Positions 1 through 64,000 of a DNA stretch of 64,000 nucleotides are shown one piece after another. Position numbers and translations under genes: made by a program. The number at the start of each line of letters is the position of its first letter. Position 1 is the first letter of the stretch. Under the pieces are notes generated by a model. It was not told the DNA's origin and ran no database searches. It was given only the letters and a program-made list of their open reading frames with translations. The stretch spans positions 800,001 to 864,000 of the forward strand of contig CAVPPB010000001.1 in assembly GCA_963707215.1 (NCBI GenBank), in the 5' to 3' direction. Source of the stretch: an uncultured Chloroflexia bacterium (lineage in GTDB: Bacteria > Chloroflexota > Limnocylindria > Limnocylindrales > CSP1-4).

Positions 1-1
1 C

Positions 2-1621
<1,620 letters not shown>

Positions 1622-1625
<4 letters not shown>

Positions 1626-2655
1626 GCGTCGACCTGCACACCCGCTACCTGGGCCTCGATCTCCGATCGCCGATCGTGGCCTCATCGTCCCCGTTCACCG
1701 GCCGGGAGGAGACCGCCCGGCTGATCGAGGAGGCCGGGCGTCGGGGCGATCGTCCTGCCGTCGCTCTTCGAGGAGGAGATCCTCAACGAGGAGATCCAGC
1801 TGAACCGCTCCCTCGAGGCCGGCACGGACCAGTTCGCCGAGGCGCTCGATTACTTCCCCGCCGTCGAGTCGTTCGCCGGCCTGGGGGACCGCTACCTGGC
1901 CCGCCTGGAGCGGATCAAGGCCTGGTCGTCGGTCCCGGTGATCGCCAGCCTCAACGCCACCACGACCGGCGGGTGGGTCCGCTATGCCCGGCTGATGCAG
2001 GACGCCGGGGCCGACGCCCTTGAGCTGAACCTGTACCGCGTCGCCGCCGACCCGGCCAGGACGGCGGTCGACATGGAGGCGGCTGACCTCGAGCTCGTCG
2101 CCGCGGTGGGCAGCTCGATCTCGATCCCCCTCTCCGTGAAGCTCAGTCCGTACTACTCGGCCTTCGCATCGTTCGCCCACCAGGTCGTGGGCCAGGGGGC
2201 CGACGGGCTCGTGCTCTTCAACCGCTTCTACCAGCCGGATCTCGACCTCGACACCCTCGACGTGGTCGCGAAGGTCGACCTGAGCCACCCCTCGGAGCTG
2301 CGGCTGCCGATGCGCTGGATCGCGATCCTGCGACCGCAGCTGGCCGAGCGGGGTGTCCCTGGCGGCGACCTCCGGCGTCCACACGGGAAGCGACGTCCTC
2401 AAGGCCCTCATGGTCGGGGCCGACGTGGCGATGATGACGTCCGCGCTGCTGCTCCACGGGCCGGAGCACGTCCGGACGGTGGAGGACGAGCTACGGGCCT
2501 GGATGGAGGAGCGCGAGTACGAGTCCGTCGCCCAGCTGCGCGGCAGCGCGAGCGCGGCATCGGTCGAGGACCCGTCGACGTTCGAGCGCGCCAACTACAT
2601 CGGCACGCTCCATTCCTGGACGGCCCCGCAGGAGCCGACCACCGCCGGCCGCTGA
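1622..2655 (+). CDS. Dihydroorotate dehydrogenase-like protein (PFOR-associated type), frameshifts near 1738 and 2350
   Basis: GTG overlaps the PFOR stop. Motifs YLGLDLRSPIVASSSP, SLFEEE, ALELNLY, VKLSPYY, LFNRFYQPD, AATSGVH, FERANY are spread over three frames. Confidence 0.9.
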
Positions 2656-2770
2656 GGGCCTCGGCCGAGCTCCGAGGAGCGCCGGCCCCGACGGGCCGAG
2701 GCACGGCGGAGGTTTCCGTCGGCCGCGGCCGTGCGGTACCCTCGCCACCCATGTGCGAGGTGAGCCCGGC

Positions 2771-5700
2771 GTGATCTGCTCGAGCTGCGGGACCGCGAAC
2801 GAGGCCGGCCAGAAGTTCTGCGGCGAGTGCGGCGCCCGCCTGGTGGCCGGCTGCCCGGCCTGCGGCACGCCGAACCCGCCCGGCCGCAAGTTCTGCGGTG
2901 AATGCGGCGCGGGCCTGGTCGAGGCCGCCGACGCGACCGGTGCGACCGGCGTGGCGGCGTCGGGCGGCGCCGGGGCGAGCCTGCCCGGGGCCGAGTCCGG
3001 CCCGGTCGCCGAGCGCCGCCTCGTCTCCGTCCTCTTCGCCGACCTGGTCGGCTTCACGACGCTCGCCGAGGGCCGCGACCCCGAGGAGACCCGCGACCTC
3101 CTGACCCGCTACTTCGATCTCGCCCGCGACGTCATCGAGCGGTACGGCGGCACGGTCGAGAAGTTCATCGGCGATGCGGTCATGGCCGTCTGGGGCGCCC
3201 CGGTCGCCCGGGAGGACGACGCCGAGCGAGCGGTCCGAGCTGGCCTCGAGCTCGTCGGCGCCGTGGGCTCGCTGGGGCCCGGGATCCAGGCCCGCGCCGG
3301 CATCCTGACCGGGGAGGCGGCCGTCACGCTCGGCGCGACGAACCAGGGGATGGTCGCCGGTGACCTGGTGAACACGGCGTCACGGCTCCAGGGTGCCGCC
3401 ACCCCCGGCGCGGTCCTCGTCGGCGAGACGACCCAGCGGGCCGCGTCACGGGCGATCGCCTTCGAGCCGGCCGGCGAGCAGCACCTCAAGGGCAAGACGG
3501 CTCCGATCCCCGCCTGGGTCGCGCTCCGTGTCGTCGCCGAGGTCGGCGGTCGCAATCGCAGCGAGGCGCTCGAGGCCCCGTTCGTCGGCCGGGACGACGA
3601 GCTGCGCCTGCTCAAGGACCTCTTCCACGCGACGAGCCGCGAGCAGCGGGCCCGGCTCGTGTCGGTCATCGGGCCGGCCGGCATCGGCAAGACCCGCCTG
3701 GCCTGGGAGTTCCTCAAGTACATCGACGGCCTCGTCGAGACGGTCTGGTGGCACGACGGTCGCTCGCCGGCCTACGGCGACGGCATCAGCTTCTGGGCGC
3801 TGGGCGAGATGGTCCGCGAGCGGGCCGGTCTGCTGGAGACCGACGACGAGCCACGACACGTGCCCGGATCGCCGAGACGGTCGCCGAGCACGTGCCCGAC
3901 CCCGACGAGCGCCGCTGGATCGAGCCGGCGCTGCTCGCCCTCCTCGGCGTGGAGACCGGGCTGGGCGCGGACCAGCTCTTCGGGGCCTGGCGGACGTTCT
4001 TCGAGCGGATGGCAGCGACAGCACCGGTGGTCATGGTCTTCGAGGACCACCACTTCGCCGATGGCGGGCTCCTCGACTTCGTCGACCACCTGCTCGACTG
4101 GAGCCGCAACGTCCCGATCTACGTCCTGACGCTCTCGCGCCCGGAGCTGCTGGAGCGACGGCCCGACTGGGGCGTCGGGAAGCGGAGCTTCGCCTCGCTC
4201 TACCTGGAGCCGCTGTCGGCGGCCCAGATGGCCGAGCTGCTGGCCGGCCTCGTGCCGGGCCTTCCCGAGGAGGCGGTCGCGGCCATCGTCGCCCGAGCCG
4301 ACGGGATGCCGCTCTACGCGGTCGAGACCGTCCGGATGCTCCTGGCCGAGGGGCGTCTGGCGCAGGAGGGCGACGCCTACCGACCGGTCGGCGACCTGAC
4401 CGAGCTGGCCGTGCCGGAGACGCTCACGGCGCTGATCGCCTCGCGCCTGGACGCGCTCGACCCCGACGACCGGGCCCTGGTCCACGACGCGGCCGTGCTG
4501 GGCCAGAGCTTCACCGTGGACTCGCTGGCGGCGGTGACCGGGATCGACGCCGCGTCGCTGGAACCGCGACTCCGGGCCTCGTCCGGCGGGAGCTGCTGAC
4601 CCTGGAGGCCGATCCCCGCTCGCCCGGAGCGCGGCCAGTACGCCTTCGTCCAGGCCCTCATCCGCGAGGTCGCCTACAACACCCTGGCCAGGCGCGACCG
4701 CAAGACCCGCCACCTGGCGGCGGCACGATTCTTCGAGCTCGCTCGGTTCCGACGAGCTCGCCGGTGCCCTGGCCGGGCACTACGTCGCCGCGTACCGGAA
4801 CGCCGGCGAGGGGGCGGAGGCCGACACGCTGGCAGCCCAGGCCCGGGTGGCCCTCCGGGCCGCCGCCGAGCGGGCGATCCGGCTGGGCTCGCCGGCCCAG
4901 GCCGTGCTGTTCCTCGACCAGGCCCTCGAGGTGACGCGCGACGAAGCCGAGTCGGCACAGCTCCTCGAGCGGGTCGGCCGCGCGGCCCAGGACGCCGGCC
5001 TCACCGAGGTCGCCGAGGACCGGGCCCGGCGGGCGATCGACCTGCGTCGCTCGCTGGGCGATGCCGACGCCATCGCCGGCGCCACCGCGATGCTCGGGGA
5101 GTTCCTCACGACCGGGCTGCGGCCGGAGGCGGCGCTGGCGATCCTCCAGCCTGCCATCGAGGAGCTGATCGGGCCCGCGGCCTCGACCGGGCAGGGCGAG
5201 CCGACGATCGGACCCGGCGGGGTGGCGCTCCTCGCCCAGCTCGCGCGGGCGTACTTCTTCAACGAGTCCTACGGGCGGGCGATCGAGGTCATCGACCGGG
5301 CGCTGGCCGAGGGCGAGCGGCTGGACCTGGTCGGGGTCGTCAGCGACGCCCTCATCACCCGCGGCGGCGCCCTCAGCCACGTCGGCCGGATGTACGAAGG
5401 GTCGGGCGCGATGCAGGCCGGGGTGGAGCTCGCCGAGCGGCACGGCCTGGTGCGGACGGCGCTGCGCGGCCGCCTCAATCTCGCCGTGTTCCAGGGTGGT
5501 TCGGATCCCAGGGCCGGTCTGGCGAACAGCCGGGAGGCCCTCGACCTCGCGCGGCGTCTCGGGCTCGAATCGTTCGTCCGGACGCTCGTGGGGAACGCCG
5601 CCGGTGCCGCCGCGGACGTCGGCGAGTGGGACTGGGCGGTCCAGGAGATCACCGCGGCCCACGACGAGGGCCCGGACGAGTTCGCCCGCAACTACGCGAG

Positions 5701-6367
5701 CTGGCAGCTGATCTACTTCCATGCGTGGCGCGGCGAGGACGTCACGACCGAGGTGGCGCGTCTCGCCGCGTGGGCCGAGGGGTTCGACGAGACCGGGGCA
5801 CGTGAGGCGGTCCACGATCTCCGGGCCGTCGCGGCCTTCGGGATCGGCGAGTGGTCCGTCGCTGCCGACGAATGGCTGGCCTACGCGCCGAGCGATGCCT
5901 TGAACGCTCCGGGTGCGTACGTCTTCGCCGGCCTCGCGGCGTTGCTGGCCGGCGACGGCACGACGGCAGCGACAGCGCTGGCGGCCCTGGTACGCACCGC
6001 TCGACGCGGGCCCATGCCGTCGCTCGACCGGCGACTGCTGGACGCGGGGATCGCGATCCTCGACGGGCGCGAGGCCGAGGGACGGCGCGACGCACTGGCG
6101 GTCATCGCAGGGTATGCCGACCTCGGCCTGCCGTGGCGCCAGGCCCTCGGTTCGCTCATGCTGGCCGAACGACTCGGCGCCGACGATCCCGAGACGCGGG
6201 CGGCGGCCGAGATGGCCCGAGCCATCTTCGAGCGCCTGGGCGCCCGACCGTTCCTCGAGCGGCTGGAGGCGGCGCTGGCGGGGAAGGCTCGCGCGGTCTC
6301 GGGCGGAGGCGTGCGGGTCGAACCGGGATCGCCGATCGCCACCGAGCGCACGGTGCCGCGGGGCTGA
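2771..6367 (+). CDS. Double zinc-ribbon, class III adenylate/guanylate cyclase, AAA ATPase and TPR-like protein (frameshifts near 3850, 4575 and 4740)
   Basis: Four CxxC pairs at the N-terminus. Cyclase motifs LFADLVGFT, KFIGDAVMAVWG, GDLVNTASRLQ. P-loop GPAGIGKTRL. YAFVQALIREVAY motif and a helical C-terminus. Confidence 0.9.
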
Positions 6368-6514
6368 CGGGTCCGAGCTGTCCCGACGACGGTCGGCTCC
6401 ACTAGACGGCCCCGCCCTGGGCGGCCGCCGAGCTGTCCGCCGGCGGCCCGGACGAGCGGTTCGTGTACCACAGGCGCGAGCGCTGGCCGACCCCGCGCAC
6501 CCTATGCTTGCCGC

Positions 6515-7693
6515 ATGTCACGGTCAGTCGACACTCGAGCTCGCCCGTGGGTGCTGGTCACCGGCCCGGACCAATCCCGGGCTGCGGTGGCCGCTGTCCG
6601 GCTGCTCGCCGCGGCGGGCTACCGGCCGGCGGTGACCCACACCGGCCGGACATCGCTGGCGGCGGCGTCCCGGCACTGCCGCCGTCGCGTCAGGGTACCT
6701 TCGGCCGAGCTCGATCCGGACCGCTATCGGGCCGCTATCGAAGCCGAGTCGGCCGCCCGCGGATACCTCGCGGTCTTGCCAGGAAGCGATCCGGCGCTAC
6801 GGGCCCTCGGCCGTCCGGAGGCCCGCTTCACCGACAAGCTCTACACCGCAAGGCGGGCTGCTGAGGCCGGGATCGAGACGCCGCCGACCCGCGTCTTCGA
6901 CTCCTATCGCGACCTGCTCGACGCCGGCGGCGACCTTGACTACCCGATCGTCGTCAAGCCGGACGTGAAGCGCTTCCTGGCCCAGCGGGTCGACCGACGC
7001 GAAGAGCTCAGCCGGGTCCCGGACGGCAGCGGGCGGCTGGTCGTCCAGCCGTTCCTCGGCGACGACCTCCACGGGATCATCGGGCTCACCTGGCAGGGTC
7101 GGCTCATTGCCGCGACCCGGATGCGCTATCTGCGGATCTGGCCTCGTCCGGCCGGGACCGTGGCAGCTGCCGTGACGATCGAGCGGGACCCGGTGCTCGA
7201 GGCCCGGCTCGAGCAACTGCTCGCCGATCATGACGGCCTGTTCCACGCCGACCTGATCGGGCCATACCTGTTGGATCTCAACCCGCGGATCCATGCCGCC
7301 CTGCCGCTCGCGGCGGCAGCCGGGTCGGACGTGATTCGAGCCTATGGCGCTCTCCTGGAGGGCCGCGAGCCAAGGTCGGTCCGGGGCCGGGCGGGCGTCA
7401 GGTTCCGGTGGATCGAGGGCGACCTGCGAAGCCTCATCCACCAGGTGCGCCGCGGCCGGATCTCGATCGGCGACGCGGTGCGCTGGGCCCTGCCCCGGCC
7501 CGGCACCGTCCACGGCCTCGTGTCGGTCCAGGACCCGGGGCCGTGCCTGGCCCGCCTTCGGTTCCTGCCGGAGAACCTCGAGGTGCGCCGGAACCGGCGA
7601 CGAGAAGAGCGGCGACGGGCAGCGCTGGTCGCCCGACAAGCCGGGCGCGAGCCCGCGACCCGGGACGTCGACGACGCCTCGTCCGCCCACTGA
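6515..7693 (+). CDS. ATP-grasp domain protein
   Basis: Motifs DKLYT..A..AGIETP, YPIVVKP, LVVQPFL, LLDLNPRI. TATGCT -10 box 6 nt before the ATG. Confidence 0.75.
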   Translation: MSRSVDTRARPWVLVTGPDQSRAAVAAVRLLAAAGYRPAVTHTGRTSLAAASRHCRRRVRVPSAELDPDRYRAAIEAESAARGYLAVLPGSDPALRALGRPEARFTDKLYTARRAAEAGIETPPTRVFDSYRDLLDAGGDLDYPIVVKPDVKRFLAQRVDRREELSRVPDGSGRLVVQPFLGDDLHGIIGLTWQGRLIAATRMRYLRIWPRPAGTVAAAVTIERDPVLEARLEQLLADHDGLFHADLIGPYLLDLNPRIHAALPLAAAAGSDVIRAYGALLEGREPRSVRGRAGVRFRWIEGDLRSLIHQVRRGRISIGDAVRWALPRPGTVHGLVSVQDPGPCLARLRFLPENLEVRRNRRREERRRAALVARQAGREPATRDVDDASSAH

Positions 7694-7729
7694 CCGAGTC
7701 GATCCCGAAGACCGACCGAGGTCGTCAGC

Positions 7730-8578
7730 TCAGCCGGCCCCTTGCTCCGGGCCGTCGGGTCCCGCGTAGTGCACCGGATGGTCCGCGGCCAGCTGCTCGA
7801 TCCAGGTCGCGCGGTCCGGTGGGATCCGCCGACCCTGCTCGAGGATCGCCTTGACGACCGGGCAGGTCGCCCGACCGCTGAACCGGAACCGGAACCGGAA
7901 CCGCGTCAGGCTGGCTCGCGGGTGACCGGCGGCCCTGACGAGCGCCCAGCCCTCGACAGCCATCATCGCGGGCCGTGACCAGCCGCCGGCAGCAGCCGCG
8001 CGAGCGCCGACGATCGCCGCCCGCCGGGCCGGCCCGAACAGCCTGGCCGCCTCGCGGACCCCCTCCGGGTCCGCCCGCAGGAGGCCACGGACGCCCTTCG
8101 CCTCCAGCCCGACCTCATGCCGCCGCCCACCTGGCCGCGTTCCGTTGAGGAGCAGCTTGAACAGGCCTTCGGCGCCGGGTCGGAGGCGGCGGAAGCCACG
8201 CGAGTCCAGGATGGTCATCGGCAGCAGGTCGTCCAGGACGAACAGGGTGGAACCCCGCCAGAACCGGCGGGCCTTGGTGCCCATCTCGAGGAAGGTCTCG
8301 GAGTCAGCCGGGATCGCGATCAGGTTCAACCCGCCGGGGATGTGCCGACACACGACGACGGGACCGACCTCGGTCGCCACCGCCCAGCGCCGGAACTCGG
8401 TCTCGATGTCCTGCCAGGATGCCGCGGGCGCGGCCGCGTCGATGTCCCCGGTGCCTCGAAAGGCCGACTCAGCGTTCTTCCAGACGAGCCAGTGAGGCTC
8501 CACCTCGGTCAACCGCCGTAGCAGCGGCAGCCAGAGCGCCAGGCGGTCGCCGGCTTCGGGGCGAGTGGTCGAGCTCAT
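7730..8578 (-). CDS. Hypothetical protein, possible nucleotidyltransferase-like fold
   Basis: 282-aa ORF with WLVWKN..GTGDIDAA (GDxD-like motif). TATGCT -10 box just upstream. Confidence 0.55.
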   Translation of the reverse strand: MSSTTRPEAGDRLALWLPLLRRLTEVEPHWLVWKNAESAFRGTGDIDAAAPAASWQDIETEFRRWAVATEVGPVVVCRHIPGGLNLIAIPADSETFLEMGTKARRFWRGSTLFVLDDLLPMTILDSRGFRRLRPGAEGLFKLLLNGTRPGGRRHEVGLEAKGVRGLLRADPEGVREAARLFGPARRAAIVGARAAAAGGWSRPAMMAVEGWALVRAAGHPRASLTRFRFRFRFSGRATCPVVKAILEQGRRIPPDRATWIEQLAADHPVHYAGPDGPEQGAG

Positions 8579-8649
8579 GGCCGGCCAAGCATACGGATCC
8601 GGTCCACCTCGGCAGGGCCGCTGCGAACGGGTGCCAGGCGTCGACGACC

Positions 8650-8766
8650 GATCCGCCCGCCGACCGGCTCTTCGCCGGCAGCCTGGACGATCGGTTCGAG
8701 TACGGGCTCGGTCTCATCCTCGACGGGATCGAGCGGAGGGTCGGGCGCCGCCGCCCGGCGATCTGA
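8650..8766 (+). pseudogene. C-terminal remnant of a TetR-family regulator
   Basis: DDRFEYGLGLILDGIERR matches the TetR C-terminal helix. No HTH or plausible start lies upstream. Confidence 0.5.
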
Positions 8767-8800
8767 CCGCTTCTCGAGCGACGGCCGGGCGCAGCCCGCC

Positions 8801-9298
8801 CTACTCGTTCGGGTCGCGGTCGGCCGGCCAGGTGCCCATGACCTGGCGAAGGATGGCGAACTCGCCGAGGTGGTAGGCGTCGTGTGCCGCCACGATGCGG
8901 ATCTCGCGCAGGATCGTGTGGCCCGGCGTGCCCGGGATGACGGCGAGGAGGTCGGTCCCCGGATCGGCGACGAGGTCACGGAGCGCCCGCTGATCGGCTC
9001 GGAAGGCCTCGACCGAGGCGGCGAACCCGGCCGGCGTCGTCGTCGCGTCGCGCGGCGGCCAGTACTCGTCTGGCCAGGTCGGCGCCAGGTAGGCCCGGTT
9101 CCGGATGTAGTCGAGGATGTCCCACTGGGCCATCCGGATGTGCTCCAGCAGGTGCCAGGGCGTGTACGGCAGGTCCGGCGCCGGCCGATTGATCGCAGCG
9201 TCGGGGAAGTCGCGGACCGCGGCGTCGAACGGCAGGTGGGCGTCGTGGCCGTCGATCGCGGCGATGAGCTGCTCGCGGAGCGGATCGGTCGTGGTCAT
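8801..9298 (-). CDS. DinB family protein
   Basis: TPWHLLEHIR..Q.DIL and HDAYHLGE His triad. ATG at 9298 with GGAGG RBS. Confidence 0.85.
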   Translation of the reverse strand: MTTTDPLREQLIAAIDGHDAHLPFDAAVRDFPDAAINRPAPDLPYTPWHLLEHIRMAQWDILDYIRNRAYLAPTWPDEYWPPRDATTTPAGFAASVEAFRADQRALRDLVADPGTDLLAVIPGTPGHTILREIRIVAAHDAYHLGEFAILRQVMGTWPADRDPNE

Positions 9299-9355
9299 GG
9301 CGTCCCTCCGGTGACGGGTCGCGGCCATGGTGCGCCGCCGGCAGGACGGCGTCGA

Positions 9356-9430
9356 CCGCCGGAAGGCCTCGCCCGCCGGAAGGCCTCGCCCGCCGGAAGG
9401 CCTCGCCCGCCGGAAGGCCTCGCCCGCCGG
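9356..9430. repeat. Tandem repeat, 17-bp unit CCGCCGGAAGGCCTCGC, 4 full copies plus a partial fifth
   Basis: Four exact adjacent copies with no spacers, in the divergent dinB/panB intergenic region. Confidence 0.95.
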
Positions 9431-9651
9431 CCCGCTCGCCATGCGGGTATGCCCAGACCTGACTGGCGGCGGGGTGCCGGACTCCCCAGGCGCCGCGCCA
9501 TCCGCGCCACGCGCACGGCGACCGGCCGCGGTCGCGGATCACCCGAACCGAGATCCCGGGTCACCCGAAGCACGGGCCCAAGGGCCCTACCCGCCCGGAC
9601 CGCCTCGCTCGACGATCGCCCCGGACCCGAACGCATGGACTGGAGAGCGCG

Positions 9652-10533
9652 GTGACCGAACCTGAGGCCCCCCCTCGCAAGCGGATGACCCTGCCCGGCC
9701 TGATGGCCAAGACGGCCGAGGGCACCCCGATCACCTGGCTGACCTGCTACGACTACCCGACGGCCTATCTCCAGGACCAGGCCGGAGTCGACATGATCCT
9801 GGTCGGCGACAGCCTGGGCATGACGATGCTGGGCTACGACAGCACCCTGCCGGTGACGATGGACGACATGATCCGCCACACCGCCGCGGTCCGGCGGGGC
9901 GCGCCAAACGCCTGGGTCGTCGGCGACATGCCGTACATGAGCTACCAGCCGAGCGTCGAGACGGCCATCCGCAACGCCGGCCGCTTCATGGCCGAGACCG
10001 GCTGCGACGCGGTCAAGCTCGAGGGCGGCGCCGAGATGGCCGACCGGATCGAGGGCATCGCCCGGGCCGGCATCCCGGTCATCGGCCACCTGGGCCTGAC
10101 GCCGCAGAGCGCCGGCGCCCTCGGCGGCTTCCGCCTCCAGGGCAAGGGCGCCGCCCAGGCGAAGAAGATCGTCGACGACGCCCGGATCCTCGAGGAGGCC
10201 GGCGCCTTCTGCATCCTCCTCGAGCTCGTCCCCGACCGCGTCTGCGCGCTCATCACCCAGCGGTCGAAGGGCGCCATCATCATGAGCCTGGGCTCGGGCC
10301 CGGACGCCGACGGCCAGCTGCTCATCTACCACGACGCGTTCGCCTTGTACCCGAAGTTCAAGCCCCGGATGGCCAAGGTCTTCGCCGATGCCGGAGCGGT
10401 CATCCGCGAGGGCCTGGACGCCTACGTGACCGAGGTCACCGAACGGACCTTCCCGGCGCCGGAGAACTGGTTCGGCATGAAGGACGAGGAGTACGGCGAG
10501 CTGGTGCGGCTCGTCGAGGAGGGCTCGAAGTGA
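9652..10533 (+). CDS. panB: 3-methyl-2-oxobutanoate hydroxymethyltransferase
   Basis: Motifs YDYPTA, ILVGDSLGM, GDMPYMSY, VKLEGG, GHLGLTPQS, DGQLLIYHD. Confidence 0.93.
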   Translation: MTEPEAPPRKRMTLPGLMAKTAEGTPITWLTCYDYPTAYLQDQAGVDMILVGDSLGMTMLGYDSTLPVTMDDMIRHTAAVRRGAPNAWVVGDMPYMSYQPSVETAIRNAGRFMAETGCDAVKLEGGAEMADRIEGIARAGIPVIGHLGLTPQSAGALGGFRLQGKGAAQAKKIVDDARILEEAGAFCILLELVPDRVCALITQRSKGAIIMSLGSGPDADGQLLIYHDAFALYPKFKPRMAKVFADAGAVIREGLDAYVTEVTERTFPAPENWFGMKDEEYGELVRLVEEGSK

Positions 10534-11810
10534 CGACCGCGCTGCGCCCCGACCTGCGCGGACGGCTGGCGATCCCGGCCGACCGGCTTGCCGAGCTCAA
10601 CGCCCTCTTCCTCGACCCAGGCAGCCGGGTCGTCAACGACCTCCTTGAGGTCGTTGACCGCTATGGCACGCCCGATGAGATCAACCGCCGGGCCGCCGAG
10701 GCCGGTGCGCTGCCGGCGCTCCTCGACAGGGTCCGGGCGACCAAGGCCGAGTACCTGGCCGACCTCGAGTGGCTGGCGGAGCGGCGCGATGCCGGCGCCT
10801 TCATCGGCGTCGACGAGTTCCGCCGCTCCGTCCTGGGGCCCCGGTACGACGCGACCACCTTCCGCGAGACGGCCCCGGTGACCCTGGAGATCAGCGCCTG
10901 CCAGTACTTCCCATGGGTCATCGCGGCGGCCCGCCGGACCATCGAGCAGCGCTCGCTCATGCCGGGTCGCTGGATCCGGGTCCGAAAGATGCGCGAGCAG
11001 GAGCTCGACGGCGACCTGCCGGCGATGCACGCCGCGATGCGGATCATCGGCGCCAGCATCGTCGAGACACTCGACACGAAGGGCACCGACGGCTCGAACA
11101 TCCACCTCGACGGCCCGGCCACGATCACCGGCTACTTCGGCGGCGTCGGCCAGCCCAACGAGCACGCCCTCATGTGGGCCGACGAGTTCCTCCGCTACTA
11201 CACCGAGTACGGCGTCCGCCAGGTCCTCAACGTCAACCCGGGCACCGTGCTCGTCGGCTACCTGCTCTATCGCCTGGGCGTGGACATCGAGTTCAAGATC
11301 TCGGTCTTCATGGGCAACGACAACCCCTACGCCGGCCTGTGGACCCTGCTGGGCGCCCGGCTGTTCGCCCGTGAGGACGGCTCGACCCCGCTCGTCGGCT
11401 TCAACTGGAGCAACTCGGTCGACAACACGACCCTGGAGATCTCCGCCGAGGTCCGCCGGGCGCTCGGCCTGGAGGACGCGGTCCGCTTCGAGCACCACAT
11501 CACCGAGACCCAGCGATCGATCGTCCGCCAGCCCTATGACCGCCGGGCCGAGCTGGTGGCGCTCTGCGACCACGTCCCCAACGTCTCGGCCAAGCACGAG
11601 GGCGGCGACCCGGAGGTGGAGGCCACCCACGACCATCCGTCGGACATCCTCGACTACTTCCGGGACAAGGACGAGATCATCGCCAGCGGCGATTGGGACG
11701 CCCTCACGGACGACTTCATCGACAAGCTCGACGCGACGAACCACACGGCGAGGGACCTGACCGAGGCCGGCCTGGCATACGTGGCGGCCCAGGAGCTGCA
11801 CCACCGCTAG
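10530..11810 (+). CDS. Conserved hypothetical protein (enzyme-like), translationally coupled to panB
   Basis: 426-aa ORF with strongly coding-like codon usage and a GTGA overlap with the panB stop. No family recognised. Confidence 0.85.
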   Translation: MTTALRPDLRGRLAIPADRLAELNALFLDPGSRVVNDLLEVVDRYGTPDEINRRAAEAGALPALLDRVRATKAEYLADLEWLAERRDAGAFIGVDEFRRSVLGPRYDATTFRETAPVTLEISACQYFPWVIAAARRTIEQRSLMPGRWIRVRKMREQELDGDLPAMHAAMRIIGASIVETLDTKGTDGSNIHLDGPATITGYFGGVGQPNEHALMWADEFLRYYTEYGVRQVLNVNPGTVLVGYLLYRLGVDIEFKISVFMGNDNPYAGLWTLLGARLFAREDGSTPLVGFNWSNSVDNTTLEISAEVRRALGLEDAVRFEHHITETQRSIVRQPYDRRAELVALCDHVPNVSAKHEGGDPEVEATHDHPSDILDYFRDKDEIIASGDWDALTDDFIDKLDATNHTARDLTEAGLAYVAAQELHHR

Positions 11811-11846
11811 CTCGACGACGGGCTTCACGGCAGGCTCGCCGGCGGA

Positions 11847-11910
11847 CTCGACAGCCGGTCGCCGGCAGCTTCGACGGCCTCGACAGCGGGTCGCCGGTCG
11901 CCTCAACGGC
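11847..11910. repeat. Imperfect 32-bp direct repeat, 2 copies
   Basis: CTCGACAGCCGGTCGCCGGCAGCTTCGACGGC versus CTCGACAGCGGGTCGCCGGTCGCCTCAACGGC (27/32 identical). Confidence 0.75.
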
Positions 11911-11927
11911 CGCTCGTTCTTCGCAGA

Positions 11928-12096
11928 TACCAGCGGCACTGGTGGTATCACGGCGGTGGCCCGTCGGTGACGGTCCGTGGACCTCGGCGCACGCACGGCG
12001 GCGGCCCTGATCGCTCCATACCACCAGTGGGGCTGGTGCGGCGCGAGGATCGCTTGCATAGCACCAGCCACGCTGGTAGACGACAAGATCGGGCCG
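11928..12096. repeat. Nested inverted-repeat (structured) intergenic element
   Basis: Perfect complementary pairs: 11928-35/12071-78, 11937-48/12018-29 and 12031-39/12061-69. Confidence 0.75.
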
Positions 12097-12148
12097 AGGC
12101 CCGGACGCCGCACCGGGCGACTCCTGCAGCCTCCCTTCCGTCGGCTCG

Positions 12149-12649
12149 CTATCCCGGCTCCGCCTCGAGCCGAGCGAGCAGGTCGGCAAGCCCGGCCGGG
12201 TCGAGGTCGCCCTCCACGACGAGCGCCTCGGCCGGCTCCTCGAGGTCATCGAGCTGGCTGTCCAGGAGCGAGGCGGGCACGAAGTGGCCGGTCCGGGAGC
12301 GCAGCCGCCGCTCAAGGGTCGCGCGGTCCGCCCTGAGGTAGATCACGATCGCGCCGTCGACGCCGCCGAGCAGGACCTCGCGGTAGGACGCCTTCAGGGC
12401 CGAGCAGGCCACGACAACGCCCCGGCCTCCCTGGAGCACCTCGTCGATCGCCGCGCGGACCTCCCGGAGCCATGGGCCTCGCGCCTCGTCGTCGAGGGCG
12501 ATCCCGCGGCGCATCCGCTCGACGTTCTCGACCGGGTGGAGATCGTCGGCGTCCACGAACGCGTAGCCGAGCGAGTGCGCGAGCGCCGCGCCGACGGTGG
12601 TCTTGCCCGAGCCGGCGACGCCCATGACGAGGACGACCGTGGGTGGCAT
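12149..12649 (-). CDS. gntK: Gluconokinase (GntK/IdnK type)
   Basis: MGVAGSGKTT P-loop, DADDLHP..N..RM..G..LDD..R.PWL, ACSALK..YR, HF.PASLLDSQL..LE. Confidence 0.92.
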   Translation of the reverse strand: MPPTVVLVMGVAGSGKTTVGAALAHSLGYAFVDADDLHPVENVERMRRGIALDDEARGPWLREVRAAIDEVLQGGRGVVVACSALKASYREVLLGGVDGAIVIYLRADRATLERRLRSRTGHFVPASLLDSQLDDLEEPAEALVVEGDLDPAGLADLLARLEAEPG

Positions 12650-12793
12650 CGGCCGCAGCATACCCACCGGCGGCGGCCAGGCCCGGAGCCGTCGCCCCGG
12701 GCGTTCGGGCATCTCGAACGTACCCATCGGTCCGCTCGGCTCTCCTCGCGAAGCCCCGCGGCCGGTAGCGTCGGACGGCGAACGGAGGTCGTC

Positions 12794-13075
12794 ATGCCCG
12801 AGTCCATGCTCATCGTCGTCGCCCTGCTCGTCGTCGGGGTGGTCGTCCTGCTGGCCCTGGCAGCCCTGCGGTCGCGGGCGGCCGATCGCCGGACGGACAT
12901 GACGTCGAGCCCCACAGCCGCCCTGGGGATGTCGGTCGGCATGCTCCTGGGGGCGGCGCTCGGCGCCATCGTCTGGATCTCGACCGGCCAGTTCGTGTTC
13001 TGGGTGGTCTTCCTGGGTGCCGGGTTGACCGTCGGGCTGGCCATCGGGACGAGCCTCGCGACCCGGAGCCGTTGA
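12794..13075 (+). CDS. Small membrane protein (about 3 TM)
   Basis: GGAGG RBS and hydrophobic segments. Confidence 0.7.
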   Translation: MPESMLIVVALLVVGVVVLLALAALRSRAADRRTDMTSSPTAALGMSVGMLLGAALGAIVWISTGQFVFWVVFLGAGLTVGLAIGTSLATRSR

Positions 13076-13123
13076 TGGCGACGGTCCCGATCGTGCGGGC
13101 GCCCACGCCCGCGGAGGACGCCG

Positions 13124-13885
13124 ATGACCGGACCCGTGCCGGATGAAGGCCCGGCCGGCCGTCGGGTCACCTGGGCGGGGATCCTCGTCGGTGCCGTCTC
13201 GACCGTCGTCGTCCTGTGCGTCACCGTCATCGTCGTCGGGTTGATCGCCATGGGCACGCTCTCGCCGCGACCGGCCGCGGCCCCGGGCGCCGCGGACCCT
13301 GGTCCGCTCGAGGCGCTGCCGCCGCCGCGGGTCGAGGGTCCGCGCTCGCTGGAAGCGCTCCTGGCCGTGCGCCGATCCGTCCGCTCATTCACCACCGAGC
13401 CGCTGACGACGGCCGAGCTGGGCCAGCTGCTGTGGGCGGCCCAGGGTGTCACGGACGCCGCCGGCCACCGGACGACCCCGTCCGCCGGGGCGACCTACCC
13501 GCTCGAGCTGGACGTGGTCACGGCCGAGGGGGTCGCCCGGTACGTGCCGAGCGAGCACGCCCTCGCGCGCCGGGGAACCGTCGATCTCCGCGCCGCCCTC
13601 CGGCTGGCCGCCCTGGACCAGGCCGCGGTCGGCGACGCGCCGCTGGTCATCGTGATCTCCGGGGTCGTCGAGCGGACCGCCGCGCGCTACGGACCGGAGC
13701 GAGCCGAGCGATACGTGACCCTGGAGGCCGGGCATGCCGCCCAGGGCATCCTGCTCGAGGCGGTCGCCCTGGACCTGGGTGCGGTACCGATGGGAGCCTT
13801 CGTCGACGCCGCGGTGCACGAACTGCTCTCGCTCGGCGAGGGGGAGGAGCCGCTCTACCTCATCCCGGTCGGCCATCCCGGCTGA
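13124..13885 (+). CDS. SagB/ThcOx-family nitroreductase-like protein with N-terminal TM anchor
   Basis: RRSVRSF, LLWAAQG, RTTPSAGATYPLE, EAGHAAQ..LL.A, GAF.D. Confidence 0.9.
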   Translation: MTGPVPDEGPAGRRVTWAGILVGAVSTVVVLCVTVIVVGLIAMGTLSPRPAAAPGAADPGPLEALPPPRVEGPRSLEALLAVRRSVRSFTTEPLTTAELGQLLWAAQGVTDAAGHRTTPSAGATYPLELDVVTAEGVARYVPSEHALARRGTVDLRAALRLAALDQAAVGDAPLVIVISGVVERTAARYGPERAERYVTLEAGHAAQGILLEAVALDLGAVPMGAFVDAAVHELLSLGEGEEPLYLIPVGHPG

Positions 13886-13929
13886 CGCGGCCGGCTTCGT
13901 CCGGAGGCCGTCGTCGCGGCCGGGAACGT

Positions 13930-13973
13930 GGCCCCTTCCGCGTCGTAGCGCGGCCCCTTCCGCGTCGCAGCGC
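13930..13973. repeat. 22-bp direct repeat, 2 copies, between convergent genes
   Basis: GGCCCCTTCCGCGTCGTAGCGC versus GGCCCCTTCCGCGTCGCAGCGC. Confidence 0.75.
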
Positions 13974-14001
13974 GGCCCGGTCAGGTCCCCATGTGGCCCG
14001 G

Positions 14002-14787
14002 TCAGCTCCCGGCGCCGAACGACACCTGGAGCGCGCCGTCGTCGTCGCGGAGCTCGAGCCGGTCACCGTCGATCCGGAAGGTCGTCGCCCGACCCATGGC
14101 CGCCAGGAACGCCGCTTCCTGCTCCATGACCTCGTCGGGACATGCCATCCGGGTCGAGGCGAGCGGCCCGATCCCGAGCCGCGGTCCGTCGACCCGGAAC
14201 GGGCCGTGGTAGCGGTTGCAGCCCGCCCGCCCGCTGACCCGTCCGTCCTCGCCGAACGTGGCATCGATGGCCGTCCCGGCCACAAGGCTGGCGACGCCGC
14301 CGCGGCCGTTGTTGACGCCTGTCGCCTGCCACGAGGGGCCCATCAGGGTCGGCTCGACGACCCGGTCGAGGACCAGCCGGTCGAGGCCGTCCGCGTCCCG
14401 GAGGACCAGGCTGCCCTCCTCGACCGCCCAGGTCGCGATCAGGGCGAGGGCCTGGAGGACCGCGGCCTCGATCGATGCGGCCGGCTCCGGGCAGGCCATC
14501 ATCGTCGACGCGATCAGCCCGATCTCGAGCCGCTCCCCATCGATGCGGCACTCGGCGCTGAAGCGGTTGCAGCCGCCGCTGCCGGCCACGCGCCCCGCCT
14601 CGAATCGGAGGGTCGCCTCCACGTCTTCGGGGATCGGCCGCGGCTGTCCTTCGGCCCCGGACGCGGCCTGGATCCGCCACAGCGTCCCCTGGAGTAACGG
14701 CTCCGGCTGCCCCGCTGAACCGGCTCGAGGATGGCCGTCCTCGGGCGCCGGCCGATCGCGCGACTCGTGCGGATCTCGGCTCGTCAT
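14002..14787 (-). CDS. Tandem META (HslJ) domain protein
   Basis: Two copies of G.GCNR(F/Y)...ASTxMAC. Confidence 0.9.
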   Translation of the reverse strand: MTSRDPHESRDRPAPEDGHPRAGSAGQPEPLLQGTLWRIQAASGAEGQPRPIPEDVEATLRFEAGRVAGSGGCNRFSAECRIDGERLEIGLIASTMMACPEPAASIEAAVLQALALIATWAVEEGSLVLRDADGLDRLVLDRVVEPTLMGPSWQATGVNNGRGGVASLVAGTAIDATFGEDGRVSGRAGCNRYHGPFRVDGPRLGIGPLASTRMACPDEVMEQEAAFLAAMGRATTFRIDGDRLELRDDDGALQVSFGAGS

Positions 14788-14879
14788 GGCGACCTCCTTC
14801 GCTCCGGGCCCAATCTACCCCGCGTTTCGTGACCGTTGGGCACCCCGGCAGCTGTCAGCCGACGGGGCATACTCCGACC

Positions 14880-16334
14880 ATGCGCATCCTCGTCGTCGGC
14901 GCAAGTGGCTACATCGGCAGCCGACTCGTCCCGAGGCTTCAGGCCGATGGTCACGATCTGACGCTGATGAGCCGAGATGTCCGGCCTCTGGCCGACCGCT
15001 TCCCGGACACCCGGCTGGTGGCCGCCGACCTGCTCGACCCTGCGACCCTCGGGCCGGCCCTCGACGGGATCGAGGTGGCCTACTACCTGGCCCACTCGAT
15101 GGGCGCCGGCGAGCGCGGCTTCGCGGAGCGCGACCGGCTGGCGGCCGGCAACTTCGCTCGAGCAGCAGCTCGGGCCGGCATCGCGCGGATCGTCTACCTG
15201 GGAGGCCTCGGGGAGGATGACGGCGACCTCTCGACCCATCTCTCGAGTCGCCAGGAGACCGGCGCCGAGCTGGCCGCCCACGGTGTCCCCGTGACCGAGT
15301 TCCGGGCGGCCGTGATCATCGGCTCGGGGAGTGCGTCGTTCGAGATCCTCCGCCACCTGACAGAGCGCCTGCCGGTCATGGTGACGCCGAAATGGGTCCG
15401 GACGCGGTGCCAGCCGATCGCGATCGCCGACATCCGCGAGTACCTGGTCGCCGCCCTCGATCATCCGGAGGTCGTCGGTGTCGTCGAGGTCGGCGGGCCG
15501 GACATCCTGAGCTACGGCGAGATGATGCGGGAGTACGCCCGGCTTCGCGGCCTGCGCCGGCTCATGATCCCGGTGCCCGTCCTGACGCCTCGCCTGAGCT
15601 CCTACTGGGTGAGCCTCGTGACGCCGGTCCCATCCGGCATCGCCCGACCACTGGTCGAGGGTCTCCGGAACGAGGTCGTCGTCCACGATCCGGGGCCAGC
15701 CCGGGCGTTCGGGATCACGCCGATCCCATACGTCGAGGCCCTCCAGCGGGCGATCGACCGGACCGACCGGCGTGACGTCGAGTCGACCTGGTTCGACTCG
15801 ATCGATGCCCCCGACCAGGAGAGCCTGTCGTCGATGACGTCCCTAGAGGGGATGATCGTCGAGCGGCGCCAGCACCTGATCCCCGCGCCACCGGACCGGG
15901 TCTTCGCCGCGGTCGAACGTATCGGCGGGAAGGCCGGCTGGCCATACCTCAACGTCCTCTGGCGGATCCGCGGCCTCATGGACCGGATGGTCGGCGGCGT
16001 GGGGATGCGTCTGGGCCGGCGCGACCCGGACCGCCTCCGGGTCGGCGACGCGCTCGACTTCTGGCGGGTCGAGGAGGTCCGACGACCCGAGGTCCTCCGC
16101 CTCCGGGCCGAGATGAAGGTCCCCGGGCGAGCCTGGCTCCAGTACGAGGTCATTGCCGAGGACGGTGGCAGCCGGCTGGTCCAGACCGCCTTCTTCGAGC
16201 CCAAGGGCCTGCCGGGGCTCGCCTACTGGTACCTGCTCTACCCGATCCACGGCGTCATCTTCCGGGGCACGGTCCGGGTCCTCGGCGAGCGAGCCCGCGC
16301 CGGCGAGGGGGCAGGCACGGCCAGGGCCGCCTAG
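14880..16334 (+). CDS. Atypical SDR NAD(P)-binding oxidoreductase with DUF2867 (YbjT-like)
   Basis: GASGYIGS, YYLAHSM, IIGSGSASFE, DFWRVE, LRAEMKVPGRAWL, GLAYWY. Confidence 0.9.
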   Translation: MRILVVGASGYIGSRLVPRLQADGHDLTLMSRDVRPLADRFPDTRLVAADLLDPATLGPALDGIEVAYYLAHSMGAGERGFAERDRLAAGNFARAAARAGIARIVYLGGLGEDDGDLSTHLSSRQETGAELAAHGVPVTEFRAAVIIGSGSASFEILRHLTERLPVMVTPKWVRTRCQPIAIADIREYLVAALDHPEVVGVVEVGGPDILSYGEMMREYARLRGLRRLMIPVPVLTPRLSSYWVSLVTPVPSGIARPLVEGLRNEVVVHDPGPARAFGITPIPYVEALQRAIDRTDRRDVESTWFDSIDAPDQESLSSMTSLEGMIVERRQHLIPAPPDRVFAAVERIGGKAGWPYLNVLWRIRGLMDRMVGGVGMRLGRRDPDRLRVGDALDFWRVEEVRRPEVLRLRAEMKVPGRAWLQYEVIAEDGGSRLVQTAFFEPKGLPGLAYWYLLYPIHGVIFRGTVRVLGERARAGEGAGTARAA

Positions 16335-16362
16335 GCCCGGAGGTCGCGGGCGACCAGACCAG

Positions 16363-17672
16363 TCAGGCCGCGGCGAGGACGGCCCGTCGCGCGCGACGTG
16401 GTCCCGGGTCGGCCCGGAGCTCGGCCCCGAGCGCCGAGGCGGCCGCCCTGTGCGGGCCCTCGAGCAGCCCGACCACGGCTTCGCGGATCGCGGCCTCCGT
16501 GGCGAGGTTCGGGTCGGCGACCAGGCCGAGCCCGGTCCGCTCCAGGTCGGCGGCGATCGCGAACTGGTCGGTGGAGAACGGCAGGACCAGGAGGGGCACC
16601 CCGGCCGTCAGCGCCTCCATGACCCCGTTGTTGCCGGCATGGGTGATGGCGACCGCCGCCTGCCGGACGAGCGCGACCTGGGGCACGAACGGGCGGACGA
16701 GCCAGTCGTCCGGCAGCGGACCGAGGTCCGCCGGCTCCGCCGAGCCCGTGGCGAGCGCCACCCGCACGTCGAGCCCCCGGAGGGCGCCGCACGATCCGGG
16801 CCAGCACGTCGGCACGCGCGGACAGGAAGGTGCCGAAGGAGACGACGACGAGCGGCCGTCGGTCGCTCGGACCCGAGCCAGGCCGCGGTCCCCTCGTCCG
16901 GGACCTCGTCGCGGACGAGCGAGCCCAGGAACGCATGCCGGGCGGGGAGCGATCCGGTCCGGTCGGTATCGTGGAGCCGTCCCGGATAGCTGTACAGGAC
17001 CGGCGAGCCGTGAGCCCGGAAGGCGTCGTCCACCTCCGCCGCCGCGGGGTCGAGCCGCCGCAGGGCCCGGTTGACGTCGTCGGTGAAGGCACGCGTGACC
17101 TCGTCGGCCAGGCGCTCGAGCCCCGCCAGCTCGGCGGGCTCGGGCCGGAGGGTCGACGGCCAGGCGACCGGGACGCCGTAGCGCTCGCCGACCGACGGGA
17201 GGGCCGATGGATGCCCCAGGACCACGTCCGCGTACGGGACCCCGGCAGCGCGCAGCCCGAGGGTGGCCCCGAAGGCGAGGTGGTCGACGACGATCGCGTC
17301 CGGGTCGATGGCCTGGACGACGTCCATGGTCCGGCGACCGGTCTCGACCGGCTGCCACAGGAGGTCGTTGCGGCGCAGCTCGGCCTGGAGCCGGAGGGTC
17401 GCGATGGGACCTTCCCTGGTCGCGGCGAAGAAGGCTCGCAGGTTGGCGTCCTCGCCGCGGGGCTGCTCGTCGGCCCGGGCCGTCCCGGGGTTCGAGCCGC
17501 GACCCAGGACCAGCTCGACCCACTCGAAGCCCGCCCGCTCGACATGGCCGGCGACACCGGGCCCGGTCGCCACCGACCACCCGCTCCCCGCGCCTCGGCC
17601 CAAGGCCCGGGCCAGGGCGAGGAGCGGGAAGAGATGCGAGGCGTAGTCCGGGCTGATGACCAGGAGGGTCAC
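16363..17672 (-). CDS. GT1/MGT-like UDP-glycosyltransferase (frameshifted)
   Basis: Start VTLLVISPDYASHL, VVDHLAF, and the signature FVPQ..L..ITHAGNN..EAL.AGVP.L.LPFSTDQ in a shifted frame. Confidence 0.85.
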
Positions 17673-19768
17673 GTCGCCGCCAGCACCCGCGACGGTCGAG
17701 CCGCCTCGTACACGGGCACGAGCGCCCCGGCCATCGCCCGAACCGTGTAGCGCTCCTCGACCAGCCGCTCGGCCCGATCGGCGCGGCCCGGCAGCCGGAC
17801 CAGGTCGAGCGCATCCAGGATGCCCCGGCCCAGCTGGTGCCGGTCGAGCGTGTCGACCAGGCGACCCGTGGTGCCGTCCTCGACGTACGCGGCCGGGCCG
17901 CCGACCTCGGGGGCCACGACCGGCAAGCCGCTGGCCAGCGCCTCGACGATCGCCAATCCGAACTCCTCCTTGCGGCTGCCACTGACGTAGGCGCCGCCCG
18001 GCGCGATCCATGGTTCAAGACCGGTCCGGGCGACTGCCAGCACCCGGAGGGCCTCGTCGTGCGGCCGGTGCCCGAGCAGCACGAGTGCCTCGGCGAGCTC
18101 GGGGTGGGCGACGAGGGCGGCCTCGATGCGATCGATCTCCGCTCGCTCCTCCGGGGATGGATCCGTCAGGTCGCCCCCGATCACGACGAGGTTGGCCCGC
18201 CGGCGAAGCTCGGAGTCGGTCGCGAAGGCCTCGGCGATGCGGGCCATCCCCTTGACCTCGGCGAGGCGCCCGACGCTGACCACGACCGGCAGGCCCTGCC
18301 GGCCAGGCCCAAGGGCCGAGATGGCATCGCGGAGCTCGGCGATGACCCCTGAGGCCTCGTCGCCGGTCATCGATCCCGCGACCGCGCGGGCGGTCCGGAC
18401 CGGAGCCGGGTCGATCCCCTCGGGTACGACGTGGTAGCGGTCCGGGTCCGCCGAGACGTCGAGCCCGACCAGCTCGCGCAGGCGCTTTCGAAGGCCGGGT
18501 CGGGGGAACAGCACGACCTGACGGGAGGCGCTGGCGAGGCGCCGGACCAGCCAGGCCCGGAACCAGAGGCCGTCCCGGGCGTCCGCCGGGCCGAACGACG
18601 AGCGGTCGAGCTCGCCGGTCCGCTCCATGTCGGCGATCAGCGCGTGCGGGTCGGGCGCCAGCGTGAAGACCGTCGGCAGGTTCCGCTCCCTGGCGATCCG
18701 GGCGGCAGCGAGGCTCCCTACGTCGGCCATCCGCAGGTGCAGAAGGTCGGCCGAGCGGAGCCTGAGGATCCGCCGCAGGCCGCGCTCGGCGGCTACCCTG
18801 GCGGGCCACGGATCGGTGAAGGACGAGCCCTCGTCCCGCCCGAGCGGTACCGTCATGACGGCGTGGTGATCGAGGGCCGCCTCGACCGAGGCCACGGCGT
18901 CGCCGGTCGGCCCCCGTCCGATCGTGGTCACCGAGTCGATCCTCGGATCCCGGGCCAGCGCCTCGCCGAGCTGGACCAGGAGGGTGGCGATGCCGCCGGT
19001 CTGACCCTCGCCGGCATGGCTGAGGGTCGGATCGAGCCGGCTCCCGAGGTGGATCTGGGCGACCCGCAGCACGTCGTCGTCCGGCCACGTCGGTGCCATC
19101 CGCATCCGATGGTCCAGCAGGGCCAGGCGAGCGGCATCGCCCAGCGGCCCATCGGCCGCGGCCGCTCGCTCGACCACCGGCGGGGGCTCCGGTCGGCGAT
19201 CACCGAGTGCCGCAAGCGCAGCCATCCGGGTTCCGAGCGCCTCCGCGTCGTCGCCCGCAAGCGCGGCCAGGAGCGGCTCGGTGCCGGGAAGGAGGCCGAG
19301 CGTCTCGACCAGCCGGGCCCGGACCGCGGGCGCGCTCTCGCCCCGCAGGCAGTCGGTCAGGGAGTCGACGATGAGCTCCGGGCGGATCGCGGCCCAGCCG
19401 GCCAGGGTCCGCTGGGCCAGCATGCCAGCCAGGCGACCGGCTGCCACCAACCCGACGAGCGGCCCGATGGCAGCGTCCCGCGGTGGGCCGCTGGCGAGCG
19501 CCCAGGCGGCATGGGCCGCCCGATGGTCACCGGAGCCGACGAGCTCGACCAGCGGCCCGTCGGTCCCGTCTTCGGGGAGCCGGCCGAGCGCGTGGATCGC
19601 GGCGATCGCGGTGGGTGCGTCGTCGTCGGCTCGCGCGGCTGCGGCCAGGATCGACAGGTCGCGGCCGGGGTCGCTGGAGCCAGCCGCACGCTCGATCAGG
19701 CGACCAGCACGCTCGAAGACGTCAAGGATCGACGGGGCTTGGCGGATCCGCTCGAGCTCGAGGTCCAT
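17669..19768 (-). CDS. HEAT-repeat plus GT4 glycosyltransferase
   Basis: N-terminal HEAT-like helices, VGRL..VKGM, SRKEEFGLAIVEALASGLPVV. Confidence 0.88.
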   Translation of the reverse strand: MDLELERIRQAPSILDVFERAGRLIERAAGSSDPGRDLSILAAAARADDDAPTAIAAIHALGRLPEDGTDGPLVELVGSGDHRAAHAAWALASGPPRDAAIGPLVGLVAAGRLAGMLAQRTLAGWAAIRPELIVDSLTDCLRGESAPAVRARLVETLGLLPGTEPLLAALAGDDAEALGTRMAALAALGDRRPEPPPVVERAAAADGPLGDAARLALLDHRMRMAPTWPDDDVLRVAQIHLGSRLDPTLSHAGEGQTGGIATLLVQLGEALARDPRIDSVTTIGRGPTGDAVASVEAALDHHAVMTVPLGRDEGSSFTDPWPARVAAERGLRRILRLRSADLLHLRMADVGSLAAARIARERNLPTVFTLAPDPHALIADMERTGELDRSSFGPADARDGLWFRAWLVRRLASASRQVVLFPRPGLRKRLRELVGLDVSADPDRYHVVPEGIDPAPVRTARAVAGSMTGDEASGVIAELRDAISALGPGRQGLPVVVSVGRLAEVKGMARIAEAFATDSELRRRANLVVIGGDLTDPSPEERAEIDRIEAALVAHPELAEALVLLGHRPHDEALRVLAVARTGLEPWIAPGGAYVSGSRKEEFGLAIVEALASGLPVVAPEVGGPAAYVEDGTTGRLVDTLDRHQLGRGILDALDLVRLPGRADRAERLVEERYTVRAMAGALVPVYEAARPSRVLAAT

Positions 19769-19825
19769 GCCCCTCCTTCGGGCCCGGGCGCCGGCCGGTT
19801 TCCCGGGCAGCCCGGACCCTCTTGC

Positions 19826-20368
19826 CTACGGCGGGCCCGTGGTGGATCCCGTGATGGCCCGGGCGATCGATCCGGCCCAGGCGTCGACCTCCGCCCAGTC
19901 GCGGAAATCCCCCTCGGCCAGGACGTCACCCCCGGCCGGGATGGCCGAGACGACCCACTCGCCGACACCGAGACCACCCCGGTCGAGCGACCCGAAGAAG
20001 ACGCGATGCTCGAGCGGATGGAGCAGCTCGTCGAGCTCGCCCGCGTCCTCGGGCCGCGAGACCTCCCGGAGGTCGCGCCCCTGGTCGTCAGTCCGCTCGG
20101 CGCCGAGGGGGCCACTGCTGAAGAGCCAGACCGGCCGCCCTGCGAGTGAGTCGGCCTGGTCATGGACGAACTCGATCGCCTCGATCATCCACCGGCCGAA
20201 GTAGACCGCGCTGCCAAGGACGACCGCGCCATACCGCCCGGGGTCGATCGACCCGTCCAAGCTCCGCGCCTCGGCCTCGACGCCGTGCTCGACCAGCCTG
20301 GCGGCGATCCGCTCGGCGATCTGCCCGGTGGAGCCGTGCCGGGAAGCGTAGGCGACGAGGACGGTCAT
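19826..20368 (-). CDS. Flavodoxin-domain protein (HemG-like)
   Basis: VAYASRHGSTGQIAE, LGSAVY, VWLFSSGP, GDFRDW. Confidence 0.88.
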   Translation of the reverse strand: MTVLVAYASRHGSTGQIAERIAARLVEHGVEAEARSLDGSIDPGRYGAVVLGSAVYFGRWMIEAIEFVHDQADSLAGRPVWLFSSGPLGAERTDDQGRDLREVSRPEDAGELDELLHPLEHRVFFGSLDRGGLGVGEWVVSAIPAGGDVLAEGDFRDWAEVDAWAGSIARAITGSTTGPP

Positions 20369-20507
20369 GGACACGACTCCTCCTGTCCGGCTCCGGGTCG
20401 TCCTGGGCGCGACGGTTGCTCGTGGCGAGTCTGGGGGCCCGTTCGCCGTCCGCCAAGGGCCCACCGGCTGGCGGATCGGGGGCGGGACGGCCCGACCGTG
20501 GCCGGGC

Positions 20508-21254
20508 TCAGCCCGCGAGCGACGCCTCGAGCTCGACCGGTGTCAGCCCGTCGATCCGCGCCCGGATCCGCCCATCCCGCGTGAGCTCGGCCATCCCGCG
20601 GCCACCCCGGTCGTCCGCCAGGTCGAGGGTGCCGTACCCACGGACGAGGGTCCCCCGGAGGCTGGGCGCCAGCTCGGCGGTCATGGTGCCGACAGCGGTC
20701 GCCGACCAGGGCGCGAGCGGCGGCGCGGTCTCGAACGCGAAGCGCGACGGCGCGGGCATCCCGAGCCCGCGGATCCCGACCGTCGTACCGAGGATCTCCT
20801 CCTGGCCCTCGAACCGACCGACCCCCGGGACGTCCGCGGCGACCGACAGTCGGAGACTGGAGCCCGGGCCTCGCCCGTCGAGGCGGGCGACGATGCGGGC
20901 CCCGGTCTCCGGGTCCTGCTCCTCGATCTCGGTGCCCGTCGGATCGAACGATGGCTGTCGGTAGCCGCGACCGAACGATGCCGCGGCGGCAGCGCAGTAG
21001 AGCCCGAACGCGGCCAGGGCGCGATCCGGGTCCTGGGCTCGCCCGTCCGTCGCCAGGAGGCCCTGGAGCCCCAGGAGGAGGCGAGTCTTGGCGGTCCGGC
21101 GGGCGAGGTAGCGGACCAGCGAGACGCGGTGGGTCTCGTACGCGGCCCGGGCGTCGCCGACCGGCGAGAACCCGAGCGGCAGCGGCGCCATGCCCGGGGG
21201 CTCACCCAGGGGCACGCTCGGGCGCTGGTCGTCGCGGTCAAGTCGTTCGGTCAT
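20508..21254 (-). CDS. Hypothetical protein
   Basis: 248-aa ORF with AAAGGA RBS. No family recognised. Confidence 0.55.
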   Translation of the reverse strand: MTERLDRDDQRPSVPLGEPPGMAPLPLGFSPVGDARAAYETHRVSLVRYLARRTAKTRLLLGLQGLLATDGRAQDPDRALAAFGLYCAAAAASFGRGYRQPSFDPTGTEIEEQDPETGARIVARLDGRGPGSSLRLSVAADVPGVGRFEGQEEILGTTVGIRGLGMPAPSRFAFETAPPLAPWSATAVGTMTAELAPSLRGTLVRGYGTLDLADDRGGRGMAELTRDGRIRARIDGLTPVELEASLAG

Positions 21255-21350
21255 CTCGATCGTCCTTTCGGCCCAGGGCCGAAGGGGGATGGCGGCCCCT
21301 CGAGCTGACCTCGAGCCCGCCTCCGGGTACCGCGCCCGGACCCGGAGCGG

Positions 21351-21947
21351 TCAGCCCGGAGCGATCGGGCGGTCCGATCCGAACGCGGCGATCCCCTCGA
21401 GGAGCGCGTCCACGGATCGCCCGAACGAGCGGTCGACGTCCTGCGGGATCCCGAACCCACCGGCCGCCTCGAGCGTCACGAAGCCGTGGAGCAGCGATCG
21501 CAAGCCCCGGGCCGCGTCGATCGCCTCGGGGCCGGTGAGCCCACGCTCGAGAAGGACCTCGAGGACGACCGCCAGGGCCGCGTCGCTGGCGGCGCCGTGC
21601 TCGGCGTCGTCGGGCTCGGCCGCCCTGACGGTCGCGGCGTAGCGGCCCGGGTGGCCCGTCGCGTAGCCGCGGAAGCCGTCGGCCAGCGCACGGACCTTCT
21701 CGCCGGGATCAGGCCCGTCCGCGTCGACGACCGCCCTGCGCATGGCATCGGCCAGCTCTCGGACGGCCTGGATCGCCACGGCGCGGCGGACCGCATCGAG
21801 ACCGTCGACGTGCTTGTAGAGGCTGGGCACGGCCACCCCGAGCCGGTCGGCGAGGGCCGCCAGCGTCAGCCGGTCGTAGCCGACCTCGTCGGCCAGCTCG
21901 GCGGCCTCTGCGATGACGACGGCCGGCGAGAGGCCCGCCCTAGGCAT
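21351..21947 (-). CDS. TetR/AcrR regulator with WHG-type C-terminal domain
   Basis: HTH LAALADRLGVAVPSLYKH and RSLLHGFVTLE..GGF. Confidence 0.92.
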   Translation of the reverse strand: MPRAGLSPAVVIAEAAELADEVGYDRLTLAALADRLGVAVPSLYKHVDGLDAVRRAVAIQAVRELADAMRRAVVDADGPDPGEKVRALADGFRGYATGHPGRYAATVRAAEPDDAEHGAASDAALAVVLEVLLERGLTGPEAIDAARGLRSLLHGFVTLEAAGGFGIPQDVDRSFGRSVDALLEGIAAFGSDRPIAPG

Positions 21948-22857
21948 GCGGGGCCCCAGGATGCTCCTCGGTCGGTCCGCCGGGCTCCGGTGCCGCTTCG
22001 ATCCCGCCGGCCAGGAAGCCCAGGATCGCCGGGTTGACGACCTCCGGGTACTCGGCCTGCGGGTAGTGGCCGGATCCGGGCACCATCACGACCTGGCCGC
22101 TCAACCGCTCGGCCACCCAGGCCGCCTCGGCCGACGGGTCCGGGAAGTCCGGATCGCGCTGGCCCATCACGACCAGGGTCCGCGCCCGAACCTCGCCGAG
22201 GCGAGCCTCGACCGGGGCGTGGCTCGTGCGAGTCGTCGACGCGAACGCATGCCAGCCGCCGGGCCGTCGCAGGCTCTCGCGGATCCTGGCTCGGTGGGCA
22301 TCGAGGTCGTCGGGCTTCCGTCCGGGGTAGAGGCGGGCGTACCAGCCGTTCCAGGCTGCCGGTCCCCATGGCTTCATCAGAGCCAGCCGGAACATCAGCG
22401 CGGAGCCACGGCCGACCGGGGCATTGCGGACGAAGGGACCCACCAGGACGAGCCCGCTCACGAGGTCGGGGGCCTCGGCGGCGGCCCACGCCGCAGCGCC
22501 GGCGCCCATCGAGTTGCCGACGACGACGGCAGGACCGGCGTCCAGCTCCCCGATGAGGGCGATCACGTCCGACCCGGCGGCCACGTCATCGTAGGCCTCG
22601 AAGGTCGTGTCGCTGTCGCCGTGCCCCCGCAGGTCCATCGTGGCGACGCGGTAGCCGGCCTCGACGAGCGCCGGGGCCAGGGACCGGTAGACGGACCGCA
22701 GGTCGCCCATCCCGGGCACGCAGACGACGAGCGGGCCGTCGCCGATCACGGAGTAGCCGATCCGGCCGCCGGGGCGCTGCAGCCAGCGCGTCGGCCAGCC
22801 CTGGGCGTCGGCGCCCCGTCGCGAGATTCTGGTTTCGGTCATCGCTGCTGCGCTCAT
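21940..22857 (-). CDS. Alpha/beta hydrolase
   Basis: DLRGHGDS, GNSMG nucleophile elbow, DPDF, GHYP. Confidence 0.92.
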   Translation of the reverse strand: MSAAAMTETRISRRGADAQGWPTRWLQRPGGRIGYSVIGDGPLVVCVPGMGDLRSVYRSLAPALVEAGYRVATMDLRGHGDSDTTFEAYDDVAAGSDVIALIGELDAGPAVVVGNSMGAGAAAWAAAEAPDLVSGLVLVGPFVRNAPVGRGSALMFRLALMKPWGPAAWNGWYARLYPGRKPDDLDAHRARIRESLRRPGGWHAFASTTRTSHAPVEARLGEVRARTLVVMGQRDPDFPDPSAEAAWVAERLSGQVVMVPGSGHYPQAEYPEVVNPAILGFLAGGIEAAPEPGGPTEEHPGAPHA

Positions 22858-22890
22858 CGTGGTCCCCTTCCGTGTGTCGCATCGCCGACT

Positions 22891-22946
22891 GGCTAATGCT
22901 ATTAGCTTGGAGTCGGAGTATGGCTAGGGACCTTAGCTTCTGTCAA
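22891..22946 (-). promoter_or_regulatory. Promoter of the hydrolase-tetR operon with two TetR-like operators
   Basis: TTGACA (22946-41) and CATACT (22922-17) on the minus strand. Palindromes GGCTAATGCTATTAGCTT (22891-908) and GGCTAGGGACCTTAGCTT (22922-39). Confidence 0.7.
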
Positions 22947-23069
22947 GCCCCGCGGGCCGACTCGCCTTGACATCGACGCGACCATGGGAGGGTTCCAGGC
23001 GCGGCGGCGTCCCGAGCCCGACCGGACGAGCGACCGTCCGGTCCGTCCCGTGCCAGGAGGGAGGGTCGG

Positions 23070-24320
23070 ATGACGGTCTCGAGCGTCCCCGAGAGGACCG
23101 CTGCTGCTTCCCAGGATCCGCCCGGAGGGCCCGAGCCCTGGGCGCGATCGGCCCGCGATCTCTACCTGACGGCGATGCTCCTCTTCGTCGTCACGATCGT
23201 CATCGGCATCCTCAACGGGGCGGACGCGATCGAAGTCGATCGCAACCAGCTGCTGACCCACGTCCACGCCGGCACGGTGGGCTGGTTGAGCCTGGCGATC
23301 GTCGCCTCCGCCTTCCTGCTCTTCCGGGCATCGGACACCATCCTGACCTGGGCCCTGTCGATCACCGTGCCGGGCTACGTCCTCGCCTTCTACACCGGGA
23401 ACCTCCCCTTCCGGGCGGCCACCGGGGTCCTGGTGCTGCTGACCATCGCCTGGCTGCTCGTGTGGGCGTGGCGCACGTTCCTGGGCGGCGAGCGGTCGCT
23501 GCCTCGCCTCGCCATGACCCTTGGCCTGACGACCTTCGCCTACGGCGCCGTGATCGGCGTCCTGCTCCAGCTCCAGTACGCGCTCGGGCAGACGCTCCTC
23601 ACCGGCGACGCGATCGGCGCCCACGCCGGCGCGATGACCTTCGGGTACCTCGTCCTCGTCGGGATGGGCCTCATCGAGTGGCGCCTGCTGGGCACCACCG
23701 ACCTGCCGCGCGGCGGTCTCGTCCAGGTCCTCGCGCTCTTCCTCGGCGGCCTGATCCTCTCGGTCGGGCTGCTCACGGGCGTGGGCCAGGCCGCGGGCGG
23801 CATCTACCTCCTGACCCAGCTCGTTGCCGTCGCGCTCTTCGTGGTCCGCCTTGGTCGGCCCGTGCTCCGGGCGGGCTGGGGTCGGGCGAGCGCGGCCCGC
23901 CAGGCCGGCGTCGGCTCGGTCTGGGTGGTCGTCGCCCTCCTTCTCTTCATGTACCTGGTGACCCTCTTCGTCACCTCGAACGACATCGCCTCGGTCCCGG
24001 TCAACATGCTCTTCGCGAGTGATCACGCGACGTACATCGGGGTGATCACGAACCTGGTCCTGGGCCTGCTCCTGGCGCTGAGCGCGGATCGACGGGGCCG
24101 CTGGCCGTGGGCCGACGAGCTGGTCTTCTACGGCGTCAACGGCGGGCTGCTCGTGTTCGTCGCCGGGCTGATCCTCGACTCGGCCGAGATCAAGCGGATC
24201 GGCGCTCCGGTCATGGGCGTCGCCCTGCTGTTCGCCCTGGCCCTCTACGCCTACCGGCTGCTCGGTTCGAGCCTGGAGAGCGAGGACGTGCCCGCGGTCG
24301 CCGGGGAGACCTCGACATGA
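23070..24320 (+). CDS. Polytopic membrane protein (about 12 TM) with His residues in TM segments
   Basis: GGAGG RBS. Motifs THVHAGTVGW, GAHAG, SDHA. Confidence 0.85.
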   Translation: MTVSSVPERTAAASQDPPGGPEPWARSARDLYLTAMLLFVVTIVIGILNGADAIEVDRNQLLTHVHAGTVGWLSLAIVASAFLLFRASDTILTWALSITVPGYVLAFYTGNLPFRAATGVLVLLTIAWLLVWAWRTFLGGERSLPRLAMTLGLTTFAYGAVIGVLLQLQYALGQTLLTGDAIGAHAGAMTFGYLVLVGMGLIEWRLLGTTDLPRGGLVQVLALFLGGLILSVGLLTGVGQAAGGIYLLTQLVAVALFVVRLGRPVLRAGWGRASAARQAGVGSVWVVVALLLFMYLVTLFVTSNDIASVPVNMLFASDHATYIGVITNLVLGLLLALSADRRGRWPWADELVFYGVNGGLLVFVAGLILDSAEIKRIGAPVMGVALLFALALYAYRLLGSSLESEDVPAVAGETST

Positions 24321-24363
24321 CCCGCTCGGGAGGACAGCCCTGCCACCGCGGGAGATCCGGGCG

Positions 24364-25010
24364 ATGGTGACCGTCGGCCGACGACTCTACGACCTCATGT
24401 ACCGCTTCGGGGCGCCGTGGGAGGACGCCGACCGGGTCGAGCTGCGCGCGCTCGTCCGCGACGGCCGCTGCTCCCCCGAGACCCTTCGCCCGCCCGATGG
24501 CAGACCCGCCCGGGCGATCGACCTGGGCTGCGGGTCGGGCAACGTCTCCTGCGAGCTGGCCGAGGCTGGCTTCCAGGTGACCGGCGTGGACTTCTCGCCG
24601 GTCGCCGTGCGCAAGGCCCGGGCCCGAGCGGCGGAGCGCGGCCTCGGGGAGGATCGGATCCGCTTCCTGCAGGCCGACCTGACCCGGGACGCCCTGCCCG
24701 AGGCGCCCGGGCCGTACGACCTGCTCGTCGACTACGGCACCCTCGACGACCTCCCGGCGAGCGGCCGGAGCGCGATGGCGGGGCTCATCGCCGACCTGGC
24801 GCGCCCCGGCGCCCGCTTCTTCCTGTTCGCCTTCTCGGGGGATCCGCAGGACCTGCCCAGGTTCAGCTTCGGTGGCCCGTCACGGGCCTTCCCGGGCCTG
24901 CTCCCCGGCGAGGCCGAGCGGCTCTTCGAGCCGGCCTTCAGGGTCGAGGTCCTGGAGGCCCCCACGCGCCAGCGTCACGTCGCGACCTACCTGCTGGAGC
25001 GGCGGGTGTG
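24364..25010 (+). CDS. Class I SAM-dependent methyltransferase (TPMT-like); 3' end unclear
   Basis: DLGCGSG, VTGVDFS, DLLVDYGTL. The protein-like sequence ends at TYLLERR, but no stop codon follows. Confidence 0.8.
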
Positions 25011-26489
25011 CTGGGCTCGGTGGACACAGGCCTGCCGCCGCCGGTCCGCCAGCCACCCGGCCCGGATTCCCGCGATGTCGTCGAATGGCGCGACGACGGG
25101 AGCTACCGCGCGTCGGTGGCGATCCGTGTCCGGCCGACCCCCCGACTTCCCGGAGATGTGGACCTCATCGTCGTCCAGGCGATCGGTCTCGACTCGCCGC
25201 AAGCGTACGACCCGGCGGGTGGCACAGGGTCGCTGCCCGCGAGCGCCTCTTCGGGTGACGTCTACAACCTCGAAGTGCTCGGCAAGGACGGACACGGGGT
25301 CATGGCCATCGGACCGACCGGCCCGAGCGCCCACGGCAGACGCCACTCGCCGGCACTCCTGGAACTGATGGAGGAAGGCCGAGCCGACACCATCATCGAC
25401 CCGGGCGACGCCGCCATCGGACTCGAACCGCATGTCATGGCTGCCGTGCCGATCCGCTCGACCCCCTTCTACCTCGTGCTGGAGCAACCGGTCGACGTCG
25501 CGCTCGCGCTTCCGAACCAGCTCCGGGAGCGGCTGTTCGCCCTCATCGCTGTCGGGATCGTCGTCACGCTCATCGTCGCCTGGCTCACCACTCGCCACGT
25601 CGTTCGGCCGACCGTGGCCCTTACGGCCGCCGCCGGCCGCATCGCCGCCGGCGATCTGGCGAGCCCGATCACGGTCACCGCCGAGGATGAGGTCGGGGCG
25701 CTGGCCGAGAGCCTGGAGCTGATGCGGATGAGACTCGAGGCCACCCACAGCGAGCTGGCGGCCGTCAACGAGGGGCTCGAGCGCCGGGTGGCCGAGCGGA
25801 CCGAGCGCCTGGGGCAGGTCCTGCGGCGGACGATCCGCGCCCAGGAGGACGAGCGGTATGCGCTCGCCCGCGAGCTCCACGACGAGACGGCTCAGACCCT
25901 GGCGGCCCTGTCGGTCGCCCTCGACCGGGCCAGGGACGACCTGTCGGGCGGATCGGCAGACACCCAGGTGCACATCCGGCAGGCGAAGGAGATCTCGGCC
26001 CGCCTGCTCGCCGAGACGCGCCGGATGATCCTCGGGCTCCGCCCGGCGGTCCTCGACGACCTCGGGCTCGTGCCGGCCATCCGCTGGCACGCCGAGACGA
26101 CGTTCCACGGGACCGGGGTCGAGTGGAGCGTCCATGCGAGCGGTGGCCAGGGGCGCCTGCCCGGGCACCTCGAGATCGCCCTGTTCCGGATCGCCCAGGA
26201 GGCCATCAACAACGTCGCCAAGCACGCGGCCGCCCGAACGGTCGCCATCGAGGTGGACCGGTCGCCGGACCGGGTCCAGCTCACGGTCGCGGACGATGGC
26301 GTCGGGTTCGATCTCGCTGAGGTCATGATGGCCGGCCCGGTCCCGGGCACCCCACCGCGCAGCGTCGGGCTCATGGGCATGCACGAGCGGGTCGCGCTGC
26401 TCGCCGGCCGGCTCGTGATCGACGCGCAGCCGGGTTCCGGGACCCGGGTCCTCGTCCACGTGCCGATCGCCGAGGAGGCCGCGCCATGA
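25008..26489 (+). CDS. HAMP/HisKA_3 sensor histidine kinase, N-terminus apparently missing
   Basis: One TM, HAMP, ERYALARELHDE, LRP.VLDDLGL, QEAINNVAKHA, DDGVGF, GLMGMHERV. Confidence 0.88.
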   Translation: MLGSVDTGLPPPVRQPPGPDSRDVVEWRDDGSYRASVAIRVRPTPRLPGDVDLIVVQAIGLDSPQAYDPAGGTGSLPASASSGDVYNLEVLGKDGHGVMAIGPTGPSAHGRRHSPALLELMEEGRADTIIDPGDAAIGLEPHVMAAVPIRSTPFYLVLEQPVDVALALPNQLRERLFALIAVGIVVTLIVAWLTTRHVVRPTVALTAAAGRIAAGDLASPITVTAEDEVGALAESLELMRMRLEATHSELAAVNEGLERRVAERTERLGQVLRRTIRAQEDERYALARELHDETAQTLAALSVALDRARDDLSGGSADTQVHIRQAKEISARLLAETRRMILGLRPAVLDDLGLVPAIRWHAETTFHGTGVEWSVHASGGQGRLPGHLEIALFRIAQEAINNVAKHAAARTVAIEVDRSPDRVQLTVADDGVGFDLAEVMMAGPVPGTPPRSVGLMGMHERVALLAGRLVIDAQPGSGTRVLVHVPIAEEAAP

Positions 26490-27139
26490 CGCCGACGAGG
26501 ATCGTGATCGTGGACGACCACACGCTGATCCGCCAGGGGATCGCCGGCCTGCTCGACAGCCAGCCTGACCTGGAGATCGTCGGCGAGGCCGGCGACGGTC
26601 GGACGGGGATCGGACTCATCGCGGAGCTGCGTCCGGACGTGGCCCTGCTCGACGTGGCGATGCCCGGGATCAGCGGCCTCGACGCGGCTCGCGAGCTGCA
26701 GGAGCGCTGCCCCGAGGTCGGGGTGCTGATGCTCACGATCCACGATCGCGAGGACTACCTGTTCGAGGCGCTCCGTGCCGGGGCCGCCGGCTACGTCCTG
26801 AAAGGCGCCGACACCACGGAGCTCCTGGCCGCGATCCGGAGCGTCAGTGTCGGGGGCGTCTACCTGCAGCCGGCCGCCGCCAGGTCGCTCATGGCCGATG
26901 TCCTGGCCCGCGCCGAGCGCGGCGACGACCGGGACCGGTATGGTGGCCTGACCGACCGGGAGCGCGAGATCGTCCGCCTCATCGCCCAGGGTCAGACGAC
27001 GCGCGAGATCGCCGATTCGCTCCACCTGAGCCCCCACACCGTCCAGTCGCATCGCGACCGGATCATGGCCAAGCTCGATCTGCACTCGAAGGCCGCCCTG
27101 GTCCGCTTCGCGATCGCACGGGGACTCATCGAGCCATAG
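26486..27139 (+). CDS. NarL/LuxR-family response regulator
   Basis: IVDDH, LLDVAMP, GYVLK, LTDRERE..HTH. Confidence 0.95.
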   Translation: MTPTRIVIVDDHTLIRQGIAGLLDSQPDLEIVGEAGDGRTGIGLIAELRPDVALLDVAMPGISGLDAARELQERCPEVGVLMLTIHDREDYLFEALRAGAAGYVLKGADTTELLAAIRSVSVGGVYLQPAAARSLMADVLARAERGDDRDRYGGLTDREREIVRLIAQGQTTREIADSLHLSPHTVQSHRDRIMAKLDLHSKAALVRFAIARGLIEP

Positions 27140-27264
27140 GGCCTCGCGGCGACGGGTGAGCGGCCTGCTCGTGCGGGCATTCGCCCCACCCCGGTATCCC
27201 GTGGATCGCCCCGTGACCACTGGTCCGAGGCGGCGCCAGACTGGGAGGGAACGGAGGTACCGAG

Positions 27265-27516
27265 ATGTCAAGGAACGTGACGATCGACATCGAGTCGATC
27301 GAGGGCGCCATCCGCCGCTACCGTCTGTCGTGCGTCCACGGCGCATCGGCCGCTGCGACGCTCCTGAGCGGCCCGGCAGCCTCGGACGACGTGGTCGTCG
27401 ACATCCTGTTCGCCCGGCATCGAACGGCCCACGATTGTACCTGCGCCTGGCCGGTCGCCGCCGCGAACGGCACGTTCGCCGGGGCCACCCCGGCCCCCCA
27501 CGAGATGTCGGCATGA
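27265..27516 (+). CDS. Small Cys/His protein
   Basis: GGAGG RBS, CVHG...H..HDCTC, and an ATGA overlap with the next gene. Confidence 0.6.
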   Translation: MSRNVTIDIESIEGAIRRYRLSCVHGASAAATLLSGPAASDDVVVDILFARHRTAHDCTCAWPVAAANGTFAGATPAPHEMSA

Positions 27517-28112
27517 CCATCTTCGGCCCACCCCATGCCCCGCTGGGACGGATCGCGACCCTCGGAGCCGCGGTGATGCTCATCGCGTCCGCGTGCTCGA
27601 CCGCCACCGGGCCCGATGCGTCGCCGTCGGCTGCCGGTCAGGCTCCGAGCCCGACGCCGACCGCCACGCCCGCTCCGACGCCCACACCGGCTCCCACCCC
27701 CACGCCGACGCCGACGCCGACCCCGGAGCCGACCATCCGCCCGGGGACGGCCGAGGCCCCGCGGGCGATCCTCGTCAACATGACCGACGAGCTCCGCTAC
27801 GACCCGGCCGTGATCGAGGTCCAAGCCGGCGAGACGATCCAGTTCGTCGTCCAGAACCCGACCAAGGTCGACCACGACTTCACCGTCGGGGACGAGATGG
27901 CCCAGATGCACCACGAAGAGGAGATGGCCCACTTCTTCGAGGAAGGCGGGATGATGGACGGGCACGACGAACCCAATGCGGTCCTCGTGCGACCCGGCGA
28001 AACGAAGATGCTCGTCATGACCTTCGATGCGCCCGGCGAGCTTCTCATCGGCTGCCACATCCCGGGCCACTACGACGCGGGCATGAAGGGAGCGATCACG
28101 GTCACCGGCTGA
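27513..28112 (+). CDS. Cupredoxin (plastocyanin/azurin family) lipoprotein with Pro-Thr linker
   Basis: Lipobox-like ASAC, (PT)n linker, HDF, type-1 Cu motif CHIPGHYDAGM, His/Met-rich insert. Confidence 0.9.
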   Translation: MTIFGPPHAPLGRIATLGAAVMLIASACSTATGPDASPSAAGQAPSPTPTATPAPTPTPAPTPTPTPTPTPEPTIRPGTAEAPRAILVNMTDELRYDPAVIEVQAGETIQFVVQNPTKVDHDFTVGDEMAQMHHEEEMAHFFEEGGMMDGHDEPNAVLVRPGETKMLVMTFDAPGELLIGCHIPGHYDAGMKGAITVTG

Positions 28113-28132
28113 CGCGATCACCCCGCGTCCCA

Positions 28133-28172
28133 CCGACGCCCGACACGCCAGCAGCTGCGCGTCGGGCGTCGG
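28133..28172 (+). terminator. GC-rich hairpin after the cupredoxin gene (terminator-like, no U-tract)
   Basis: 12-bp perfect stem CCGACGCCCGAC / GTCGGGCGTCGG. Confidence 0.45.
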
Positions 28173-28295
28173 GCCGCGTCAGCACGAGTCGCCCCGCAAC
28201 GGGCCGACCGGCCCTAGCCCGCCGCGACGGATCCGACCGACCATGCCGGTCTCCCGGCGGCTGACGCCGGCAGGCCACCAGAAGGAGACGTCCCC

Positions 28296-29438
28296 ATGGC
28301 CGATCTCTCGACCACCTTCACCGGGCTCCGCTTCACGAACCCGTTCATGCTCGCCTCGGCCCCACCGACCGAGTCGGAGAGCAACATCATGCGGGCCTAC
28401 GAGGCAGGGTGGGGTGGCGTCGTCACCAAGACGATCGGCCTCCACCCGGTGCACAACGTCCGCGGCCCCAAGACGAAGTTCCTGCGGGTCGACGACGGCG
28501 GCAACCGCCTCTCGATGGCCAAGCGCCCGGATTCGACGCTCGTCGCGTCGTGGAACTGGGAGCTCATCTCCGACAAGCCGCTCGACTGGTGGCTTCCGCG
28601 CCTGGCCCGGATCAAGGAGGCCTGGCCGGACCGGATCCTGGTCGCCTCGATCATGGCCGGCTCGGGCAACGACAAGGAGCTCAACGCCTGGCAGACGCTC
28701 GCTGATGGCGTCCAGGATGCCGGGGTCGACGCCATCGAGCTCAACTTCTCGTGCCCCCACATGGACCGCGTCGACATGGGTTCGAACGTGGGCAAGGATC
28801 CGGTCCTCTGCTCGGTCTCGACGCAGGCGGTGAAGGCGGCCGCCAGGGTCCCGGTGTGGGTCAAGCTCACCCCGGCCGGCGCCGACATCGTCGAGGAGGC
28901 GGCCGCGACCTTCCGGGGTGGTGCCGACGCGATCTCGTCGTCGAACACCTGGCCGTCCCTGCCGCCGGTCGATCCCCAGACGCTCGACTTCGAGGTCAAC
29001 GTCGACGGCTACGTCTCGCCCGGCGGCCTTGGTGGTCCGGCGATCCTCCCGCTGTCATTGGCCAAGATGGCCCAGATGACCCAGGCCTTCCCGGACCGCG
29101 AGTTCTCCGGCATCGGCGGGATCTCGACCTTCGATCACGCCCTGGCCTACTTCCTGCTCGGCTGCGGGACGGTCCAGGTCGCCACGGCGGCGATGCTCGA
29201 TCACGCGATCGGGCCCAACGTGATCCGCGACCTCACGACGGGGATGACCGAGTTCCTCGAGCGGCATGCCGACGACGGCTGGAACTCGCTTGCCGATTTC
29301 CGCGGCCTGCGACGCGGCCGGATCGTGCCCCATGCGGACATCGCCCGGCCCGACTCGGCCGACTACCGCGGCGGCTACGAGGAGGAGGCCGAGGGCTACG
29401 CCAGCCCGACCGACGAGCCCGAGCCGATCGGGCGGTAG
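28296..29438 (+). CDS. preA: Dihydropyrimidine dehydrogenase subunit PreA-like, without a C-terminal ferredoxin domain
   Basis: NPFMLASAPP, GWGGVVTKT, NWELISD, ELNFSCPH, WVKLTP, SGIGGI. Confidence 0.85.
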   Translation: MADLSTTFTGLRFTNPFMLASAPPTESESNIMRAYEAGWGGVVTKTIGLHPVHNVRGPKTKFLRVDDGGNRLSMAKRPDSTLVASWNWELISDKPLDWWLPRLARIKEAWPDRILVASIMAGSGNDKELNAWQTLADGVQDAGVDAIELNFSCPHMDRVDMGSNVGKDPVLCSVSTQAVKAAARVPVWVKLTPAGADIVEEAAATFRGGADAISSSNTWPSLPPVDPQTLDFEVNVDGYVSPGGLGGPAILPLSLAKMAQMTQAFPDREFSGIGGISTFDHALAYFLLGCGTVQVATAAMLDHAIGPNVIRDLTTGMTEFLERHADDGWNSLADFRGLRRGRIVPHADIARPDSADYRGGYEEEAEGYASPTDEPEPIGR

Positions 29439-29545
29439 CCCCGGGCGCGGGGCCGCCTGGGACCGGCGACGCGGGCCGGAGTCACGCCGTTCGGCACTCG
29501 CCCCGGCGGCCTCGGTGCTGTTCCATGTGGGCAGGAGGTCGGACC

Positions 29546-29866
29546 ATGACCCAGGCAACGCCCGCACCCGATCCGCTGCCGGAGCCGGAGGAGCCCCTCG
29601 ACGAGGGCCTCATCGCCGGCCGCCCGGTCGAGGATCGGAGCTTCGAGATGGTCGAGACCGGGGTCGGGATCGCGCTCGGCGTCGCCGCCGGCATCGCCGC
29701 CGGCACGGCCCTCGCCGGGGCGCCCGGGACCGTGATCGGCGGGATCTTCGGGGCTATCGTCGGCGCGGTCATCGGCTTCGGCGCCGGCGAGGCGCTCGAG
29801 CAGGCCGAAGGGCTCGCCGCGAGGACCACGGACGCGACCACTCCGCACCCGGGCCCGCAGCACTGA
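29546..29866 (+). CDS. Small glycine-zipper membrane protein
   Basis: GGAGG RBS and two GxxxG-rich hydrophobic segments. Confidence 0.65.
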   Translation: MTQATPAPDPLPEPEEPLDEGLIAGRPVEDRSFEMVETGVGIALGVAAGIAAGTALAGAPGTVIGGIFGAIVGAVIGFGAGEALEQAEGLAARTTDATTPHPGPQH

Positions 29867-29924
29867 GCGCGTCCCGCGCCCTCCAGCGGGCCAGGGAGGG
29901 ACCCGTCCGCGGGCGCTCCGCAGC

Positions 29925-30641
29925 CTAGCCGCCCTCTCCCGGGGAGGCCGACGGAGCCGCGCTCGGCGGATGCTGGGCGACCTCGATGTCGTGGCAGAGC
30001 ACGCAGGTCGAGTCCGGCCGCAGGGCATGGTCGATGGGCAGGCCGCCCATCTGTGACGACTGGTGGCAGGACCGGCAGTCCGTCGTGATGCTGTGGACGT
30101 GCGGTACTTCGGGCGGCGGGTAGGCCGTCGGCTTGTGGCAGAGCCAGCACTCGTTCTCGTTCCGGCTGACCATGCTCGTCGGCAGGTGGGCGTAGCTGCC
30201 GTGGCAGTCGAGGCAGAGCTGGTCCTGGAGCTCCGAGTGGGGCTGGGTGATGGCCGGTCCCTCGACGGCGACCTGGTGGCAGTTGAGGCACTCGTCCTCG
30301 GGGATGCCATCGTGGCCGGGTGCCGTTCGACCGAGGTCGGCCTCCACGTGACATGCGCCGCAGGCCCGCCAGCCCTCGATCGGATGGCCGAGGGCCGGGA
30401 TGGGCTTCAGACCGCCCTCGCCGCCCGAGTCGTGGCAGAGAAGACAGCTGTTGGTCGTGGGGATGTGGGCCAGGCCCATCGGGATCGTGTCGGACGAGGC
30501 CGAGGGCGTTGGCTCGAGCTGGGCCGGCACCCCGGGCGTCGAGCCGAACGAGCTGATCACCACGATGGCCAGCAGCGCCACGACGACGACGATGTTGGCG
30601 GCCAGGAGCAGCCGGATCCCGCGGTCGACGGTGGCCCTCAT
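29925..30641 (-). CDS. Membrane-anchored heptahaem c-type cytochrome
   Basis: N-terminal TM and seven CxxCH motifs (CLLCH, CGACH, CLNCH, CLDCH, CWLCH, CRSCH, CVLCH). Confidence 0.9.
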   Translation of the reverse strand: MRATVDRGIRLLLAANIVVVVALLAIVVISSFGSTPGVPAQLEPTPSASSDTIPMGLAHIPTTNSCLLCHDSGGEGGLKPIPALGHPIEGWRACGACHVEADLGRTAPGHDGIPEDECLNCHQVAVEGPAITQPHSELQDQLCLDCHGSYAHLPTSMVSRNENECWLCHKPTAYPPPEVPHVHSITTDCRSCHQSSQMGGLPIDHALRPDSTCVLCHDIEVAQHPPSAAPSASPGEGG

Positions 30642-31456
30642 GACGTCCGTCCCTCCGCGTGCCCGTCGTCCGGTCCGACCTCCAGGTCCGCGACGTCGGG
30701 GCCGCCGTCACGAGCGTCGGCGATCTCGTCGCGGTCCACGTACTTGTAGCCGCTGAAGATGCTCGACATGAGGCCGTTGCGCTCGATGTGGTCGATGAGC
30801 ACGCAGCTGTAGACGTGGAACAGGGCGATGGCGAGGATGGCCCACATGGCGGCGTGGTGGATGAAGCGGATCAGTTGCGCCCCCAGCAGCTCCCGCAGCC
30901 ACCAGAAGCCGGAGGCCCCTGGTTCGGCCCCGATCAGGCCGTCCAGGGCGAAGCCGGTCACCGTCTCGACGAGGAGCAGGACCCAGAGCAGCACGTAGGC
31001 CGAGGCCGCCAGCTGGTTGTGCCCCAGGACCTTGGGATGGCGGGCGGTCAGGAACGCGTAGAAGGCGGCCTGGCGGAACAGCTCGGTGAACTGGGTCCAC
31101 GATGTCGGGATGAAGGCCGACCAGCGGGCGAACCGGTTGCCGGCGATGAGCCCCCAGATCCGGAGGACCCCGGACAGCAGGAGGGTGAACGCGGCGATCA
31201 TGTGGATCAGCCGGATGGTCCCCATGACCGAGCCGCCGGGCGGGATCAGGAAGGGATCGGCGATGTAGCCGCCGGTCAGGCTGAGCACGACGATGCAGCC
31301 GGCCGTGATCCAGTGGCTCGCCCGGACCGGGATCTCCCAGACGTACAGCCGGAGCCGGCCGAGCGGCAGATCGGAGGCGACCCGGGCGGACGCCTCGGCT
31401 GCGGGGTCGGCGCCCGACGCGCGCTGACCGTCGAGGGGCTCGGTGATGGCGGTCAT
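30638..31456 (-). CDS. Ni/Fe-hydrogenase b-type cytochrome subunit
   Basis: YVWEIPVRASHW, IRLIH, GHNQLA, IRFIHH..MW, FHVY, SSIFSGYK. Confidence 0.93.
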   Translation of the reverse strand: MTAITEPLDGQRASGADPAAEASARVASDLPLGRLRLYVWEIPVRASHWITAGCIVVLSLTGGYIADPFLIPPGGSVMGTIRLIHMIAAFTLLLSGVLRIWGLIAGNRFARWSAFIPTSWTQFTELFRQAAFYAFLTARHPKVLGHNQLAASAYVLLWVLLLVETVTGFALDGLIGAEPGASGFWWLRELLGAQLIRFIHHAAMWAILAIALFHVYSCVLIDHIERNGLMSSIFSGYKYVDRDEIADARDGGPDVADLEVGPDDGHAEGRTS

Positions 31457-33229
31457 CGGGCGCCTCCGTTCCTGATCCGGATCTCGATGGGAGAGGGAAC
31501 ATCGGGGCCGGCCAGGTGGGTCGCACAGGCCGTGCAGGGGGCGAAGGAGTGGACGGTCCGGAGGACCTCGAGCGGCCGGGCGAGGTCGGCGACCGGCGTT
31601 CCCACGAGCGCCTCCTCGAGCGGGCCTCGCCAGCCATGGGCATCGCGGGGCGAGGCGTTCCAGGTGGTCGCGTCGACGACCTGGTAGTCCACGATCTTCT
31701 GGTCGCGCACGCTGACCCAGTGCCCGACGGTCCCACGGGGTGCTTCTCCGAGCGACCAGCCCTGAGCCTCGGATCGGCCAGATCCCGGGATCCCAGGCCG
31801 TGATGTCGGCGACGGCGAGGTCGCCGCCGGCCAGGCGATCGCGGAGCTCGCTCAGCCAGTCAGGCAGTCGGTCCACGACGACCTGGGCCTCGATCGCCCG
31901 GGCGGCGATCCGGCCGAGGGTGCCGGTGAGAGCGTCCGGACCGAGGCCGAGTCGCCGGACGTGATCCGCCACGGCGGCCCTGACCAGGGGGACCCCGGCG
32001 GCGTAGGCGACGAGGATCCGGGCGAGCGGCCCGACCTCCATCGGCGTCTCGGCGTAGCGGGGTGCCTTGAGCCAGCTGTAGCCGTCCGAACCCTCCAGCG
32101 AGGCGTACGGTAGCTCTGGTCCGGTGTAGTCCCGCTCCGTCTGGCCGACGGAGGGGTGGAGCAGGGCCTCGTCGCCGTCGTCGTAGCGGTACCACGAGTG
32201 AGCCACTGTCTCGCCGATCTCGGCCTGATCGACCGGGTCGGAACCTGCCCGGATCGCCGCCTGTGACGCGGCCACGAGGCAGCAACCGCGGCGATTCGCC
32301 CGTGTCGCCCTCGGGGAACTCGCCGGCGGACAGGTAGCTGCCTCCGCCGACCCCCCGACCGAGCCAGTCCTCGTGGTACCCCGCGACGGCAAGGACGTCC
32401 GGGACGTACACGCGATCGACGAACGCCTGCATCTCGCTGATGAGGGCCTTGAGTTCGGCCAGTCCGTCGGGGCTCAGGGCCATCGGCGATTCCCGCTCGG
32501 GCAGCCGGGGGTGCTCGCCGGTCAGCGGCTTGATCGGACCACCCCAGGGTGGGGCGAGCACCATGCCCCCGACGACGAAGGTCTGCGGATGCGGGTTCTT
32601 GCCGCCGAGGAGGACGAAGGCGCGACTGATCCGGCGCTGCCAGTCGAAGGCCTCGAGGTAGTGGGCCATGACCATGAGGTCCGGCCTCCGGCGGCAGCTC
32701 GTAGGCCGGGTGACCCCAGTAGCCGCCGGCGAACGGGCCGAGGCGCCCGGACGGCACGAGCCCCGCGAGCAGGTCCTGGACGCCCCCGAAGTAGGAGGCG
32801 CTCGACGACGGCCAGTCGCTGATGGACCGAGCCAGCCTGGAGGTCGCCGTCGGGATCGGCCTCAGAGCGCCTCGACGTCGACCCAGTCGAGGACGCTCTG
32901 CTGGTAGAACTGGAAGACGTGGTCGCTGGGCGAGGTGCGCCCCGGCGAGGAGGTTGCGGAGCAGCCGGGCATCCGTCGGGATCGACACGTGGAGGGCACT
33001 CTCGACGGCCCGAACGGAGGCCAGCGCGTGGGCGCCGCTGCAGGCGCCGCAGATCCGCTGGGCGAACAGCCAGGCATCGCGCGGGTCGCGGTCGCGGAGG
33101 ATCCGCTCCATGCCACGGAAGATCGTCCCGGTGCTCCAGGCATCGCCGGACGACGCCGTCGGCGACGTCGACCTCGATGCGGAGGTGGCCGCCGACCCGG
33201 GTGATGGGATCGATCGCGAGCCGGCTCAC
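31453..33229 (-). CDS. Group 1 [NiFe]-hydrogenase-like large subunit with atypical active-site motifs (several frameshifts)
   Basis: [74 protein letters not shown] plus a C-terminal extension. Confidence 0.9.
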
Positions 33230-34454
33230 CGGGTGGCTCCCTGCTCGTCGCGGTCATCCGTCGGCACCGTCGCGACGTCCATGGCGCCGGCGGCGGGAGG
33301 GTCCTCACGCCCGGCGCCCCGTCGGGCGGTGCCTCGGACTCGGTCCCGGGCTCGGGTCCCGCCTCGGCGACCGCCGTGCTCGGACCGGCGGACGCGGCGC
33401 ACGGATTCGCCATGTCCCCCGTGTCCGCCACTGCGGCGCTGGCGGACGTAGCTGGCCACGCCGTGCACGGCCGTCCCGGCCACGACCCCTCCGACGAGCA
33501 GCGCCCCGAGCTGGTCCACGGTGACCTGTGGCGAGATGAACGGCAGCGGCGCCGGGATGCGCCGATAGAACGGGCTCATCGCGTCCCAGAAGCCCGGCGA
33601 GTGGCAGCCGATGCAGCCGTGGCCCGCGCGGACCGGCCAGCTGGTGCCGCTCTGCGTACCGGATCGTCGGGCATTCGCCGAACGTCTCGGGACCCTTGCA
33701 GCCCATCTTGTAGAGGCACCAGCCCTTCTGGGCCCCCTCGTCGCCCCAGGCCAGGGCGAACTCGCCGTACTCGTAGTGAGGGCGTCGCTCGCACTGGTTG
33801 TGGATGAGCGACCCGTAGGCGAAGCAGGGGCCGTTGCATACCGTCGGTCGCCGGCCAGGCGCCGAAGGTGAGGTAGTGGACGAGCGTCGCGGTAAGGTAC
33901 TCGACGTTGATCGGGCAGCCGGGCAGGCGGATGAGGGTCCCGCCGGCGACCGCATCGGCGGCCCCGACCGCCCCGGTCGGTCCACCGCCGGCGGCCGGCG
34001 CCCCGCCGTCACAGGCGCACGAGCCGACGGCGATCGTCGCCAGGGCGCCGTCACAGACCTCCCGGGCGACGTCGCGGAAGGATCGACCGCCGATCGGTGC
34101 AGTGAGCGCGCCGTCGTCGGCGGTCGGGATCGAGCCCTCGATGACGGCGACGTAGCCGTCGGCGAACTCCTCCATCGCAGCGAGCCGGGCCTCGGTGGCG
34201 TCGAGCCCGGCGGGGGCCATGAGCGTCTCGTGGTACTCGACGGACAGCAGCTCCAGCATGAGCTGCCCGACGGTCGGGTCGGCGGCCCGCAGGAAGGCCA
34301 TCGTGTCGCCGGCGCAGTCCTGGCCACGGAGCCAGACGACGGGAAGGCGCGGCGCTGCGGACACGGCCCCGGCGATCCGCGGGGTATACGTGGCCGGGAG
34401 CGCAAGGACGGCCGCCATCGCCGCGGAGAACCGAAGGAACGAGCGTCGGGTCAT
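33226..34454 (-). CDS. [NiFe]-hydrogenase small subunit, Tat-exported, C-terminal TM (frameshifted; start may be GTG 34518)
   Basis: [51 protein letters not shown]. Confidence 0.92.
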
Positions 34455-34812
34455 GCCGCGCGCCGATCAGCGCGGCGTAAAGCCCCCGCTCCTGTCCCGT
34501 CGCCTTGGCTGTGCTCACATCGTATCGGCCACGGGCGCTGGGACGAGGTCGCACGCGGCCGCTCCTGGCGGTCACGCTTCGCCCTCGACTATGGACCGGG
34601 TCGGTGCATAGGGCCGCCTGCCGGACGGATCGTCACGGGGGGCCGACCGCCGGGACTGATGGGCCCGAATGGAGTACTCGCGGGGGGCCGACCGGTAGCC
34701 CGGCCTCGTGGGTCGCCCGGGCTCCCTCCGGTCGACGCGCAGCCCGACGACCATGGGCCGGGCAGCGGTCCCCGGGACGGATCGCTCCGCCGCCGCGACG
34801 ACGGGTCCGTCG

Positions 34813-35160
34813 CTAGGCGGTCGAACGGTTCGTCAGCGTGGCTGCCGGTGCCGATCCCAGGGCCCCGGCCGGGCGTCCTGCCGCCGGCTCGATCTCGCTG
34901 GCCAGCTGGCGGAAGCGCTCCACGGCCTCGGGGCGGATCGAGTACCAGATCCAGTTACCGCGGCGCTCCGGCGTGACCCAGCCGGTCTCGCGGAGCACCT
35001 TGAGGTGGTGCGAGATGGTCGGCTGGCTCACCTCGCAGCAGGCCGTGAAGTCGCACGCGCAGACCGGTCCCTCGATCGAAAGCTGGCGCAGGATCGCCAG
35101 GCGGGTCGGATCGGCTGCGCCCTGGAACAGGCGAACGTCGGGATCGGTCGCTCGCTTCAT
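34813..35160 (-). CDS. arsR: ArsR/SmtB regulator with arsenite-type Cys site
   Basis: DPTRLAIL, VCACDFTACC, SQPTISHHLKVL. Divergent from arsM. Confidence 0.88.
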   Translation of the reverse strand: MKRATDPDVRLFQGAADPTRLAILRQLSIEGPVCACDFTACCEVSQPTISHHLKVLRETGWVTPERRGNWIWYSIRPEAVERFRQLASEIEPAAGRPAGALGSAPAATLTNRSTA

Positions 35161-35168
35161 GACCGAGG

Positions 35169-35204
35169 GTATTGACAGGCATCTATATAGTCAACTATCA
35201 ATAC
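35169..35204. promoter_or_regulatory. Divergent arsR/arsM promoter-operator
   Basis: AT-rich island with TTGACA (35172-77) and inverted repeats GTATTGA..TCAATAC and TTGAC..GTCAA. Confidence 0.65.
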
Positions 35205-35268
35205 AGTTCACGAGGAACAGCGCCGACGGTGCAGCCGAGCTCCGCGTCGTAGCCTGTAGGAGGATCCG

Positions 35269-35438
35269 ATGTCACCTATCCCGACCTCGTCCCGCACATC
35301 CAGGAGCAGCACGCTCGAGACATCGAGCGGGCCCGACTGGCACGGATCGCTTCGTGCGCCCGCGCCTGCTGCGCCGCCCCGGCCACCATCCTCGACCGGC
35401 TCGTTGGCGTCCTCCGGCCGACCCCACGCCCCTGCTGA
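35269..35438 (+). CDS. Small Cys-rich protein upstream of arsM (needs a 1-nt frame correction just after the ATG)
   Basis: AGGAGG RBS before the ATG. The shifted frame reads YPDLVPHIQEQHARDIERARLARIASCARACCAAPATILDRLVGVLRPTPRPC*, and its stop overlaps the arsM RBS. Confidence 0.55.
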
Positions 35439-35448
35439 GGAGCCCGAC

Positions 35449-36282
35449 GTGACCGACACCATCCACGAGACCGTCCGCGAGCACTATGCGCGGGCCGCGC
35501 TCCAGGTCCTCGAGACCGGCTCGAGCTGCTGCACCGACGAGACCGGCATCGGGGCCGAGCTCTACTCCGTCCTCGAGCGCGACGAGCTGCCGGAGGCCGC
35601 CGTCCTCGCGTCGCTCGGCTGCGGCAATCCGACCGCGGTCGCCGAGCTGCGTCCGGGCGAGCGGGTCCTCGACCTCGGCTCGGGAGGCGGCATCGACGTG
35701 CTGCTGTCGGCCAAGCGCGTCGGTCCGACCGGTCGAGCCTTCGGGCTCGACATGACCGACGAGATGCTGGCGCTGGCCCGGCGCAACGCAGCCGAGGCCG
35801 GGGCGACCAACGTCGAGTTCCTCAAGGGCACCATCGAGGCCATCCCCCTGCCGGCCGCGTCGATCGACGTCGTCATCAGCAACTGCGTCGTGAACCTCGC
35901 GGCCGACAAGTCGGCCGTCTTCCGCGAGATCGCCCGCGTCCTGCGGCCGGGTGGCCGGATCGGCATCAGCGACATCGTCGCCGACGACGAGCTGTCGTCG
36001 GCCGAGCGCGCCGAGCGAGGCTCCTACGCGGGCTGCATCGCCGGGGCGCTGTCGTTCGCGGAGTACGACGCGGGGTTGCGGGCTGCCGGCCTGTCCGACG
36101 TGACCATCACCGTGACCCACGGCGTGGTGCCCGGGCATGCACGGGGCGATCGTCAAGGCGACGAAGCCGACCGCTGACGACGCGAGTGGCCTTCCTGCGT
36201 CGCATGATGCCCGCCGGCCGGGCACCCGGCGACCGGGAGCACGTCGACCGGCGGCTGCTGCGGCCAGGATGGCCCCCGCTGA
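35449..36282 (+). CDS. arsM: Arsenite methyltransferase (frameshifts in the 3' part)
   Basis: SSCC, SLGCGNP, LDLGSGGG.D, ISNCVVNL, GCIAGA, and a C-terminal GGCCG in a shifted frame. Confidence 0.9.
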
Positions 36283-36292
36283 GTACGGGCGC

Positions 36293-37055
36293 ATGGACCG
36301 CTGGAAGTACTTCGAGGTCACCCACGCCGACCACGTCGTCTGCAACCCGACCAGCCTGGCGAAGCTCGACGAGCTGATCTGGTTGCTCGATCTGCCCGCC
36401 GAGCCACGGATCCTGGAGATCGCGGCGGGCAAGGGCGAGCTGCTGGCCCGGATCACCGAGCGATACGGCGGCCCCGGCGGCGCCGGCGTGAGCGGCGTCG
36501 CCATCGACCTCTCGCCGTACTTCGTCCGGGACCTCCGGGCCCGGCTCGGACGCGCGCGTCCCGGACGCTCGGATCGAGGTCCTGGAGATGGACGGTGCGG
36601 CGTACCGGGCCGAGCCGGGCTCATTCGACCTGGCCGTCTGCCTCGGAGCGAGCTGGACCTTCGACGGGCACCGGGGCACGCTTCGAGCCCTCCGCGATGC
36701 CACCCGGCCCGGTGGCCAGGTGCTGGTCGGCGAGCCGTTCTGGCTGAAGGATCCCGACCCTGACTACCTGTCGAGCGCCGAGCTCGAGCGAGACGAGTTC
36801 GGGACGCACGCCGGGAACGTCGAGGTCGGCATCGAGGAGGGGCTCCAGCCGCTCCTGGCGCTCGTGAGCGACGGCGACGAGTGGGACCGCTACGAGACGC
36901 TCCAGTGGCGGGCCGCCGTCCGCTGGGCGGCGGCTCATCCCGACGATCCCGACGTGCCGGAGCTCCTGGAGCGGGTCGAGCGTGGCCGGCGCGAGTACCT
37001 CGAGCACGGCCGCGAGACCCTGGGCTGGGCCCTCTACCTGTTTCGCGTCCCCTGA
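36293..37055 (+). CDS. Class I SAM-dependent methyltransferase (YjhP-like; frameshift near 36560)
   Basis: H..CNP, LEIAAGKGELL, CLGASW.F.G, GEPFW, EWDRYE, LGWAL. Confidence 0.85.
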
Positions 37056-37096
37056 CCGGAGGCCGGTCAGGTCGGTCGGACCACGCCGGACGTCCC

Positions 37097-37366
37097 CTAC
37101 TCGAGGGTGATGCTCTCCCGGCGGCGGCGGCGCTCGGCCGGGGCCCGGTCCATCCGCTCGATCCAGTGATCGATGAACGACCTGGCCGCCAGGAGCTGCT
37201 CCTTGCGGGCCTTGCGGAGGTGCTCGCGCGACTCCGTCGGCAGGAACCCGCCCAGCAGCCGCTCGAACGGGTCGTCGGCCTGCTCCTGCGCCTCCAGCTC
37301 GGCCAGGCGCTCCTCGAGCAGGGCGATCCGGGCGGTCAGCTCGGCCTCGGATTCGGTCTTAGCCAT
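37097..37366 (-). CDS. Small coiled-coil protein coupled to the ArsA/Get3-like ATPase
   Basis: AAAGGAG RBS, overlap with the upstream stop, LP.E.R.HLR.ARKE.LLA.RS.ID motif. Confidence 0.8.
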   Translation of the reverse strand: MAKTESEAELTARIALLEERLAELEAQEQADDPFERLLGGFLPTESREHLRKARKEQLLAARSFIDHWIERMDRAPAERRRRRESITLE

Positions 37367-38570
37367 GGACCGTGGCTCCTTTCACGTCGGCGGCGGCATC
37401 ATCGGGCACCGCCGCGAACTCGATCCGCAGGGTGTGGTCGTGGAAGCCGGCGCTCCGGGTCGGCGCATCGATCAGGACCCGGGGCAGGATCAGGTTGCGA
37501 CGCCAGCTGCCGACCTGGATGACCAGCTCGTCGGCGAACCGGGTCAGGTGGACCTGCTCCTTCGAGGTGAACGGCAGGTCGAGCTCCAGGATGAATCCGT
37601 CGCCGTCGCGGCGGACGGTGTACGGCCGACCTCGGTAGTAGAAGTCGGTCGGGTCGTCGTCGCCGAAGACGGCGCTCCCGAGCGACCGGAGCATCCGCTC
37701 GCCAAGGACCTCCTCGTCGAAGAACGGCGCGGTCCGGACCGGCACCGGGGCGAAGGCCTCGTCGACGAGCGGGCGGTAGCGCTGCTGGGCCTCCCGCCAG
37801 GCCCCGAAGTAGGCGCCCGCGTCGGGCGGCAGGACCCGGTTGCAGACGACGAGGTCGGTCGGGTAGCCGTAGAGGTGGAAGTAGGTGAAGGAGCGCTGGG
37901 CCTCCTTGATGACCATCTTCTCGAGGTTGAGGACGATCCGGATCGACGTCCGCTCTGGGTCCGAGAGCAGCTCGTGCATGTGCTCGAGCTTGGCGAACAG
38001 CTCCTCGCCGGCGTTGAAGATCTCCTTGCCGGGCATGGGCATCCCGGTCACCCGACCCACGATGGGGCTGGTCAGCTGGGCGATCCGGCGCTGGACCGGG
38101 TAGATCTTCTCCAGCCACCAGCGACCCGCCTCGGGCAGGCTCAACAGCCGCAGGGTCTCGCCGGTCGGGGCTGCGTCGACGACGATGAGGTCGTACGCGC
38201 CGCGGTCGTGGTGCTCGGCGATCCAGAGCAGGCTTGCCAGCTCGTCCATGCCGGGCAGGACGCTCATCTCCTCGGCCACGATGGTGTCGAGCCCGCGCCA
38301 CTGGAGGACGCTGGAGACGTACGACTGGATCGTCCCCCAGTAGGTCTCGATGTTGTGGAAGACCTCGGACTCCTGGCCCCACAGGTTCGGGGCGATCTCG
38401 GTCGGCTCGGGACCGAGCGGGCGGTCGAACGAGTCGGCGAGGCTGTGGGCCGCGTCGGTCGAGAGGACGATCGTGCGGTAGCCGCGCTCGGCGGCGAGGA
38501 GACCGGTGGCCGCAGCCACGCTGGTCTTGCCGACCCCGCCCTTGCCCGTGTAGACGATGATCCGGGTCAC
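37359..38570 (-). CDS. Single-domain ArsA/Get3-family ATPase with HSP20-like C-terminal domain
   Basis: GKGGVGKTS, STDAAHSL, LPGMDE, VDAAPTGETLRLL, and a C-terminal beta domain (LDLPF..RRNL.LP). Confidence 0.92.
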   Translation of the reverse strand: MTRIIVYTGKGGVGKTSVAAATGLLAAERGYRTIVLSTDAAHSLADSFDRPLGPEPTEIAPNLWGQESEVFHNIETYWGTIQSYVSSVLQWRGLDTIVAEEMSVLPGMDELASLLWIAEHHDRGAYDLIVVDAAPTGETLRLLSLPEAGRWWLEKIYPVQRRIAQLTSPIVGRVTGMPMPGKEIFNAGEELFAKLEHMHELLSDPERTSIRIVLNLEKMVIKEAQRSFTYFHLYGYPTDLVVCNRVLPPDAGAYFGAWREAQQRYRPLVDEAFAPVPVRTAPFFDEEVLGERMLRSLGSAVFGDDDPTDFYYRGRPYTVRRDGDGFILELDLPFTSKEQVHLTRFADELVIQVGSWRRNLILPRVLIDAPTRSAGFHDHTLRIEFAAVPDDAAADVKGATVHG

Positions 38571-38613
38571 CCCCGAATCCTACGCCCGAGGAGCGGAACG
38601 GGCCTCGGGCGGT

Positions 38614-39294
38614 CTAGCGAGCCTCCTGCCCGGGAGCGGCCGGCTCGCCGCGCAGGTAGCGGTAGACGAGGGCGCCGAGCGCGGCCCCAACGACCGGAGC
38701 CGCGAGGTAGATCCAGAGACCCGTGAGATCCCCCTCGACGAGCGCCGGGCCGAGCGACCGGGCGGGGTTCATGGACGCACCGCTGATGGGACCGCCGACG
38801 AGCGCGCCGAGCGCCACGGTGCCCCCGACGGCCAGGGCGGCAGCCTCGCCGACTGCCCGGGTGTCGGTCGCGACGGAGGTGATGACGAGCATGAGGGTGA
38901 AGCCGAGGACCGCCTCCCAGGCGAGAGCCTGGACGTCCGGGCCTGCCGGCCGGGTCACGCCGAGCGTGACGTCGCCGAGGGTGAGCCGCAGGACGAGGGC
39001 TCCCGCCACGGCGCCGAGCGACTGGGCCAGCGCGTAGGTCGCGACGCGGGGCCACGGGAAGTGCCGGCCGACGGCGAAGCCGATCGAGACCGCCGGGTTG
39101 AAGTGCGCGCCGGAGACATGGCCCAGGGCGTAGATCATCACGGCCACGACGAGGCCGAAGACCAGCGCCACACCACCGCTCTCGAGGCTGCCCACGGCGA
39201 TCGCGCCGCAGCCGAAGAGGACGAGTGCGAACGTCCCGATGACCTCCGCCAGGTGGGCTCGCACGATGGGTCGGGGATCGGCGGCGCTGGTCAG
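38614..39294 (-). CDS. MIP-family channel (aquaporin/aquaglyceroporin), probable arsenite channel; start uncertain
   Basis: AEVIGTF, SGAHFNPAV, GASMNPARS. Directly downstream of arsC. Confidence 0.92.
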   Translation of the reverse strand: MTSAADPRPIVRAHLAEVIGTFALVLFGCGAIAVGSLESGGVALVFGLVVAVMIYALGHVSGAHFNPAVSIGFAVGRHFPWPRVATYALAQSLGAVAGALVLRLTLGDVTLGVTRPAGPDVQALAWEAVLGFTLMLVITSVATDTRAVGEAAALAVGGTVALGALVGGPISGASMNPARSLGPALVEGDLTGLWIYLAAPVVGAALGALVYRYLRGEPAAPGQEAR

Positions 39295-40130
39295 GTCGCC
39301 GGGGTCCGGCGCGTCCGGCCGGCCGCCTTCAGCGACACCTCGACGAACGGCCGGATCCGCTGGGTGAGCTCCAGCGCCGTGTGCCGGAAGGCCGCCAGCT
39401 TCTCCTGGTCGGTGCCCTCGACCTCGGCCGGGTCCTCGAGGCCCCAGTGGAGCGAGTCGTACGAGCCTGGGAAGACCGGGCAGCTCTGGCGGGCTCGGTC
39501 GCAGACGGTGATGACGTAGTCGAACGGCTGGTCGACGTATGCCTCGACCGACTCGCTCCTCGCATCGGACCAGTCGATCCCGTGTTCGGCCAGGACGCGG
39601 ATCGCGTACGGGTTGACCCCCTTGGGCTCCGTCCCGGCCGAGAAGACCTCGAAGTCCGGGCCCCCGATCCGACCGAGCAGGGCCTCGCCGATCTGGCTGC
39701 GAGCCGAGTTGCCGGTGCAGACGAAGAGGACCCGGATGGGCGCATCGGACACGGGGAGATCCTTTCTGGCCGCCCTGGCACGGGACGCAGCGGAGATCGT
39801 GAGCTCGAGATCTTGCAGCTCGGCCTCGAGACGGTCGAGGTCGGCGCGCTGGCGGGCGATGGCCGCCCGCTGGTCGGCGAGGAGCGGGGCGAGGTCGGCG
39901 TGGACGGTGTCGTGCTCGAGACATTGCCGGGCCAGCCGTCCGGCGTCCTCGGGACCGAGTCCCAGCCGGCGAAGGGCGACCAGCAGGCGGACTCGAGCGA
40001 GATCCTCCGGGCCGTACTCCCGGTAGCCGTTGGCGCCGCGCGCGGGCCGTGGCAGGACCCCGACCGACTCGTACCAGCGAACGGCGGAAGCGGCGACGCC
40101 GGCCTGCTCGGCCAGCTGGGAGACCTTCAT
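39291..40130 (-). CDS. arsC: MerR-family regulator fused to an LMWP-type arsenate reductase
   Basis: N-terminal MerR HTH (VRWYE..G.L..P.R..NGYREY) and coiled coil. C-terminal CTGNSARSQ, VCD..RQSCP.FPG, HW.LEDP. Confidence 0.9.
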   Translation of the reverse strand: MKVSQLAEQAGVAASAVRWYESVGVLPRPARGANGYREYGPEDLARVRLLVALRRLGLGPEDAGRLARQCLEHDTVHADLAPLLADQRAAIARQRADLDRLEAELQDLELTISAASRARAARKDLPVSDAPIRVLFVCTGNSARSQIGEALLGRIGGPDFEVFSAGTEPKGVNPYAIRVLAEHGIDWSDARSESVEAYVDQPFDYVITVCDRARQSCPVFPGSYDSLHWGLEDPAEVEGTDQEKLAAFRHTALELTQRIRPFVEVSLKAAGRTRRTPAT

Positions 40131-40136
40131 GGCCGG

Positions 40137-40167
40137 ACCGTACACCTTCGAGTCACTTCAAGGTCAA
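40137..40167 (-). promoter_or_regulatory. MerR-type promoter with 19-bp spacer and operator dyad
   Basis: -35 TTGACC (40167-62), 19 nt, -10 TACGGT (40142-37). Dyad ACCTTcgAGT-c-ACTtcAAGGT (40144-64). Confidence 0.85.
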
Positions 40168-40357
40168 GCGCGAGCCGTCGGACCGATCCTCGCTCGGCGA
40201 GATCCTTGGATGACGACGCTGTCCGTTCGGCGGGCGACCCTTCCCTGTCGGCTCGGCCCGAGCGATGCCGTGGTCGCCCGGGTCGTCGTCGGGGTGCTGG
40301 ACGAGTCGGTTGGCCGAGTGGCTCACCCGGCAGGGCGAACGCCACCGGAGCCCGAGT

Positions 40358-40855
40358 TCAGAAGGGCGGCGCCTCGGAACCGACCTCCACGACAGTCACG
40401 GTCCTGATGCCCGCCGGCGTCTCGAAGCGGACCTCGTCCCCGGGGCCGGCCCCGAGCAGCGCACTCCCGAGGGGCGAGGCGATCGAGATCGCACCCCTGC
40501 CGGGGTCGCCTGCGCCCGGGATCACGAGCCGGAAGACGTCGATCTCGCCGTCGTCGGCGACCTTGACCTCGCGGCCGATCGCGGCCGAGGATCCGGCATC
40601 GACGATCTCGGCTGCCGCGACCGCCTCGCGCAGGGCCGCGAGCCGGCGATCGAGCGAGTCGGTGTCCCGGAGCCATTCTGCGATCGCCGCCGAGTCCGGC
40701 GTCTCGTCGGACCCACCGTCCGGCCCCACCTGCCGCGAGATGCTGGAGAGACGCCGCTCTTCCTCAGCCAGGTCCTGCCAGGCACGCTGGGTCATCGGAT
40801 ACGCCTCGACCTCCTCGATCCCGAGGCTGGCCGCGGTGGATGGCTGTCGATCCAT
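40358..40855 (-). CDS. GreA/GreB-family protein
   Basis: C-terminal G.IS.ASPLGSALLG..GDEV...TPAG. GGAGG RBS. Confidence 0.85.
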   Translation of the reverse strand: MDRQPSTAASLGIEEVEAYPMTQRAWQDLAEEERRLSSISRQVGPDGGSDETPDSAAIAEWLRDTDSLDRRLAALREAVAAAEIVDAGSSAAIGREVKVADDGEIDVFRLVIPGAGDPGRGAISIASPLGSALLGAGPGDEVRFETPAGIRTVTVVEVGSEAPPF

Positions 40856-40923
40856 CGACGGGACCTCCGTGGTTCGTCGCAGTGCCGACCAGCCCCCGGG
40901 CCGATCGGTCCCTCCGGTCTCGG

Positions 40924-41232
40924 CTACTCGGTGCCGTCGTCTGCGCCTTCGCGACGCAGCACGAGCCGGGCCCCGTCGCCGGCCTCCTCGAGGTCGAGGG
41001 TGGCCTCGCCGACCACCGCGACGACCTCCGGGGCGACATAGGCCCTGAGCCCCGCCTCCTCGGTCACGGCATCCTCGGGCCCAGGCTTCGACACGAAATC
41101 GAAGCCGAACCGGGACCGTCCACCCTGCGGGTCGCGGGGAGCGAAGAAACGGACGCCATACGAATCCGGCGCCCCGACCTCGGAACGGGCCGCGGTGAGC
41201 GCCATGGCAGCAGCTGGGGTCATCTTCAGCAT
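40924..41232 (-). CDS. HesB/IscA-like protein lacking the cluster-binding cysteines
   Basis: AGGGAGG RBS. LKMTPAA..A, GVR, P..EDAV....G.RAYV, ATLD pattern. Confidence 0.65.
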   Translation of the reverse strand: MLKMTPAAAMALTAARSEVGAPDSYGVRFFAPRDPQGGRSRFGFDFVSKPGPEDAVTEEAGLRAYVAPEVVAVVGEATLDLEEAGDGARLVLRREGADDGTE

Positions 41233-41326
41233 GAGGGGGTACCTCCCTTTCGGGTTGGACATACCACCCTGACCCCGCCCTCCCAGCCTGTCAAAGACCC
41301 GGGTCCCGGTTCGTTCGCGGCCCAGG

Positions 41327-41736
41327 TCAGCGTTGCCACAACGTTCCGCCGAGCGCGACCACCCGCTCGATGTCGGCCTCGTCGTTCCCCACGTGGGTCG
41401 AGAAGCGGATCGCCGTGCCACGAGTGCGCCCTGGTCCGACCACCTGGAAGGCGACCCCACGCGGGTAGAGCAGGTGCTTGTAGCCGGCGACGACGAGGTA
41501 GTCGACCCCGTCGATCAGGTCGTTGAGCGGCACCTGCGGGACGGCCTGGGTGCCGTCCACCAGGACCAGGGCGCCGACGGCCCGGGCCCGCGAGACCACG
41601 GCCGCCAAGTCGGCCATCCGACCAGCGCCGCCCGCATCGCCCGGACGGTCAGCTCTGGCGGCACGCCGTAGGTCGCCCAGTCGAGGTAGGCGCTTCCCGG
41701 CTGCGGCGCCAAGTGGGAGCAGGCGTCCGGCGGCAC
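41327..41736 (-). pseudogene. Internally deleted class V aminotransferase / cysteine desulfurase remnant
   Basis: N-terminal AYLDWATYG, central LVDGTQA..GYKHL and C-terminal IRFSTH..N.EADI motifs are squeezed into about 400 bp and two frames. Confidence 0.75.
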
Positions 41737-41823
41737 CGTCGCAGTCTACGGAGGGTGCGAGTGGCGCGCCGCGGGGTCGGCGCGAATGGCCGATCCGGGC
41801 GGCGATCGGGCGCCGAGGGAGGG

Positions 41824-42312
41824 TCAGGCGCCTGCGTCGACGGGCTGCCCGGCGATCCCCAGGGCGACCTCCTCGGCCCTGGCCTCGGCACCGCGCTCGA
41901 TGATGTCGATGTAGAGGTTCTCCTCGGCCAGGTGCACCTTCATCAGGGCGTACAACGAGAAGACGACGCGTCGGACGGCCAGAGCCTTGCCGAGCGAGTG
42001 ATGTGCGTCACGGACCTGCGGCCACAAGCGGGAATACTCGGCTGCCAGCTGCCGGATCCGGGCATGTTCACGGCGCAGCGGCGTCATCGAGTGCCGGTTC
42101 TGCATCAGGCGTTCGAGCTCGGGGAAGACCACCGGCTCGGCCGCGTCCATGTGCGGCAGGAGGGTCCCGTTCAGGAACTCGTCCATGTCGGCGAGGCGAG
42201 GCCGGAGCTCCTCCTCGGGCGCCGCGAGGAGCATGTCGCCGAGCTCGGGCATCAGGTCGACCGTGGCGACCATCTCGTCGTGCTGGGCGTGAGCGGCGTG
42301 CGCGGTCGTCAT
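41824..42312 (-). CDS. Hemerythrin-domain protein
   Basis: LLPHMDAAE..VFP, RREH, HLAEE.LY. Confidence 0.8.
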   Translation of the reverse strand: MTTAHAAHAQHDEMVATVDLMPELGDMLLAAPEEELRPRLADMDEFLNGTLLPHMDAAEPVVFPELERLMQNRHSMTPLRREHARIRQLAAEYSRLWPQVRDAHHSLGKALAVRRVVFSLYALMKVHLAEENLYIDIIERGAEARAEEVALGIAGQPVDAGA

Positions 42313-42460
42313 GACGACCCTCCGGTATGGCGGGCCGACGTGTTCGCTGGACCCCCGATCCCGGGAGCCGCGCGGGGACGACATCCGCAGGAGCGCGTCG
42401 GCCGATGCGCCCGCGGATGTCGGGGACGTGATAGGTCGATGGAGTCGGATCGACGGCCTG

Positions 42461-42838
42461 TCATCGGGTGGGACCGCCGGGACGGGAGGTGGTCGGTCGG
42501 TCGCCGGCGACCGCCGCGAGGCCCCCGAGTCGAGTGAGCCGTCGGATGAGGACCTCGCGCATAAGGCCGCAGGCGGACAGGATCTCGGGGTCGGTCAAGC
42601 GATAGATGACCGTTCGGCCGGCCCGATCCGCGGTGACGAGCCCGGCCGCCCGCATGGCGGCCAGGTGCTGGGAGGTCGCCGACTGGCTGAGCCCAAGCTC
42701 GCGGGCGAGGTCGGAGACGCCGATCGGCCCGCGGCCCAGGACGTGGATCAAGCGAAGGCGGTGGCCGCTGGCCAGGGTGCGGAGGATCGAGGCCTGGATC
42801 GCATCGATGTCGTCGACGGAGCCGAACATGGACCCCAC
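42461..42838 (-). CDS. ArsR/SmtB-family regulator
   Basis: RLRLI, SQSATSQHLAAMR.AGLV, R.G..V.Y.L. Confidence 0.88.
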   Translation of the reverse strand: MGSMFGSVDDIDAIQASILRTLASGHRLRLIHVLGRGPIGVSDLARELGLSQSATSQHLAAMRAAGLVTADRAGRTVIYRLTDPEILSACGLMREVLIRRLTRLGGLAAVAGDRPTTSRPGGPTR

Positions 42839-42976
42839 CAGAGTGCGCTATCGGGCGCTACCTGCGCTCAGTCCTCATATTCGCCCTGGGTGCATGTGTC
42901 CCGACGGGCCGTCGGTCACGAACGGCAGCCCGTTCGGCCCGTTCGTCGGCCGGCGCCGGCGGCAGATGACGGGGCG

Positions 42977-43630
42977 TCAGACGCTGGCACCCACCAGTGC
43001 CTGGGCGACCCCGACCGCGCCCACCGCGTCCTCGCCGTAGCCATCCGCTCCGATCTCGTCGGCCCAGGCCTTGGTCACCGGCGCGCCGCCGACCATGACC
43101 TTGACGTTCGGCCGAAGACCGGCCGAGGCGAGCGCCTCGACGACGGTCCGCTGGCCGGTCATCGTGGTCGTGAGCAGGGCCGACACGCCGACCAGGTCGG
43201 CGCCGACCTCCTGGGCCTTCTCGACGAACCGCTCCGGCGAGACGTCGACGCCGAGGTCGTGGACCTCGAAGCCGTTCGCGGTGAGCATCATCCCGACGAG
43301 GTTCTTGCCGATCTCGTGGATGTCGCCCTGGACGGTCCCGATGACGACCCGCCCCGCGATCTTGCGCTGGGAGGCCCGGGCCATCATCTCCGGCTCGAGG
43401 ACACCGATCGCCGTCTGCATCGCCCGGGCGGCCAGCATCATGTCGGGCAGGAACAGGTCGCCGCAGCGGAACTGCTCGCCGACGTGCCGGATCCCGGGGA
43501 CGAAGGCCTCGTCGATGGCGACGAGCGGATCGATGCCCTCGGCGAGGGCCTGCTCTGCCAGCTTGCCGGCCGCGGTCGCATCGCCGTCGATGACGCTCTG
43601 GCGCATCGCGTCGAAGAGCTCCTGGGTCAT
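42977..43630 (-). CDS. Methyltransferase corrinoid protein (MttC/MtbC-like)
   Basis: FLPDMMLAA and the B12 motif GDIHEIGKNLV...SALLTTTM...GGAP. Confidence 0.95.
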   Translation of the reverse strand: MTQELFDAMRQSVIDGDATAAGKLAEQALAEGIDPLVAIDEAFVPGIRHVGEQFRCGDLFLPDMMLAARAMQTAIGVLEPEMMARASQRKIAGRVVIGTVQGDIHEIGKNLVGMMLTANGFEVHDLGVDVSPERFVEKAQEVGADLVGVSALLTTTMTGQRTVVEALASAGLRPNVKVMVGGAPVTKAWADEIGADGYGEDAVGAVGVAQALVGASV

Positions 43631-43697
43631 GGATGCTGCCTCCTGGGCTGGGGCCGGGCACGACTGGCTCGGCCGAGATGACCTGACTGGATCCGGT

Positions 43698-45188
43698 TCA
43701 TGCCATGGCGTCCGCCGGGCTGCGCGCCGACGCATCGGCGGTGGTGGCCCGGCCGAGGGCGAGGTCGGCCTCGGCGAGGACCCGGTCGAGCTCAGCCTGG
43801 ACATCATCGGGCAGTGGGTCGACGAGCGGCGCCCCGACGATCTCGCGGACCCGGTCCTGGGCCCGGTCGTACATCGACGGCGAGCCGGCCCCGAGCCAGG
43901 CCTCGCGCGACTGCCGGCCAAAGATCGTCGGCAGGAAGAACTCGCCACTCCGGGCGGCCCGGCGGGTCGTCTCGCTGAACAGGAAGTCGCCGCCGGGTCC
44001 GACCGCGGCGATCTCGTCGAACAGGCCGGCCTCGGGCCCGGTGGCCATCCCCGCCACGAGGCGCTCGCACATCCGGGCGAGCTCGTTGTCCACGAGGATC
44101 TGCTCCAGGACGAGCGTCTGGTCGCCATCGATCTCGCCGAACCCGACGACGATCGACGCCCCGGCCGACATCGGCGGCAGCATCGTCATCAGCTTGTCGA
44201 CGATCGCCTCGGCGCCGACGTCGTGGGCGTCGGACGCGCAGCCCGACGCGGTCGTCGGCAGGCCGTAGGAGCGACCCATCGTCGTGAGCACGCCCGACTG
44301 GATGCCGGCCTCCGGTGTCCCGCCGAGGAAGCCGCCGGTCCGGAAGTCCATCGAGGCGACGCAGCTGCTGTACATGAGCGGCCGACCAGGATGGGCGAGC
44401 TGGAAGACGACGATCGACGAGAGGGCCTCGGCGTTGGCCAGGCTGACGTTGGCGAACAGGCCGGCCGGGCCCGTGGTGCCGGCGATCGGCATCGGCATGA
44501 TCATCACCGGGACGTCGAGGGCGCCCAGGTCCAGGTAGGCGTCGAGCATCGGCCCGTCGTGCGTCAGCGGGGCGACCGGGCAGTAGATGACCGATGCCGG
44601 ATGACGCTCTCGGACCGCGGGCTCGCCGCCGAACACGACCCGCAGGACCTCGGCCAGGAAGGGCGCCTGCTCGCGGGTGTGGAGCTCGTGCTGGCCGTGC
44701 TTGGCGCAGGCCCGCAGCATCGTCGCGAACTCGTGGAGCGGCCGCGAGGCGCTCGGCATGTCCGAGGCGGCGACCGGCGGCCAGGCCAGGACGCCCATGT
44801 CGGCGGTGGCGAAGATCCGGCAGCCCAGCTCGATGTCGCGCCGGGTGCCGTAGCGACGCTCGCCGGTCTCGAAGTCGCGGGCGAAGGCGGCCGTGCCATC
44901 AAGCCCGAACCGGGTGCCCGGGGACGGCAGGGGGTAGTCGTGCTCGGGATCACGGGCTCCCAGGACGAACGAGCCGGGGGTCGAGGCCAGCGCCGATTCC
45001 ACGAGCGAGCGAGGGATCCGGGCGACCCCGGTCGCCCGGTCGACCTCCGCGCCGGCGTCCTCGAGGAGCGGCAGCGCCAGGTCACCGTGGTAGCGGACCC
45101 CGACCTCGGCCAGGATCCGCAGGCTCTGCTCGTGGATCCGGTCCCGGTCCGTGTCCGCCAGGAAGGTTGCCTCGTACCGCATCGTCAT
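43698..45188 (-). CDS. MttB-superfamily methyltransferase, non-pyrrolysine (4th in operon)
   Basis: IHEQSL.IL..VG, NAEALS, P.MY...MDFRTG, EQILVDNE, VGPGGDFL. Confidence 0.9.
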   Translation of the reverse strand: MTMRYEATFLADTDRDRIHEQSLRILAEVGVRYHGDLALPLLEDAGAEVDRATGVARIPRSLVESALASTPGSFVLGARDPEHDYPLPSPGTRFGLDGTAAFARDFETGERRYGTRRDIELGCRIFATADMGVLAWPPVAASDMPSASRPLHEFATMLRACAKHGQHELHTREQAPFLAEVLRVVFGGEPAVRERHPASVIYCPVAPLTHDGPMLDAYLDLGALDVPVMIMPMPIAGTTGPAGLFANVSLANAEALSSIVVFQLAHPGRPLMYSSCVASMDFRTGGFLGGTPEAGIQSGVLTTMGRSYGLPTTASGCASDAHDVGAEAIVDKLMTMLPPMSAGASIVVGFGEIDGDQTLVLEQILVDNELARMCERLVAGMATGPEAGLFDEIAAVGPGGDFLFSETTRRAARSGEFFLPTIFGRQSREAWLGAGSPSMYDRAQDRVREIVGAPLVDPLPDDVQAELDRVLAEADLALGRATTADASARSPADAMA

Positions 45189-46636
45189 CCGACCCCGCCC
45201 GGGGTCGCTCCGTTCCGTGCTGCCTGCTCGATCCGTTCGAGCTCACGGGTCGTCGCCTCGTCCAGCCGCAGCGGCTCGTGGCCGGCGATCGTCGCGTCGA
45301 CGATCGACCGCGCCTCCTCGAGCAGCTCCGGTCGGCCGGCGGCGTCCCAGCGCTCGTACGTGTCGTGGACGCCCATCGTGTCGATGGACCACTCGCCGCG
45401 GTGGACCGCGTCCCGCGTGGCGGTCCGGGCGATGAAGTCGCCGCCGGGCCCGACATCGGCGATGGCGGCCTCGACGGGCTCGCCGGCGAGGTCCTCGATC
45501 CCCCGGTGGAGCCGTTCGCAGCGCCGGAAGACCTCGAGGTCGATGACCAGCTGCTCGAGGCTCAGGACGGTCGACCCGCTGAGGCAGCCCGGCCCCACGA
45601 GGATGTCGGGCCGGGCCAGCGCCGGCAGGACCCAGTCGGTGGCCCGCTCGTAGGCCGCCTGGATGCCCGGCACGTGATGGTCGCTGCTGCCGGTCGAGGC
45701 CATGACCGGCAGCCCGTAGCCCCGGGCGACCTCGACGGCGGCCGCGCCCAGGAGGCCGTGCTCCACGGCCCCGCCAGCCCAGCGCCCGGTCCGTGGCTCC
45801 ATGACCGCCAGCGCCGGGGCGTAGATGAACGGCGTCCCGGGCGCCGCGGCCTGGACCAGGCAGAGCATCGCCAGGATCTCGGCATTGCCGAGGACCACCG
45901 TCGAGAGCAGCCCCACCGGCGCGGTGAGGCCCATGACCGGCATGGGCATGACGGCGATCGGCAGGCCCCAGTCGAGGGTCGCCAGGCAGGCGTCCGTGTC
46001 GGGGCCCTCGAGGACCAGCGGCGAGAGCGGGCAGACGAGGAACGAGAAGGGATGCTGGCGACGGACCGCCTCGCGCCCACCGAAGACGGTGCCCAGCACC
46101 TCGAGGAGCCAGCCGACGTCGGCCGGATCGGTCGTCCCGTCCTGGACGTGCTTCGAGAAGAGCCCCAGCGCCTGGGTCCAGCGCCGGACGGCGACCCCCG
46201 GCCCGACCTCGCCGCGGCCGACCTCCACGGCCTCCCAGTAGACGCCGACGGCGTCGGTCGCGTCGATGAGCCGGGTGGCCCGCTCCCAGTCGTCGTTCGT
46301 CGCGGTCCGCCGGAGACCGGTCTCGGGGTCGATGACGTGGATCGCCTGGCCGTCGATGCAGAGGGTGCAGCCGCCCGCGTTCATCGCCAGCGACCAGCCG
46401 GGCCGCCGGCCACCCAGCGAGAAACGGCGGGGGGCCGCAGCGAGCGAGCGCTCGACCAGCTCGGGCGGGAAGCGGACGACCCGGGTCGCCTCGTCGACCG
46501 GGGCGCCGGCCTCGGCCAGGATCGCCCTGGCCCGCGCCGAATCGACCCGCAGGCCGGTCGTCCCGAGGACGGCCAGGGTCCGCTCGTGGACGGCGCTCCG
46601 GTCCTCGTCCGAGAGGACCTGGACGCGGGTCCTCAC
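45185..46636 (-). CDS. MttB-superfamily methyltransferase, non-pyrrolysine (3rd in operon)
   Basis: VHERTL.VL..G, SPL, GNAEILA, PG.P.IY, EQLVID.E, VGPGGDF. Confidence 0.9.
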   Translation of the reverse strand: MRTRVQVLSDEDRSAVHERTLAVLGTTGLRVDSARARAILAEAGAPVDEATRVVRFPPELVERSLAAAPRRFSLGGRRPGWSLAMNAGGCTLCIDGQAIHVIDPETGLRRTATNDDWERATRLIDATDAVGVYWEAVEVGRGEVGPGVAVRRWTQALGLFSKHVQDGTTDPADVGWLLEVLGTVFGGREAVRRQHPFSFLVCPLSPLVLEGPDTDACLATLDWGLPIAVMPMPVMGLTAPVGLLSTVVLGNAEILAMLCLVQAAAPGTPFIYAPALAVMEPRTGRWAGGAVEHGLLGAAAVEVARGYGLPVMASTGSSDHHVPGIQAAYERATDWVLPALARPDILVGPGCLSGSTVLSLEQLVIDLEVFRRCERLHRGIEDLAGEPVEAAIADVGPGGDFIARTATRDAVHRGEWSIDTMGVHDTYERWDAAGRPELLEEARSIVDATIAGHEPLRLDEATTRELERIEQAARNGATPGGVG

Positions 46637-48180
46637 CGTCGGGCGCTCCCGTGGGCGGTCCGGGTCGCCGGCTCGCCGCCGCCCAGCTCGCGATCGGCCG
46701 CCGCGACGATCCGCTCGAGCTCGGTCGCCACCGCGTCCTCGAGGGGCTCCGGCCAGTGCTCGGCCAGGATCCGCTCGACGGAATGGCGGGCCACCTCGAC
46801 CGGGTCGACCGCGCTCCCGTCCACGGTGGTCCGACCGGTCAGCAGCGAGAAGGGCAGCTGGCGCAGGCCGTCCCGGGTGCTCGGCTCGTACAGGTAGTGA
46901 CCGCGGGGGCCGACCGACCGGATGACCTCGATGGCCAGCGCCTCGGGCGACGTGTCGAGTCCGGCCAGATCGACCCGGACCCGCTCGTGGAGGTCGGCGT
47001 CGAGGACCAGCTGCTCGGGGTAGAGCAGGGTGCAGCCCTCCAGCAGGCCCATCCCCGAGCCGGTCTCGGCACCCAGCAGGGAGCAGAGCGTCAGGCCGAC
47101 GGCGGCCTCGGCGGGGACCTGCCAGCCGGGCACCATCGCGTCGGTGCCGAAGACGCCGGCCAGCGTCGGCACTCCCCAGGCATGGGCGAGCTCGACCCCG
47201 GCCGCGTAGGCGACGTCCCCGGCGATGGCGGTGGCCAGGAAGCCGCCGGTCCGTGGGTCCATGACCCCGGGCATGAGGGAGTGGAAGACGGGGGCGCCCG
47301 GGTGGACGAGCTGGACGAGGACGAGCGCGGCGACGATCTCGGCGTCGCCCTGGACCACGGTCCCCGCGATCGAGGCCGGTCCGGTGGAGCCGGCGTTGGC
47401 CATCGACATGAAGCCGACCGGCAGCCCGGCCTCGGCCATGACCAGCGCCCCCTCGAGGCCCTCGGCGTCCTGGGCCAGCGGGGCGATGGCGCAGATGAGG
47501 GCGGACAGCGGCGGCCGGGTCCGCATCGTGGCCTCGTCGCCGGCCAGGACCCGGGCCATCTCGACGGCGTAGCGGGCCGTGGGCTCGCCCATGACCGTCT
47601 CGGTCTGGACGTGCTTCACGGTGCCGGCGTACGACGCCAGGAGCTCGTGGAGCGGGGCCGTCGCCGGATGGTCCTGGGCGCTGACGATGGGCCAGTAGAA
47701 GCCGACCGCCGGCAGGGCGTCGGCGACGCGGGCCATGTCGGCGACGTCCCGGGTCAGCGAGGCCCGCCGCTCGCGGGTATCCGGGTCGATGGTGGCGATG
47801 CCGCAGCCGTCGGTGGCGACGTACAGGGCCGTCCCGTCGAGGACGGCGTCATGGGCCGGGGTCCGGGCGCCCATCGTGTAGTGGCGCGGCGCCCGGGCCA
47901 TGGCCGCCTCGACGAGATCGGGCGGGATGCGGACGACCTGGGTCGCGTCGTCGACCTCCGCCCCATGCTCCCGGAACAGCTCCCGGCACTTCGCCGATGG
48001 GACGTGGACGCCGATCGTGGCCAGGATCTCCAGGGTCCCCGCTCGCAGGTCGGCGAGCTGGCCGTCGTCGAGGACCCGCAGCCGGTAGGCCGGCCGGATC
48101 GGCGCCAGGGGCGGCGTCGCGCTGGGGGAGACGGACGACGCGCCGGGGGAAGCGCCCGACGCCCCGGGGGCTCGGGTCAT
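46633..48180 (-). CDS. MttB-superfamily methyltransferase, non-pyrrolysine (2nd in operon)
   Basis: TDGCG, KHVQ, APL.QD, AEIVA, MDPRTG, PEQLVLD, VGPRGHYL. Confidence 0.9.
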   Translation of the reverse strand: MTRAPGASGASPGASSVSPSATPPLAPIRPAYRLRVLDDGQLADLRAGTLEILATIGVHVPSAKCRELFREHGAEVDDATQVVRIPPDLVEAAMARAPRHYTMGARTPAHDAVLDGTALYVATDGCGIATIDPDTRERRASLTRDVADMARVADALPAVGFYWPIVSAQDHPATAPLHELLASYAGTVKHVQTETVMGEPTARYAVEMARVLAGDEATMRTRPPLSALICAIAPLAQDAEGLEGALVMAEAGLPVGFMSMANAGSTGPASIAGTVVQGDAEIVAALVLVQLVHPGAPVFHSLMPGVMDPRTGGFLATAIAGDVAYAAGVELAHAWGVPTLAGVFGTDAMVPGWQVPAEAAVGLTLCSLLGAETGSGMGLLEGCTLLYPEQLVLDADLHERVRVDLAGLDTSPEALAIEVIRSVGPRGHYLYEPSTRDGLRQLPFSLLTGRTTVDGSAVDPVEVARHSVERILAEHWPEPLEDAVATELERIVAAADRELGGGEPATRTAHGSARR

Positions 48181-49634
48181 CCGCGAGCCTCCTCGTCGGC
48201 GGCCGCCAGGATCCGGGTCAGCTCGGCCTGCTGGGCCGGCTCGAGCGGCTCCGGATGATGGTTGGCCCGGATCCACTCGACCCGCTCGCGGGCGACCTCG
48301 ATGGGATCCCGGTAGCCGGTCCCCTCACCGAGCTCGTGGGTGAGCGCCCGGGTCATGGCCGTCCGCATGTGGGTGCGGGTGTGCGGCTCGTACAGGTAGT
48401 GGCCGCCGGGTCCGACCGCCGCGATGACGTCCACGGCCAGCGTCTCGTCGTCGACCTCGGCCGCCATCAGCGCGTAGCGGGCCCGCTGGTAGATGTCGTC
48501 GTCGAGGACGATCGCCTCCGGGTAGAGCAGCGTGTACGTCCGGTCGAGACCCAGGCCGGTGACGATCTCCGGGCTGGTCAGGCCGGCCAGGAACGGGTCG
48601 AGGGCCACCTCGACGCCCGCCTGCCAGGTCCCGGCCTCCTTCGAGTCCGTCCCGAAGCAGGCCGCCATCGACGGCAGGCCCCAGTGGTGGGCCATCTCGA
48701 CCGGGGCGTAGCGGACCCGGTTGTCGAGCGCGTAGCCGACGTAGCCGCCGGTCCGCGGGTCCGCCCAGGCCTTCATGATCGAGTGGAAGACCGGCGTCCC
48801 GGGATAGGCCAGCTGGAGCAGGACGATCGCGCTGATGACCTCCGCGTCGCCGACGACCAGCGAGCCCGCCGACGTGGCCGGAGAGGTCGTCCCCATCGTC
48901 GGCATGGCCAGGAACCCGACGGGGATGCCGGCCTCGGCGAAGACGAGCGACGCCTCGATGCCGGCCTCGTCCTGGACGAGCGGGGCGATGGAGCAGATCA
49001 GGTCGGAGAAGACGGGGCGCTCGCGCAGCGCCTCGCGGCTGCCGGCGATGACGGTCGCCATCTCGACGGCGCGACGGGCCTGCGTCTCGCCCATGACCAT
49101 GCCCTGGAAGTGCTTGACCGTGTTGTTGAAGGCCGCGTCGATCTCGTGGAGCTGGGAGGTCCGGCCGTGGTCCTGGGCGCTCACCGTCGGCCACATGAAG
49201 CCGATCGACGGCAGGTAGTCGGCGATCCGGGCGATCTGGGCGACGTCGGCCTTGGTCGAGGGGCGTTCCTTGCGGGTGTCCCAGTCGATCGTCGCCACGC
49301 CGCACCCATCGGTCGTGAAGTAGCTGACCCCGTCCTGCAGGTGGAGGTCGTAGGCCGGGTCGCGGGCCGCCATCGTGAAGTAGCGCGGCGCCGAGGCAAG
49401 GGCCCGGCGGACCAGGTCCCTGGGGAGGCGGACGACCTGGGACTCGCGGTCCACCTGGGCGCCGTGGTCGGCCAGGATGGCCAGGGCCTTCTCCGACGGG
49501 AAGCGGACGCCGACCCGCTCGAGCACCTCCAGGGTGGCGTCCTGGAGACGGTCGAGCTGCTCGTCGGCGAGGAAGCGCACCCGGTAGTCCGAGCGGATGG
49601 GCTGCAGCGGCGGCCGGGCGACGGCGACGGTCAT
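48177..49634 (-). CDS. MttB-superfamily methyltransferase, non-pyrrolysine (1st in operon)
   Basis: TDGCG, KHFQ, APLVQD, AEVIS, DPRTG, TDSK, VGPGGHYL. Confidence 0.9.
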   Translation of the reverse strand: MTVAVARPPLQPIRSDYRVRFLADEQLDRLQDATLEVLERVGVRFPSEKALAILADHGAQVDRESQVVRLPRDLVRRALASAPRYFTMAARDPAYDLHLQDGVSYFTTDGCGVATIDWDTRKERPSTKADVAQIARIADYLPSIGFMWPTVSAQDHGRTSQLHEIDAAFNNTVKHFQGMVMGETQARRAVEMATVIAGSREALRERPVFSDLICSIAPLVQDEAGIEASLVFAEAGIPVGFLAMPTMGTTSPATSAGSLVVGDAEVISAIVLLQLAYPGTPVFHSIMKAWADPRTGGYVGYALDNRVRYAPVEMAHHWGLPSMAACFGTDSKEAGTWQAGVEVALDPFLAGLTSPEIVTGLGLDRTYTLLYPEAIVLDDDIYQRARYALMAAEVDDETLAVDVIAAVGPGGHYLYEPHTRTHMRTAMTRALTHELGEGTGYRDPIEVARERVEWIRANHHPEPLEPAQQAELTRILAAADEEARG

Positions 49635-49677
49635 GGTCGGCTCCTTCCGATGTGGGGGCTCGCTGGCGTGGTCCGGG

Positions 49678-50496
49678 TCATGGGCGCTCCGTCTCCGGGG
49701 CCGGCGCGCCGCGGGACCGGCGGCGGGCGCTGACCCGGAGGGAGACGAGGATCGCGATCGCGGTCGTCACGACGATGATCGTCGAGATCGCGTTGATCTC
49801 CGGCGTCACCCCGAAACGGATCCGTGAGTAGATGTAGAGCGGTAGCGTGGACGACCCGACGCCGGCGTTGAACGAGGTGATGATCAGGTCGTCGAACGAG
49901 AGGGCGAACGAGATGAGGGCCCCGGCGGCCACGGCCGGGGCGATGAGCGGCAGGGTCACGTGGAGGAACGCCTGCCGGGCCGACGCCCCCAGGTCGCGGG
50001 CAGCCTCCTCCATCCTGGGATCGAGTGACACGGCCCGGGCCCGAACGATGATCGCCACGTACGAGATCGAGAAGGCGATGTGGGCGATGGCGATCTGGAG
50101 CATCGAGCCGTTCGCCGAGAACAGCAGGGCGAAGAACAGCAGCAGGCTGATGCCCATGACCACCTCGGGGGTCACCATCGGCAGCAGGATCAGGGTGTCC
50201 GACGCGGTGGCGGCCCGGCCCGACCGGAGGCGCGCGAGGCCCAGCCCGAGCAGGGTCCCGATGGCTGTCGTCACGACGACCGAGATGAAGGCGACCTGGA
50301 GCGACACGCCCAGGGCCGCCAGCAGCGCATCGTTGCCGAACAGCTCCGGGTACCACTTCAGGGTGAAGCCGCGCCAGATGAAGTTCCGCTTGCTGTCGTT
50401 GAAGCTGAAGATGATCAGGACGACGATCGGGGCGAACAGGAACGCGTAGACAGCCAGGCCGTAGAGCGTGAGCCAGCGGTTCCGCTCGCGGCGCAT
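49678..50496 (-). CDS. potC: Polyamine-type ABC permease
   Basis: FSFN, GFTLKWY, EEAARDLGA, LSFDD, TLPLYIYS, PEINAIS. Confidence 0.9.
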   Translation of the reverse strand: MRRERNRWLTLYGLAVYAFLFAPIVVLIIFSFNDSKRNFIWRGFTLKWYPELFGNDALLAALGVSLQVAFISVVVTTAIGTLLGLGLARLRSGRAATASDTLILLPMVTPEVVMGISLLLFFALLFSANGSMLQIAIAHIAFSISYVAIIVRARAVSLDPRMEEAARDLGASARQAFLHVTLPLIAPAVAAGALISFALSFDDLIITSFNAGVGSSTLPLYIYSRIRFGVTPEINAISTIIVVTTAIAILVSLRVSARRRSRGAPAPETERP

Positions 50497-51341
50497 CAGC
50501 CGATGACCTCGCGGCGCAGGATCCGCAGACCGCCGACGGTCGCCAGGATCGTCATGACGATGAGCAGGAAGCCCAGGGCGGCGCCGAACGGCCAGTCACG
50601 GGCCTGCAGGAAGAGCGTCTGGACCACCTTGGCGATCGTCGTGGTCTGGGCACCGCCCAGCAGGTCGGGCGTCACGAAATCGCCCATGGCCGGGATGAAC
50701 GTCAGCAGGGCCGCCGCGATGACCCCGGGCATGGTCAGCGGCAGGGTCACGTGCAGGAAGGCCGCCCGGCCGCTCGCGTAGAGGTCCCGGGCGGCCTGGG
50801 CCAGGGCCGGGTCCAGGCGATCGATCGAGACGTACAGGGGCAGGATGGCGAACGGCAGGAAGCCGTAGGTCATCCCCATGATCACCGCCAGGTCCGTGTT
50901 CAGGAGCTGGACGGGCTCGGTGAAGCCGATGGCCCCGAGGATGCCGTTCACCACGCCGTTGTCACGGAGCAGGATCATCCAGGCGTAGGTCCGGATCACC
51001 CAGCTGGTCCAGAACGGCAGCATCACCAGGACCAGCAGCAGGGCCTTGCGGCGACCGCCGTAGCGGCTGATCCAGTAGGCGACCGGATAGGCGATGGCGA
51101 TCGAGAAGACGGTCGTCGCCACCGCGTACTTGAACGAGTTGGCGACCGTCGGCAGGAAGCCGGGCTCCAGGGCCCGGACGTAGTTGTGGAAGCCGAGGGG
51201 CGAGAAGAGGACCCCGCCGTACTGGTCGCGGGTGCCCAGGCTGACGACGAAGATGATCGCCAGGGGCACGGCGAAGAAGATCAGCAGCCAGCCGAGCCCG
51301 GGGACGAGCAGGATCGCCTCCCGGGCTCGCTCGCGCTTCAT
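50496..51341 (-). CDS. potB: Polyamine-type ABC permease
   Basis: LPFWTS..IRTYAW, LPF.ILPLY, AARDL, FIPAMGDF.TPDLLGG, RDWPFGAA. Confidence 0.9.
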   Translation of the reverse strand: MKRERAREAILLVPGLGWLLIFFAVPLAIIFVVSLGTRDQYGGVLFSPLGFHNYVRALEPGFLPTVANSFKYAVATTVFSIAIAYPVAYWISRYGGRRKALLLVLVMLPFWTSWVIRTYAWMILLRDNGVVNGILGAIGFTEPVQLLNTDLAVIMGMTYGFLPFAILPLYVSIDRLDPALAQAARDLYASGRAAFLHVTLPLTMPGVIAAALLTFIPAMGDFVTPDLLGGAQTTTIAKVVQTLFLQARDWPFGAALGFLLIVMTILATVGGLRILRREVIG

Positions 51342-51371
51342 CGCGATCGCCGCGCGCTCTTGGCCCCTCGC

Positions 51372-52583
51372 TCAGGCGCCGGCGCGAAGCTTCGTGTAGC
51401 GCTCGCTGTACTTCACCTCGTCCTCGCCGAGGTCGAGGATCTCCTGGAGCTTCTCGACGGCCGACTGGTCGGGGTTCACCGTCGGATCCTCGAGGATGGC
51501 CGGGTCGATGAACTCCTTGGCGGCCTCGTTCGGCCCCATGTAGCCGATGTAGTTCGTGTTCGCCGCGGCCACCTCGGCGTCGAGCATGTAGTTGATGAAC
51601 AGGTTGGCTGCGATGGGGTGCTGCGCGTTGGCCAGCAGGACCATGGTGTCCGAGCCGCGGACGCCACCCTCCTCGGGGATGTAGTAGACGACGGTGTCGC
51701 GCTCGACCTGGACCTGGTAGACGTCGGCGCCCCAGGCGTGCATCACCCAGACGTCGCCGGTCGAGAGCACCCCGATGTCGTCCGTGGTGTAGGTCCGCAG
51801 CAGCGGCTTCTGCTCCTCGAGCAGCGCGAGGGCCTCGTCGAGCTCGCCATCGTCGGTGGTGTTGATGTCGTAGCCGAGGCGGATGAGCGCCGCCGCGAAG
51901 ACCTCGCGGACGTCGTCCAGCATCGCCATCTTGCCGGCCCAGCGCTCGTCCCAGAGGGCCGCCCAGGAGGTCAGCTCCTCGTCGATCTGGGCCGTGTCGT
52001 AGGCGACCCCGGTGGTCCACCACATGTAGGGCATGGAGTGCTCGTTGCCCGGGTCGTAGCCCGGATCCGCCCACTCGGCGCCCAGGTTGACGGCGTTCGG
52101 GATGAGGCTCAGGTCGAGCGGCTGGATCAGGCCCTGCTCGAGGAAGCCCTTGATGTAGGTCGAGGTCGGGAAGGTCACGTCGTAGCCGCTGTTGCCGCTG
52201 CTGATCTTGGCGGTCATCGTCTCGGCGCTGTCGAAGAAGTCGTAGGTGACCTTGACGCCGTACTCGTCCTCGAACCCGGCGATCGTCTCCTCACCGATGT
52301 AGTCGGCCCAGTTGTAGACGAACAGCTCGGCCTCGGGCTCCGGCGCGGAGCTCGGCGCGGTCGAGGCGCCCGCGCTGGGAGCGGCCTGGCTGGGCTCCGG
52401 CGTCGCGCCCGACGAGCAGGCGGCGAGGGCCGGGCCGATGGCGACCGTGGCCCCGGCGGCCGCCATGCCGCGGAGCACCGTCCGTCGGCTCATCCGGCGG
52501 GGCCCCGGCAGCAGCAGTCGTCGCTCCGGGACGATCAGCTGGCGCTGCCCGTCCGGGTCCTGGCTCGTCCTGCGGGTGGTCAT
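51372..52583 (-). CDS. potD: Polyamine-type ABC substrate-binding lipoprotein (Tat-like signal)
   Basis: SRRTVL..LAAC, YNWADYI, FDS.E, YD...PT.Y, PYMWWTTG, AWGAD, IPEEG. Confidence 0.88.
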   Translation of the reverse strand: MTTRRTSQDPDGQRQLIVPERRLLLPGPRRMSRRTVLRGMAAAGATVAIGPALAACSSGATPEPSQAAPSAGASTAPSSAPEPEAELFVYNWADYIGEETIAGFEDEYGVKVTYDFFDSAETMTAKISSGNSGYDVTFPTSTYIKGFLEQGLIQPLDLSLIPNAVNLGAEWADPGYDPGNEHSMPYMWWTTGVAYDTAQIDEELTSWAALWDERWAGKMAMLDDVREVFAAALIRLGYDINTTDDGELDEALALLEEQKPLLRTYTTDDIGVLSTGDVWVMHAWGADVYQVQVERDTVVYYIPEEGGVRGSDTMVLLANAQHPIAANLFINYMLDAEVAAANTNYIGYMGPNEAAKEFIDPAILEDPTVNPDQSAVEKLQEILDLGEDEVKYSERYTKLRAGA

Positions 52584-53758
52584 GGTCCTGCCTCCTCCCG
52601 GCCCCGCGACCGCGCCAGGACGAGCGCGTTCGCCGGGCTCCAGCCGATCCGGACCCGATCGCCGGCCGACCATCGCGGCGCCGATCGGGGGACGACCACG
52701 CTGAGTGCGAGGCCGCCCTCGGTCCGGATCTGGTGACTCACCGACGTCCCGAGGTACGCCGATTGCCCGATACGACCGAGCAGCGCTGGAGCGCCTGTCG
52801 CTCCCTCGCTCCCGGTCCCGTCATCGCCATCGAGCTCGACGGCCTCCGGCCGGATCGAGACATCGACGGCATCGCCGACCCGGACGCCGGTCGAGGCGGC
52901 CAGGCAGCGCTCGCCGCTCGACAGCCGGACGAGGACCGTCTCGCCGTCGACCGCTTCGACCGCTCCTTCGAGCAGGTTCGTCGTGCCGATGAAGTCGGCG
53001 ACGAACCGGGTGGCGGGCCGGTCGTAGAGCTCCTCCGGCGCGCCGAGCTGCTCGACCCGACCGCGGTCCATGACGGCGATCCGGTCGGACAGCGCGAGGG
53101 CCTCCTCCTGGTCATGGGTCACGTAGATGAACGTGATCCCGACCTCGAGCTGGACCCGCTTGAGCTCGACCTGGAGCTGGCGACGCAGCTTGAGGTCGAG
53201 CGCCCCGAGGGGCTCGTCGAGGAGCAGGACGGTCGGCTCGTTGACCAGCGCTCGCGCAAGGGCGACCCGCTGCTGCTGGCCGCCGGAGAGCTGATCGGGG
53301 CGCCGCTTGTCGAAACCGGGCAACCGGACGAGTTCGAGTGCCCGGCCCACCCGTCGCTTCACCTCCGGGTCGGGGACGCTCCGCCGGCGTAGCCCGAACG
53401 CCACGTTGTCGAAGACGCAGAGGTGGGGGAAGAGGGCGTAATTCTGGAAGACCATGTTGACCGGGCGGCGCTCCGGCGGCTCGGTCGTGATATCCGAGCC
53501 CCGCAGCTCGATCCTGCCGCCCGTCGGCAGCTCGAACCCGCCGATCATCCGGAGGGTCGTCGTCTTGCCGCAGCCCGAGGGACCCAGGAGCGAGAAGAAC
53601 TCGCCGGACCCGATCTCGAGCGAGATCCCGTCCACCGCGATGACGTCACCGAACCGCTTCGTCAGCTCGACGAGGCGGACCTCCGATCCGGGCGGATCGC
53701 TGGCCGGGGTGAGGGCTCCCGCCTCGACCCCTGGGACGCCGGGTGCCGCGGACGACAT
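52580..53758 (-). CDS. potA: Polyamine-type ABC ATPase
   Basis: GPSGCGKTT, FQNYALFPH, LSGGQQQR, DEPLGALD, TOBE domain. Confidence 0.93.
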   Translation of the reverse strand: MSSAAPGVPGVEAGALTPASDPPGSEVRLVELTKRFGDVIAVDGISLEIGSGEFFSLLGPSGCGKTTTLRMIGGFELPTGGRIELRGSDITTEPPERRPVNMVFQNYALFPHLCVFDNVAFGLRRRSVPDPEVKRRVGRALELVRLPGFDKRRPDQLSGGQQQRVALARALVNEPTVLLLDEPLGALDLKLRRQLQVELKRVQLEVGITFIYVTHDQEEALALSDRIAVMDRGRVEQLGAPEELYDRPATRFVADFIGTTNLLEGAVEAVDGETVLVRLSSGERCLAASTGVRVGDAVDVSIRPEAVELDGDDGTGSEGATGAPALLGRIGQSAYLGTSVSHQIRTEGGLALSVVVPRSAPRWSAGDRVRIGWSPANALVLARSRGREEAGP

Positions 53759-53977
53759 CGCCACCACGCATCCTCGTCTCGGCCGCGGGATGCGGGGGCA
53801 CCCCACACGCGTCGCTGACTCTATCGACGCCCCATCCTCCGGGAGTCACCTGTCCCATGCTCCGGGCAGGCTGGCGCTCGTCGCATCACGGTCCACGGGC
53901 ACACCGACCGGCGCAAGAGCCGCTCGGACGGGGCCGGATGGCCCATCTTGCGGCGCCCGCCGAGGATCGCTGATCGG

Positions 53978-54817
53978 TCAGATCGGGCGCGGCGCGTTCC
54001 AGGGGATCCGGCCCACGACTGGATCCGCGAGCGCCGGCGGCTGCTGCCGGACCGGCACCGGCTGGATGGACACGAACCGGCCGTCCCAGGCCATCGGCAG
54101 CGGGTCGTACCTCCATGGCGTGAAGAAGCGCCGGAGCTGGTCGAGCGTCAGCTGCGTGTTCGGCCGCATGTCGTAGCCGTTGCGGCTCTGGAGGCCCCAG
54201 AGCGGCCCGACGACCCGGACGCTGGTCACCGTGAAGTCATCCGTCGTCGCCGGGTCGGCGGTGGCCGAGAACCCGGTCAGGATCCAGGCGTGGCCGCCGT
54301 CCGCCACGGTCAGGCCGACCGGGAGCCCGGTGCGCCGGATCCGCTCGACCGCAAGGCGGATCGCCCCGTCGAACGTCGCGCTGACCGTGAGCCGGTAGCG
54401 CTCGTCGACGAAGCGGCGGAGCCCGGCCTCCCAGCCCTGGGGATCCACCCCGGCCGAGACCGGCAGGTCGTACCGGTTGCGGCCGCGCATCCACTCGAAG
54501 TAGCGGGCCTGGCCGGCTCGTCCATGGTCGACCTCGTCGTGGACGATGTTGCGGATGATCTGGACGTCGGCGGCGGTGCACCAGAGCCAGGTCTGCTGGG
54601 TGCTGAAGACGCCGTCACGGTAGAGGTCGACCGAGCCGGTCCAGGCCGATGGCCCGGCGGCGAGCGCCACCCGCGGAGCGACGGCGGGGGCCGCTCCGAT
54701 GACGAGCAGCACTGCCACGAGGAGCGCGGCCAGGTGCCGGGGCCCTGACCGCGGGCCGCCGGCTCGGACCACCGACAGGCGTCGAGCCCCGAACGTCGTC
54801 GCCGGCTGGGTCCTCAT
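53978..54817 (-). CDS. Secreted protein with papain/C39-like Cys-His motifs
   Basis: Signal peptide, Q..W.WC.AA, GHAWIL.GF. Confidence 0.7.
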   Translation of the reverse strand: MRTQPATTFGARRLSVVRAGGPRSGPRHLAALLVAVLLVIGAAPAVAPRVALAAGPSAWTGSVDLYRDGVFSTQQTWLWCTAADVQIIRNIVHDEVDHGRAGQARYFEWMRGRNRYDLPVSAGVDPQGWEAGLRRFVDERYRLTVSATFDGAIRLAVERIRRTGLPVGLTVADGGHAWILTGFSATADPATTDDFTVTSVRVVGPLWGLQSRNGYDMRPNTQLTLDQLRRFFTPWRYDPLPMAWDGRFVSIQPVPVRQQPPALADPVVGRIPWNAPRPI

Positions 54818-54833
54818 CGCCGATCCTCGGTGC

Positions 54834-55548
54834 TCAGGTCCGGTGGAGCGGGATCCGGGCCCCGGTCACCGTGCCAGCCGCCGGCGAGCAGAGGTAGAGG
54901 ACGGCTGCGGCGATCTCGTCGGGGGTCGTCCAGCCCGCGGTCCTGGCGCTGGGCTCGCGATCGCGGACCCCGTCGGCGTCGATCGCCCGGACCCGCAGGA
55001 CGTTGACCGTCACGCCGGTCGCAGCCGTCTCCCTGGCCAGGGCTGCCGATCATCGCTTCCTCAGCCGCCTTCCCGACGGTGTACGCGGCCGTTCGGGCCG
55101 GTGTCTCCGTTACGACCGGCGATGAGACCGCCACGATCCGGCCGAACCCGGCCTCGACCATCACCGGGACAACGGTCCGGGCCACGTTGACGGTCGTCCA
55201 GAGGTGCTGGTCGAGCATCGACCGGAACGCGTCGTCGGGGGTCTCGCTGGCCGGGACCCCGCCCGTCCAGCCCCCGACGAGGTGGGCCAGCACGTCGATC
55301 CGGCCGAACCGCTCCAGTACGGCGCCGACCGCATCACGCGCCTGGGCCGCGTCTCGAAGGTCCGCCCCGACCGCCAGCCAGCCGTCGCGATCCAGACCGA
55401 GCTCGTGGGCCACCGCCTCGACCCGCTCCAGCGTCGAGCCGATGAGCGCGACCCTTGCTCCCGCAGCGGCCAGGGCGGCGACGACCGCTCGCCCGGCAGG
55501 CCCGGCGGCGCCGGTCACCAGCGCCACCCGCTCGGAGAGATCGACCAT
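54834..55548 (-). CDS. SDR oxidoreductase (frameshift near 55048)
   Basis: ALVTGAAG..G, YTVGKAA catalytic motif, and C-terminal YLCS....VTGARIP in a shifted frame. Confidence 0.85.
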
Positions 55549-55633
55549 GGGTCCGCTATCGAGGCCGGCGTTCACTGGGCACCTCCTGCCTGCATCCCCC
55601 CCAGTATCCGCCGGAGGCCCACAGCCGTCACCG

Positions 55634-56059
55634 TCAGCCGCGGGTCGGGATCCGGTACAGGAAGACGAGCAGGATCGCGGCCGTCGCGGCTAGTCCCAAC
55701 CGCAGCACGAGCTGGTCCACGAGGACGATGGACACCCCGAAGGTCAGGGCGACGAGGACGAGCGCCCGGCCCTTGACGCCTGGCGGCAGCGACCGCGAGC
55801 GACGCCACTCGGCGATGATGGGGCCGAGCGCCGGCTGCCCCAGGAGCCATCCGTACAGGCGGGTCGAGGCGCGGGCATAGCAGGCCGCGGCCAGCAGCAG
55901 GAACGGGGTCGTCGGCAGGATCGGCAGCACGACCCCGGCGAGACCGAACCCGAGGGCGACCGTGCCGACGACCGCGCAGACCGCCCGGACCGGCAGCGAC
56001 GCGGCCGGGGGATGGGCCAGCTCGGGCGGTACTTCCTCGGGCTCCGGGGATCCCGTCAT
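55634..56059 (-). CDS. ybaN: YbaN/DUF454 family membrane protein
   Basis: G.VLPILPTTPFLLLAA.C..R.S.RL..WL. Confidence 0.9.
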   Translation of the reverse strand: MTGSPEPEEVPPELAHPPAASLPVRAVCAVVGTVALGFGLAGVVLPILPTTPFLLLAAACYARASTRLYGWLLGQPALGPIIAEWRRSRSLPPGVKGRALVLVALTFGVSIVLVDQLVLRLGLAATAAILLVFLYRIPTRG

Positions 56060-56271
56060 GGACGTAGGATGCCCGCCCCGGGTCAGCTCGCGCCACCCGA
56101 GCCCGCCGCACGAGCCCGGATGCGTCCGCATCGCCCGTATCTACCCTCTCTGTATCCATCGGCACCTTCGCACCGGCGCCTCAGCGGTCGAACCTCTACG
56201 AACCCGATGCGTGTTCGACCGAGCCGGCGGGCGGCCGATCGGGCGGAGCTACGGTGGACGGAGAAGGATCG

Positions 56272-56733
56272 ATGGCGACCATCCCCGCGACCGACCAGGG
56301 CGGCGGCGTCCCCCGCCGACGGTTCCTGCGCTTCCTGCTCGGCTTCTCCGTGGTCTCGACCCTGGCCATGATCGCGGCCCCGGTCGTGGGCTTCCTCCTG
56401 CCCCCCAAGACCACCGGCGGTGGGGGCGGCGGCAAGATCCTGGTCGGGACGATCGCCGACATCCCGCTGGGCCAGGGCAAGGTCGTGCCCGTGGGCAGCA
56501 GCCCCGCGATCATCATCAACACGGACCAGGGGGTGAAGGGCTTCTCGGCCATCTGCACCCACCTGGGCTGCATCGTCGCCTGGGACCAGGGCGCCGCCAA
56601 CATCGTCTGCCCCTGCCATGACGGCCGCTTCAACGCCACGTCGGGGGCCGTCGTCTCGGGTCCTCCGCCGTCCGGCCTGCCCCCGGTCGAGGTGTCGGTC
56701 GAGGGCGAAGAGATCTACGTCGTGAGCGCTTGA
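56272..56733 (+). CDS. Rieske [2Fe-2S] subunit of a Rieske/cytochrome b complex
   Basis: RRRFL Tat/TM, CTHLGC, CPCHDGRF, GPPP. Confidence 0.93.
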   Translation: MATIPATDQGGGVPRRRFLRFLLGFSVVSTLAMIAAPVVGFLLPPKTTGGGGGGKILVGTIADIPLGQGKVVPVGSSPAIIINTDQGVKGFSAICTHLGCIVAWDQGAANIVCPCHDGRFNATSGAVVSGPPPSGLPPVEVSVEGEEIYVVSA

Positions 56734-57827
56734 CGATGGCCGTCGACAGCCCGCCCGTCACGACCGGCAAGCCGACCACCGCGGGGCGCGTCGACGCGTG
56801 GCTCGAGGAGCGCCTGCGCTGGCATCAGCTCATGGACGTCCTCCTCCACGTCCGGGTCCCGCTGCAGGCCAAGACCTTCTTCTTCGGCGGGATCACGCTC
56901 TTCCTGTTCGGCGTGCAGGTGGCGACCGGGACCCTGCTGGCGCTCTACTACAAGCCCACCCCGGAGGCGGCCTACGACAGCGTCGTCTTCATCACCAGTG
57001 ACGTGGACTTCGGCTGGCTCATCCGCAGCGTCCACCACTGGGCCGCCAACCTGATGATCCTGTTCCTGGTCCTCCACATGATCAGGATCTTCTTCCAGGC
57101 CGCCTACAAGTACCCGCGCGAGCTGACCTGGCTCGTCGGCATGGGTCTGCTGGCCGTGACCATGGGCTTCGGCTTCACCGGCTATCTGCTGCCGTGGGAC
57201 CAGCGGGCCTACTGGGCGACGGTCGTCGGCACCGAGATCGCCGGAGGCATCCCGTTCATGGGTGACTTCCTGCTGGAGCTCCTCCGTGGCGGCGCCGACG
57301 TCTCCGAGGCGACCCTCAGCCGGTTCTTCGGCATCCACGTCCTGGTCCTGCCGCTGATGCTGGGAGCGATCGTCGCCATCCACCTGGTCTTCGTCCACCA
57401 GCAGGGCCTGGCCAACCCCAAGGAAGCCGATCCGCGGCCACCGGCCGTGCCGACCGGCCCGACCAAGCCCTTCTTCCCTCACTACATCCTCGAGGAGGTC
57501 ATCGCCTGGCTGTTCCTCCTGGCGATCCTCGTCGTGATGGCCTCGATCTGGCCGGCCGGCCTGGAGGAGGAGGCGAACCCCCTGGTGACCCCCGAGCACA
57601 CCAAGCCGGAGTGGTACTTCCTGGGGGTCTACGAGCTCCTCAAGCACATCCCCTGGAAGGTCGTCGGGATCCTCACTCCCATCGTCTTCCTTGCGATCAT
57701 CGGGCTGCTGCCCTTCCTCGACCGGAACCCGGCCGTCCAGGCCCGCAAGCGACCGGTCGCCATCGCCCTCGGGATCGTCACGATCGCCGTCCTCATCGGC
57801 CTGACGATCTGGGGCTACCTGAGCTGA
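56730..57827 (+). CDS. Cytochrome b (fused b6 and subunit IV type)
   Basis: GWLIRS.HHW, HM.R, FTGYLLPWDQ, RFFGIH...H, PEWYF. Confidence 0.95.
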   Translation: MTMAVDSPPVTTGKPTTAGRVDAWLEERLRWHQLMDVLLHVRVPLQAKTFFFGGITLFLFGVQVATGTLLALYYKPTPEAAYDSVVFITSDVDFGWLIRSVHHWAANLMILFLVLHMIRIFFQAAYKYPRELTWLVGMGLLAVTMGFGFTGYLLPWDQRAYWATVVGTEIAGGIPFMGDFLLELLRGGADVSEATLSRFFGIHVLVLPLMLGAIVAIHLVFVHQQGLANPKEADPRPPAVPTGPTKPFFPHYILEEVIAWLFLLAILVVMASIWPAGLEEEANPLVTPEHTKPEWYFLGVYELLKHIPWKVVGILTPIVFLAIIGLLPFLDRNPAVQARKRPVAIALGIVTIAVLIGLTIWGYLS

Positions 57828-57840
57828 GGTCCTGAAGACG

Positions 57841-59313
57841 ATGCGGATCGGGTCGGACACGCAGCGCCGCCTCCGCCATCTCCGCCTGGCCGTTCCCGCC
57901 GGCCCGATCATCCTGCTCGTCCTCGTCCTGGGCGGCGGTCCGGCGGCGGCCCAGGATCCGGAGCCCACGCCGACCCTCATCCCGGGCCCGCCGGCACCGA
58001 CGCCGATCGCCCACCCGGGTGACTCCGGCGATGACCAGTGCTACGCCTGCCACGTGGAGCTCGACGACCGGCAGCAGGCGATCTCCGAGGCGTGGGAGGC
58101 GAGCATCCACGGCGCCGGCGGCATCGGCTGTGCCGACTGCCACGGCGGCGATCCGAGGTCGGACAAGATCACCGTTGCCATGTCCGAGGAGGCCGGCTTC
58201 ATCGGCATCCCGTCACGCGACGTGACGGTGGGGGTCTGCGGCAGCTGCCACAGCGACCCGGAGCGGATGGGCCAGTACGGCCTCCCCACGGACCAGTACT
58301 CGAAGTACTGGACCAGCGTCCACGGCCAGCGCCTCCTCGAGGCGGACGACACCCGGGTCGCCATCTGCATCGACTGCCACGGGTCCCACGCGGTCAAGAA
58401 GGCTTCCGACCCGACGGCCGACGTCTACCCGCTCAACGTCCCCCAGATGTGCTCGCGGTGCCACTCGGATCCGTCGCTCATGGAGCCGTACGGCATCCCG
58501 ACGGACCAGTACGACGTCTACGAGCAGAGCATCCACGGCCAGGCGCTCATCGGGAACCAGGACGTCCGGGCGCCCTCGTGCACGTCGTGCCATGGCTCGC
58601 ACTCCGCCCAGCCGCCGCGCAGCTCCGAGGTCGTCGACGTCTGCGGGAAGTGCCACACCGCGACCCAGGACCTCTACCTCGAGAGCCGGCATGCCGAGCT
58701 GGAGACGGTCGCGCCCAAGTGCTGGACCTGCCACGGGACGCACGACGTGGCCAAGTCGAGCGAGGCGCTATTCCTCCACCCCGCGGGCGAGATGCCCGAC
58801 TACGACTGCACGACCTGCCACGAGCCACCCGACATGACCCTGAAGCTGAGCATCGAGCAGTTCGCGAACGAGGCCGATCGCCGCTGCGACACCTGCCACC
58901 ACCCCGAATCGGTGATCTACCCGCAGGTCGTCGCCATCCATGACGCCCTGGGCGGCGCCAGCGGAGCCCAGGCCTCGGCCGAGGAGAAGATCGCCAAGGC
59001 CCGCGGCCTGGGCATGCTCGTCGGCGACGCCGAGGTGACCCTCACCGAGGCGAAGACCGCCTATATCCAGGGCCAGGCCGCGGTCCACACGACCAAGCTG
59101 ACGACCGTCACCGCCCACACCGACGAGGCGGTCGCCAAGGCGGCCCGGGCCGAGGAGCTGGCCCAGGCGAAGCTCGACGAGAGCGACTTCCGCCGGCTGG
59201 CGATGATCGTCGTCATCGCCCTCATCCTGGTCAACGTCGTCATCCTCTACGTCGTCCTGCGCCGGATCGAGCACAGCCCGAACGAGGGCCCACCGCCCGA
59301 GCCGTCGCCATAG
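57841..59313 (+). CDS. Decahaem c-type cytochrome with signal peptide, helical C-terminal region and TM anchor
   Basis: Ten CxxCH motifs (CYACH, CADCH, CGSCH, CIDCH, CSRCH, CTSCH, CGKCH, CWTCH, CTTCH, CDTCH). Confidence 0.93.
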   Translation: MRIGSDTQRRLRHLRLAVPAGPIILLVLVLGGGPAAAQDPEPTPTLIPGPPAPTPIAHPGDSGDDQCYACHVELDDRQQAISEAWEASIHGAGGIGCADCHGGDPRSDKITVAMSEEAGFIGIPSRDVTVGVCGSCHSDPERMGQYGLPTDQYSKYWTSVHGQRLLEADDTRVAICIDCHGSHAVKKASDPTADVYPLNVPQMCSRCHSDPSLMEPYGIPTDQYDVYEQSIHGQALIGNQDVRAPSCTSCHGSHSAQPPRSSEVVDVCGKCHTATQDLYLESRHAELETVAPKCWTCHGTHDVAKSSEALFLHPAGEMPDYDCTTCHEPPDMTLKLSIEQFANEADRRCDTCHHPESVIYPQVVAIHDALGGASGAQASAEEKIAKARGLGMLVGDAEVTLTEAKTAYIQGQAAVHTTKLTTVTAHTDEAVAKAARAEELAQAKLDESDFRRLAMIVVIALILVNVVILYVVLRRIEHSPNEGPPPEPSP

Positions 59314-59511
59314 GCCCGGGGTCGGCCGCGGAGCGACCCTCGGGTCGCCACCGGGTCGGCCGGTCCGGACCGCAACGCAGGCGTCCCCGAAGGCGAGCGA
59401 CGGTCCCGTCGCGGACCGGCGGATCGGCCTGTGCGTCGGGGCCGCACGGTCCCGCGGGGGGCGGGCCGGACGGCACTGTCCGACATATTCGCGGATACGC
59501 ATGGTCGGGGC

Positions 59512-61317
59512 ATGCACCTGCCCCGCTGGGCCCGCGACCTGGAGCTCCTGAAGTGGATCGGCGTCATCCTGCCGATCGTCTTCATCTGGGTCTTCGAGCT
59601 CGTCCGCTTCTTCGTCGTCGAGGAGAGCGTCGGCGGCACCGAGACCCACGTCGTCTCGGCGCTCGTCATGGCCGGTGCCGTGGTCCTGTTCGGCATCGGG
59701 ATGGCCGCCCTCATCGACCGGACCGAGCGCGAGCTCGTCCGCCAGAACCGCGACTTGACGGCCACCCGCGCGGTCAGCGAGGCCGTCCGGGGGAACCGCC
59801 CGCTGCCGGAGGCCCTCGCCGAGGCCCTGGAGGGGCTGGCCCGCGAGACCGGCGCCGTCGCCGGCGTCATCCGGGTGCCCGGGGACGACGGTCGCGAGCT
59901 CGTGACGCGGCAGCCCCGGACCGTTCCGGCGGGCCTGGACTGGGCCGGGGCGCTCCTCGACGAGCCGGCGTCGACCCGTGCCGACGGCCCGCGCTACAGC
60001 GAGCGACGCGAGTTGGACACGACCCTTCTCGACCTCCCGCTCGCCTCCCGGGGGCAGCGCCTGGGATCGCTGCGCCTTGTCTTCCATCCCGCCCAACGAC
60101 CCGATCTCTCCGAGGAGGCGCTGTCCGACATCGCCGACGAGCTCGCCACCGCCATCCGGCTCCACCACCTGGTCGAGGACCTCCGGCGGCGCGAGCGGGA
60201 GCGGGCCGCCCTCTACGAGGTCGCCCTCCAACTCACCGAGCGGAGCGAGACGCGCCCGGCGCTCGACTCGATCGCGGAGCATGCTCGTGGACTGCTGGTG
60301 GCGGATCGCGCGGTCGTCTGCCTGGCCGAGCCCGACGCGGCGACCCGGTCCCGGCACGCGGCCGAGCGCCTGGCGCTCGCCGACGACGGTTCCGTCTGCC
60401 TGCTGGCCCAGGCTGGCGACGAGCCCGGCCACCGCAACCCCCTGTGCCCCGTTCAGATGGAGCGCGCTGGGAGCCAGTGGATGGCCCGACCGCTCCGCAG
60501 CGCCGACGGTCACCTCGGGGAGCTCTGCGTGGTGCGGGAGCAGGGTCCGGCCTTCTCCGACGCCGATCGGTCGCTGCTGGCCGCCCTGGCCGACATGGCC
60601 GCCATCGCCGTCACCACGGCCCGCCTCAAGGAGGCCGAGCAGCAGTGGACGATCGTCGCCGAGCGCGACCGTATCGCCCGCGAGCTGCACGACAGCCTGG
60701 CCCAGGTCCTGGGCCACATCCACCTGCGGCTGCGCGACATCGAGACCCGGCTCGACGGCGCCGCCCCGATCATCGGGGCCGAGCTGGCCGACCTGGCCGG
60801 CGTCGCCGACGAGGCCTACCGGGACGTCCGCGAGGCGATCCTGGGGTTGCGCGAGACGATCTCGTCCGAGGGCGGATTGGAGGGAGCGCTCCGCGAGTAC
60901 ATCGCCAAGTACGCCCGCCAGACGGGCATCAAGGCGAGCCTGGTGTGCGACGAGACCGCCCGGGCGGCGCTGCCGCCGCGGGCCGAGGTCCAGCTGCTCC
61001 GCGTCGTCCAGGAGGCCCTGACGAACGTCCGCAAGCACGCCGGCGCGACCCGGGTCGTCGTCCGGATGCGCTGCCCCGGCGGGATGCCGATCGTCGAGGT
61101 CGAGGACGACGGTGCCGGGTTCGACCCTTCGCGGCTGGAGAAGTCCTTCAGCGGCGGGTTCGGCCTGACCTCGATGCGCGAGCGCGTCGAGCAGGTCGGC
61201 GGTACCCTCGAGCTGCATACTGCCCCCGGTGAGGGGACCCGGATCGTGGTCCGCCTCCAGCCAGAGGACCCTCGTGTCGCACCAGCCACCACGTCTCCGG
61301 ATCCTGCTGGTCGATGA
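59512..61317 (+). CDS. Membrane-bound GAF-domain HisKA_3 sensor kinase
   Basis: Two TM, GAF-like regions, ERDRIARELHDSLAQ, QEALTNVRKHA, DDGAGF, GLTSMRER. Confidence 0.92.
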   Translation: MHLPRWARDLELLKWIGVILPIVFIWVFELVRFFVVEESVGGTETHVVSALVMAGAVVLFGIGMAALIDRTERELVRQNRDLTATRAVSEAVRGNRPLPEALAEALEGLARETGAVAGVIRVPGDDGRELVTRQPRTVPAGLDWAGALLDEPASTRADGPRYSERRELDTTLLDLPLASRGQRLGSLRLVFHPAQRPDLSEEALSDIADELATAIRLHHLVEDLRRRERERAALYEVALQLTERSETRPALDSIAEHARGLLVADRAVVCLAEPDAATRSRHAAERLALADDGSVCLLAQAGDEPGHRNPLCPVQMERAGSQWMARPLRSADGHLGELCVVREQGPAFSDADRSLLAALADMAAIAVTTARLKEAEQQWTIVAERDRIARELHDSLAQVLGHIHLRLRDIETRLDGAAPIIGAELADLAGVADEAYRDVREAILGLRETISSEGGLEGALREYIAKYARQTGIKASLVCDETARAALPPRAEVQLLRVVQEALTNVRKHAGATRVVVRMRCPGGMPIVEVEDDGAGFDPSRLEKSFSGGFGLTSMRERVEQVGGTLELHTAPGEGTRIVVRLQPEDPRVAPATTSPDPAGR

Positions 61318-61981
61318 CCAGCCCCTCTTCCGCAAGGCCCTCGCGAGCCTGATCTCCGGCCAGTTCGACCTCAACGTCGTCGGCGAGGCCAGCGACGGGC
61401 GTGAGGCGCTGGAGCAGGTCCGCAACCTCCGACCCGACCTGGTAGTCATGGACGTCCAGATGCCCGGCGTAGACGGGATCGGCGGGGTCAAGGCCATCCG
61501 GACGGCCGGGATCGACGTCCCCATCGTCATGCTCACCATCTCCGACGAGGACGACGACCTCTTCGAGGCCGTCCAGGCCGGCGCCAACGGCTACCTGCTC
61601 AAGAACATGCGGCCGGAGCAGATCTTCGAAGGCATCCGCGGCGCGGCCAAGGGCGAGGCCCCGGTCGCCGGCGCTGTCGCCGGCAAGCTCCTCGAGGCAC
61701 TCCGCCACGGCGGGGTGGCGCCCAGCCGGGTCGCCACCGACGCCACGCCCGAGGAGATGTCGCTGACCCGTCGCGAGGCGGAGATCCTCCAGCTGATCGC
61801 GGCCGGCCTGTCCAACAAGGAGATCGCCGCTCGCCTGACGATCACCGAGGGCACGGTCAAGAACCACGTCCACCACGCCCTCGAGAAGCTCCACCTGACC
61901 AACCGGGTCCAGGCCGCGGCCTACGCGGTCCGCCACGGCTACGGTCGCGGGGACGGCACGGGATCCGAGCCGGCTGGCTGA
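61274..61981 (+). CDS. NarL/LuxR response regulator
   Basis: LVDDQ, MDVQMP, GYLLK, LTRRE..GLSNKEIA..TVKNH. Confidence 0.95.
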   Translation: MSHQPPRLRILLVDDQPLFRKALASLISGQFDLNVVGEASDGREALEQVRNLRPDLVVMDVQMPGVDGIGGVKAIRTAGIDVPIVMLTISDEDDDLFEAVQAGANGYLLKNMRPEQIFEGIRGAAKGEAPVAGAVAGKLLEALRHGGVAPSRVATDATPEEMSLTRREAEILQLIAAGLSNKEIAARLTITEGTVKNHVHHALEKLHLTNRVQAAAYAVRHGYGRGDGTGSEPAG

Positions 61982-62167
61982 CTCCTGGCGCTGCGTCAGC
62001 GAGCCGATGTGCGCCACGGGGTACATGCCGGTTCGCTTCACCCCGATGGTCACGGGATCGCCGTAGGCCGGACGATAGAGACGTGACCCAGGATTGTGCC
62101 GTCGGGCGGATGGTCGGCCTCGTGGACGGGCCCCTAGCATCCCGAGGGTGGGGCCCAAGGCGGGCCC

Positions 62168-62632
62168 GTGCACGGGGGCGCCGAATTGGCGGCCGATCCG
62201 ATCTCGGTCCTGCTGCTCTACGTCAACCCGCTTCTCGGCGAGGGGCTCGAGCGCCTGCTGACCGCCGAGCCGCGACTGTCGGTGACGGCACTCCACCTGG
62301 CCTGCTCCGCTCCTCTCGCGCCGATCGCCGATCAGGATGCCGACGTGGTCATCTTCGAGGAGGGTGGTCCGCTGGGCCTCGAGCAGCTCCTCGAGCGGAC
62401 CCGTGCTCCGATCGTCATCGCGGTCAGCCTCCACACGGGCGACGTCTGGACGCTTCGGCGCGACGACCTGCGCAAGCGTTCCGGTGATGTCGTCGACGAG
62501 ATCGTGGCGACCTGCCTGGGCCGCGCCGACGCCGCGGCCCGCGCCGTTCGGGGCGGGCGCCGACGACCGGTCGCGATCGAGGTGGCCGATGACCAGCGGA
62601 CGCCGACCCCCCGAGCGTATCGCCCCGCCTGA
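62168..62632 (+). CDS. Hypothetical protein, degenerate receiver-like
   Basis: VLLL..NPLLGEGL..LL, DVVIFE and PIVIAVSL resemble a REC fold without the canonical acidic pocket. Confidence 0.55.
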   Translation: MHGGAELAADPISVLLLYVNPLLGEGLERLLTAEPRLSVTALHLACSAPLAPIADQDADVVIFEEGGPLGLEQLLERTRAPIVIAVSLHTGDVWTLRRDDLRKRSGDVVDEIVATCLGRADAAARAVRGGRRRPVAIEVADDQRTPTPRAYRPA

Positions 62633-62656
62633 GCCGCCTCGGTATCCTTAGGTCCG

Positions 62657-63139
62657 ATGAGCCTTCCTTCCGGCCACCGCATGCCCCGCCGCCGCGCGCT
62701 CCTCGTCATCGGATCGAGCGTCGCCGCCATCGGCGCCACTCCCCTCGCCCTGGCCGGCTGCGAGCCGCCGGTGCCGGTGGACACGACGTTCGAGCTCGAC
62801 CCGGCAAGCCTGCCCGTGGGCGAACCGACGCTCATCGGCTTCGAGTTCGAGAAGCCCGACGGGTCGATCGGCCAGGGCTCGGCCTGGTTCCTGCGCAGCG
62901 ACGACGACGCGCTCGTTGCCTACGACCCGCGCTGCACCCACCAGGCTTGCGAGTACGCCTGGGAGCCGGCCCAGGCGCAGTTCACCTGCGTCTGCCACGA
63001 GGCCGCCTTCTCCCTGGACGGCGAGGTCTTGTTCGGCCCGCCGCCACGGCCGCTGGCTCGGTTCCCGATGGTCGTCAGCGGGACGTCGGTGACCCTCACG
63101 GTCCCCTCGAACCTGCAGGCGCCCAAGACCGAAGGCTGA
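62657..63139 (+). CDS. Second Rieske [2Fe-2S] protein (Tat lipoprotein-like)
   Basis: RRRAL..LAGC, CTHQAC, CVCHEAAF, GPPPRPL. Confidence 0.9.
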   Translation: MSLPSGHRMPRRRALLVIGSSVAAIGATPLALAGCEPPVPVDTTFELDPASLPVGEPTLIGFEFEKPDGSIGQGSAWFLRSDDDALVAYDPRCTHQACEYAWEPAQAQFTCVCHEAAFSLDGEVLFGPPPRPLARFPMVVSGTSVTLTVPSNLQAPKTEG

Positions 63140-63396
63140 GCGAGCGGTTGCTGGGAACCCGGTCGCTCGGCGGCTGCCCACCGCGGGGTGCGACCGCCCA
63201 GGACCCTTGGCCCTGATCGGCTGATATACCCCCGGTGCGTGGACGCACCGCCGCCTGTGCCGAACATGTATCGCCCGGCGGATGGGTCCACGGGACGCTC
63301 CGCGCGACGATATCCACGGTCGACCGTCCCCGACGTGGCCGACCGTGTCCGCTAGTGGGGTGAAAACGAATGTTCCGGGTCACGTCCCTGACCGCG

Positions 63397-64000
63397 ATGT
63401 CGGACCGGCAGCTCGACCGCTGGATCAAGCGGATCGCGGCGCTGGCGCTGATCGCGCTCGTGGCGTTCGTGGCGTTCTACGTCTTCGACCGCTACCGCGA
63501 TCCCGGCCCGACGATGGTCGACCGCAACATCATCGCCCTCGAGGAAGTCGTCCGGGCCGACCCGGCCGACATCACCTCGCGGGGCCAGCTCGCCGACCTC
63601 TACACGGCCGCCGGCCGCTACGAGGATGCGATCGCCCAGTACGGGGCGATCCTCGAGACCGGCAAGGAGACCGAGCTGGCCCACTTCGGGCGGGCCAAGG
63701 CCTACCAGGCCAGCGGGCAGCTCGATGCCGCGGCCGCGGACTTCGAGGTGGTCGTGGGCATCGCCAAGGAAGGCGAGATGGCCCACGTCGACCCGATCCT
63801 GAATGCCGCCTACTTCGGTCTCGGAGCGATCGCCCTCGAGCAGGGCCGCCCGGACGACGCGGTCACCCACCTCACGGCGGCGGTCAACATCAAGCGGGCT
63901 GACGCCGACTCGTGGAACCTCCTCGGGGCGGCCCTGGTCGACGTCGGCGAGCCCGCCAAGGCCATCGAGGCCCTCCAGAAGGCCGTCGCCTTCGTGCCGC
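63397..64000 (+). CDS. Membrane-anchored tetratricopeptide-repeat protein (3' truncated by window)
   Basis: MSDRQLDRWIK, then a TM and TPR repeats (LADLY...GRYEDAI..Y; AYFGLG.IAL.QG.PDDA; W.LLG..L...G...AI.AL.KA). Confidence 0.88.
   Translation, partial: MSDRQLDRWIKRIAALALIALVAFVAFYVFDRYRDPGPTMVDRNIIALEEVVRADPADITSRGQLADLYTAAGRYEDAIAQYGAILETGKETELAHFGRAKAYQASGQLDAAAADFEVVVGIAKEGEMAHVDPILNAAYFGLGAIALEQGRPDDAVTHLTAAVNIKRADADSWNLLGAALVDVGEPAKAIEALQKAVAFVP

Follow-up and report, generated by a model that had tools for sequence, protein, structure and literature searches.

A conserved clade of putative membrane-bound [NiFe]-hydrogenases without the proton-gate glutamate in uncultured Chloroflexota

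We analysed a 64,000-nucleotide stretch of DNA from an uncultured bacterium of the Limnocylindrales (Chloroflexota), called the window below. It encodes a second, divergent membrane-bound [NiFe]-hydrogenase, which on the basis of its sequence is a paralogue of the canonical enzyme of the same genome. The divergent large subunit almost certainly belongs to a real conserved clade, grouped here by motifs and identities. The pair of substitutions that defines this clade in the alignments is E28 to G together with V530 to D (E. coli Hyd-1 numbering here and throughout). The best explanation of the observations is that a [NiFe] enzyme, matured and probably slow, releases its protons by a rewired exit, a reading predicted from sequence to which we assign a probability of about 0.55. 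The original prediction had offered two readings, a hydrogenase whose protons take a different pathway and a hydrogenase-fold oxidoreductase for a substrate larger or more polar than H2. The evidence favours the former, although the original account has to be corrected with respect to the residues that define the clade, the precedent for glutamate loss and the nature of the indels.

The variant operon and its relatives

The features of the locus are listed in Table 1. An intact orthologue from the same genus (P0001) served as the tblastn query and was aligned by phmmer with the chains of E. coli Hyd-1. All motifs quoted in the original prediction were recovered on the minus strand by six-frame translation and tblastn, and its Hyd-1 numbering held in the alignment of P0001. 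The large subunit has 590 codons after discounting six single-nucleotide indels, which spread it over three frames in the assembly. PF00374 matches four frame pieces of the gene with E-values from 1e-24 to 1e-38. The NCBIfam equivalog cut-offs are missed (504 vs 1101 and 441 vs 600), as they are by the canonical paralogue. The best match of the orthologue among solved structures is 3MYR_B (E 2.7e-172). An AF2 model matched A. vinosum 3MYR with Foldseek TM-scores of 0.87/0.91 at 48% identity. The model is least certain in two places, the insertion and the RAGGH loop (pLDDT below 50 at residues 10-15).

Table 1. Features of the variant hydrogenase locus in the window
Feature	Position	Strand	Basis	Remark
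Membrane-anchored cytochrome c, seven CxxCH	29925..30641	minus	motif reading	intact; hallmark of the variant operon
Hydrogenase b-type cytochrome subunit	30638..31456	minus	PF01292; TIGR02125 126.9 vs cut-off 121.5	intact
Large subunit, variant [NiFe]-hydrogenase	31453..33229	minus	PF00374, tblastn with P0001, DNA alignment to G001
L2 motif	31545..31516	minus	six-frame translation, Hyd-1 alignment	C576, C579, H582; Ala at D574 (31542..31540)
CO/CN-pocket loop	31686..31657	minus	six-frame translation, Hyd-1 alignment	Asp at V530 (31674..31672), Ala at P531, T532
EAPRG	31746..31732	minus	six-frame translation	pendant Arg (R509 equivalent), codon 31737..31735
Clade-specific 17-residue insertion	~32520..32570	minus		after GGM(V/A)L
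Helix	32924..32895	minus	six-frame translation, Hyd-1 alignment	D118, H119; Gln at H122 and L126
L1 motif	33057..33028	minus	six-frame translation, tblastn, Hyd-1 alignment	C76, C79, L1 His; Ala at V78
RVGGH motif (part of DPITRVGGH)	33199..33185	minus	six-frame translation, Hyd-1 alignment	Gly at proton-gate Glu28, codon 33193..33191
Small subunit	33226..34454	minus	TAT signal, PF01058, PF14720, TIGR00391
ArsR-family regulator	34813..35160	minus		upstream, same strand; operon membership uncertain

The phmmer alignment with Hyd-1 gave seven changed positions, E28 to G, V78 to A (T in P0001), H122 to Q, L126 to Q, V530 to D, P531 to A and D574 to A, and eight retained ones, C76, C79, D118, R509, T532, C576, C579 and H582. 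The four cysteine ligands lie in the sequences RICGAC and APCTAC of the window copy. Changed positions thus include the proton-gate glutamate, the gas-gate valine V78 and the canopy aspartate D574; T532, the cyanide-binding threonine, is among the retained ones. The L2 motif is followed by a C-terminal tail of 20 residues. Within the insertion WGGP and HP are invariant across the clade, whereas the canonical paralogues have no insertion.

The operons of the clade encode a small subunit with a TAT signal, the large subunit, cytochrome b, often a protease of the HyaD/HybD type and, in every case, a seven-haem cytochrome c. Scores above the NCBIfam or Pfam cut-offs were obtained for the small subunit, cytochrome b and the protease alike. 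In the small subunit the proximal-cluster motifs are CAGD, in place of C-x-G-C, and GSCACDGG, and the ligands of the medial and distal clusters are canonical; its gene is also frame-broken, near 33640 and 33830. Seven CxxCH motifs, evenly placed and identically spaced, occur downstream of the variant large subunit in ten of ten further loci, as against 0, 1, 0, 0 and 0 downstream of five canonical operons. The ArsR-family gene is syntenic in a locus of the same genus (L037). An arsenic-related function suggested by ArsR/ArsM neighbours was considered and rejected, as this synteny is shown only within one genus.

In four of the five genomes checked, and also in G007, a protease of the HycI/HybD family is encoded no more than about 1 kb downstream of the variant large-subunit gene. 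Variant operons with such a gene are those of G007, G191, G206, G311 and G095; the operons of the window genome, G001 and G073 have none. The window genome (84.8% complete) contains HypD and a single HycI-family gene, the latter in the canonical operon. A canonical paralogue is found in four of the five genomes checked. In G191 (91% complete) the variant is the only full-length group-1 large subunit, and the only protease detected is that of the variant operon. Cleavage of the large-subunit tail by the endopeptidase depends on nickel. A dedicated endopeptidase, kept in five operons, would be pointless without nickel insertion.

The residues of the clade were read by eye from alignments of the best 120 database relatives. 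Aspartate occupies position 530 in 94 of these, and none of the 94 has glutamate at position 28, where glycine (89), asparagine (2), aspartate (1) and serine (1) are seen, one sequence being unread. The remaining 26 have Glu28 and Val530, with Asp530 in none. No mixed form occurs among the best 120 relatives or in 11 representatives that are more distant. G001, G007 and G002 contain intact orthologues that carry the motifs of the window copy. Compared with the intact same-genus orthologue, the window copy has a dN/dS of about 0.1-0.2 by hand count over alignment columns 550-980 (143 codons, 73 of them identical, 49 with synonymous changes only and 21 with an amino-acid change). The original prediction had named a conserved clade under purifying selection as support, and both this ratio and the recurrent E28/V530 change agree with it. 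Substitutions unique to one decaying copy, named there as a possible refutation, are ruled out by the occurrence of the pair in 94 of the 120 relatives; judged from these alignments, the substitutions of the window copy are far beyond chance and are not products of decay.

An alignment of 29 clade members has a mean column identity of 73% and some 170 invariant columns. C76, C576, C579, H582 and Asp530 are invariant in it, and the cleavable tail is usually retained. The D118-H119 pair of the helix is conserved across the clade. However, not all signature residues proposed originally are shared: E28 to G with V530 to D marks the clade, whereas DPC to APC, CG(A/T)C, the Gln-rich helix and the gas-gate changes are seen only in the subclade closest to the window copy. 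Further residues have been lost in different subclades. The pendant arginine R509 is absent from 27 of the 94 variant-type relatives. Among the same relatives, the L1 histidine is absent in 14 of 94 and the bridging C79 in 2 of 94, and position 574 is not aspartate in 14 of the 91 that are readable there. PF00374 scores are 525-650 bits for the variant and 752-767 bits for the canonical paralogues.

The clade was seen in one family of a Chloroflexota class whose records bear the title Candidatus Limnocylindrales. A pattern scan over 401 genomes of the class detected the motif in at least 16, every one from family f1; this is a lower bound because the pattern overlooks members with VDG, VDP or unusual codons. 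The control with the reversed pattern gave 0. In a search of the genome collection at least 600 stretches matched, of which 80 loci were kept, mostly canonical enzymes of other phyla; this set is not a census.

Comparison with known enzymes and possible function

The closest known systems are membrane-bound group 1 enzymes with solved structures, among them A. vinosum Hyn (3MYR) and E. coli Hyd-1 (3UQY). The variant shares with them the fold, the four cysteines, the pendant arginine, Asp118, the cyanide-binding threonine, the C-terminal histidine with its tail, a TAT small subunit with three cluster sites and a cytochrome b partner. It differs from them in the exchange of Glu28 for Gly, of Val530 for Asp and of both Pro531 and Asp574 for Ala, in the replacement of the gas-gate residues Val78 and Leu126, in a His-rich helix reduced to a single histidine, in the 17-residue insertion, in the proximal motif CAGD where CxGC is usual, and in the seven-haem cytochrome c of the operon.

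The canonical paralogue (G000:C1:556229-557779) has relatives in Acidobacteriota, Desulfuromonadales and Anaerolineae and is 56-60% identical to the variant. We take it and its relatives to resemble HydDB group 1e/1f. Its small subunit, large subunit and cytochrome b are encoded in the same order as in the variant, and it also has a non-cysteine residue at the second proximal position (CAGN). However, it keeps RIEGH, CGVCTTVH, DHVIHFYHLH, EEAPRG, VVPSTWN and DPC(M/L)AC, lacks the insertion, adjoins protease and hyp genes and has no multihaem cytochrome downstream.

The loss of the RxEGH glutamate, stressed in the original prediction, is real in the window copy. On the other hand, it has a precedent in the group 1h enzyme of Cupriavidus necator (5AA5), which reads RIVGS at this place, with valine at the glutamate site. 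[quoted passage not shown] As 5AA5 is active without it, loss of Glu28 need not abolish H2 oxidation, and the proton-gate glutamate does not define the whole PF00374 family. This enzyme is only distantly related to the variant: it is cytoplasmic, has neither a TAT signal nor a cytochrome b, reads Pro-Pro-Thr at positions 530-532 where the variant has Asp-Ala-Thr, and keeps Asp574. Sensory [FeFe]-hydrogenases (HydS, groups C/D) offer an analogy only, having an unrelated fold and cofactor, and the variant has no sensor or signalling domains. In HydS a different pathway takes over proton transfer from the canonical one, and activity is very low (PMC11023054).

A slow enzyme with a rewired proton exit may work as follows. 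The variant large subunit would still receive the NiFe(CO)(CN)2 cofactor, and it probably carries it. Turnover of H2 would persist, probably at a slow rate; H2 is somewhat more likely than not still the substrate. In the absence of Glu28, protons could leave either via the newly gained Asp530 or via the retained Arg-Asp118-His119 route. A role of Asp530 as a relocated proton relay is a tentative suggestion, less likely than not; residue 530 is presumably near Cys576 and Glu28, with the Mg site on one side and the Fe ligands on the other. From the three Fe-S clusters the electrons would reach quinone, with cytochrome b as the link, the outward-facing seven-haem cytochrome, or both of these acceptors. 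A literature search for the role of residue 530 and the adjoining P531/T532 (including V500/T502 numbering) found nothing, also in PMC8020662 and PMC5902676. For HynL of T. roseopersicina, PMC3325256 reports mutagenesis that supports an Arg-Asp-His-Glu proton route, with the effect of E14Q "less pronounced". The same paper reports that R487I blocked maturation, which counts against the explanation preferred here.

Another possibility, which we regard as unlikely, is that the metal site is still built while H2 is no longer the main substrate. The pocket, without Glu28, with Asp530 and in some sublineages without Arg509 or Asp574, would have opened and become more polar. It could then act on a different small substrate or have a protective or sensing function; for instance, quinol or the seven-haem cytochrome could supply the electrons for reducing O2 or reactive oxygen species. 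Residues that the literature calls strictly conserved or universal (R509, the L1 histidine, C79 and D574) are lost in an otherwise well-conserved clade. The losses of R509, the L1 histidine and the bridging cysteine argue that selection maintains something other than efficient H2 catalysis, and their occurrence in other clade members leaves room for a change of function. The altered gas-gate residues of the window copy, the invariant WGGP...HP insertion near the subunit interface and the recruitment of the seven-haem cytochrome to the variant operon only point the same way, as does retention of the canonical paralogue in four of the five genomes checked, which would leave the variant copy free to diverge. 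Replacement of the arginine in Hyd-2 gives a tightly bound diatomic ligand on Ni, as reported in PMC10430524. However, the gene neighbourhood suggests no candidate substrate, the operon being, cytochrome aside, that of an ordinary uptake hydrogenase. Moreover, G191 has no canonical group-1 paralogue, the window copy retains R509, D118, T532 and all four cysteines, and group 1h enzymes oxidise H2 without the glutamate (5AA5 sequence; PMC11023054).

It is similarly doubtful that the whole group-1-derived lineage has left fast H2 catalysis and that its NiFe pocket now serves different chemistry. In that case the Glu28 gate would have been exchanged for Asp530 first, after which sublineages would have dropped the pendant arginine, the L1 histidine, the canopy aspartate and the bridging cysteine, with nickel-dependent maturation and wiring to the outward-facing seven-haem cytochrome kept throughout. 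If true, hydrogenases would here have left their original function for a second time, the other departure having led to complex I.

Frame breaks and possible loss of activity

In the DNA alignment to G001 the window copy has five extra bases and one missing base, at approximately 33149, 32925, 32872, 32682, 32250 and 31773. Once these are discounted, there is no in-frame stop and no larger lesion, and the frameshift repair called for originally yields exactly the 1773 nt of the orthologue. Such breaks are not peculiar to this locus. In 3.26 Mb a GC3-periodic HMM detected 722 switches of frame that resemble frameshifts, and these were strongly clustered; the model is home-made and uncalibrated on a clean genome, and only the relative pattern and the identities of the broken genes were used. 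Clusters elsewhere in the genome break NusA, IF-2, RbfA and NuoJ/K/L. Compared with the window, contigs of related strains (four public runs) have 1-nt indels at 31774, 32681, 32862, 32927, 33652/3 and 33827, and at the break near 32250 the near-identical contigs of run X1 (1-3 differences per 151-192 nt) have a gap of one nucleotide. The runs are labelled as estuary or sediment metagenomes (5-7% of words) and represent related strains; absent cover in them is uninformative, and no claim as to habitat is made. The frame breaks are very likely artefacts of a patchily noisy assembly, the contigs compared being those of related strains. The original prediction had spoken of random indels. Assembly errors are the likelier cause, as essential genes are broken in the same manner and related short-read contigs lack the indels.

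It is accordingly improbable that the frameshifts are real and the window copy a recently inactivated pseudogene of a clade that functions elsewhere. The frame breaks are present in the assembly and are denser here than on average (about 8 in 3 kb vs 2.2 per 10 kb genome-wide), the flanking cytochrome genes are intact, and a canonical paralogue exists in the genome. However, equally dense clusters break the essential IF-2 and NusA, all six lesions are of one nucleotide with an exact corrected length, and both the hand-counted dN/dS and the gap in the X1 contigs speak against inactivation.

Finally, it is highly improbable that the large subunit is a dead scaffold that merely keeps the Fe-S wire of the small subunit in place, so that the wire links the seven-haem cytochrome c with cytochrome b/quinone and the complex is a quinol:cytochrome c electron module: the erosion of second-sphere residues (R509, L1 His, D574), the strict retention of the medial and distal cluster ligands and of both cytochromes, and the lower PF00374 scores would fit such a role, but the invariant C76, C576, C579, H582 and Asp530, the cleavable tail and the endopeptidase retained in five operons would not.

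Significance

No description of a group-1 clade without the glutamate and with Asp530 was found in the open-access papers searched, although supplementary tables of hydrogenase surveys may list members under a subgroup name. In mechanistic work (PMC8020662, PMC10430524, PMC5962704) a glutamate proton gate by the terminal cysteine, a strictly conserved pendant arginine and a pair of aspartates holding it are treated as near-universal. The roles of these residues have so far been probed by engineered point mutants, which are crippled. The clade offers natural, selected solutions: every variant member lacks the glutamate and has gained an aspartate two residues before the cyanide-binding threonine. 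A practical warning is that dense frameshifts in this assembly are no evidence of pseudogenes.

If the enzymes are active, they would show how proton exit can be rerouted, and the roles of Glu28 and Arg509 could be tested by swapping the residues back. Should they have ceased to be hydrogenases, they would be evidence that the fold has branched into a new function. That a seven-haem cytochrome constantly accompanies them also suggests that H2 metabolism in this widespread, uncultured Chloroflexota lineage has an electron outlet that has so far gone unstudied.

The large subunit and its clade

The window has a G+C content of 72%. Four separate pieces of the large subunit match PF00374, and every string quoted in the original prediction, which described a [NiFe]-hydrogenase-like large subunit with a remodelled active site, was found there ([44 protein letters not shown] and [10 protein letters not shown]). 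The protein has [10 protein letters not shown] followed by a 20-residue tail. The Hyd-1 numbering used in that prediction holds when the intact orthologue is aligned with the E. coli Hyd-1 chains: E28 is replaced by G, V78 by A or T, H122 and L126 by Q, V530 by D, and P531 and D574 by A, and C76, C79, D118, R509, T532, C576, C579 and H582 are kept.

The same unusual motifs reappear in intact genes of the related genomes G001 (same genus), G007 and G002. The window's genome (G000) also contains an intact canonical paralogue with motifs RIEGH, CGVCTTVH, DHVIHFYHLH, EAPRG, VVPSTWN and DPCMAC. The G001 orthologue was searched against 5.8 billion proteins, 8000 candidates were scored and the best 120 were read for motifs. 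Of these, 26 are canonical (Glu28 and Val530, about 569 residues) and 94 are variants (about 590 residues), all 94 with Asp at position 530 and with Gly (89), Asn (2), Asp (1), Ser (1) or an unread residue (1) at position 28. Mixed forms were observed neither among the 120 matches nor among 11 more distant cluster representatives, the two closest of which (52-54% identity) are variant-type. In all variants GGMAL is followed by an insertion of 17 residues in which WGGP and HP are invariant; no canonical sequence has it. It sits a few residues past the conserved NPHPQ histidine, which in other enzymes faces the proximal cluster; AF2 confidence at the insertion is low.

A pattern scan, which misses some variants, found the variant motif in at least 16 of 401 sampled genomes of the class, all from the window's family (the window's genome and, as a lower bound, 15 of 137 others, over five further genera), and in none of 263 genomes of four other families. 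Among the best 80 loci from species-representative genomes, two further records, labelled Chloroflexota/Chloroflexi, have the motif; the Acidobacteriota, Desulfuromonadales, Anaerolineae and other matches are canonical. Loci L014 and L015 of relatives G019 and G014 encode group-1h-like large subunits with RVAGA at the Glu site and 5AA5 as the best PDB match.

As judged from these sequences, the variant is a conserved clade, not a product of decay, and a conserved paralogue under selection. By fold, partners and most ligands it is assigned to the group-1 membrane-bound [NiFe]-hydrogenases; Glu28 of this group is absent from the variant, and Asp574 from the window's subclade. The originally proposed motif set is present in full, but CG(A/T)C and the Q-rich helix belong to the window's subclade and are not clade-wide. 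Of the 91 variants readable at position 574, 14 have another residue in place of Asp (nine Ala, two Glu and one each of Gly, Ser and Asn), and most of the 14 are the window's nearest relatives, P0002-P0010. In other subclades, 27 of 94 variants have Gly (18), Lys (7) or Gln (2) instead of the pendant Arg, 14 have Gln (13) or Tyr (1) instead of the L1 His, and two have Ala or Ser instead of the bridging Cys79. These residues are kept in 26/26 canonical sequences. In G191 (91% complete), the one full-length group-1 large subunit detected is an Arg-less, His-less variant within a complete operon. A change of function in the clade, which we consider rather unlikely, would account for the way sublineages have lost Arg, His, Asp and, in two variants, a Cys, as well as for the acquired insertion and cytochrome; it fits the residue-eroded sublineages at least as well as does an H2 enzyme.

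Coordinates of the features (window positions unless a contig or locus is named)
Feature	Position	Strand	Comment
[NiFe]-hydrogenase large subunit	33229..31453	minus	reading split over three frames
1-nt indels in the large-subunit gene	~33149, 32925, 32872, 32682, 32250, 31773	minus	alignment to G001
1-nt indels of related-strain contigs vs window	31774, 32681, 32849/32862, 32927, 33652/3, 33827
17-residue insertion PPWGGPxxxLPGEHPxL	~32520-32570	minus	alignment columns ~227-243
Small subunits without second Cys of proximal CxGC	33226-34454 (-); L001:3159-4322 (-); L137:6518-7732		read CAGD, CAGN or CGGN
ArsR-type regulator and ArsM-like methyltransferase	34813-36177
Cupredoxin-domain protein, long Pro/Thr/Ala-rich linker	27156-28112	plus	just beyond cytochrome c gene
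Dihydroorotate-dehydrogenase-like protein	28296-29438	plus	just beyond cytochrome c gene
Canonical paralogue	G000:C1:556229-557779		intact
Third, shorter hydrogenase-like large subunit	G000:C1:573394-574536		448-residue frame
Dense frame-break clusters outside the window	G000:C3:9000-13000; G000:C3:1709000-1713000; G000:C1:783000-787000		genes cut into many frames

Frame breaks

The reference for the lesions of the window gene was G001, a fragmented same-genus assembly in which all genes of the syntenic locus are intact (ArsR, small subunit, 590-residue large subunit, cytochrome b, multihaem cytochrome c). In this alignment the window gene has five 1-nt insertions, one 1-nt deletion and no other lesions; corrected, it is exactly 1773 nt long. 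The G000 assembly (5 contigs, 3.26 Mb, completeness 84.8%) contains 722 stop-free frame switches according to a GC3-periodic HMM uncalibrated on a clean genome, and by this HMM they are heavily clustered (at least five in 103 of 3245 3-kb windows). The clusters inspected cut NusA, IF-2, RbfA, NuoJ/K/L and a UvrD-like helicase. Since IF-2 cannot be a pseudogene, the clustered breaks point to assembly error, not decay. Related-strain contigs from four public runs have 1-nt indels that coincide with or adjoin the window's break points; the break near 32250 is a gap in nearly identical 151-nt contigs from one of these runs. A hand count over alignment columns 550-980, the longest stretch in frame (143 codons: 73 identical, 49 changed only synonymously, 21 with amino-acid changes), gave dN/dS of roughly 0.1-0.2 against the G001 orthologue. 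Together with the 94 variants among the best 120 matches, this bears out a conserved clade under purifying selection, the test set by the original prediction.

As judged from the genome-wide clustering, the indels of contigs from related strains and the dN/dS, the breaks are very probably assembly errors. They could also mark a true pseudogene restricted to one genome; this is improbable, as a cut IF-2, the clustering and the low dN/dS are the pattern of assembly errors. Apparent pseudogenes in the G000 assembly deserve distrust.

Operon and maturation

The gene order in the window is ArsR-family regulator, small subunit, large subunit, cytochrome b, cytochrome c. The regulator, with a Cys-rich CACDFTACC site, lies upstream on the same strand, and an ArsM-like SAM methyltransferase is transcribed divergently; the two genes are syntenic in L037, a locus of the same genus. 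The small subunit has a TAT signal, proximal-cluster motifs C-A-G-D and G-S-C-A-C-D-G-G, and canonical medial and distal ligands. This suggests a group-1h-like proximal cluster of three Cys and one Asp/Asn, here in an enzyme that is TAT-exported. The second proximal Cys is absent from small subunits of both paralogues, and in both Asp replaces the Trp of other enzymes (GSCA[CF]DGG); the window's subclade has an extra Cys (GSCACDGG).

Cytochrome b scores above the TIGR02125 cut-off. Cytochrome c is membrane-anchored and has seven CxxCH motifs; seven such motifs at matching intervals were also found downstream of the variant in 10 of 10 further loci from other genomes, in G007 and in one Chloroflexi record. 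The counts downstream of five canonical operons are 0, 1, 0, 0, 0. This cytochrome may serve as an extracytoplasmic electron outlet or inlet besides quinone.

A HyaD/HybD-family endopeptidase gene lies between the cytochrome b and c genes in G007, G191, G206, G311 and G095, and is absent from this gap in G073, G001 and the window. The window's genome (84.8% complete) has one protease of this family and HypD, both adjoining the canonical operon. In most genomes checked the variant carries its own maturation protease. Variants P0123 (one of the two closest distant representatives) and P0072 end exactly at the terminal His, lack a cleavable tail and would need no endopeptidase. It is very unlikely that the large subunit is a catalytically dead scaffold, as the protease is retained and the Cys and Asp530 are invariant.

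Candidate proton route

The variant retains the metal-binding Cys, the cyanide-binding Thr, Asp118-His119, the terminal His with its tail, the full Fe-S wire and cytochrome b, and would still receive the NiFe cofactor; endopeptidase cleavage comes after nickel insertion. Position 530, which precedes the cyanide-binding Thr by two residues, is on a strand that we take, from Desulfovibrio structures, to link the Mg site with the Fe ligands. AF2 confidence is low exactly around the Glu28 site.

Glu28, adjoining Cys576, is described as "a universal proton gate" (PMC8020662); R509 is held by D118 and D574, and T532 forms a hydrogen bond with a cyanide ligand (PMC5962704). Mutagenesis of HynL from T. 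roseopersicina, which is closely related to the best structural match, backs an Arg-Asp-His-Glu proton route; in this enzyme the Glu pathway leads to Mg-bound water, and E14Q had a "less pronounced" effect (PMC3325256). 5AA5, an active group 1h enzyme of solved structure, also lacks the Glu (RIVGS). Because of this enzyme and the E14Q result, the loss of Glu28 appears less severe. Its strict pairing with the gain of Asp530 suggests a relocated carboxylate that would take over from Glu28. The reading of Asp530 as a relocated proton relay is tentative (probability about 0.35).

With Arg509 kept but its partner Asp574 and both gas-gate residues changed, the window copy is expected, on the model of groups 1h and 2a (PMC11023054), to turn over slowly and possibly to tolerate more O2. 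In the open-access literature searched, neither a Glu-less, Asp530 clade nor the seven-haem operon is described. For hydrogenase enzymologists, the clade offers natural "mutants" of residues regarded as essential.

Follow-up and report, generated by a model that had tools for sequence, protein, structure and literature searches.

What compound is taken up and demethylated by an operon that joins a polyamine-type ABC importer to four paralogous MttB-family methyltransferases and a corrinoid protein? Such an operon lies on the minus strand at 42977–53758 of the 64,000 nt stretch of Chloroflexota DNA analysed here (the window), where nine co-directional genes encode PotA, a PotD-like lipoprotein, PotB, PotC, four MttB proteins (MttB1 through MttB4) and an MtgC-type corrinoid protein. 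The first-pass annotation had described this gene order, with no frameshift or in-frame TAG, and the Pfam matches and the reading frames under translation table 11 bear it out: all nine frames are open and contain no internal stop or TAG codon. From the evidence given below, the operon probably takes up a methylated ammonium compound without an acidic group and removes its N-methyl groups in a cobalamin-dependent manner.

Organization of the operon

The genes are closely packed, with start and stop codons overlapping (as ATGA, GTGA or TGATG) at five junctions of the operon. The potA-like ABC ATPase gene (52580..53758, minus strand, as are all genes in this section) matches the Pfam families ABC_tran (123.9 bits) and TOBE_2 (51.3 bits); its reading frame is open to a first GTG at 53806, and the ATG at 53758 (codon 17) is its likely start. 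The next gene (51372..52583; SBP_bac_8, 95.5 bits) encodes a substrate-binding lipoprotein (SBP) of the PotD/PotF family with a TAT signal and an LAAC lipobox, and its likely start at 52583 shares an ATGA with the potA stop. The three PotD/PotF motifs attributed earlier to this protein are present in the translation as NWADY, FDSAE and AWGAD. The potB-like (50496..51341) and potC-like (49678..50496) permease genes both match BPD_transp_1, and in the PDB they match 8y5f_B (E=9.9e-53) and 8y5f_C (E=7.5e-53), respectively; potC likely starts at 50496, in a TGATG overlap with the potB stop.

The MttB1 gene (48177..49634; 485 aa) follows after a gap of 43 nt, and the next three methyltransferase genes each overlap their upstream neighbor. 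MttB2 (46633..48180) likely starts with the ATG at 48180, in an ATGA overlap with the MttB1 stop, and its frame is open to 48276; MttB3 (45185..46636; 483 aa) likely starts at the GTG at 46636 (GTGA with the MttB2 stop), and MttB4 (43698..45188; 496 aa) at the ATG at 45188 (ATGA with the MttB3 stop). All four are non-pyrrolysine (non-Pyl) members of the MttB family, matching MTTB PF06253 with 216.8, 207.4, 188.3 and 257.5 bits, respectively (cut-off 25 bits), over about positions 25–495 of the 500 in the profile. The gene for the 217 aa corrinoid protein (42977..43630) lies 67 nt beyond MttB4, and its start at 43630 is preceded by AGGAGG. Its product has the cap and Rossmann B12-binding domains (B12-binding_2, 73 bits; B12-binding, 107 bits) and a D-x-H-x-x-G motif that can be read in the translation; it scores 223.4 bits against TIGR02370 (cut-off 215.3) and 233.1 bits against the MtgC model NF047995 (cut-off 310), MtgC being its best NCBIfam match.

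Directly downstream of the operon lies a gene for an ArsR-family winged-helix regulator (42461..42847, minus strand; HTH_5, 49.6 bits), which is possibly the regulator of the operon; this ORF family is present in only four of 78 related loci. A promoter and terminator scan found nothing exceeding shuffled expectation, and no Rfam family was matched at the gathering threshold in the whole window. Long frames on the opposite strand are antisense ORFs such as are usual in DNA with 72% GC, and their codon-position GC is not coding-like. Sequencing datasets that contain the operon DNA include estuary and sediment metagenomes, and no RNA datasets are listed among them.

The four-gene MttB cassette and its active sites

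Neighborhoods were analysed for the best 80 of 288 relatives, and the locus counts given here refer, unless stated otherwise, to the 78 Chloroflexota loci that hold an MttB1 orthologue. The four paralogues fall into four separate orthologue clades, with FastTree support of 0.90 (the MttB1 clade), 0.995, 1.0 and 1.0. All four types occur together at 49 loci and three types at 16, and the four-gene cassette is kept across two Chloroflexota classes; close relatives of MttB1 alone number in the thousands in public metagenomes, and mttB annotations are described as common in Anaerolineae and Limnocylindria in PMC11264602. MttB1–4 are an ancient set kept together as a conserved cassette, and this joint retention at 49 of the 78 loci agrees with their working together on one family of substrates; most likely, therefore, the four paralogues act on different methylation states or N-sites of one such family.

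Under another division of labor, the MttBs would assemble into hetero-oligomers (B1/B2 and B3/B4 dimers, for example), which would carry out one or two reactions and in which some subunits would be mainly structural. The 4-nt overlaps at B1/B2, B2/B3 and B3/B4 and the co-conservation of the set agree with such an arrangement, as does the fact that B3 and B4 remain adjacent even when inverted and apart from B1–B2 (e.g., loci L037, L043 and L049), and MtgB is a dimer in which, according to the structural description in PMC13080624, the C-terminal extension of each subunit reaches over to line the active-site cavity of the other. On the other hand, B2 is absent from 13 of the 78 loci, B1 is duplicated in several, B1–B2 are placed between B3 and B4 in many Anaerolineae loci, and each clade has its own conserved pocket residues, which is expected for four working active sites; we consider hetero-oligomers of this kind unlikely. 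In the B1 clade these residues are Cys (87/88) and Tyr (85/88), in B2 they are two Cys residues (40/46 and 46/46), in B3 a Glu at the site of MtgB R312 (41/61), and in B4 a Thr (59/62) and an Asp at the MtgB F356 equivalent (59/62).

MttB1 and MttB2 are 52% identical to each other, and all four proteins are ∼30% identical over their full length to MtgB and to Pyl-MttB alike. Their homology with MtgB is full length (E 1e-35 to 1e-54), and PDB matches are to MtgB 9yce for MttB1 (E=1e-54) and MttB4 (E=3.9e-53), to Pyl-MttB 7xcl for MttB2 (E=1.3e-54) and to 7xcm for MttB3 (E=7.2e-52). They thus belong to the same family as Methanosarcina barkeri MttB/MttC (PDB 7xcl) and, like it, come with a cognate corrinoid protein, but they contain no UAG-encoded pyrrolysine: the Pyl334 column holds Gly, Gly, Ser and Ala in MttB1, 2, 3 and 4, and their scores of 308.7–354.2 bits (354.2 for MttB1) against TIGR02369, the equivalog model of the Pyl trimethylamine MttB, lie well under its cut-off of 525. 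Selenocysteine or pyrrolysine recoding was considered and rejected, as the stops in tblastn matches to orthologues sit at the match ends, beyond the true stop. Only the MttB1 orthologue of locus L070 departs from this, with a TAG at its codon 193.

Among the closest described systems is the glycine betaine:THF methyltransferase system MtgB-MtgC-MtgA of Desulfitobacterium hafniense (PDB 2qne and 9yce; PMC13080624), in which a non-Pyl MttB-family substrate:corrinoid methyltransferase (MT1) likewise adjoins an MtgC-type corrinoid protein. It differs from the present operon in having one such enzyme rather than four, in the Y97, R312 and H348 residues whose equivalents MttB1–4 lack, and in its MtgA, which has no counterpart in this operon; a PotABCD-type importer is present here. 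Grouping of MttB1–4 with characterised MtgB, which would have spoken against a novel substrate, was looked for and not found: none of the four matches any MtgB-specific NCBIfam model, and the MtgB signature is absent from the aligned columns. MttB1 has Cys, Met, Gly and Tyr at the equivalents of Y97, R312, Pyl334 and F356 and a gap at that of H348, and MttB4 has Thr, Thr, Gly and Asp at those of Y97, R312, H348 and F356. In columns mapped by sequence alignment at ∼30% identity, rather than on a structure, none of 257 orthologues of MttB1–4 has a His in the H348 region, and at R312 and the two columns to either side of it none has an Arg or Lys; yet the Tyr, Arg and His of MtgB are present in seven of seven MtgB-like MttBs from sister genomes, which served as a positive control. 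As judged by these alignments, MttB1–4 are without the Arg/His pair with which MtgB holds the acidic part of its substrate. According to PMC13080624, every characterised MttB member has R312, and all of their substrates are acidic quaternary amines.

These observations bear directly on the possibility that the substrate is a zwitterionic betaine or choline derivative (glycine betaine, proline betaine, carnitine, gamma-butyrobetaine or phosphocholine) and the operon an ordinary MtgB/MtpB-type system, with PotD-like and Opp-like SBPs adapted to it. The 0/257 count at R312 and H348, set beside sister-genome proteins that do carry the signature, argues against it, as do the scores under the TIGR02369 cut-off and the failure to match MtgB-specific models, whereas the affinity of the corrinoid protein to MtgC and the occurrence of the DNA in estuary and sediment metagenomes argue for it. 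Eubacterium limosum shows how such systems can share parts, since several MT1s (MtpB, MtcB, MtyB and MthB) use one corrinoid protein, MtqC, together with MtqA (PMC8604678, PMC13080624); by these published descriptions, its paralogues are scattered and retain R312, and for each of them the inducer is its own acidic substrate, which sets them apart from the one co-conserved, four-paralogue operon without the Arg described here.

The importer and its binding pocket

An ABC importer adjoins the cassette at 67 of the 78 loci. It is of the Pot type at 26, the linkage on which the first-pass annotation had depended, and pot-mttB adjacency is found in genomes G001 and G018 as well; at 41 loci the importer is of the Opp/Dpp type, and at 11, seven of which are at least 15 kb long, none was seen. 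For the Opp-type binding protein found in Anaerolineae, the PDB matches were all distant peptide and nickel binders (best E=1.3e-25), which is uninformative on the ligand.

The Pot-type importer has the four-component architecture of E. coli PotD-PotABC (PDB 1pot and 8y5f–8y5i; PMC11414716), and its PotA passes the cut-off of the polyamine PotA subfamily TIGR01187 (361.1 bits; cut-off 355.6). Unlike E. coli PotABCD, however, its genes are in the order potA-potD-potB-potC, its SBP is a TAT lipoprotein, and the scores against the NCBIfam equivalogs all lie under the cut-offs, those of PotD (192.6; cut-off 582), PotB (227.4; 348) and PotC (236.1; 326) far so, and that of PotA also (388.6; 482). 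In the permeases, hand mapping of the alignment shows E. coli PotB F222 and D226 kept, Y223 replaced by Val and K241 by Gln, and PotC Y219 is kept with K223 replaced by Arg. The SBP matches PotD 1pot with E=1.1e-53 and has equivalents of E36 (as Asp), D168, E171, D257, W34, Y37, W229 and Y293, so that in the PotD ligand set (E36, D168, E171, D257; W34, Y37, W229, W255) all four acidic and three aromatic residues are kept and W255 is lost. This residue is critical for spermidine binding in PotD, by the residue roles given in PMC11414716. It is replaced by Gly in the sequence R-G-S-D, which corresponds to F254-W255-M256-D257 of E. coli PotD, and F254, Y85 and Q327 are replaced by Arg, Thr and Ile, respectively. 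The remodelling is a property of the whole clade (n=27), in which D168, E171 and D257 are kept in 27/27, an acidic residue is present at position 36 in 26/27, Gly replaces W255 in 27/27, and the residue directly before this Gly is Arg or Lys in at least 26/27.

SBP orthologues that are 52–58% identical and have the same pocket also occur in genomes without the cassette alongside. In four sister genera the pot operons without mttB are convergent to DmdA/GcvT-like genes (4/4) and to genes for GbcA-like Rieske oxygenases (3/4). GbcA is the best NCBIfam match of the latter (170–211 bits), and the GbcA and DmdA matches are all far below curated cut-offs. These demethylases are unrelated to MttB in family and chemistry and are absent from the window, but they occupy the cassette's place beside the importer's sister clade, which suggests that the same kind of methylated substrate is imported there.

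Could importer and cassette be mere neighbors, the former bringing in ordinary polyamines while the MttBs use unrelated intracellular or diffusible methylamines? The change of importer type between lineages, the 11 loci without one and the SBP orthologues without adjacent mttB would be explained in this way. The operon is tight, however, with only 43 nt separating potC from MttB1, pot-mttB adjacency recurs at a third of the loci (26/78), the SBP orthologues without mttB adjoin other demethylases, and W255 is replaced throughout the clade, whereas two other PotD paralogues of the same genome retain it. Accidental proximity is thus a very unlikely explanation.

The pocket also has a bearing on the charge of the ligand. 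The conserved Arg or Lys before the Gly that replaces W255 could, from its position in the alignment, bind an anionic group and so fit a zwitterion, and the GbcA-like and DmdA-like neighbors of the sister transporter clade likewise favor a betaine. Sinorhizobium has an Opp-like importer, Prb, that takes up proline betaine, which can be counted on the same side. Against this, the four acidic ligand residues of PotD are kept in the SBP, and the GbcA and DmdA matches are too far under their cut-offs to name a substrate with. Together with the MttB evidence, this makes a betaine or choline derivative a rather improbable substrate, and a methylated ammonium compound without an acidic group is preferred. 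The first-pass annotation had gone further and proposed an N-methylated diamine or polyamine. The separation of the MttBs from MtgB, the pot-mttB linkage, the retention of the four paralogues as a set and the location of the importer clade beside other demethylases support the methylated-amine part of that proposal; its polyamine part is weakened by the Opp/Dpp-type importers at 41 loci, the lack of an importer at 11 and the loss of W255, and a polyamine is best called a plausible substrate.

Fate of the methyl groups

The course of the pathway set out here, and the part that each protein plays in it, are inferred. The PotD-like lipoprotein would capture the methylated compound and PotABC would import it; MttB1–4 would then act as MT1 enzymes, methylating the operon's one corrinoid protein in its Co(I) state. 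The operon has no gene for a methylcorrinoid:tetrahydrofolate methyltransferase (MT2) or for RamA, and the flanks covered at 84 related loci, up to 10 kb on each side, contain no RamA homologue; an MtgA-like gene lies beside the cassette at nine of 78 related loci, in related Anaerolineae. Elsewhere in the genome (84.8% complete) are a RamA-like gene, an ACS/CODH cluster with AcsE, and genes for MetH, MTHFR, FolD and Fhs, and its Pterin_bind matches are the AcsE-like protein, MetH and one further protein. A pterin-binding methyltransferase encoded elsewhere, for which the AcsE-like protein and MetH are candidates, would hand the methyl group to tetrahydrofolate, after which it would be oxidised or condensed to acetyl-CoA through the folate and ACS/CODH (Wood-Ljungdahl) pathway of the same genome, as in E. 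limosum, and re-reduction of the corrinoid would fall to a RamA-like activase from elsewhere in the genome. A RamA and MtgA pair on contig C3 was considered as a dedicated partner of the operon and rejected, as it is the ACS/CODH cluster (RACo and AcsE).

The system might instead chiefly feed methionine synthesis, in the manner of Ruegeria pomeroyi MtgBCD, a split methionine synthase. A dual role of such a system in aerobic bacteria is described in PMC12478193, and a homocysteine S-methyltransferase fragment lies near MttB5, another MttB gene of this genome. But the genome encodes a full-length MetH, next to MTHFR, and no homocysteine methyltransferase gene lies within or near the operon. Selenocysteine machinery and a molybdopterin oxidoreductase, which may be a formate dehydrogenase, are linked to related loci and point to C1 oxidation. 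A primarily biosynthetic role is hence extremely improbable, and catabolic demethylation is favored.

The first-pass annotation knew of no described pathway of this kind, and literature searches for a pot-mttB or four-MttB pathway likewise gave nothing relevant. In the strongest form of the proposal, four specialised non-Pyl MttBs would remove successive methyl groups or serve different N-sites and so would strip methylated di- or polyamines, or some other purely cationic methylated amine, of all their N-methyl groups, in the first corrinoid-dependent pathway to do so; we hold this to be possible but doubtful. The non-Pyl MttBs characterised so far all use acidic quaternary amines, held by one conserved Arg according to PMC13080624, and MttB1–4 form a set without that Arg. 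Should they act on a cationic methylated amine, the chemistry known from the MttB superfamily would be widened by the first non-acidic substrate class for its non-pyrrolysine members, and the pathway would be widespread among Chloroflexota of soil, freshwater and sediment. For ligand finding, both types of importer and the Rieske/GcvT neighborhood that replaces the cassette provide a concrete panel of proteins. If the proposal is true, the operon would supply a source of methyl groups to abundant uncultured soil and sediment Chloroflexota that have the Wood-Ljungdahl pathway.

Organization of the operon and its flanks

The minus strand of the window (72% GC), where real genes were told from antisense open reading frames (ORFs) by codon-position GC and domain searches, carries nine genes in a row from 53758 to 42977. 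The first encodes a PotA-like ATPase; it is followed by genes for a PotD/PotF-family binding protein (SBP) with a twin-arginine signal and an LAAC lipobox, PotB-like and PotC-like permeases, four MTTB (PF06253) proteins of 483–547 amino acids (MttB1 to MttB4), and a 217 amino acid corrinoid protein with B12-binding_2 and B12-binding domains. The potA/SBP, MttB1/MttB2 and MttB3/MttB4 junctions are ATGA, potB/potC is TGATG and MttB2/MttB3 is GTGA; 43 nt with the ribosome site GGAAGGAG separate potC from MttB1, and 67 nt with AGGAGG separate MttB4 from the corrinoid gene. None of the nine genes has an internal stop, and the first-pass annotation proved correct in its description of the genes and in its coordinates. 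Among curated models, PotA meets the polyamine PotA subfamily cut-off (361.1 vs 355.6), and SBP and both permeases fall well under the PotD, PotB and PotC equivalog cut-offs. The four MttBs score 308.7–354.2 with the pyrrolysine-enzyme model, under its cut-off of 525; the corrinoid protein clears the cut-off of TIGR02370, the general model for cognate corrinoid proteins (223.4 vs 215.3), and lies below that of the MtgC-specific model.

Just upstream of potA is a 295 amino acid minus-strand ORF (53978–54865) with coding-like codon-position GC, which matches nothing in Pfam or NCBIfam and gave no tblastn hit in six related loci. A cytochrome b gene (56622–57827) is followed by genes for a 496 amino acid multihaem cytochrome c (57823–59313), a GAF histidine kinase (59314–61317) and a LuxR-type response regulator (61169–61981). 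The corrinoid gene is followed directly downstream by an ArsR-family regulator (42461–42847) and a hemerythrin-domain ORF (41824–42594), and farther along by a fusion of a MerR-HTH with a low-molecular-weight phosphatase/ArsC-like domain (39291–40157) and an ArsA ATPase (37359–38579). This region (37359–42847) looks like an arsenic-type cluster adjoining the operon; the ArsR-like ORF family is present in only 4 of 78 related loci that hold an MttB1 orthologue.

The MttB cassette and its importers in related loci

Relatives of MttB1 number in the thousands (5010 of 8000 scored candidates at E ≤ 0.001), with 69% or higher identity throughout the best 120. Scanning species-representative genomes gave 288 relatives, the best 80 of which yielded the 78 loci, with at most 10 kb of flank per side; all are from Chloroflexota-lineage records, one 4-kb contig excepted. 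The window proteins were mapped onto them by tblastn, with a paralogue type called at 45% or higher identity to the respective window protein. All four types are present in 49 loci (45 of the 64 that are at least 15 kb long), MttB1, 3 and 4 in 13, MttB1, 2 and 3 in three, and only one or two types in 13, many of them short contigs. A FastTree phylogeny of 265 sequences contains four clean paralogue clades (88/89, 47/47, 62/62 and 61/63 members; support 0.90, 0.995, 1.0 and 1.0); the two MttB4 outliers are 32–33% matches mis-assigned by the best-hit rule. MttB1 and MttB2 are 52% identical and the remaining pairs 32–35%, which together with the clean clades indicates that the duplications are older than the spread of the cassette over the Limnocylindria-like and Anaerolineae lineages. 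An MttB4 orthologue (E ≤ 1e-100) occurs in 8 of 201 sampled genomes of the window's class, all in its family (7 of 60 others) and scattered across genera. One MttB1 orthologue (L070:10001–11428) has a TAG at codon 193 within an otherwise conserved stretch, which could reflect a pseudogene, a sequencing error or recoding.

The pot-mttB linkage recurs in other genomes: 26 of the 78 loci are Pot-type (two or more of the four Pot genes with identities of 55% or higher). Another 41 are Opp-type (at least two of three genes for an SBP_bac_5 protein of ∼565–600 amino acids and, by Pfam, OppB- and OppC-like permeases), and 11 have neither importer, 7 of these being at least 15 kb long. That importer and cassette are mere neighbours is very unlikely. 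The Pot type tracks Limnocylindria-like loci (MttB1 identity mostly at least 70%) and the Opp type Anaerolineae loci (62–68%); thus the polyamine-type pump is not intrinsic to the cassette but partners it in particular lineages.

Neighbours in Pot-type loci include SelA (15/78), SelD (17/78), a DAO-family FAD oxidoreductase (11/78) and a molybdopterin oxidoreductase (8/78), which may be a formate dehydrogenase; these genes fit C1 oxidation. SelA, SelB, SelD and the molybdopterin oxidoreductase lie beside or inside pot-mttB clusters (L037, L043, L049, L057 and other Pot-type loci). The oxidoreductase ORF there is without the first ∼98 profile positions, and we would guess it to be a selenoprotein formate dehydrogenase. 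Opp-type loci have an MtgA-like Pterin_bind gene (9/78 in all) and a DDAH/ADI-like gene (10/78). A corrinoid protein gene lies inside the fetched flanks of 17 of the 78 loci, and no RamA homologue was found in 84 related loci. Literature searches found neither a pot-mttB operon nor a four-paralogue MttB cassette, in keeping with the first-pass annotation's remark that no such pathway is described; the available excerpt of PMC11264602 says only that genes annotated as mttB are common in Anaerolineae and Limnocylindria.

Substrate pockets of the methyltransferases and the binding protein

Each paralogue is about equally distant from the solved structures of the Desulfitobacterium hafniense glycine betaine methyltransferase MtgB and pyrrolysine MttB (E 1e-35 to 1e-55). 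According to the available part of PMC13080624, glycine betaine is held in MtgB by Y97, F356, R312 and H348, and all characterised members conserve R312 and act on acidic quaternary amines. These positions were mapped via printed alignments (9yce chain numbering is two below that of PMC13080624) and moved to a MAFFT alignment of the 265 sequences. In this sequence-based mapping, at ∼30% identity, none of 257 orthologues has Arg or Lys within two columns of the R312 site or His in the H348 region; checked for MtgB grouping, the MttBs are not MtgB-like. MttB1 has Cys at the Y97 site (87/88), Leu or Met at the R312 site and Tyr at the F356 site (85/88); MttB2 has Cys (40/46), Leu (46/46) and Cys (46/46) at these three sites. 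MttB3 has Glu at the R312 site in 41 of 61 (Met in the window's copy), and MttB4 has Thr at the Y97 site and Asp at the F356 site (59/62 each). Seven sister-genome MttB homologues (600–755 bits with the Pfam model), taken as positive controls, do have Tyr, Arg and His at the sites concerned, as in MtgB, so the lack of these residues in MttB1 to MttB4 is not an alignment artefact. The Arg is also missing from the other four MttBs of the window's assembly.

The ligand residues of Escherichia coli PotD are, in the excerpted text of PMC11414716, acidic E36, D168, E171 and D257 and aromatic W34, Y37, W229 and W255, of which W255 is critical. They were compared in 27 binding proteins: 24 mttB-linked (the window, two other genomes with the linkage, G001 and G018, and the 21 of 26 Pot-type loci with a match over more than 80% of the query) and three unlinked orthologues. 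D168, E171 and D257 are retained in all 27, and 26 have Asp or Glu at position 36, so the pocket is still suited to a cation, which plausibly carries several positively charged centres. The W255 site is Gly and the F254 site Arg or Lys in all 27; two further PotD paralogues encoded by the window's genome retain W255. Judged from these alignments, the pocket is remodelled at PotD's spermidine-clamping site, and the conserved basic residue would leave room for a zwitterion. By hand mapping, PotB F222 and D226 and PotC Y219 are retained, and PotC K223 is Arg. A conventional betaine is quite an unlikely substrate; the methylated di- or polyamine proposed in the first-pass annotation is doubtful.

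Sister-genus importers and the predicted route of the methyl groups

Four sister genera have an orthologous pot operon (SBP 52–58% identical) with no mttB gene beside it in the 20-kb stretch fetched. Convergent to it are one or two GcvT-family genes in all four (best NCBIfam match the DMSP demethylase DmdA, 321–335 bits vs cut-off 410) and a Rieske oxygenase in three (best match the glycine betaine monooxygenase GbcA, 170–211 bits vs cut-off 670). These matches are under the curated cut-offs and so do not name the compound. The importer clade is thus coupled to either cobalamin-dependent or oxygen- and folate-dependent demethylases, which supports import of a methyl-bearing onium compound that loses more than one methyl group. 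A 55%-identical orthologue of the Rieske oxygenase lies in the window's assembly at C1:676336–679297, next to the beta-CASP gene that also neighbours its counterparts in the sister genomes; the GcvT-like genes and pot operon are absent there.

That assembly (3.26 Mb, five contigs, 84.8% complete) has eight MTTB matches, four in the operon, one on contig C1 and three, clustered, on C2. A protein with 94% identity is listed under the source name 'Candidatus Limnocylindrales bacterium'. The four outside the operon lie at C1:484000–499000 (L107) and C2:129315–134700 (L106), with no corrinoid gene near them; the neighbours of MttB5 are an NCS1 permease, a class-III aminotransferase, an amidohydrolase and a partial homocysteine S-methyltransferase ORF. 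Strong likeness to MtgC is confined, within the assembly, to the operon's corrinoid protein. A weaker cap-plus-Rossmann ORF at C3:425913–426803 (B12-binding_2 53 bits, B12-binding 58 bits, E-x-H-x-x-G motif) may represent another corrinoid protein or else a regulator that binds B12.

The operon itself contains no dedicated methylcorrinoid:THF methyltransferase gene. Outside the window are an ACS/CODH cluster with CFeSP subunits, RACo, CooC and AcsE, a separate RamA-like gene with an MTHFR-like match next to it, MetH with MTHFR, and FolD and Fhs adjacent to each other; corrinoid-bound methyl groups therefore have a complete folate/Wood-Ljungdahl route. The ACS/CODH cluster of this 72% GC Limnocylindria-like genome is complete at C3:520990–529699 (L105: AcsB, large and small CFeSP, RACo, CooC-like, DUF3786 and AcsE). 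With MetH encoded elsewhere in the genome, a methionine-synthase role is extremely improbable.

In the proposed mechanism, the best supported of the readings, the lipoprotein and PotABC would import the substrate, and MttB1 to MttB4 would move its methyl groups onto the Co(I) corrinoid protein. That the four paralogues, distinct in sequence and found together in most loci, form hetero-oligomers instead of acting in four steps is a rather unlikely reading, and one compatible with this mechanism. A pterin-binding enzyme encoded elsewhere would pass the methyl groups to THF, and the folate/ACS route would oxidise or assimilate them; we regard this general mechanism as fairly probable.
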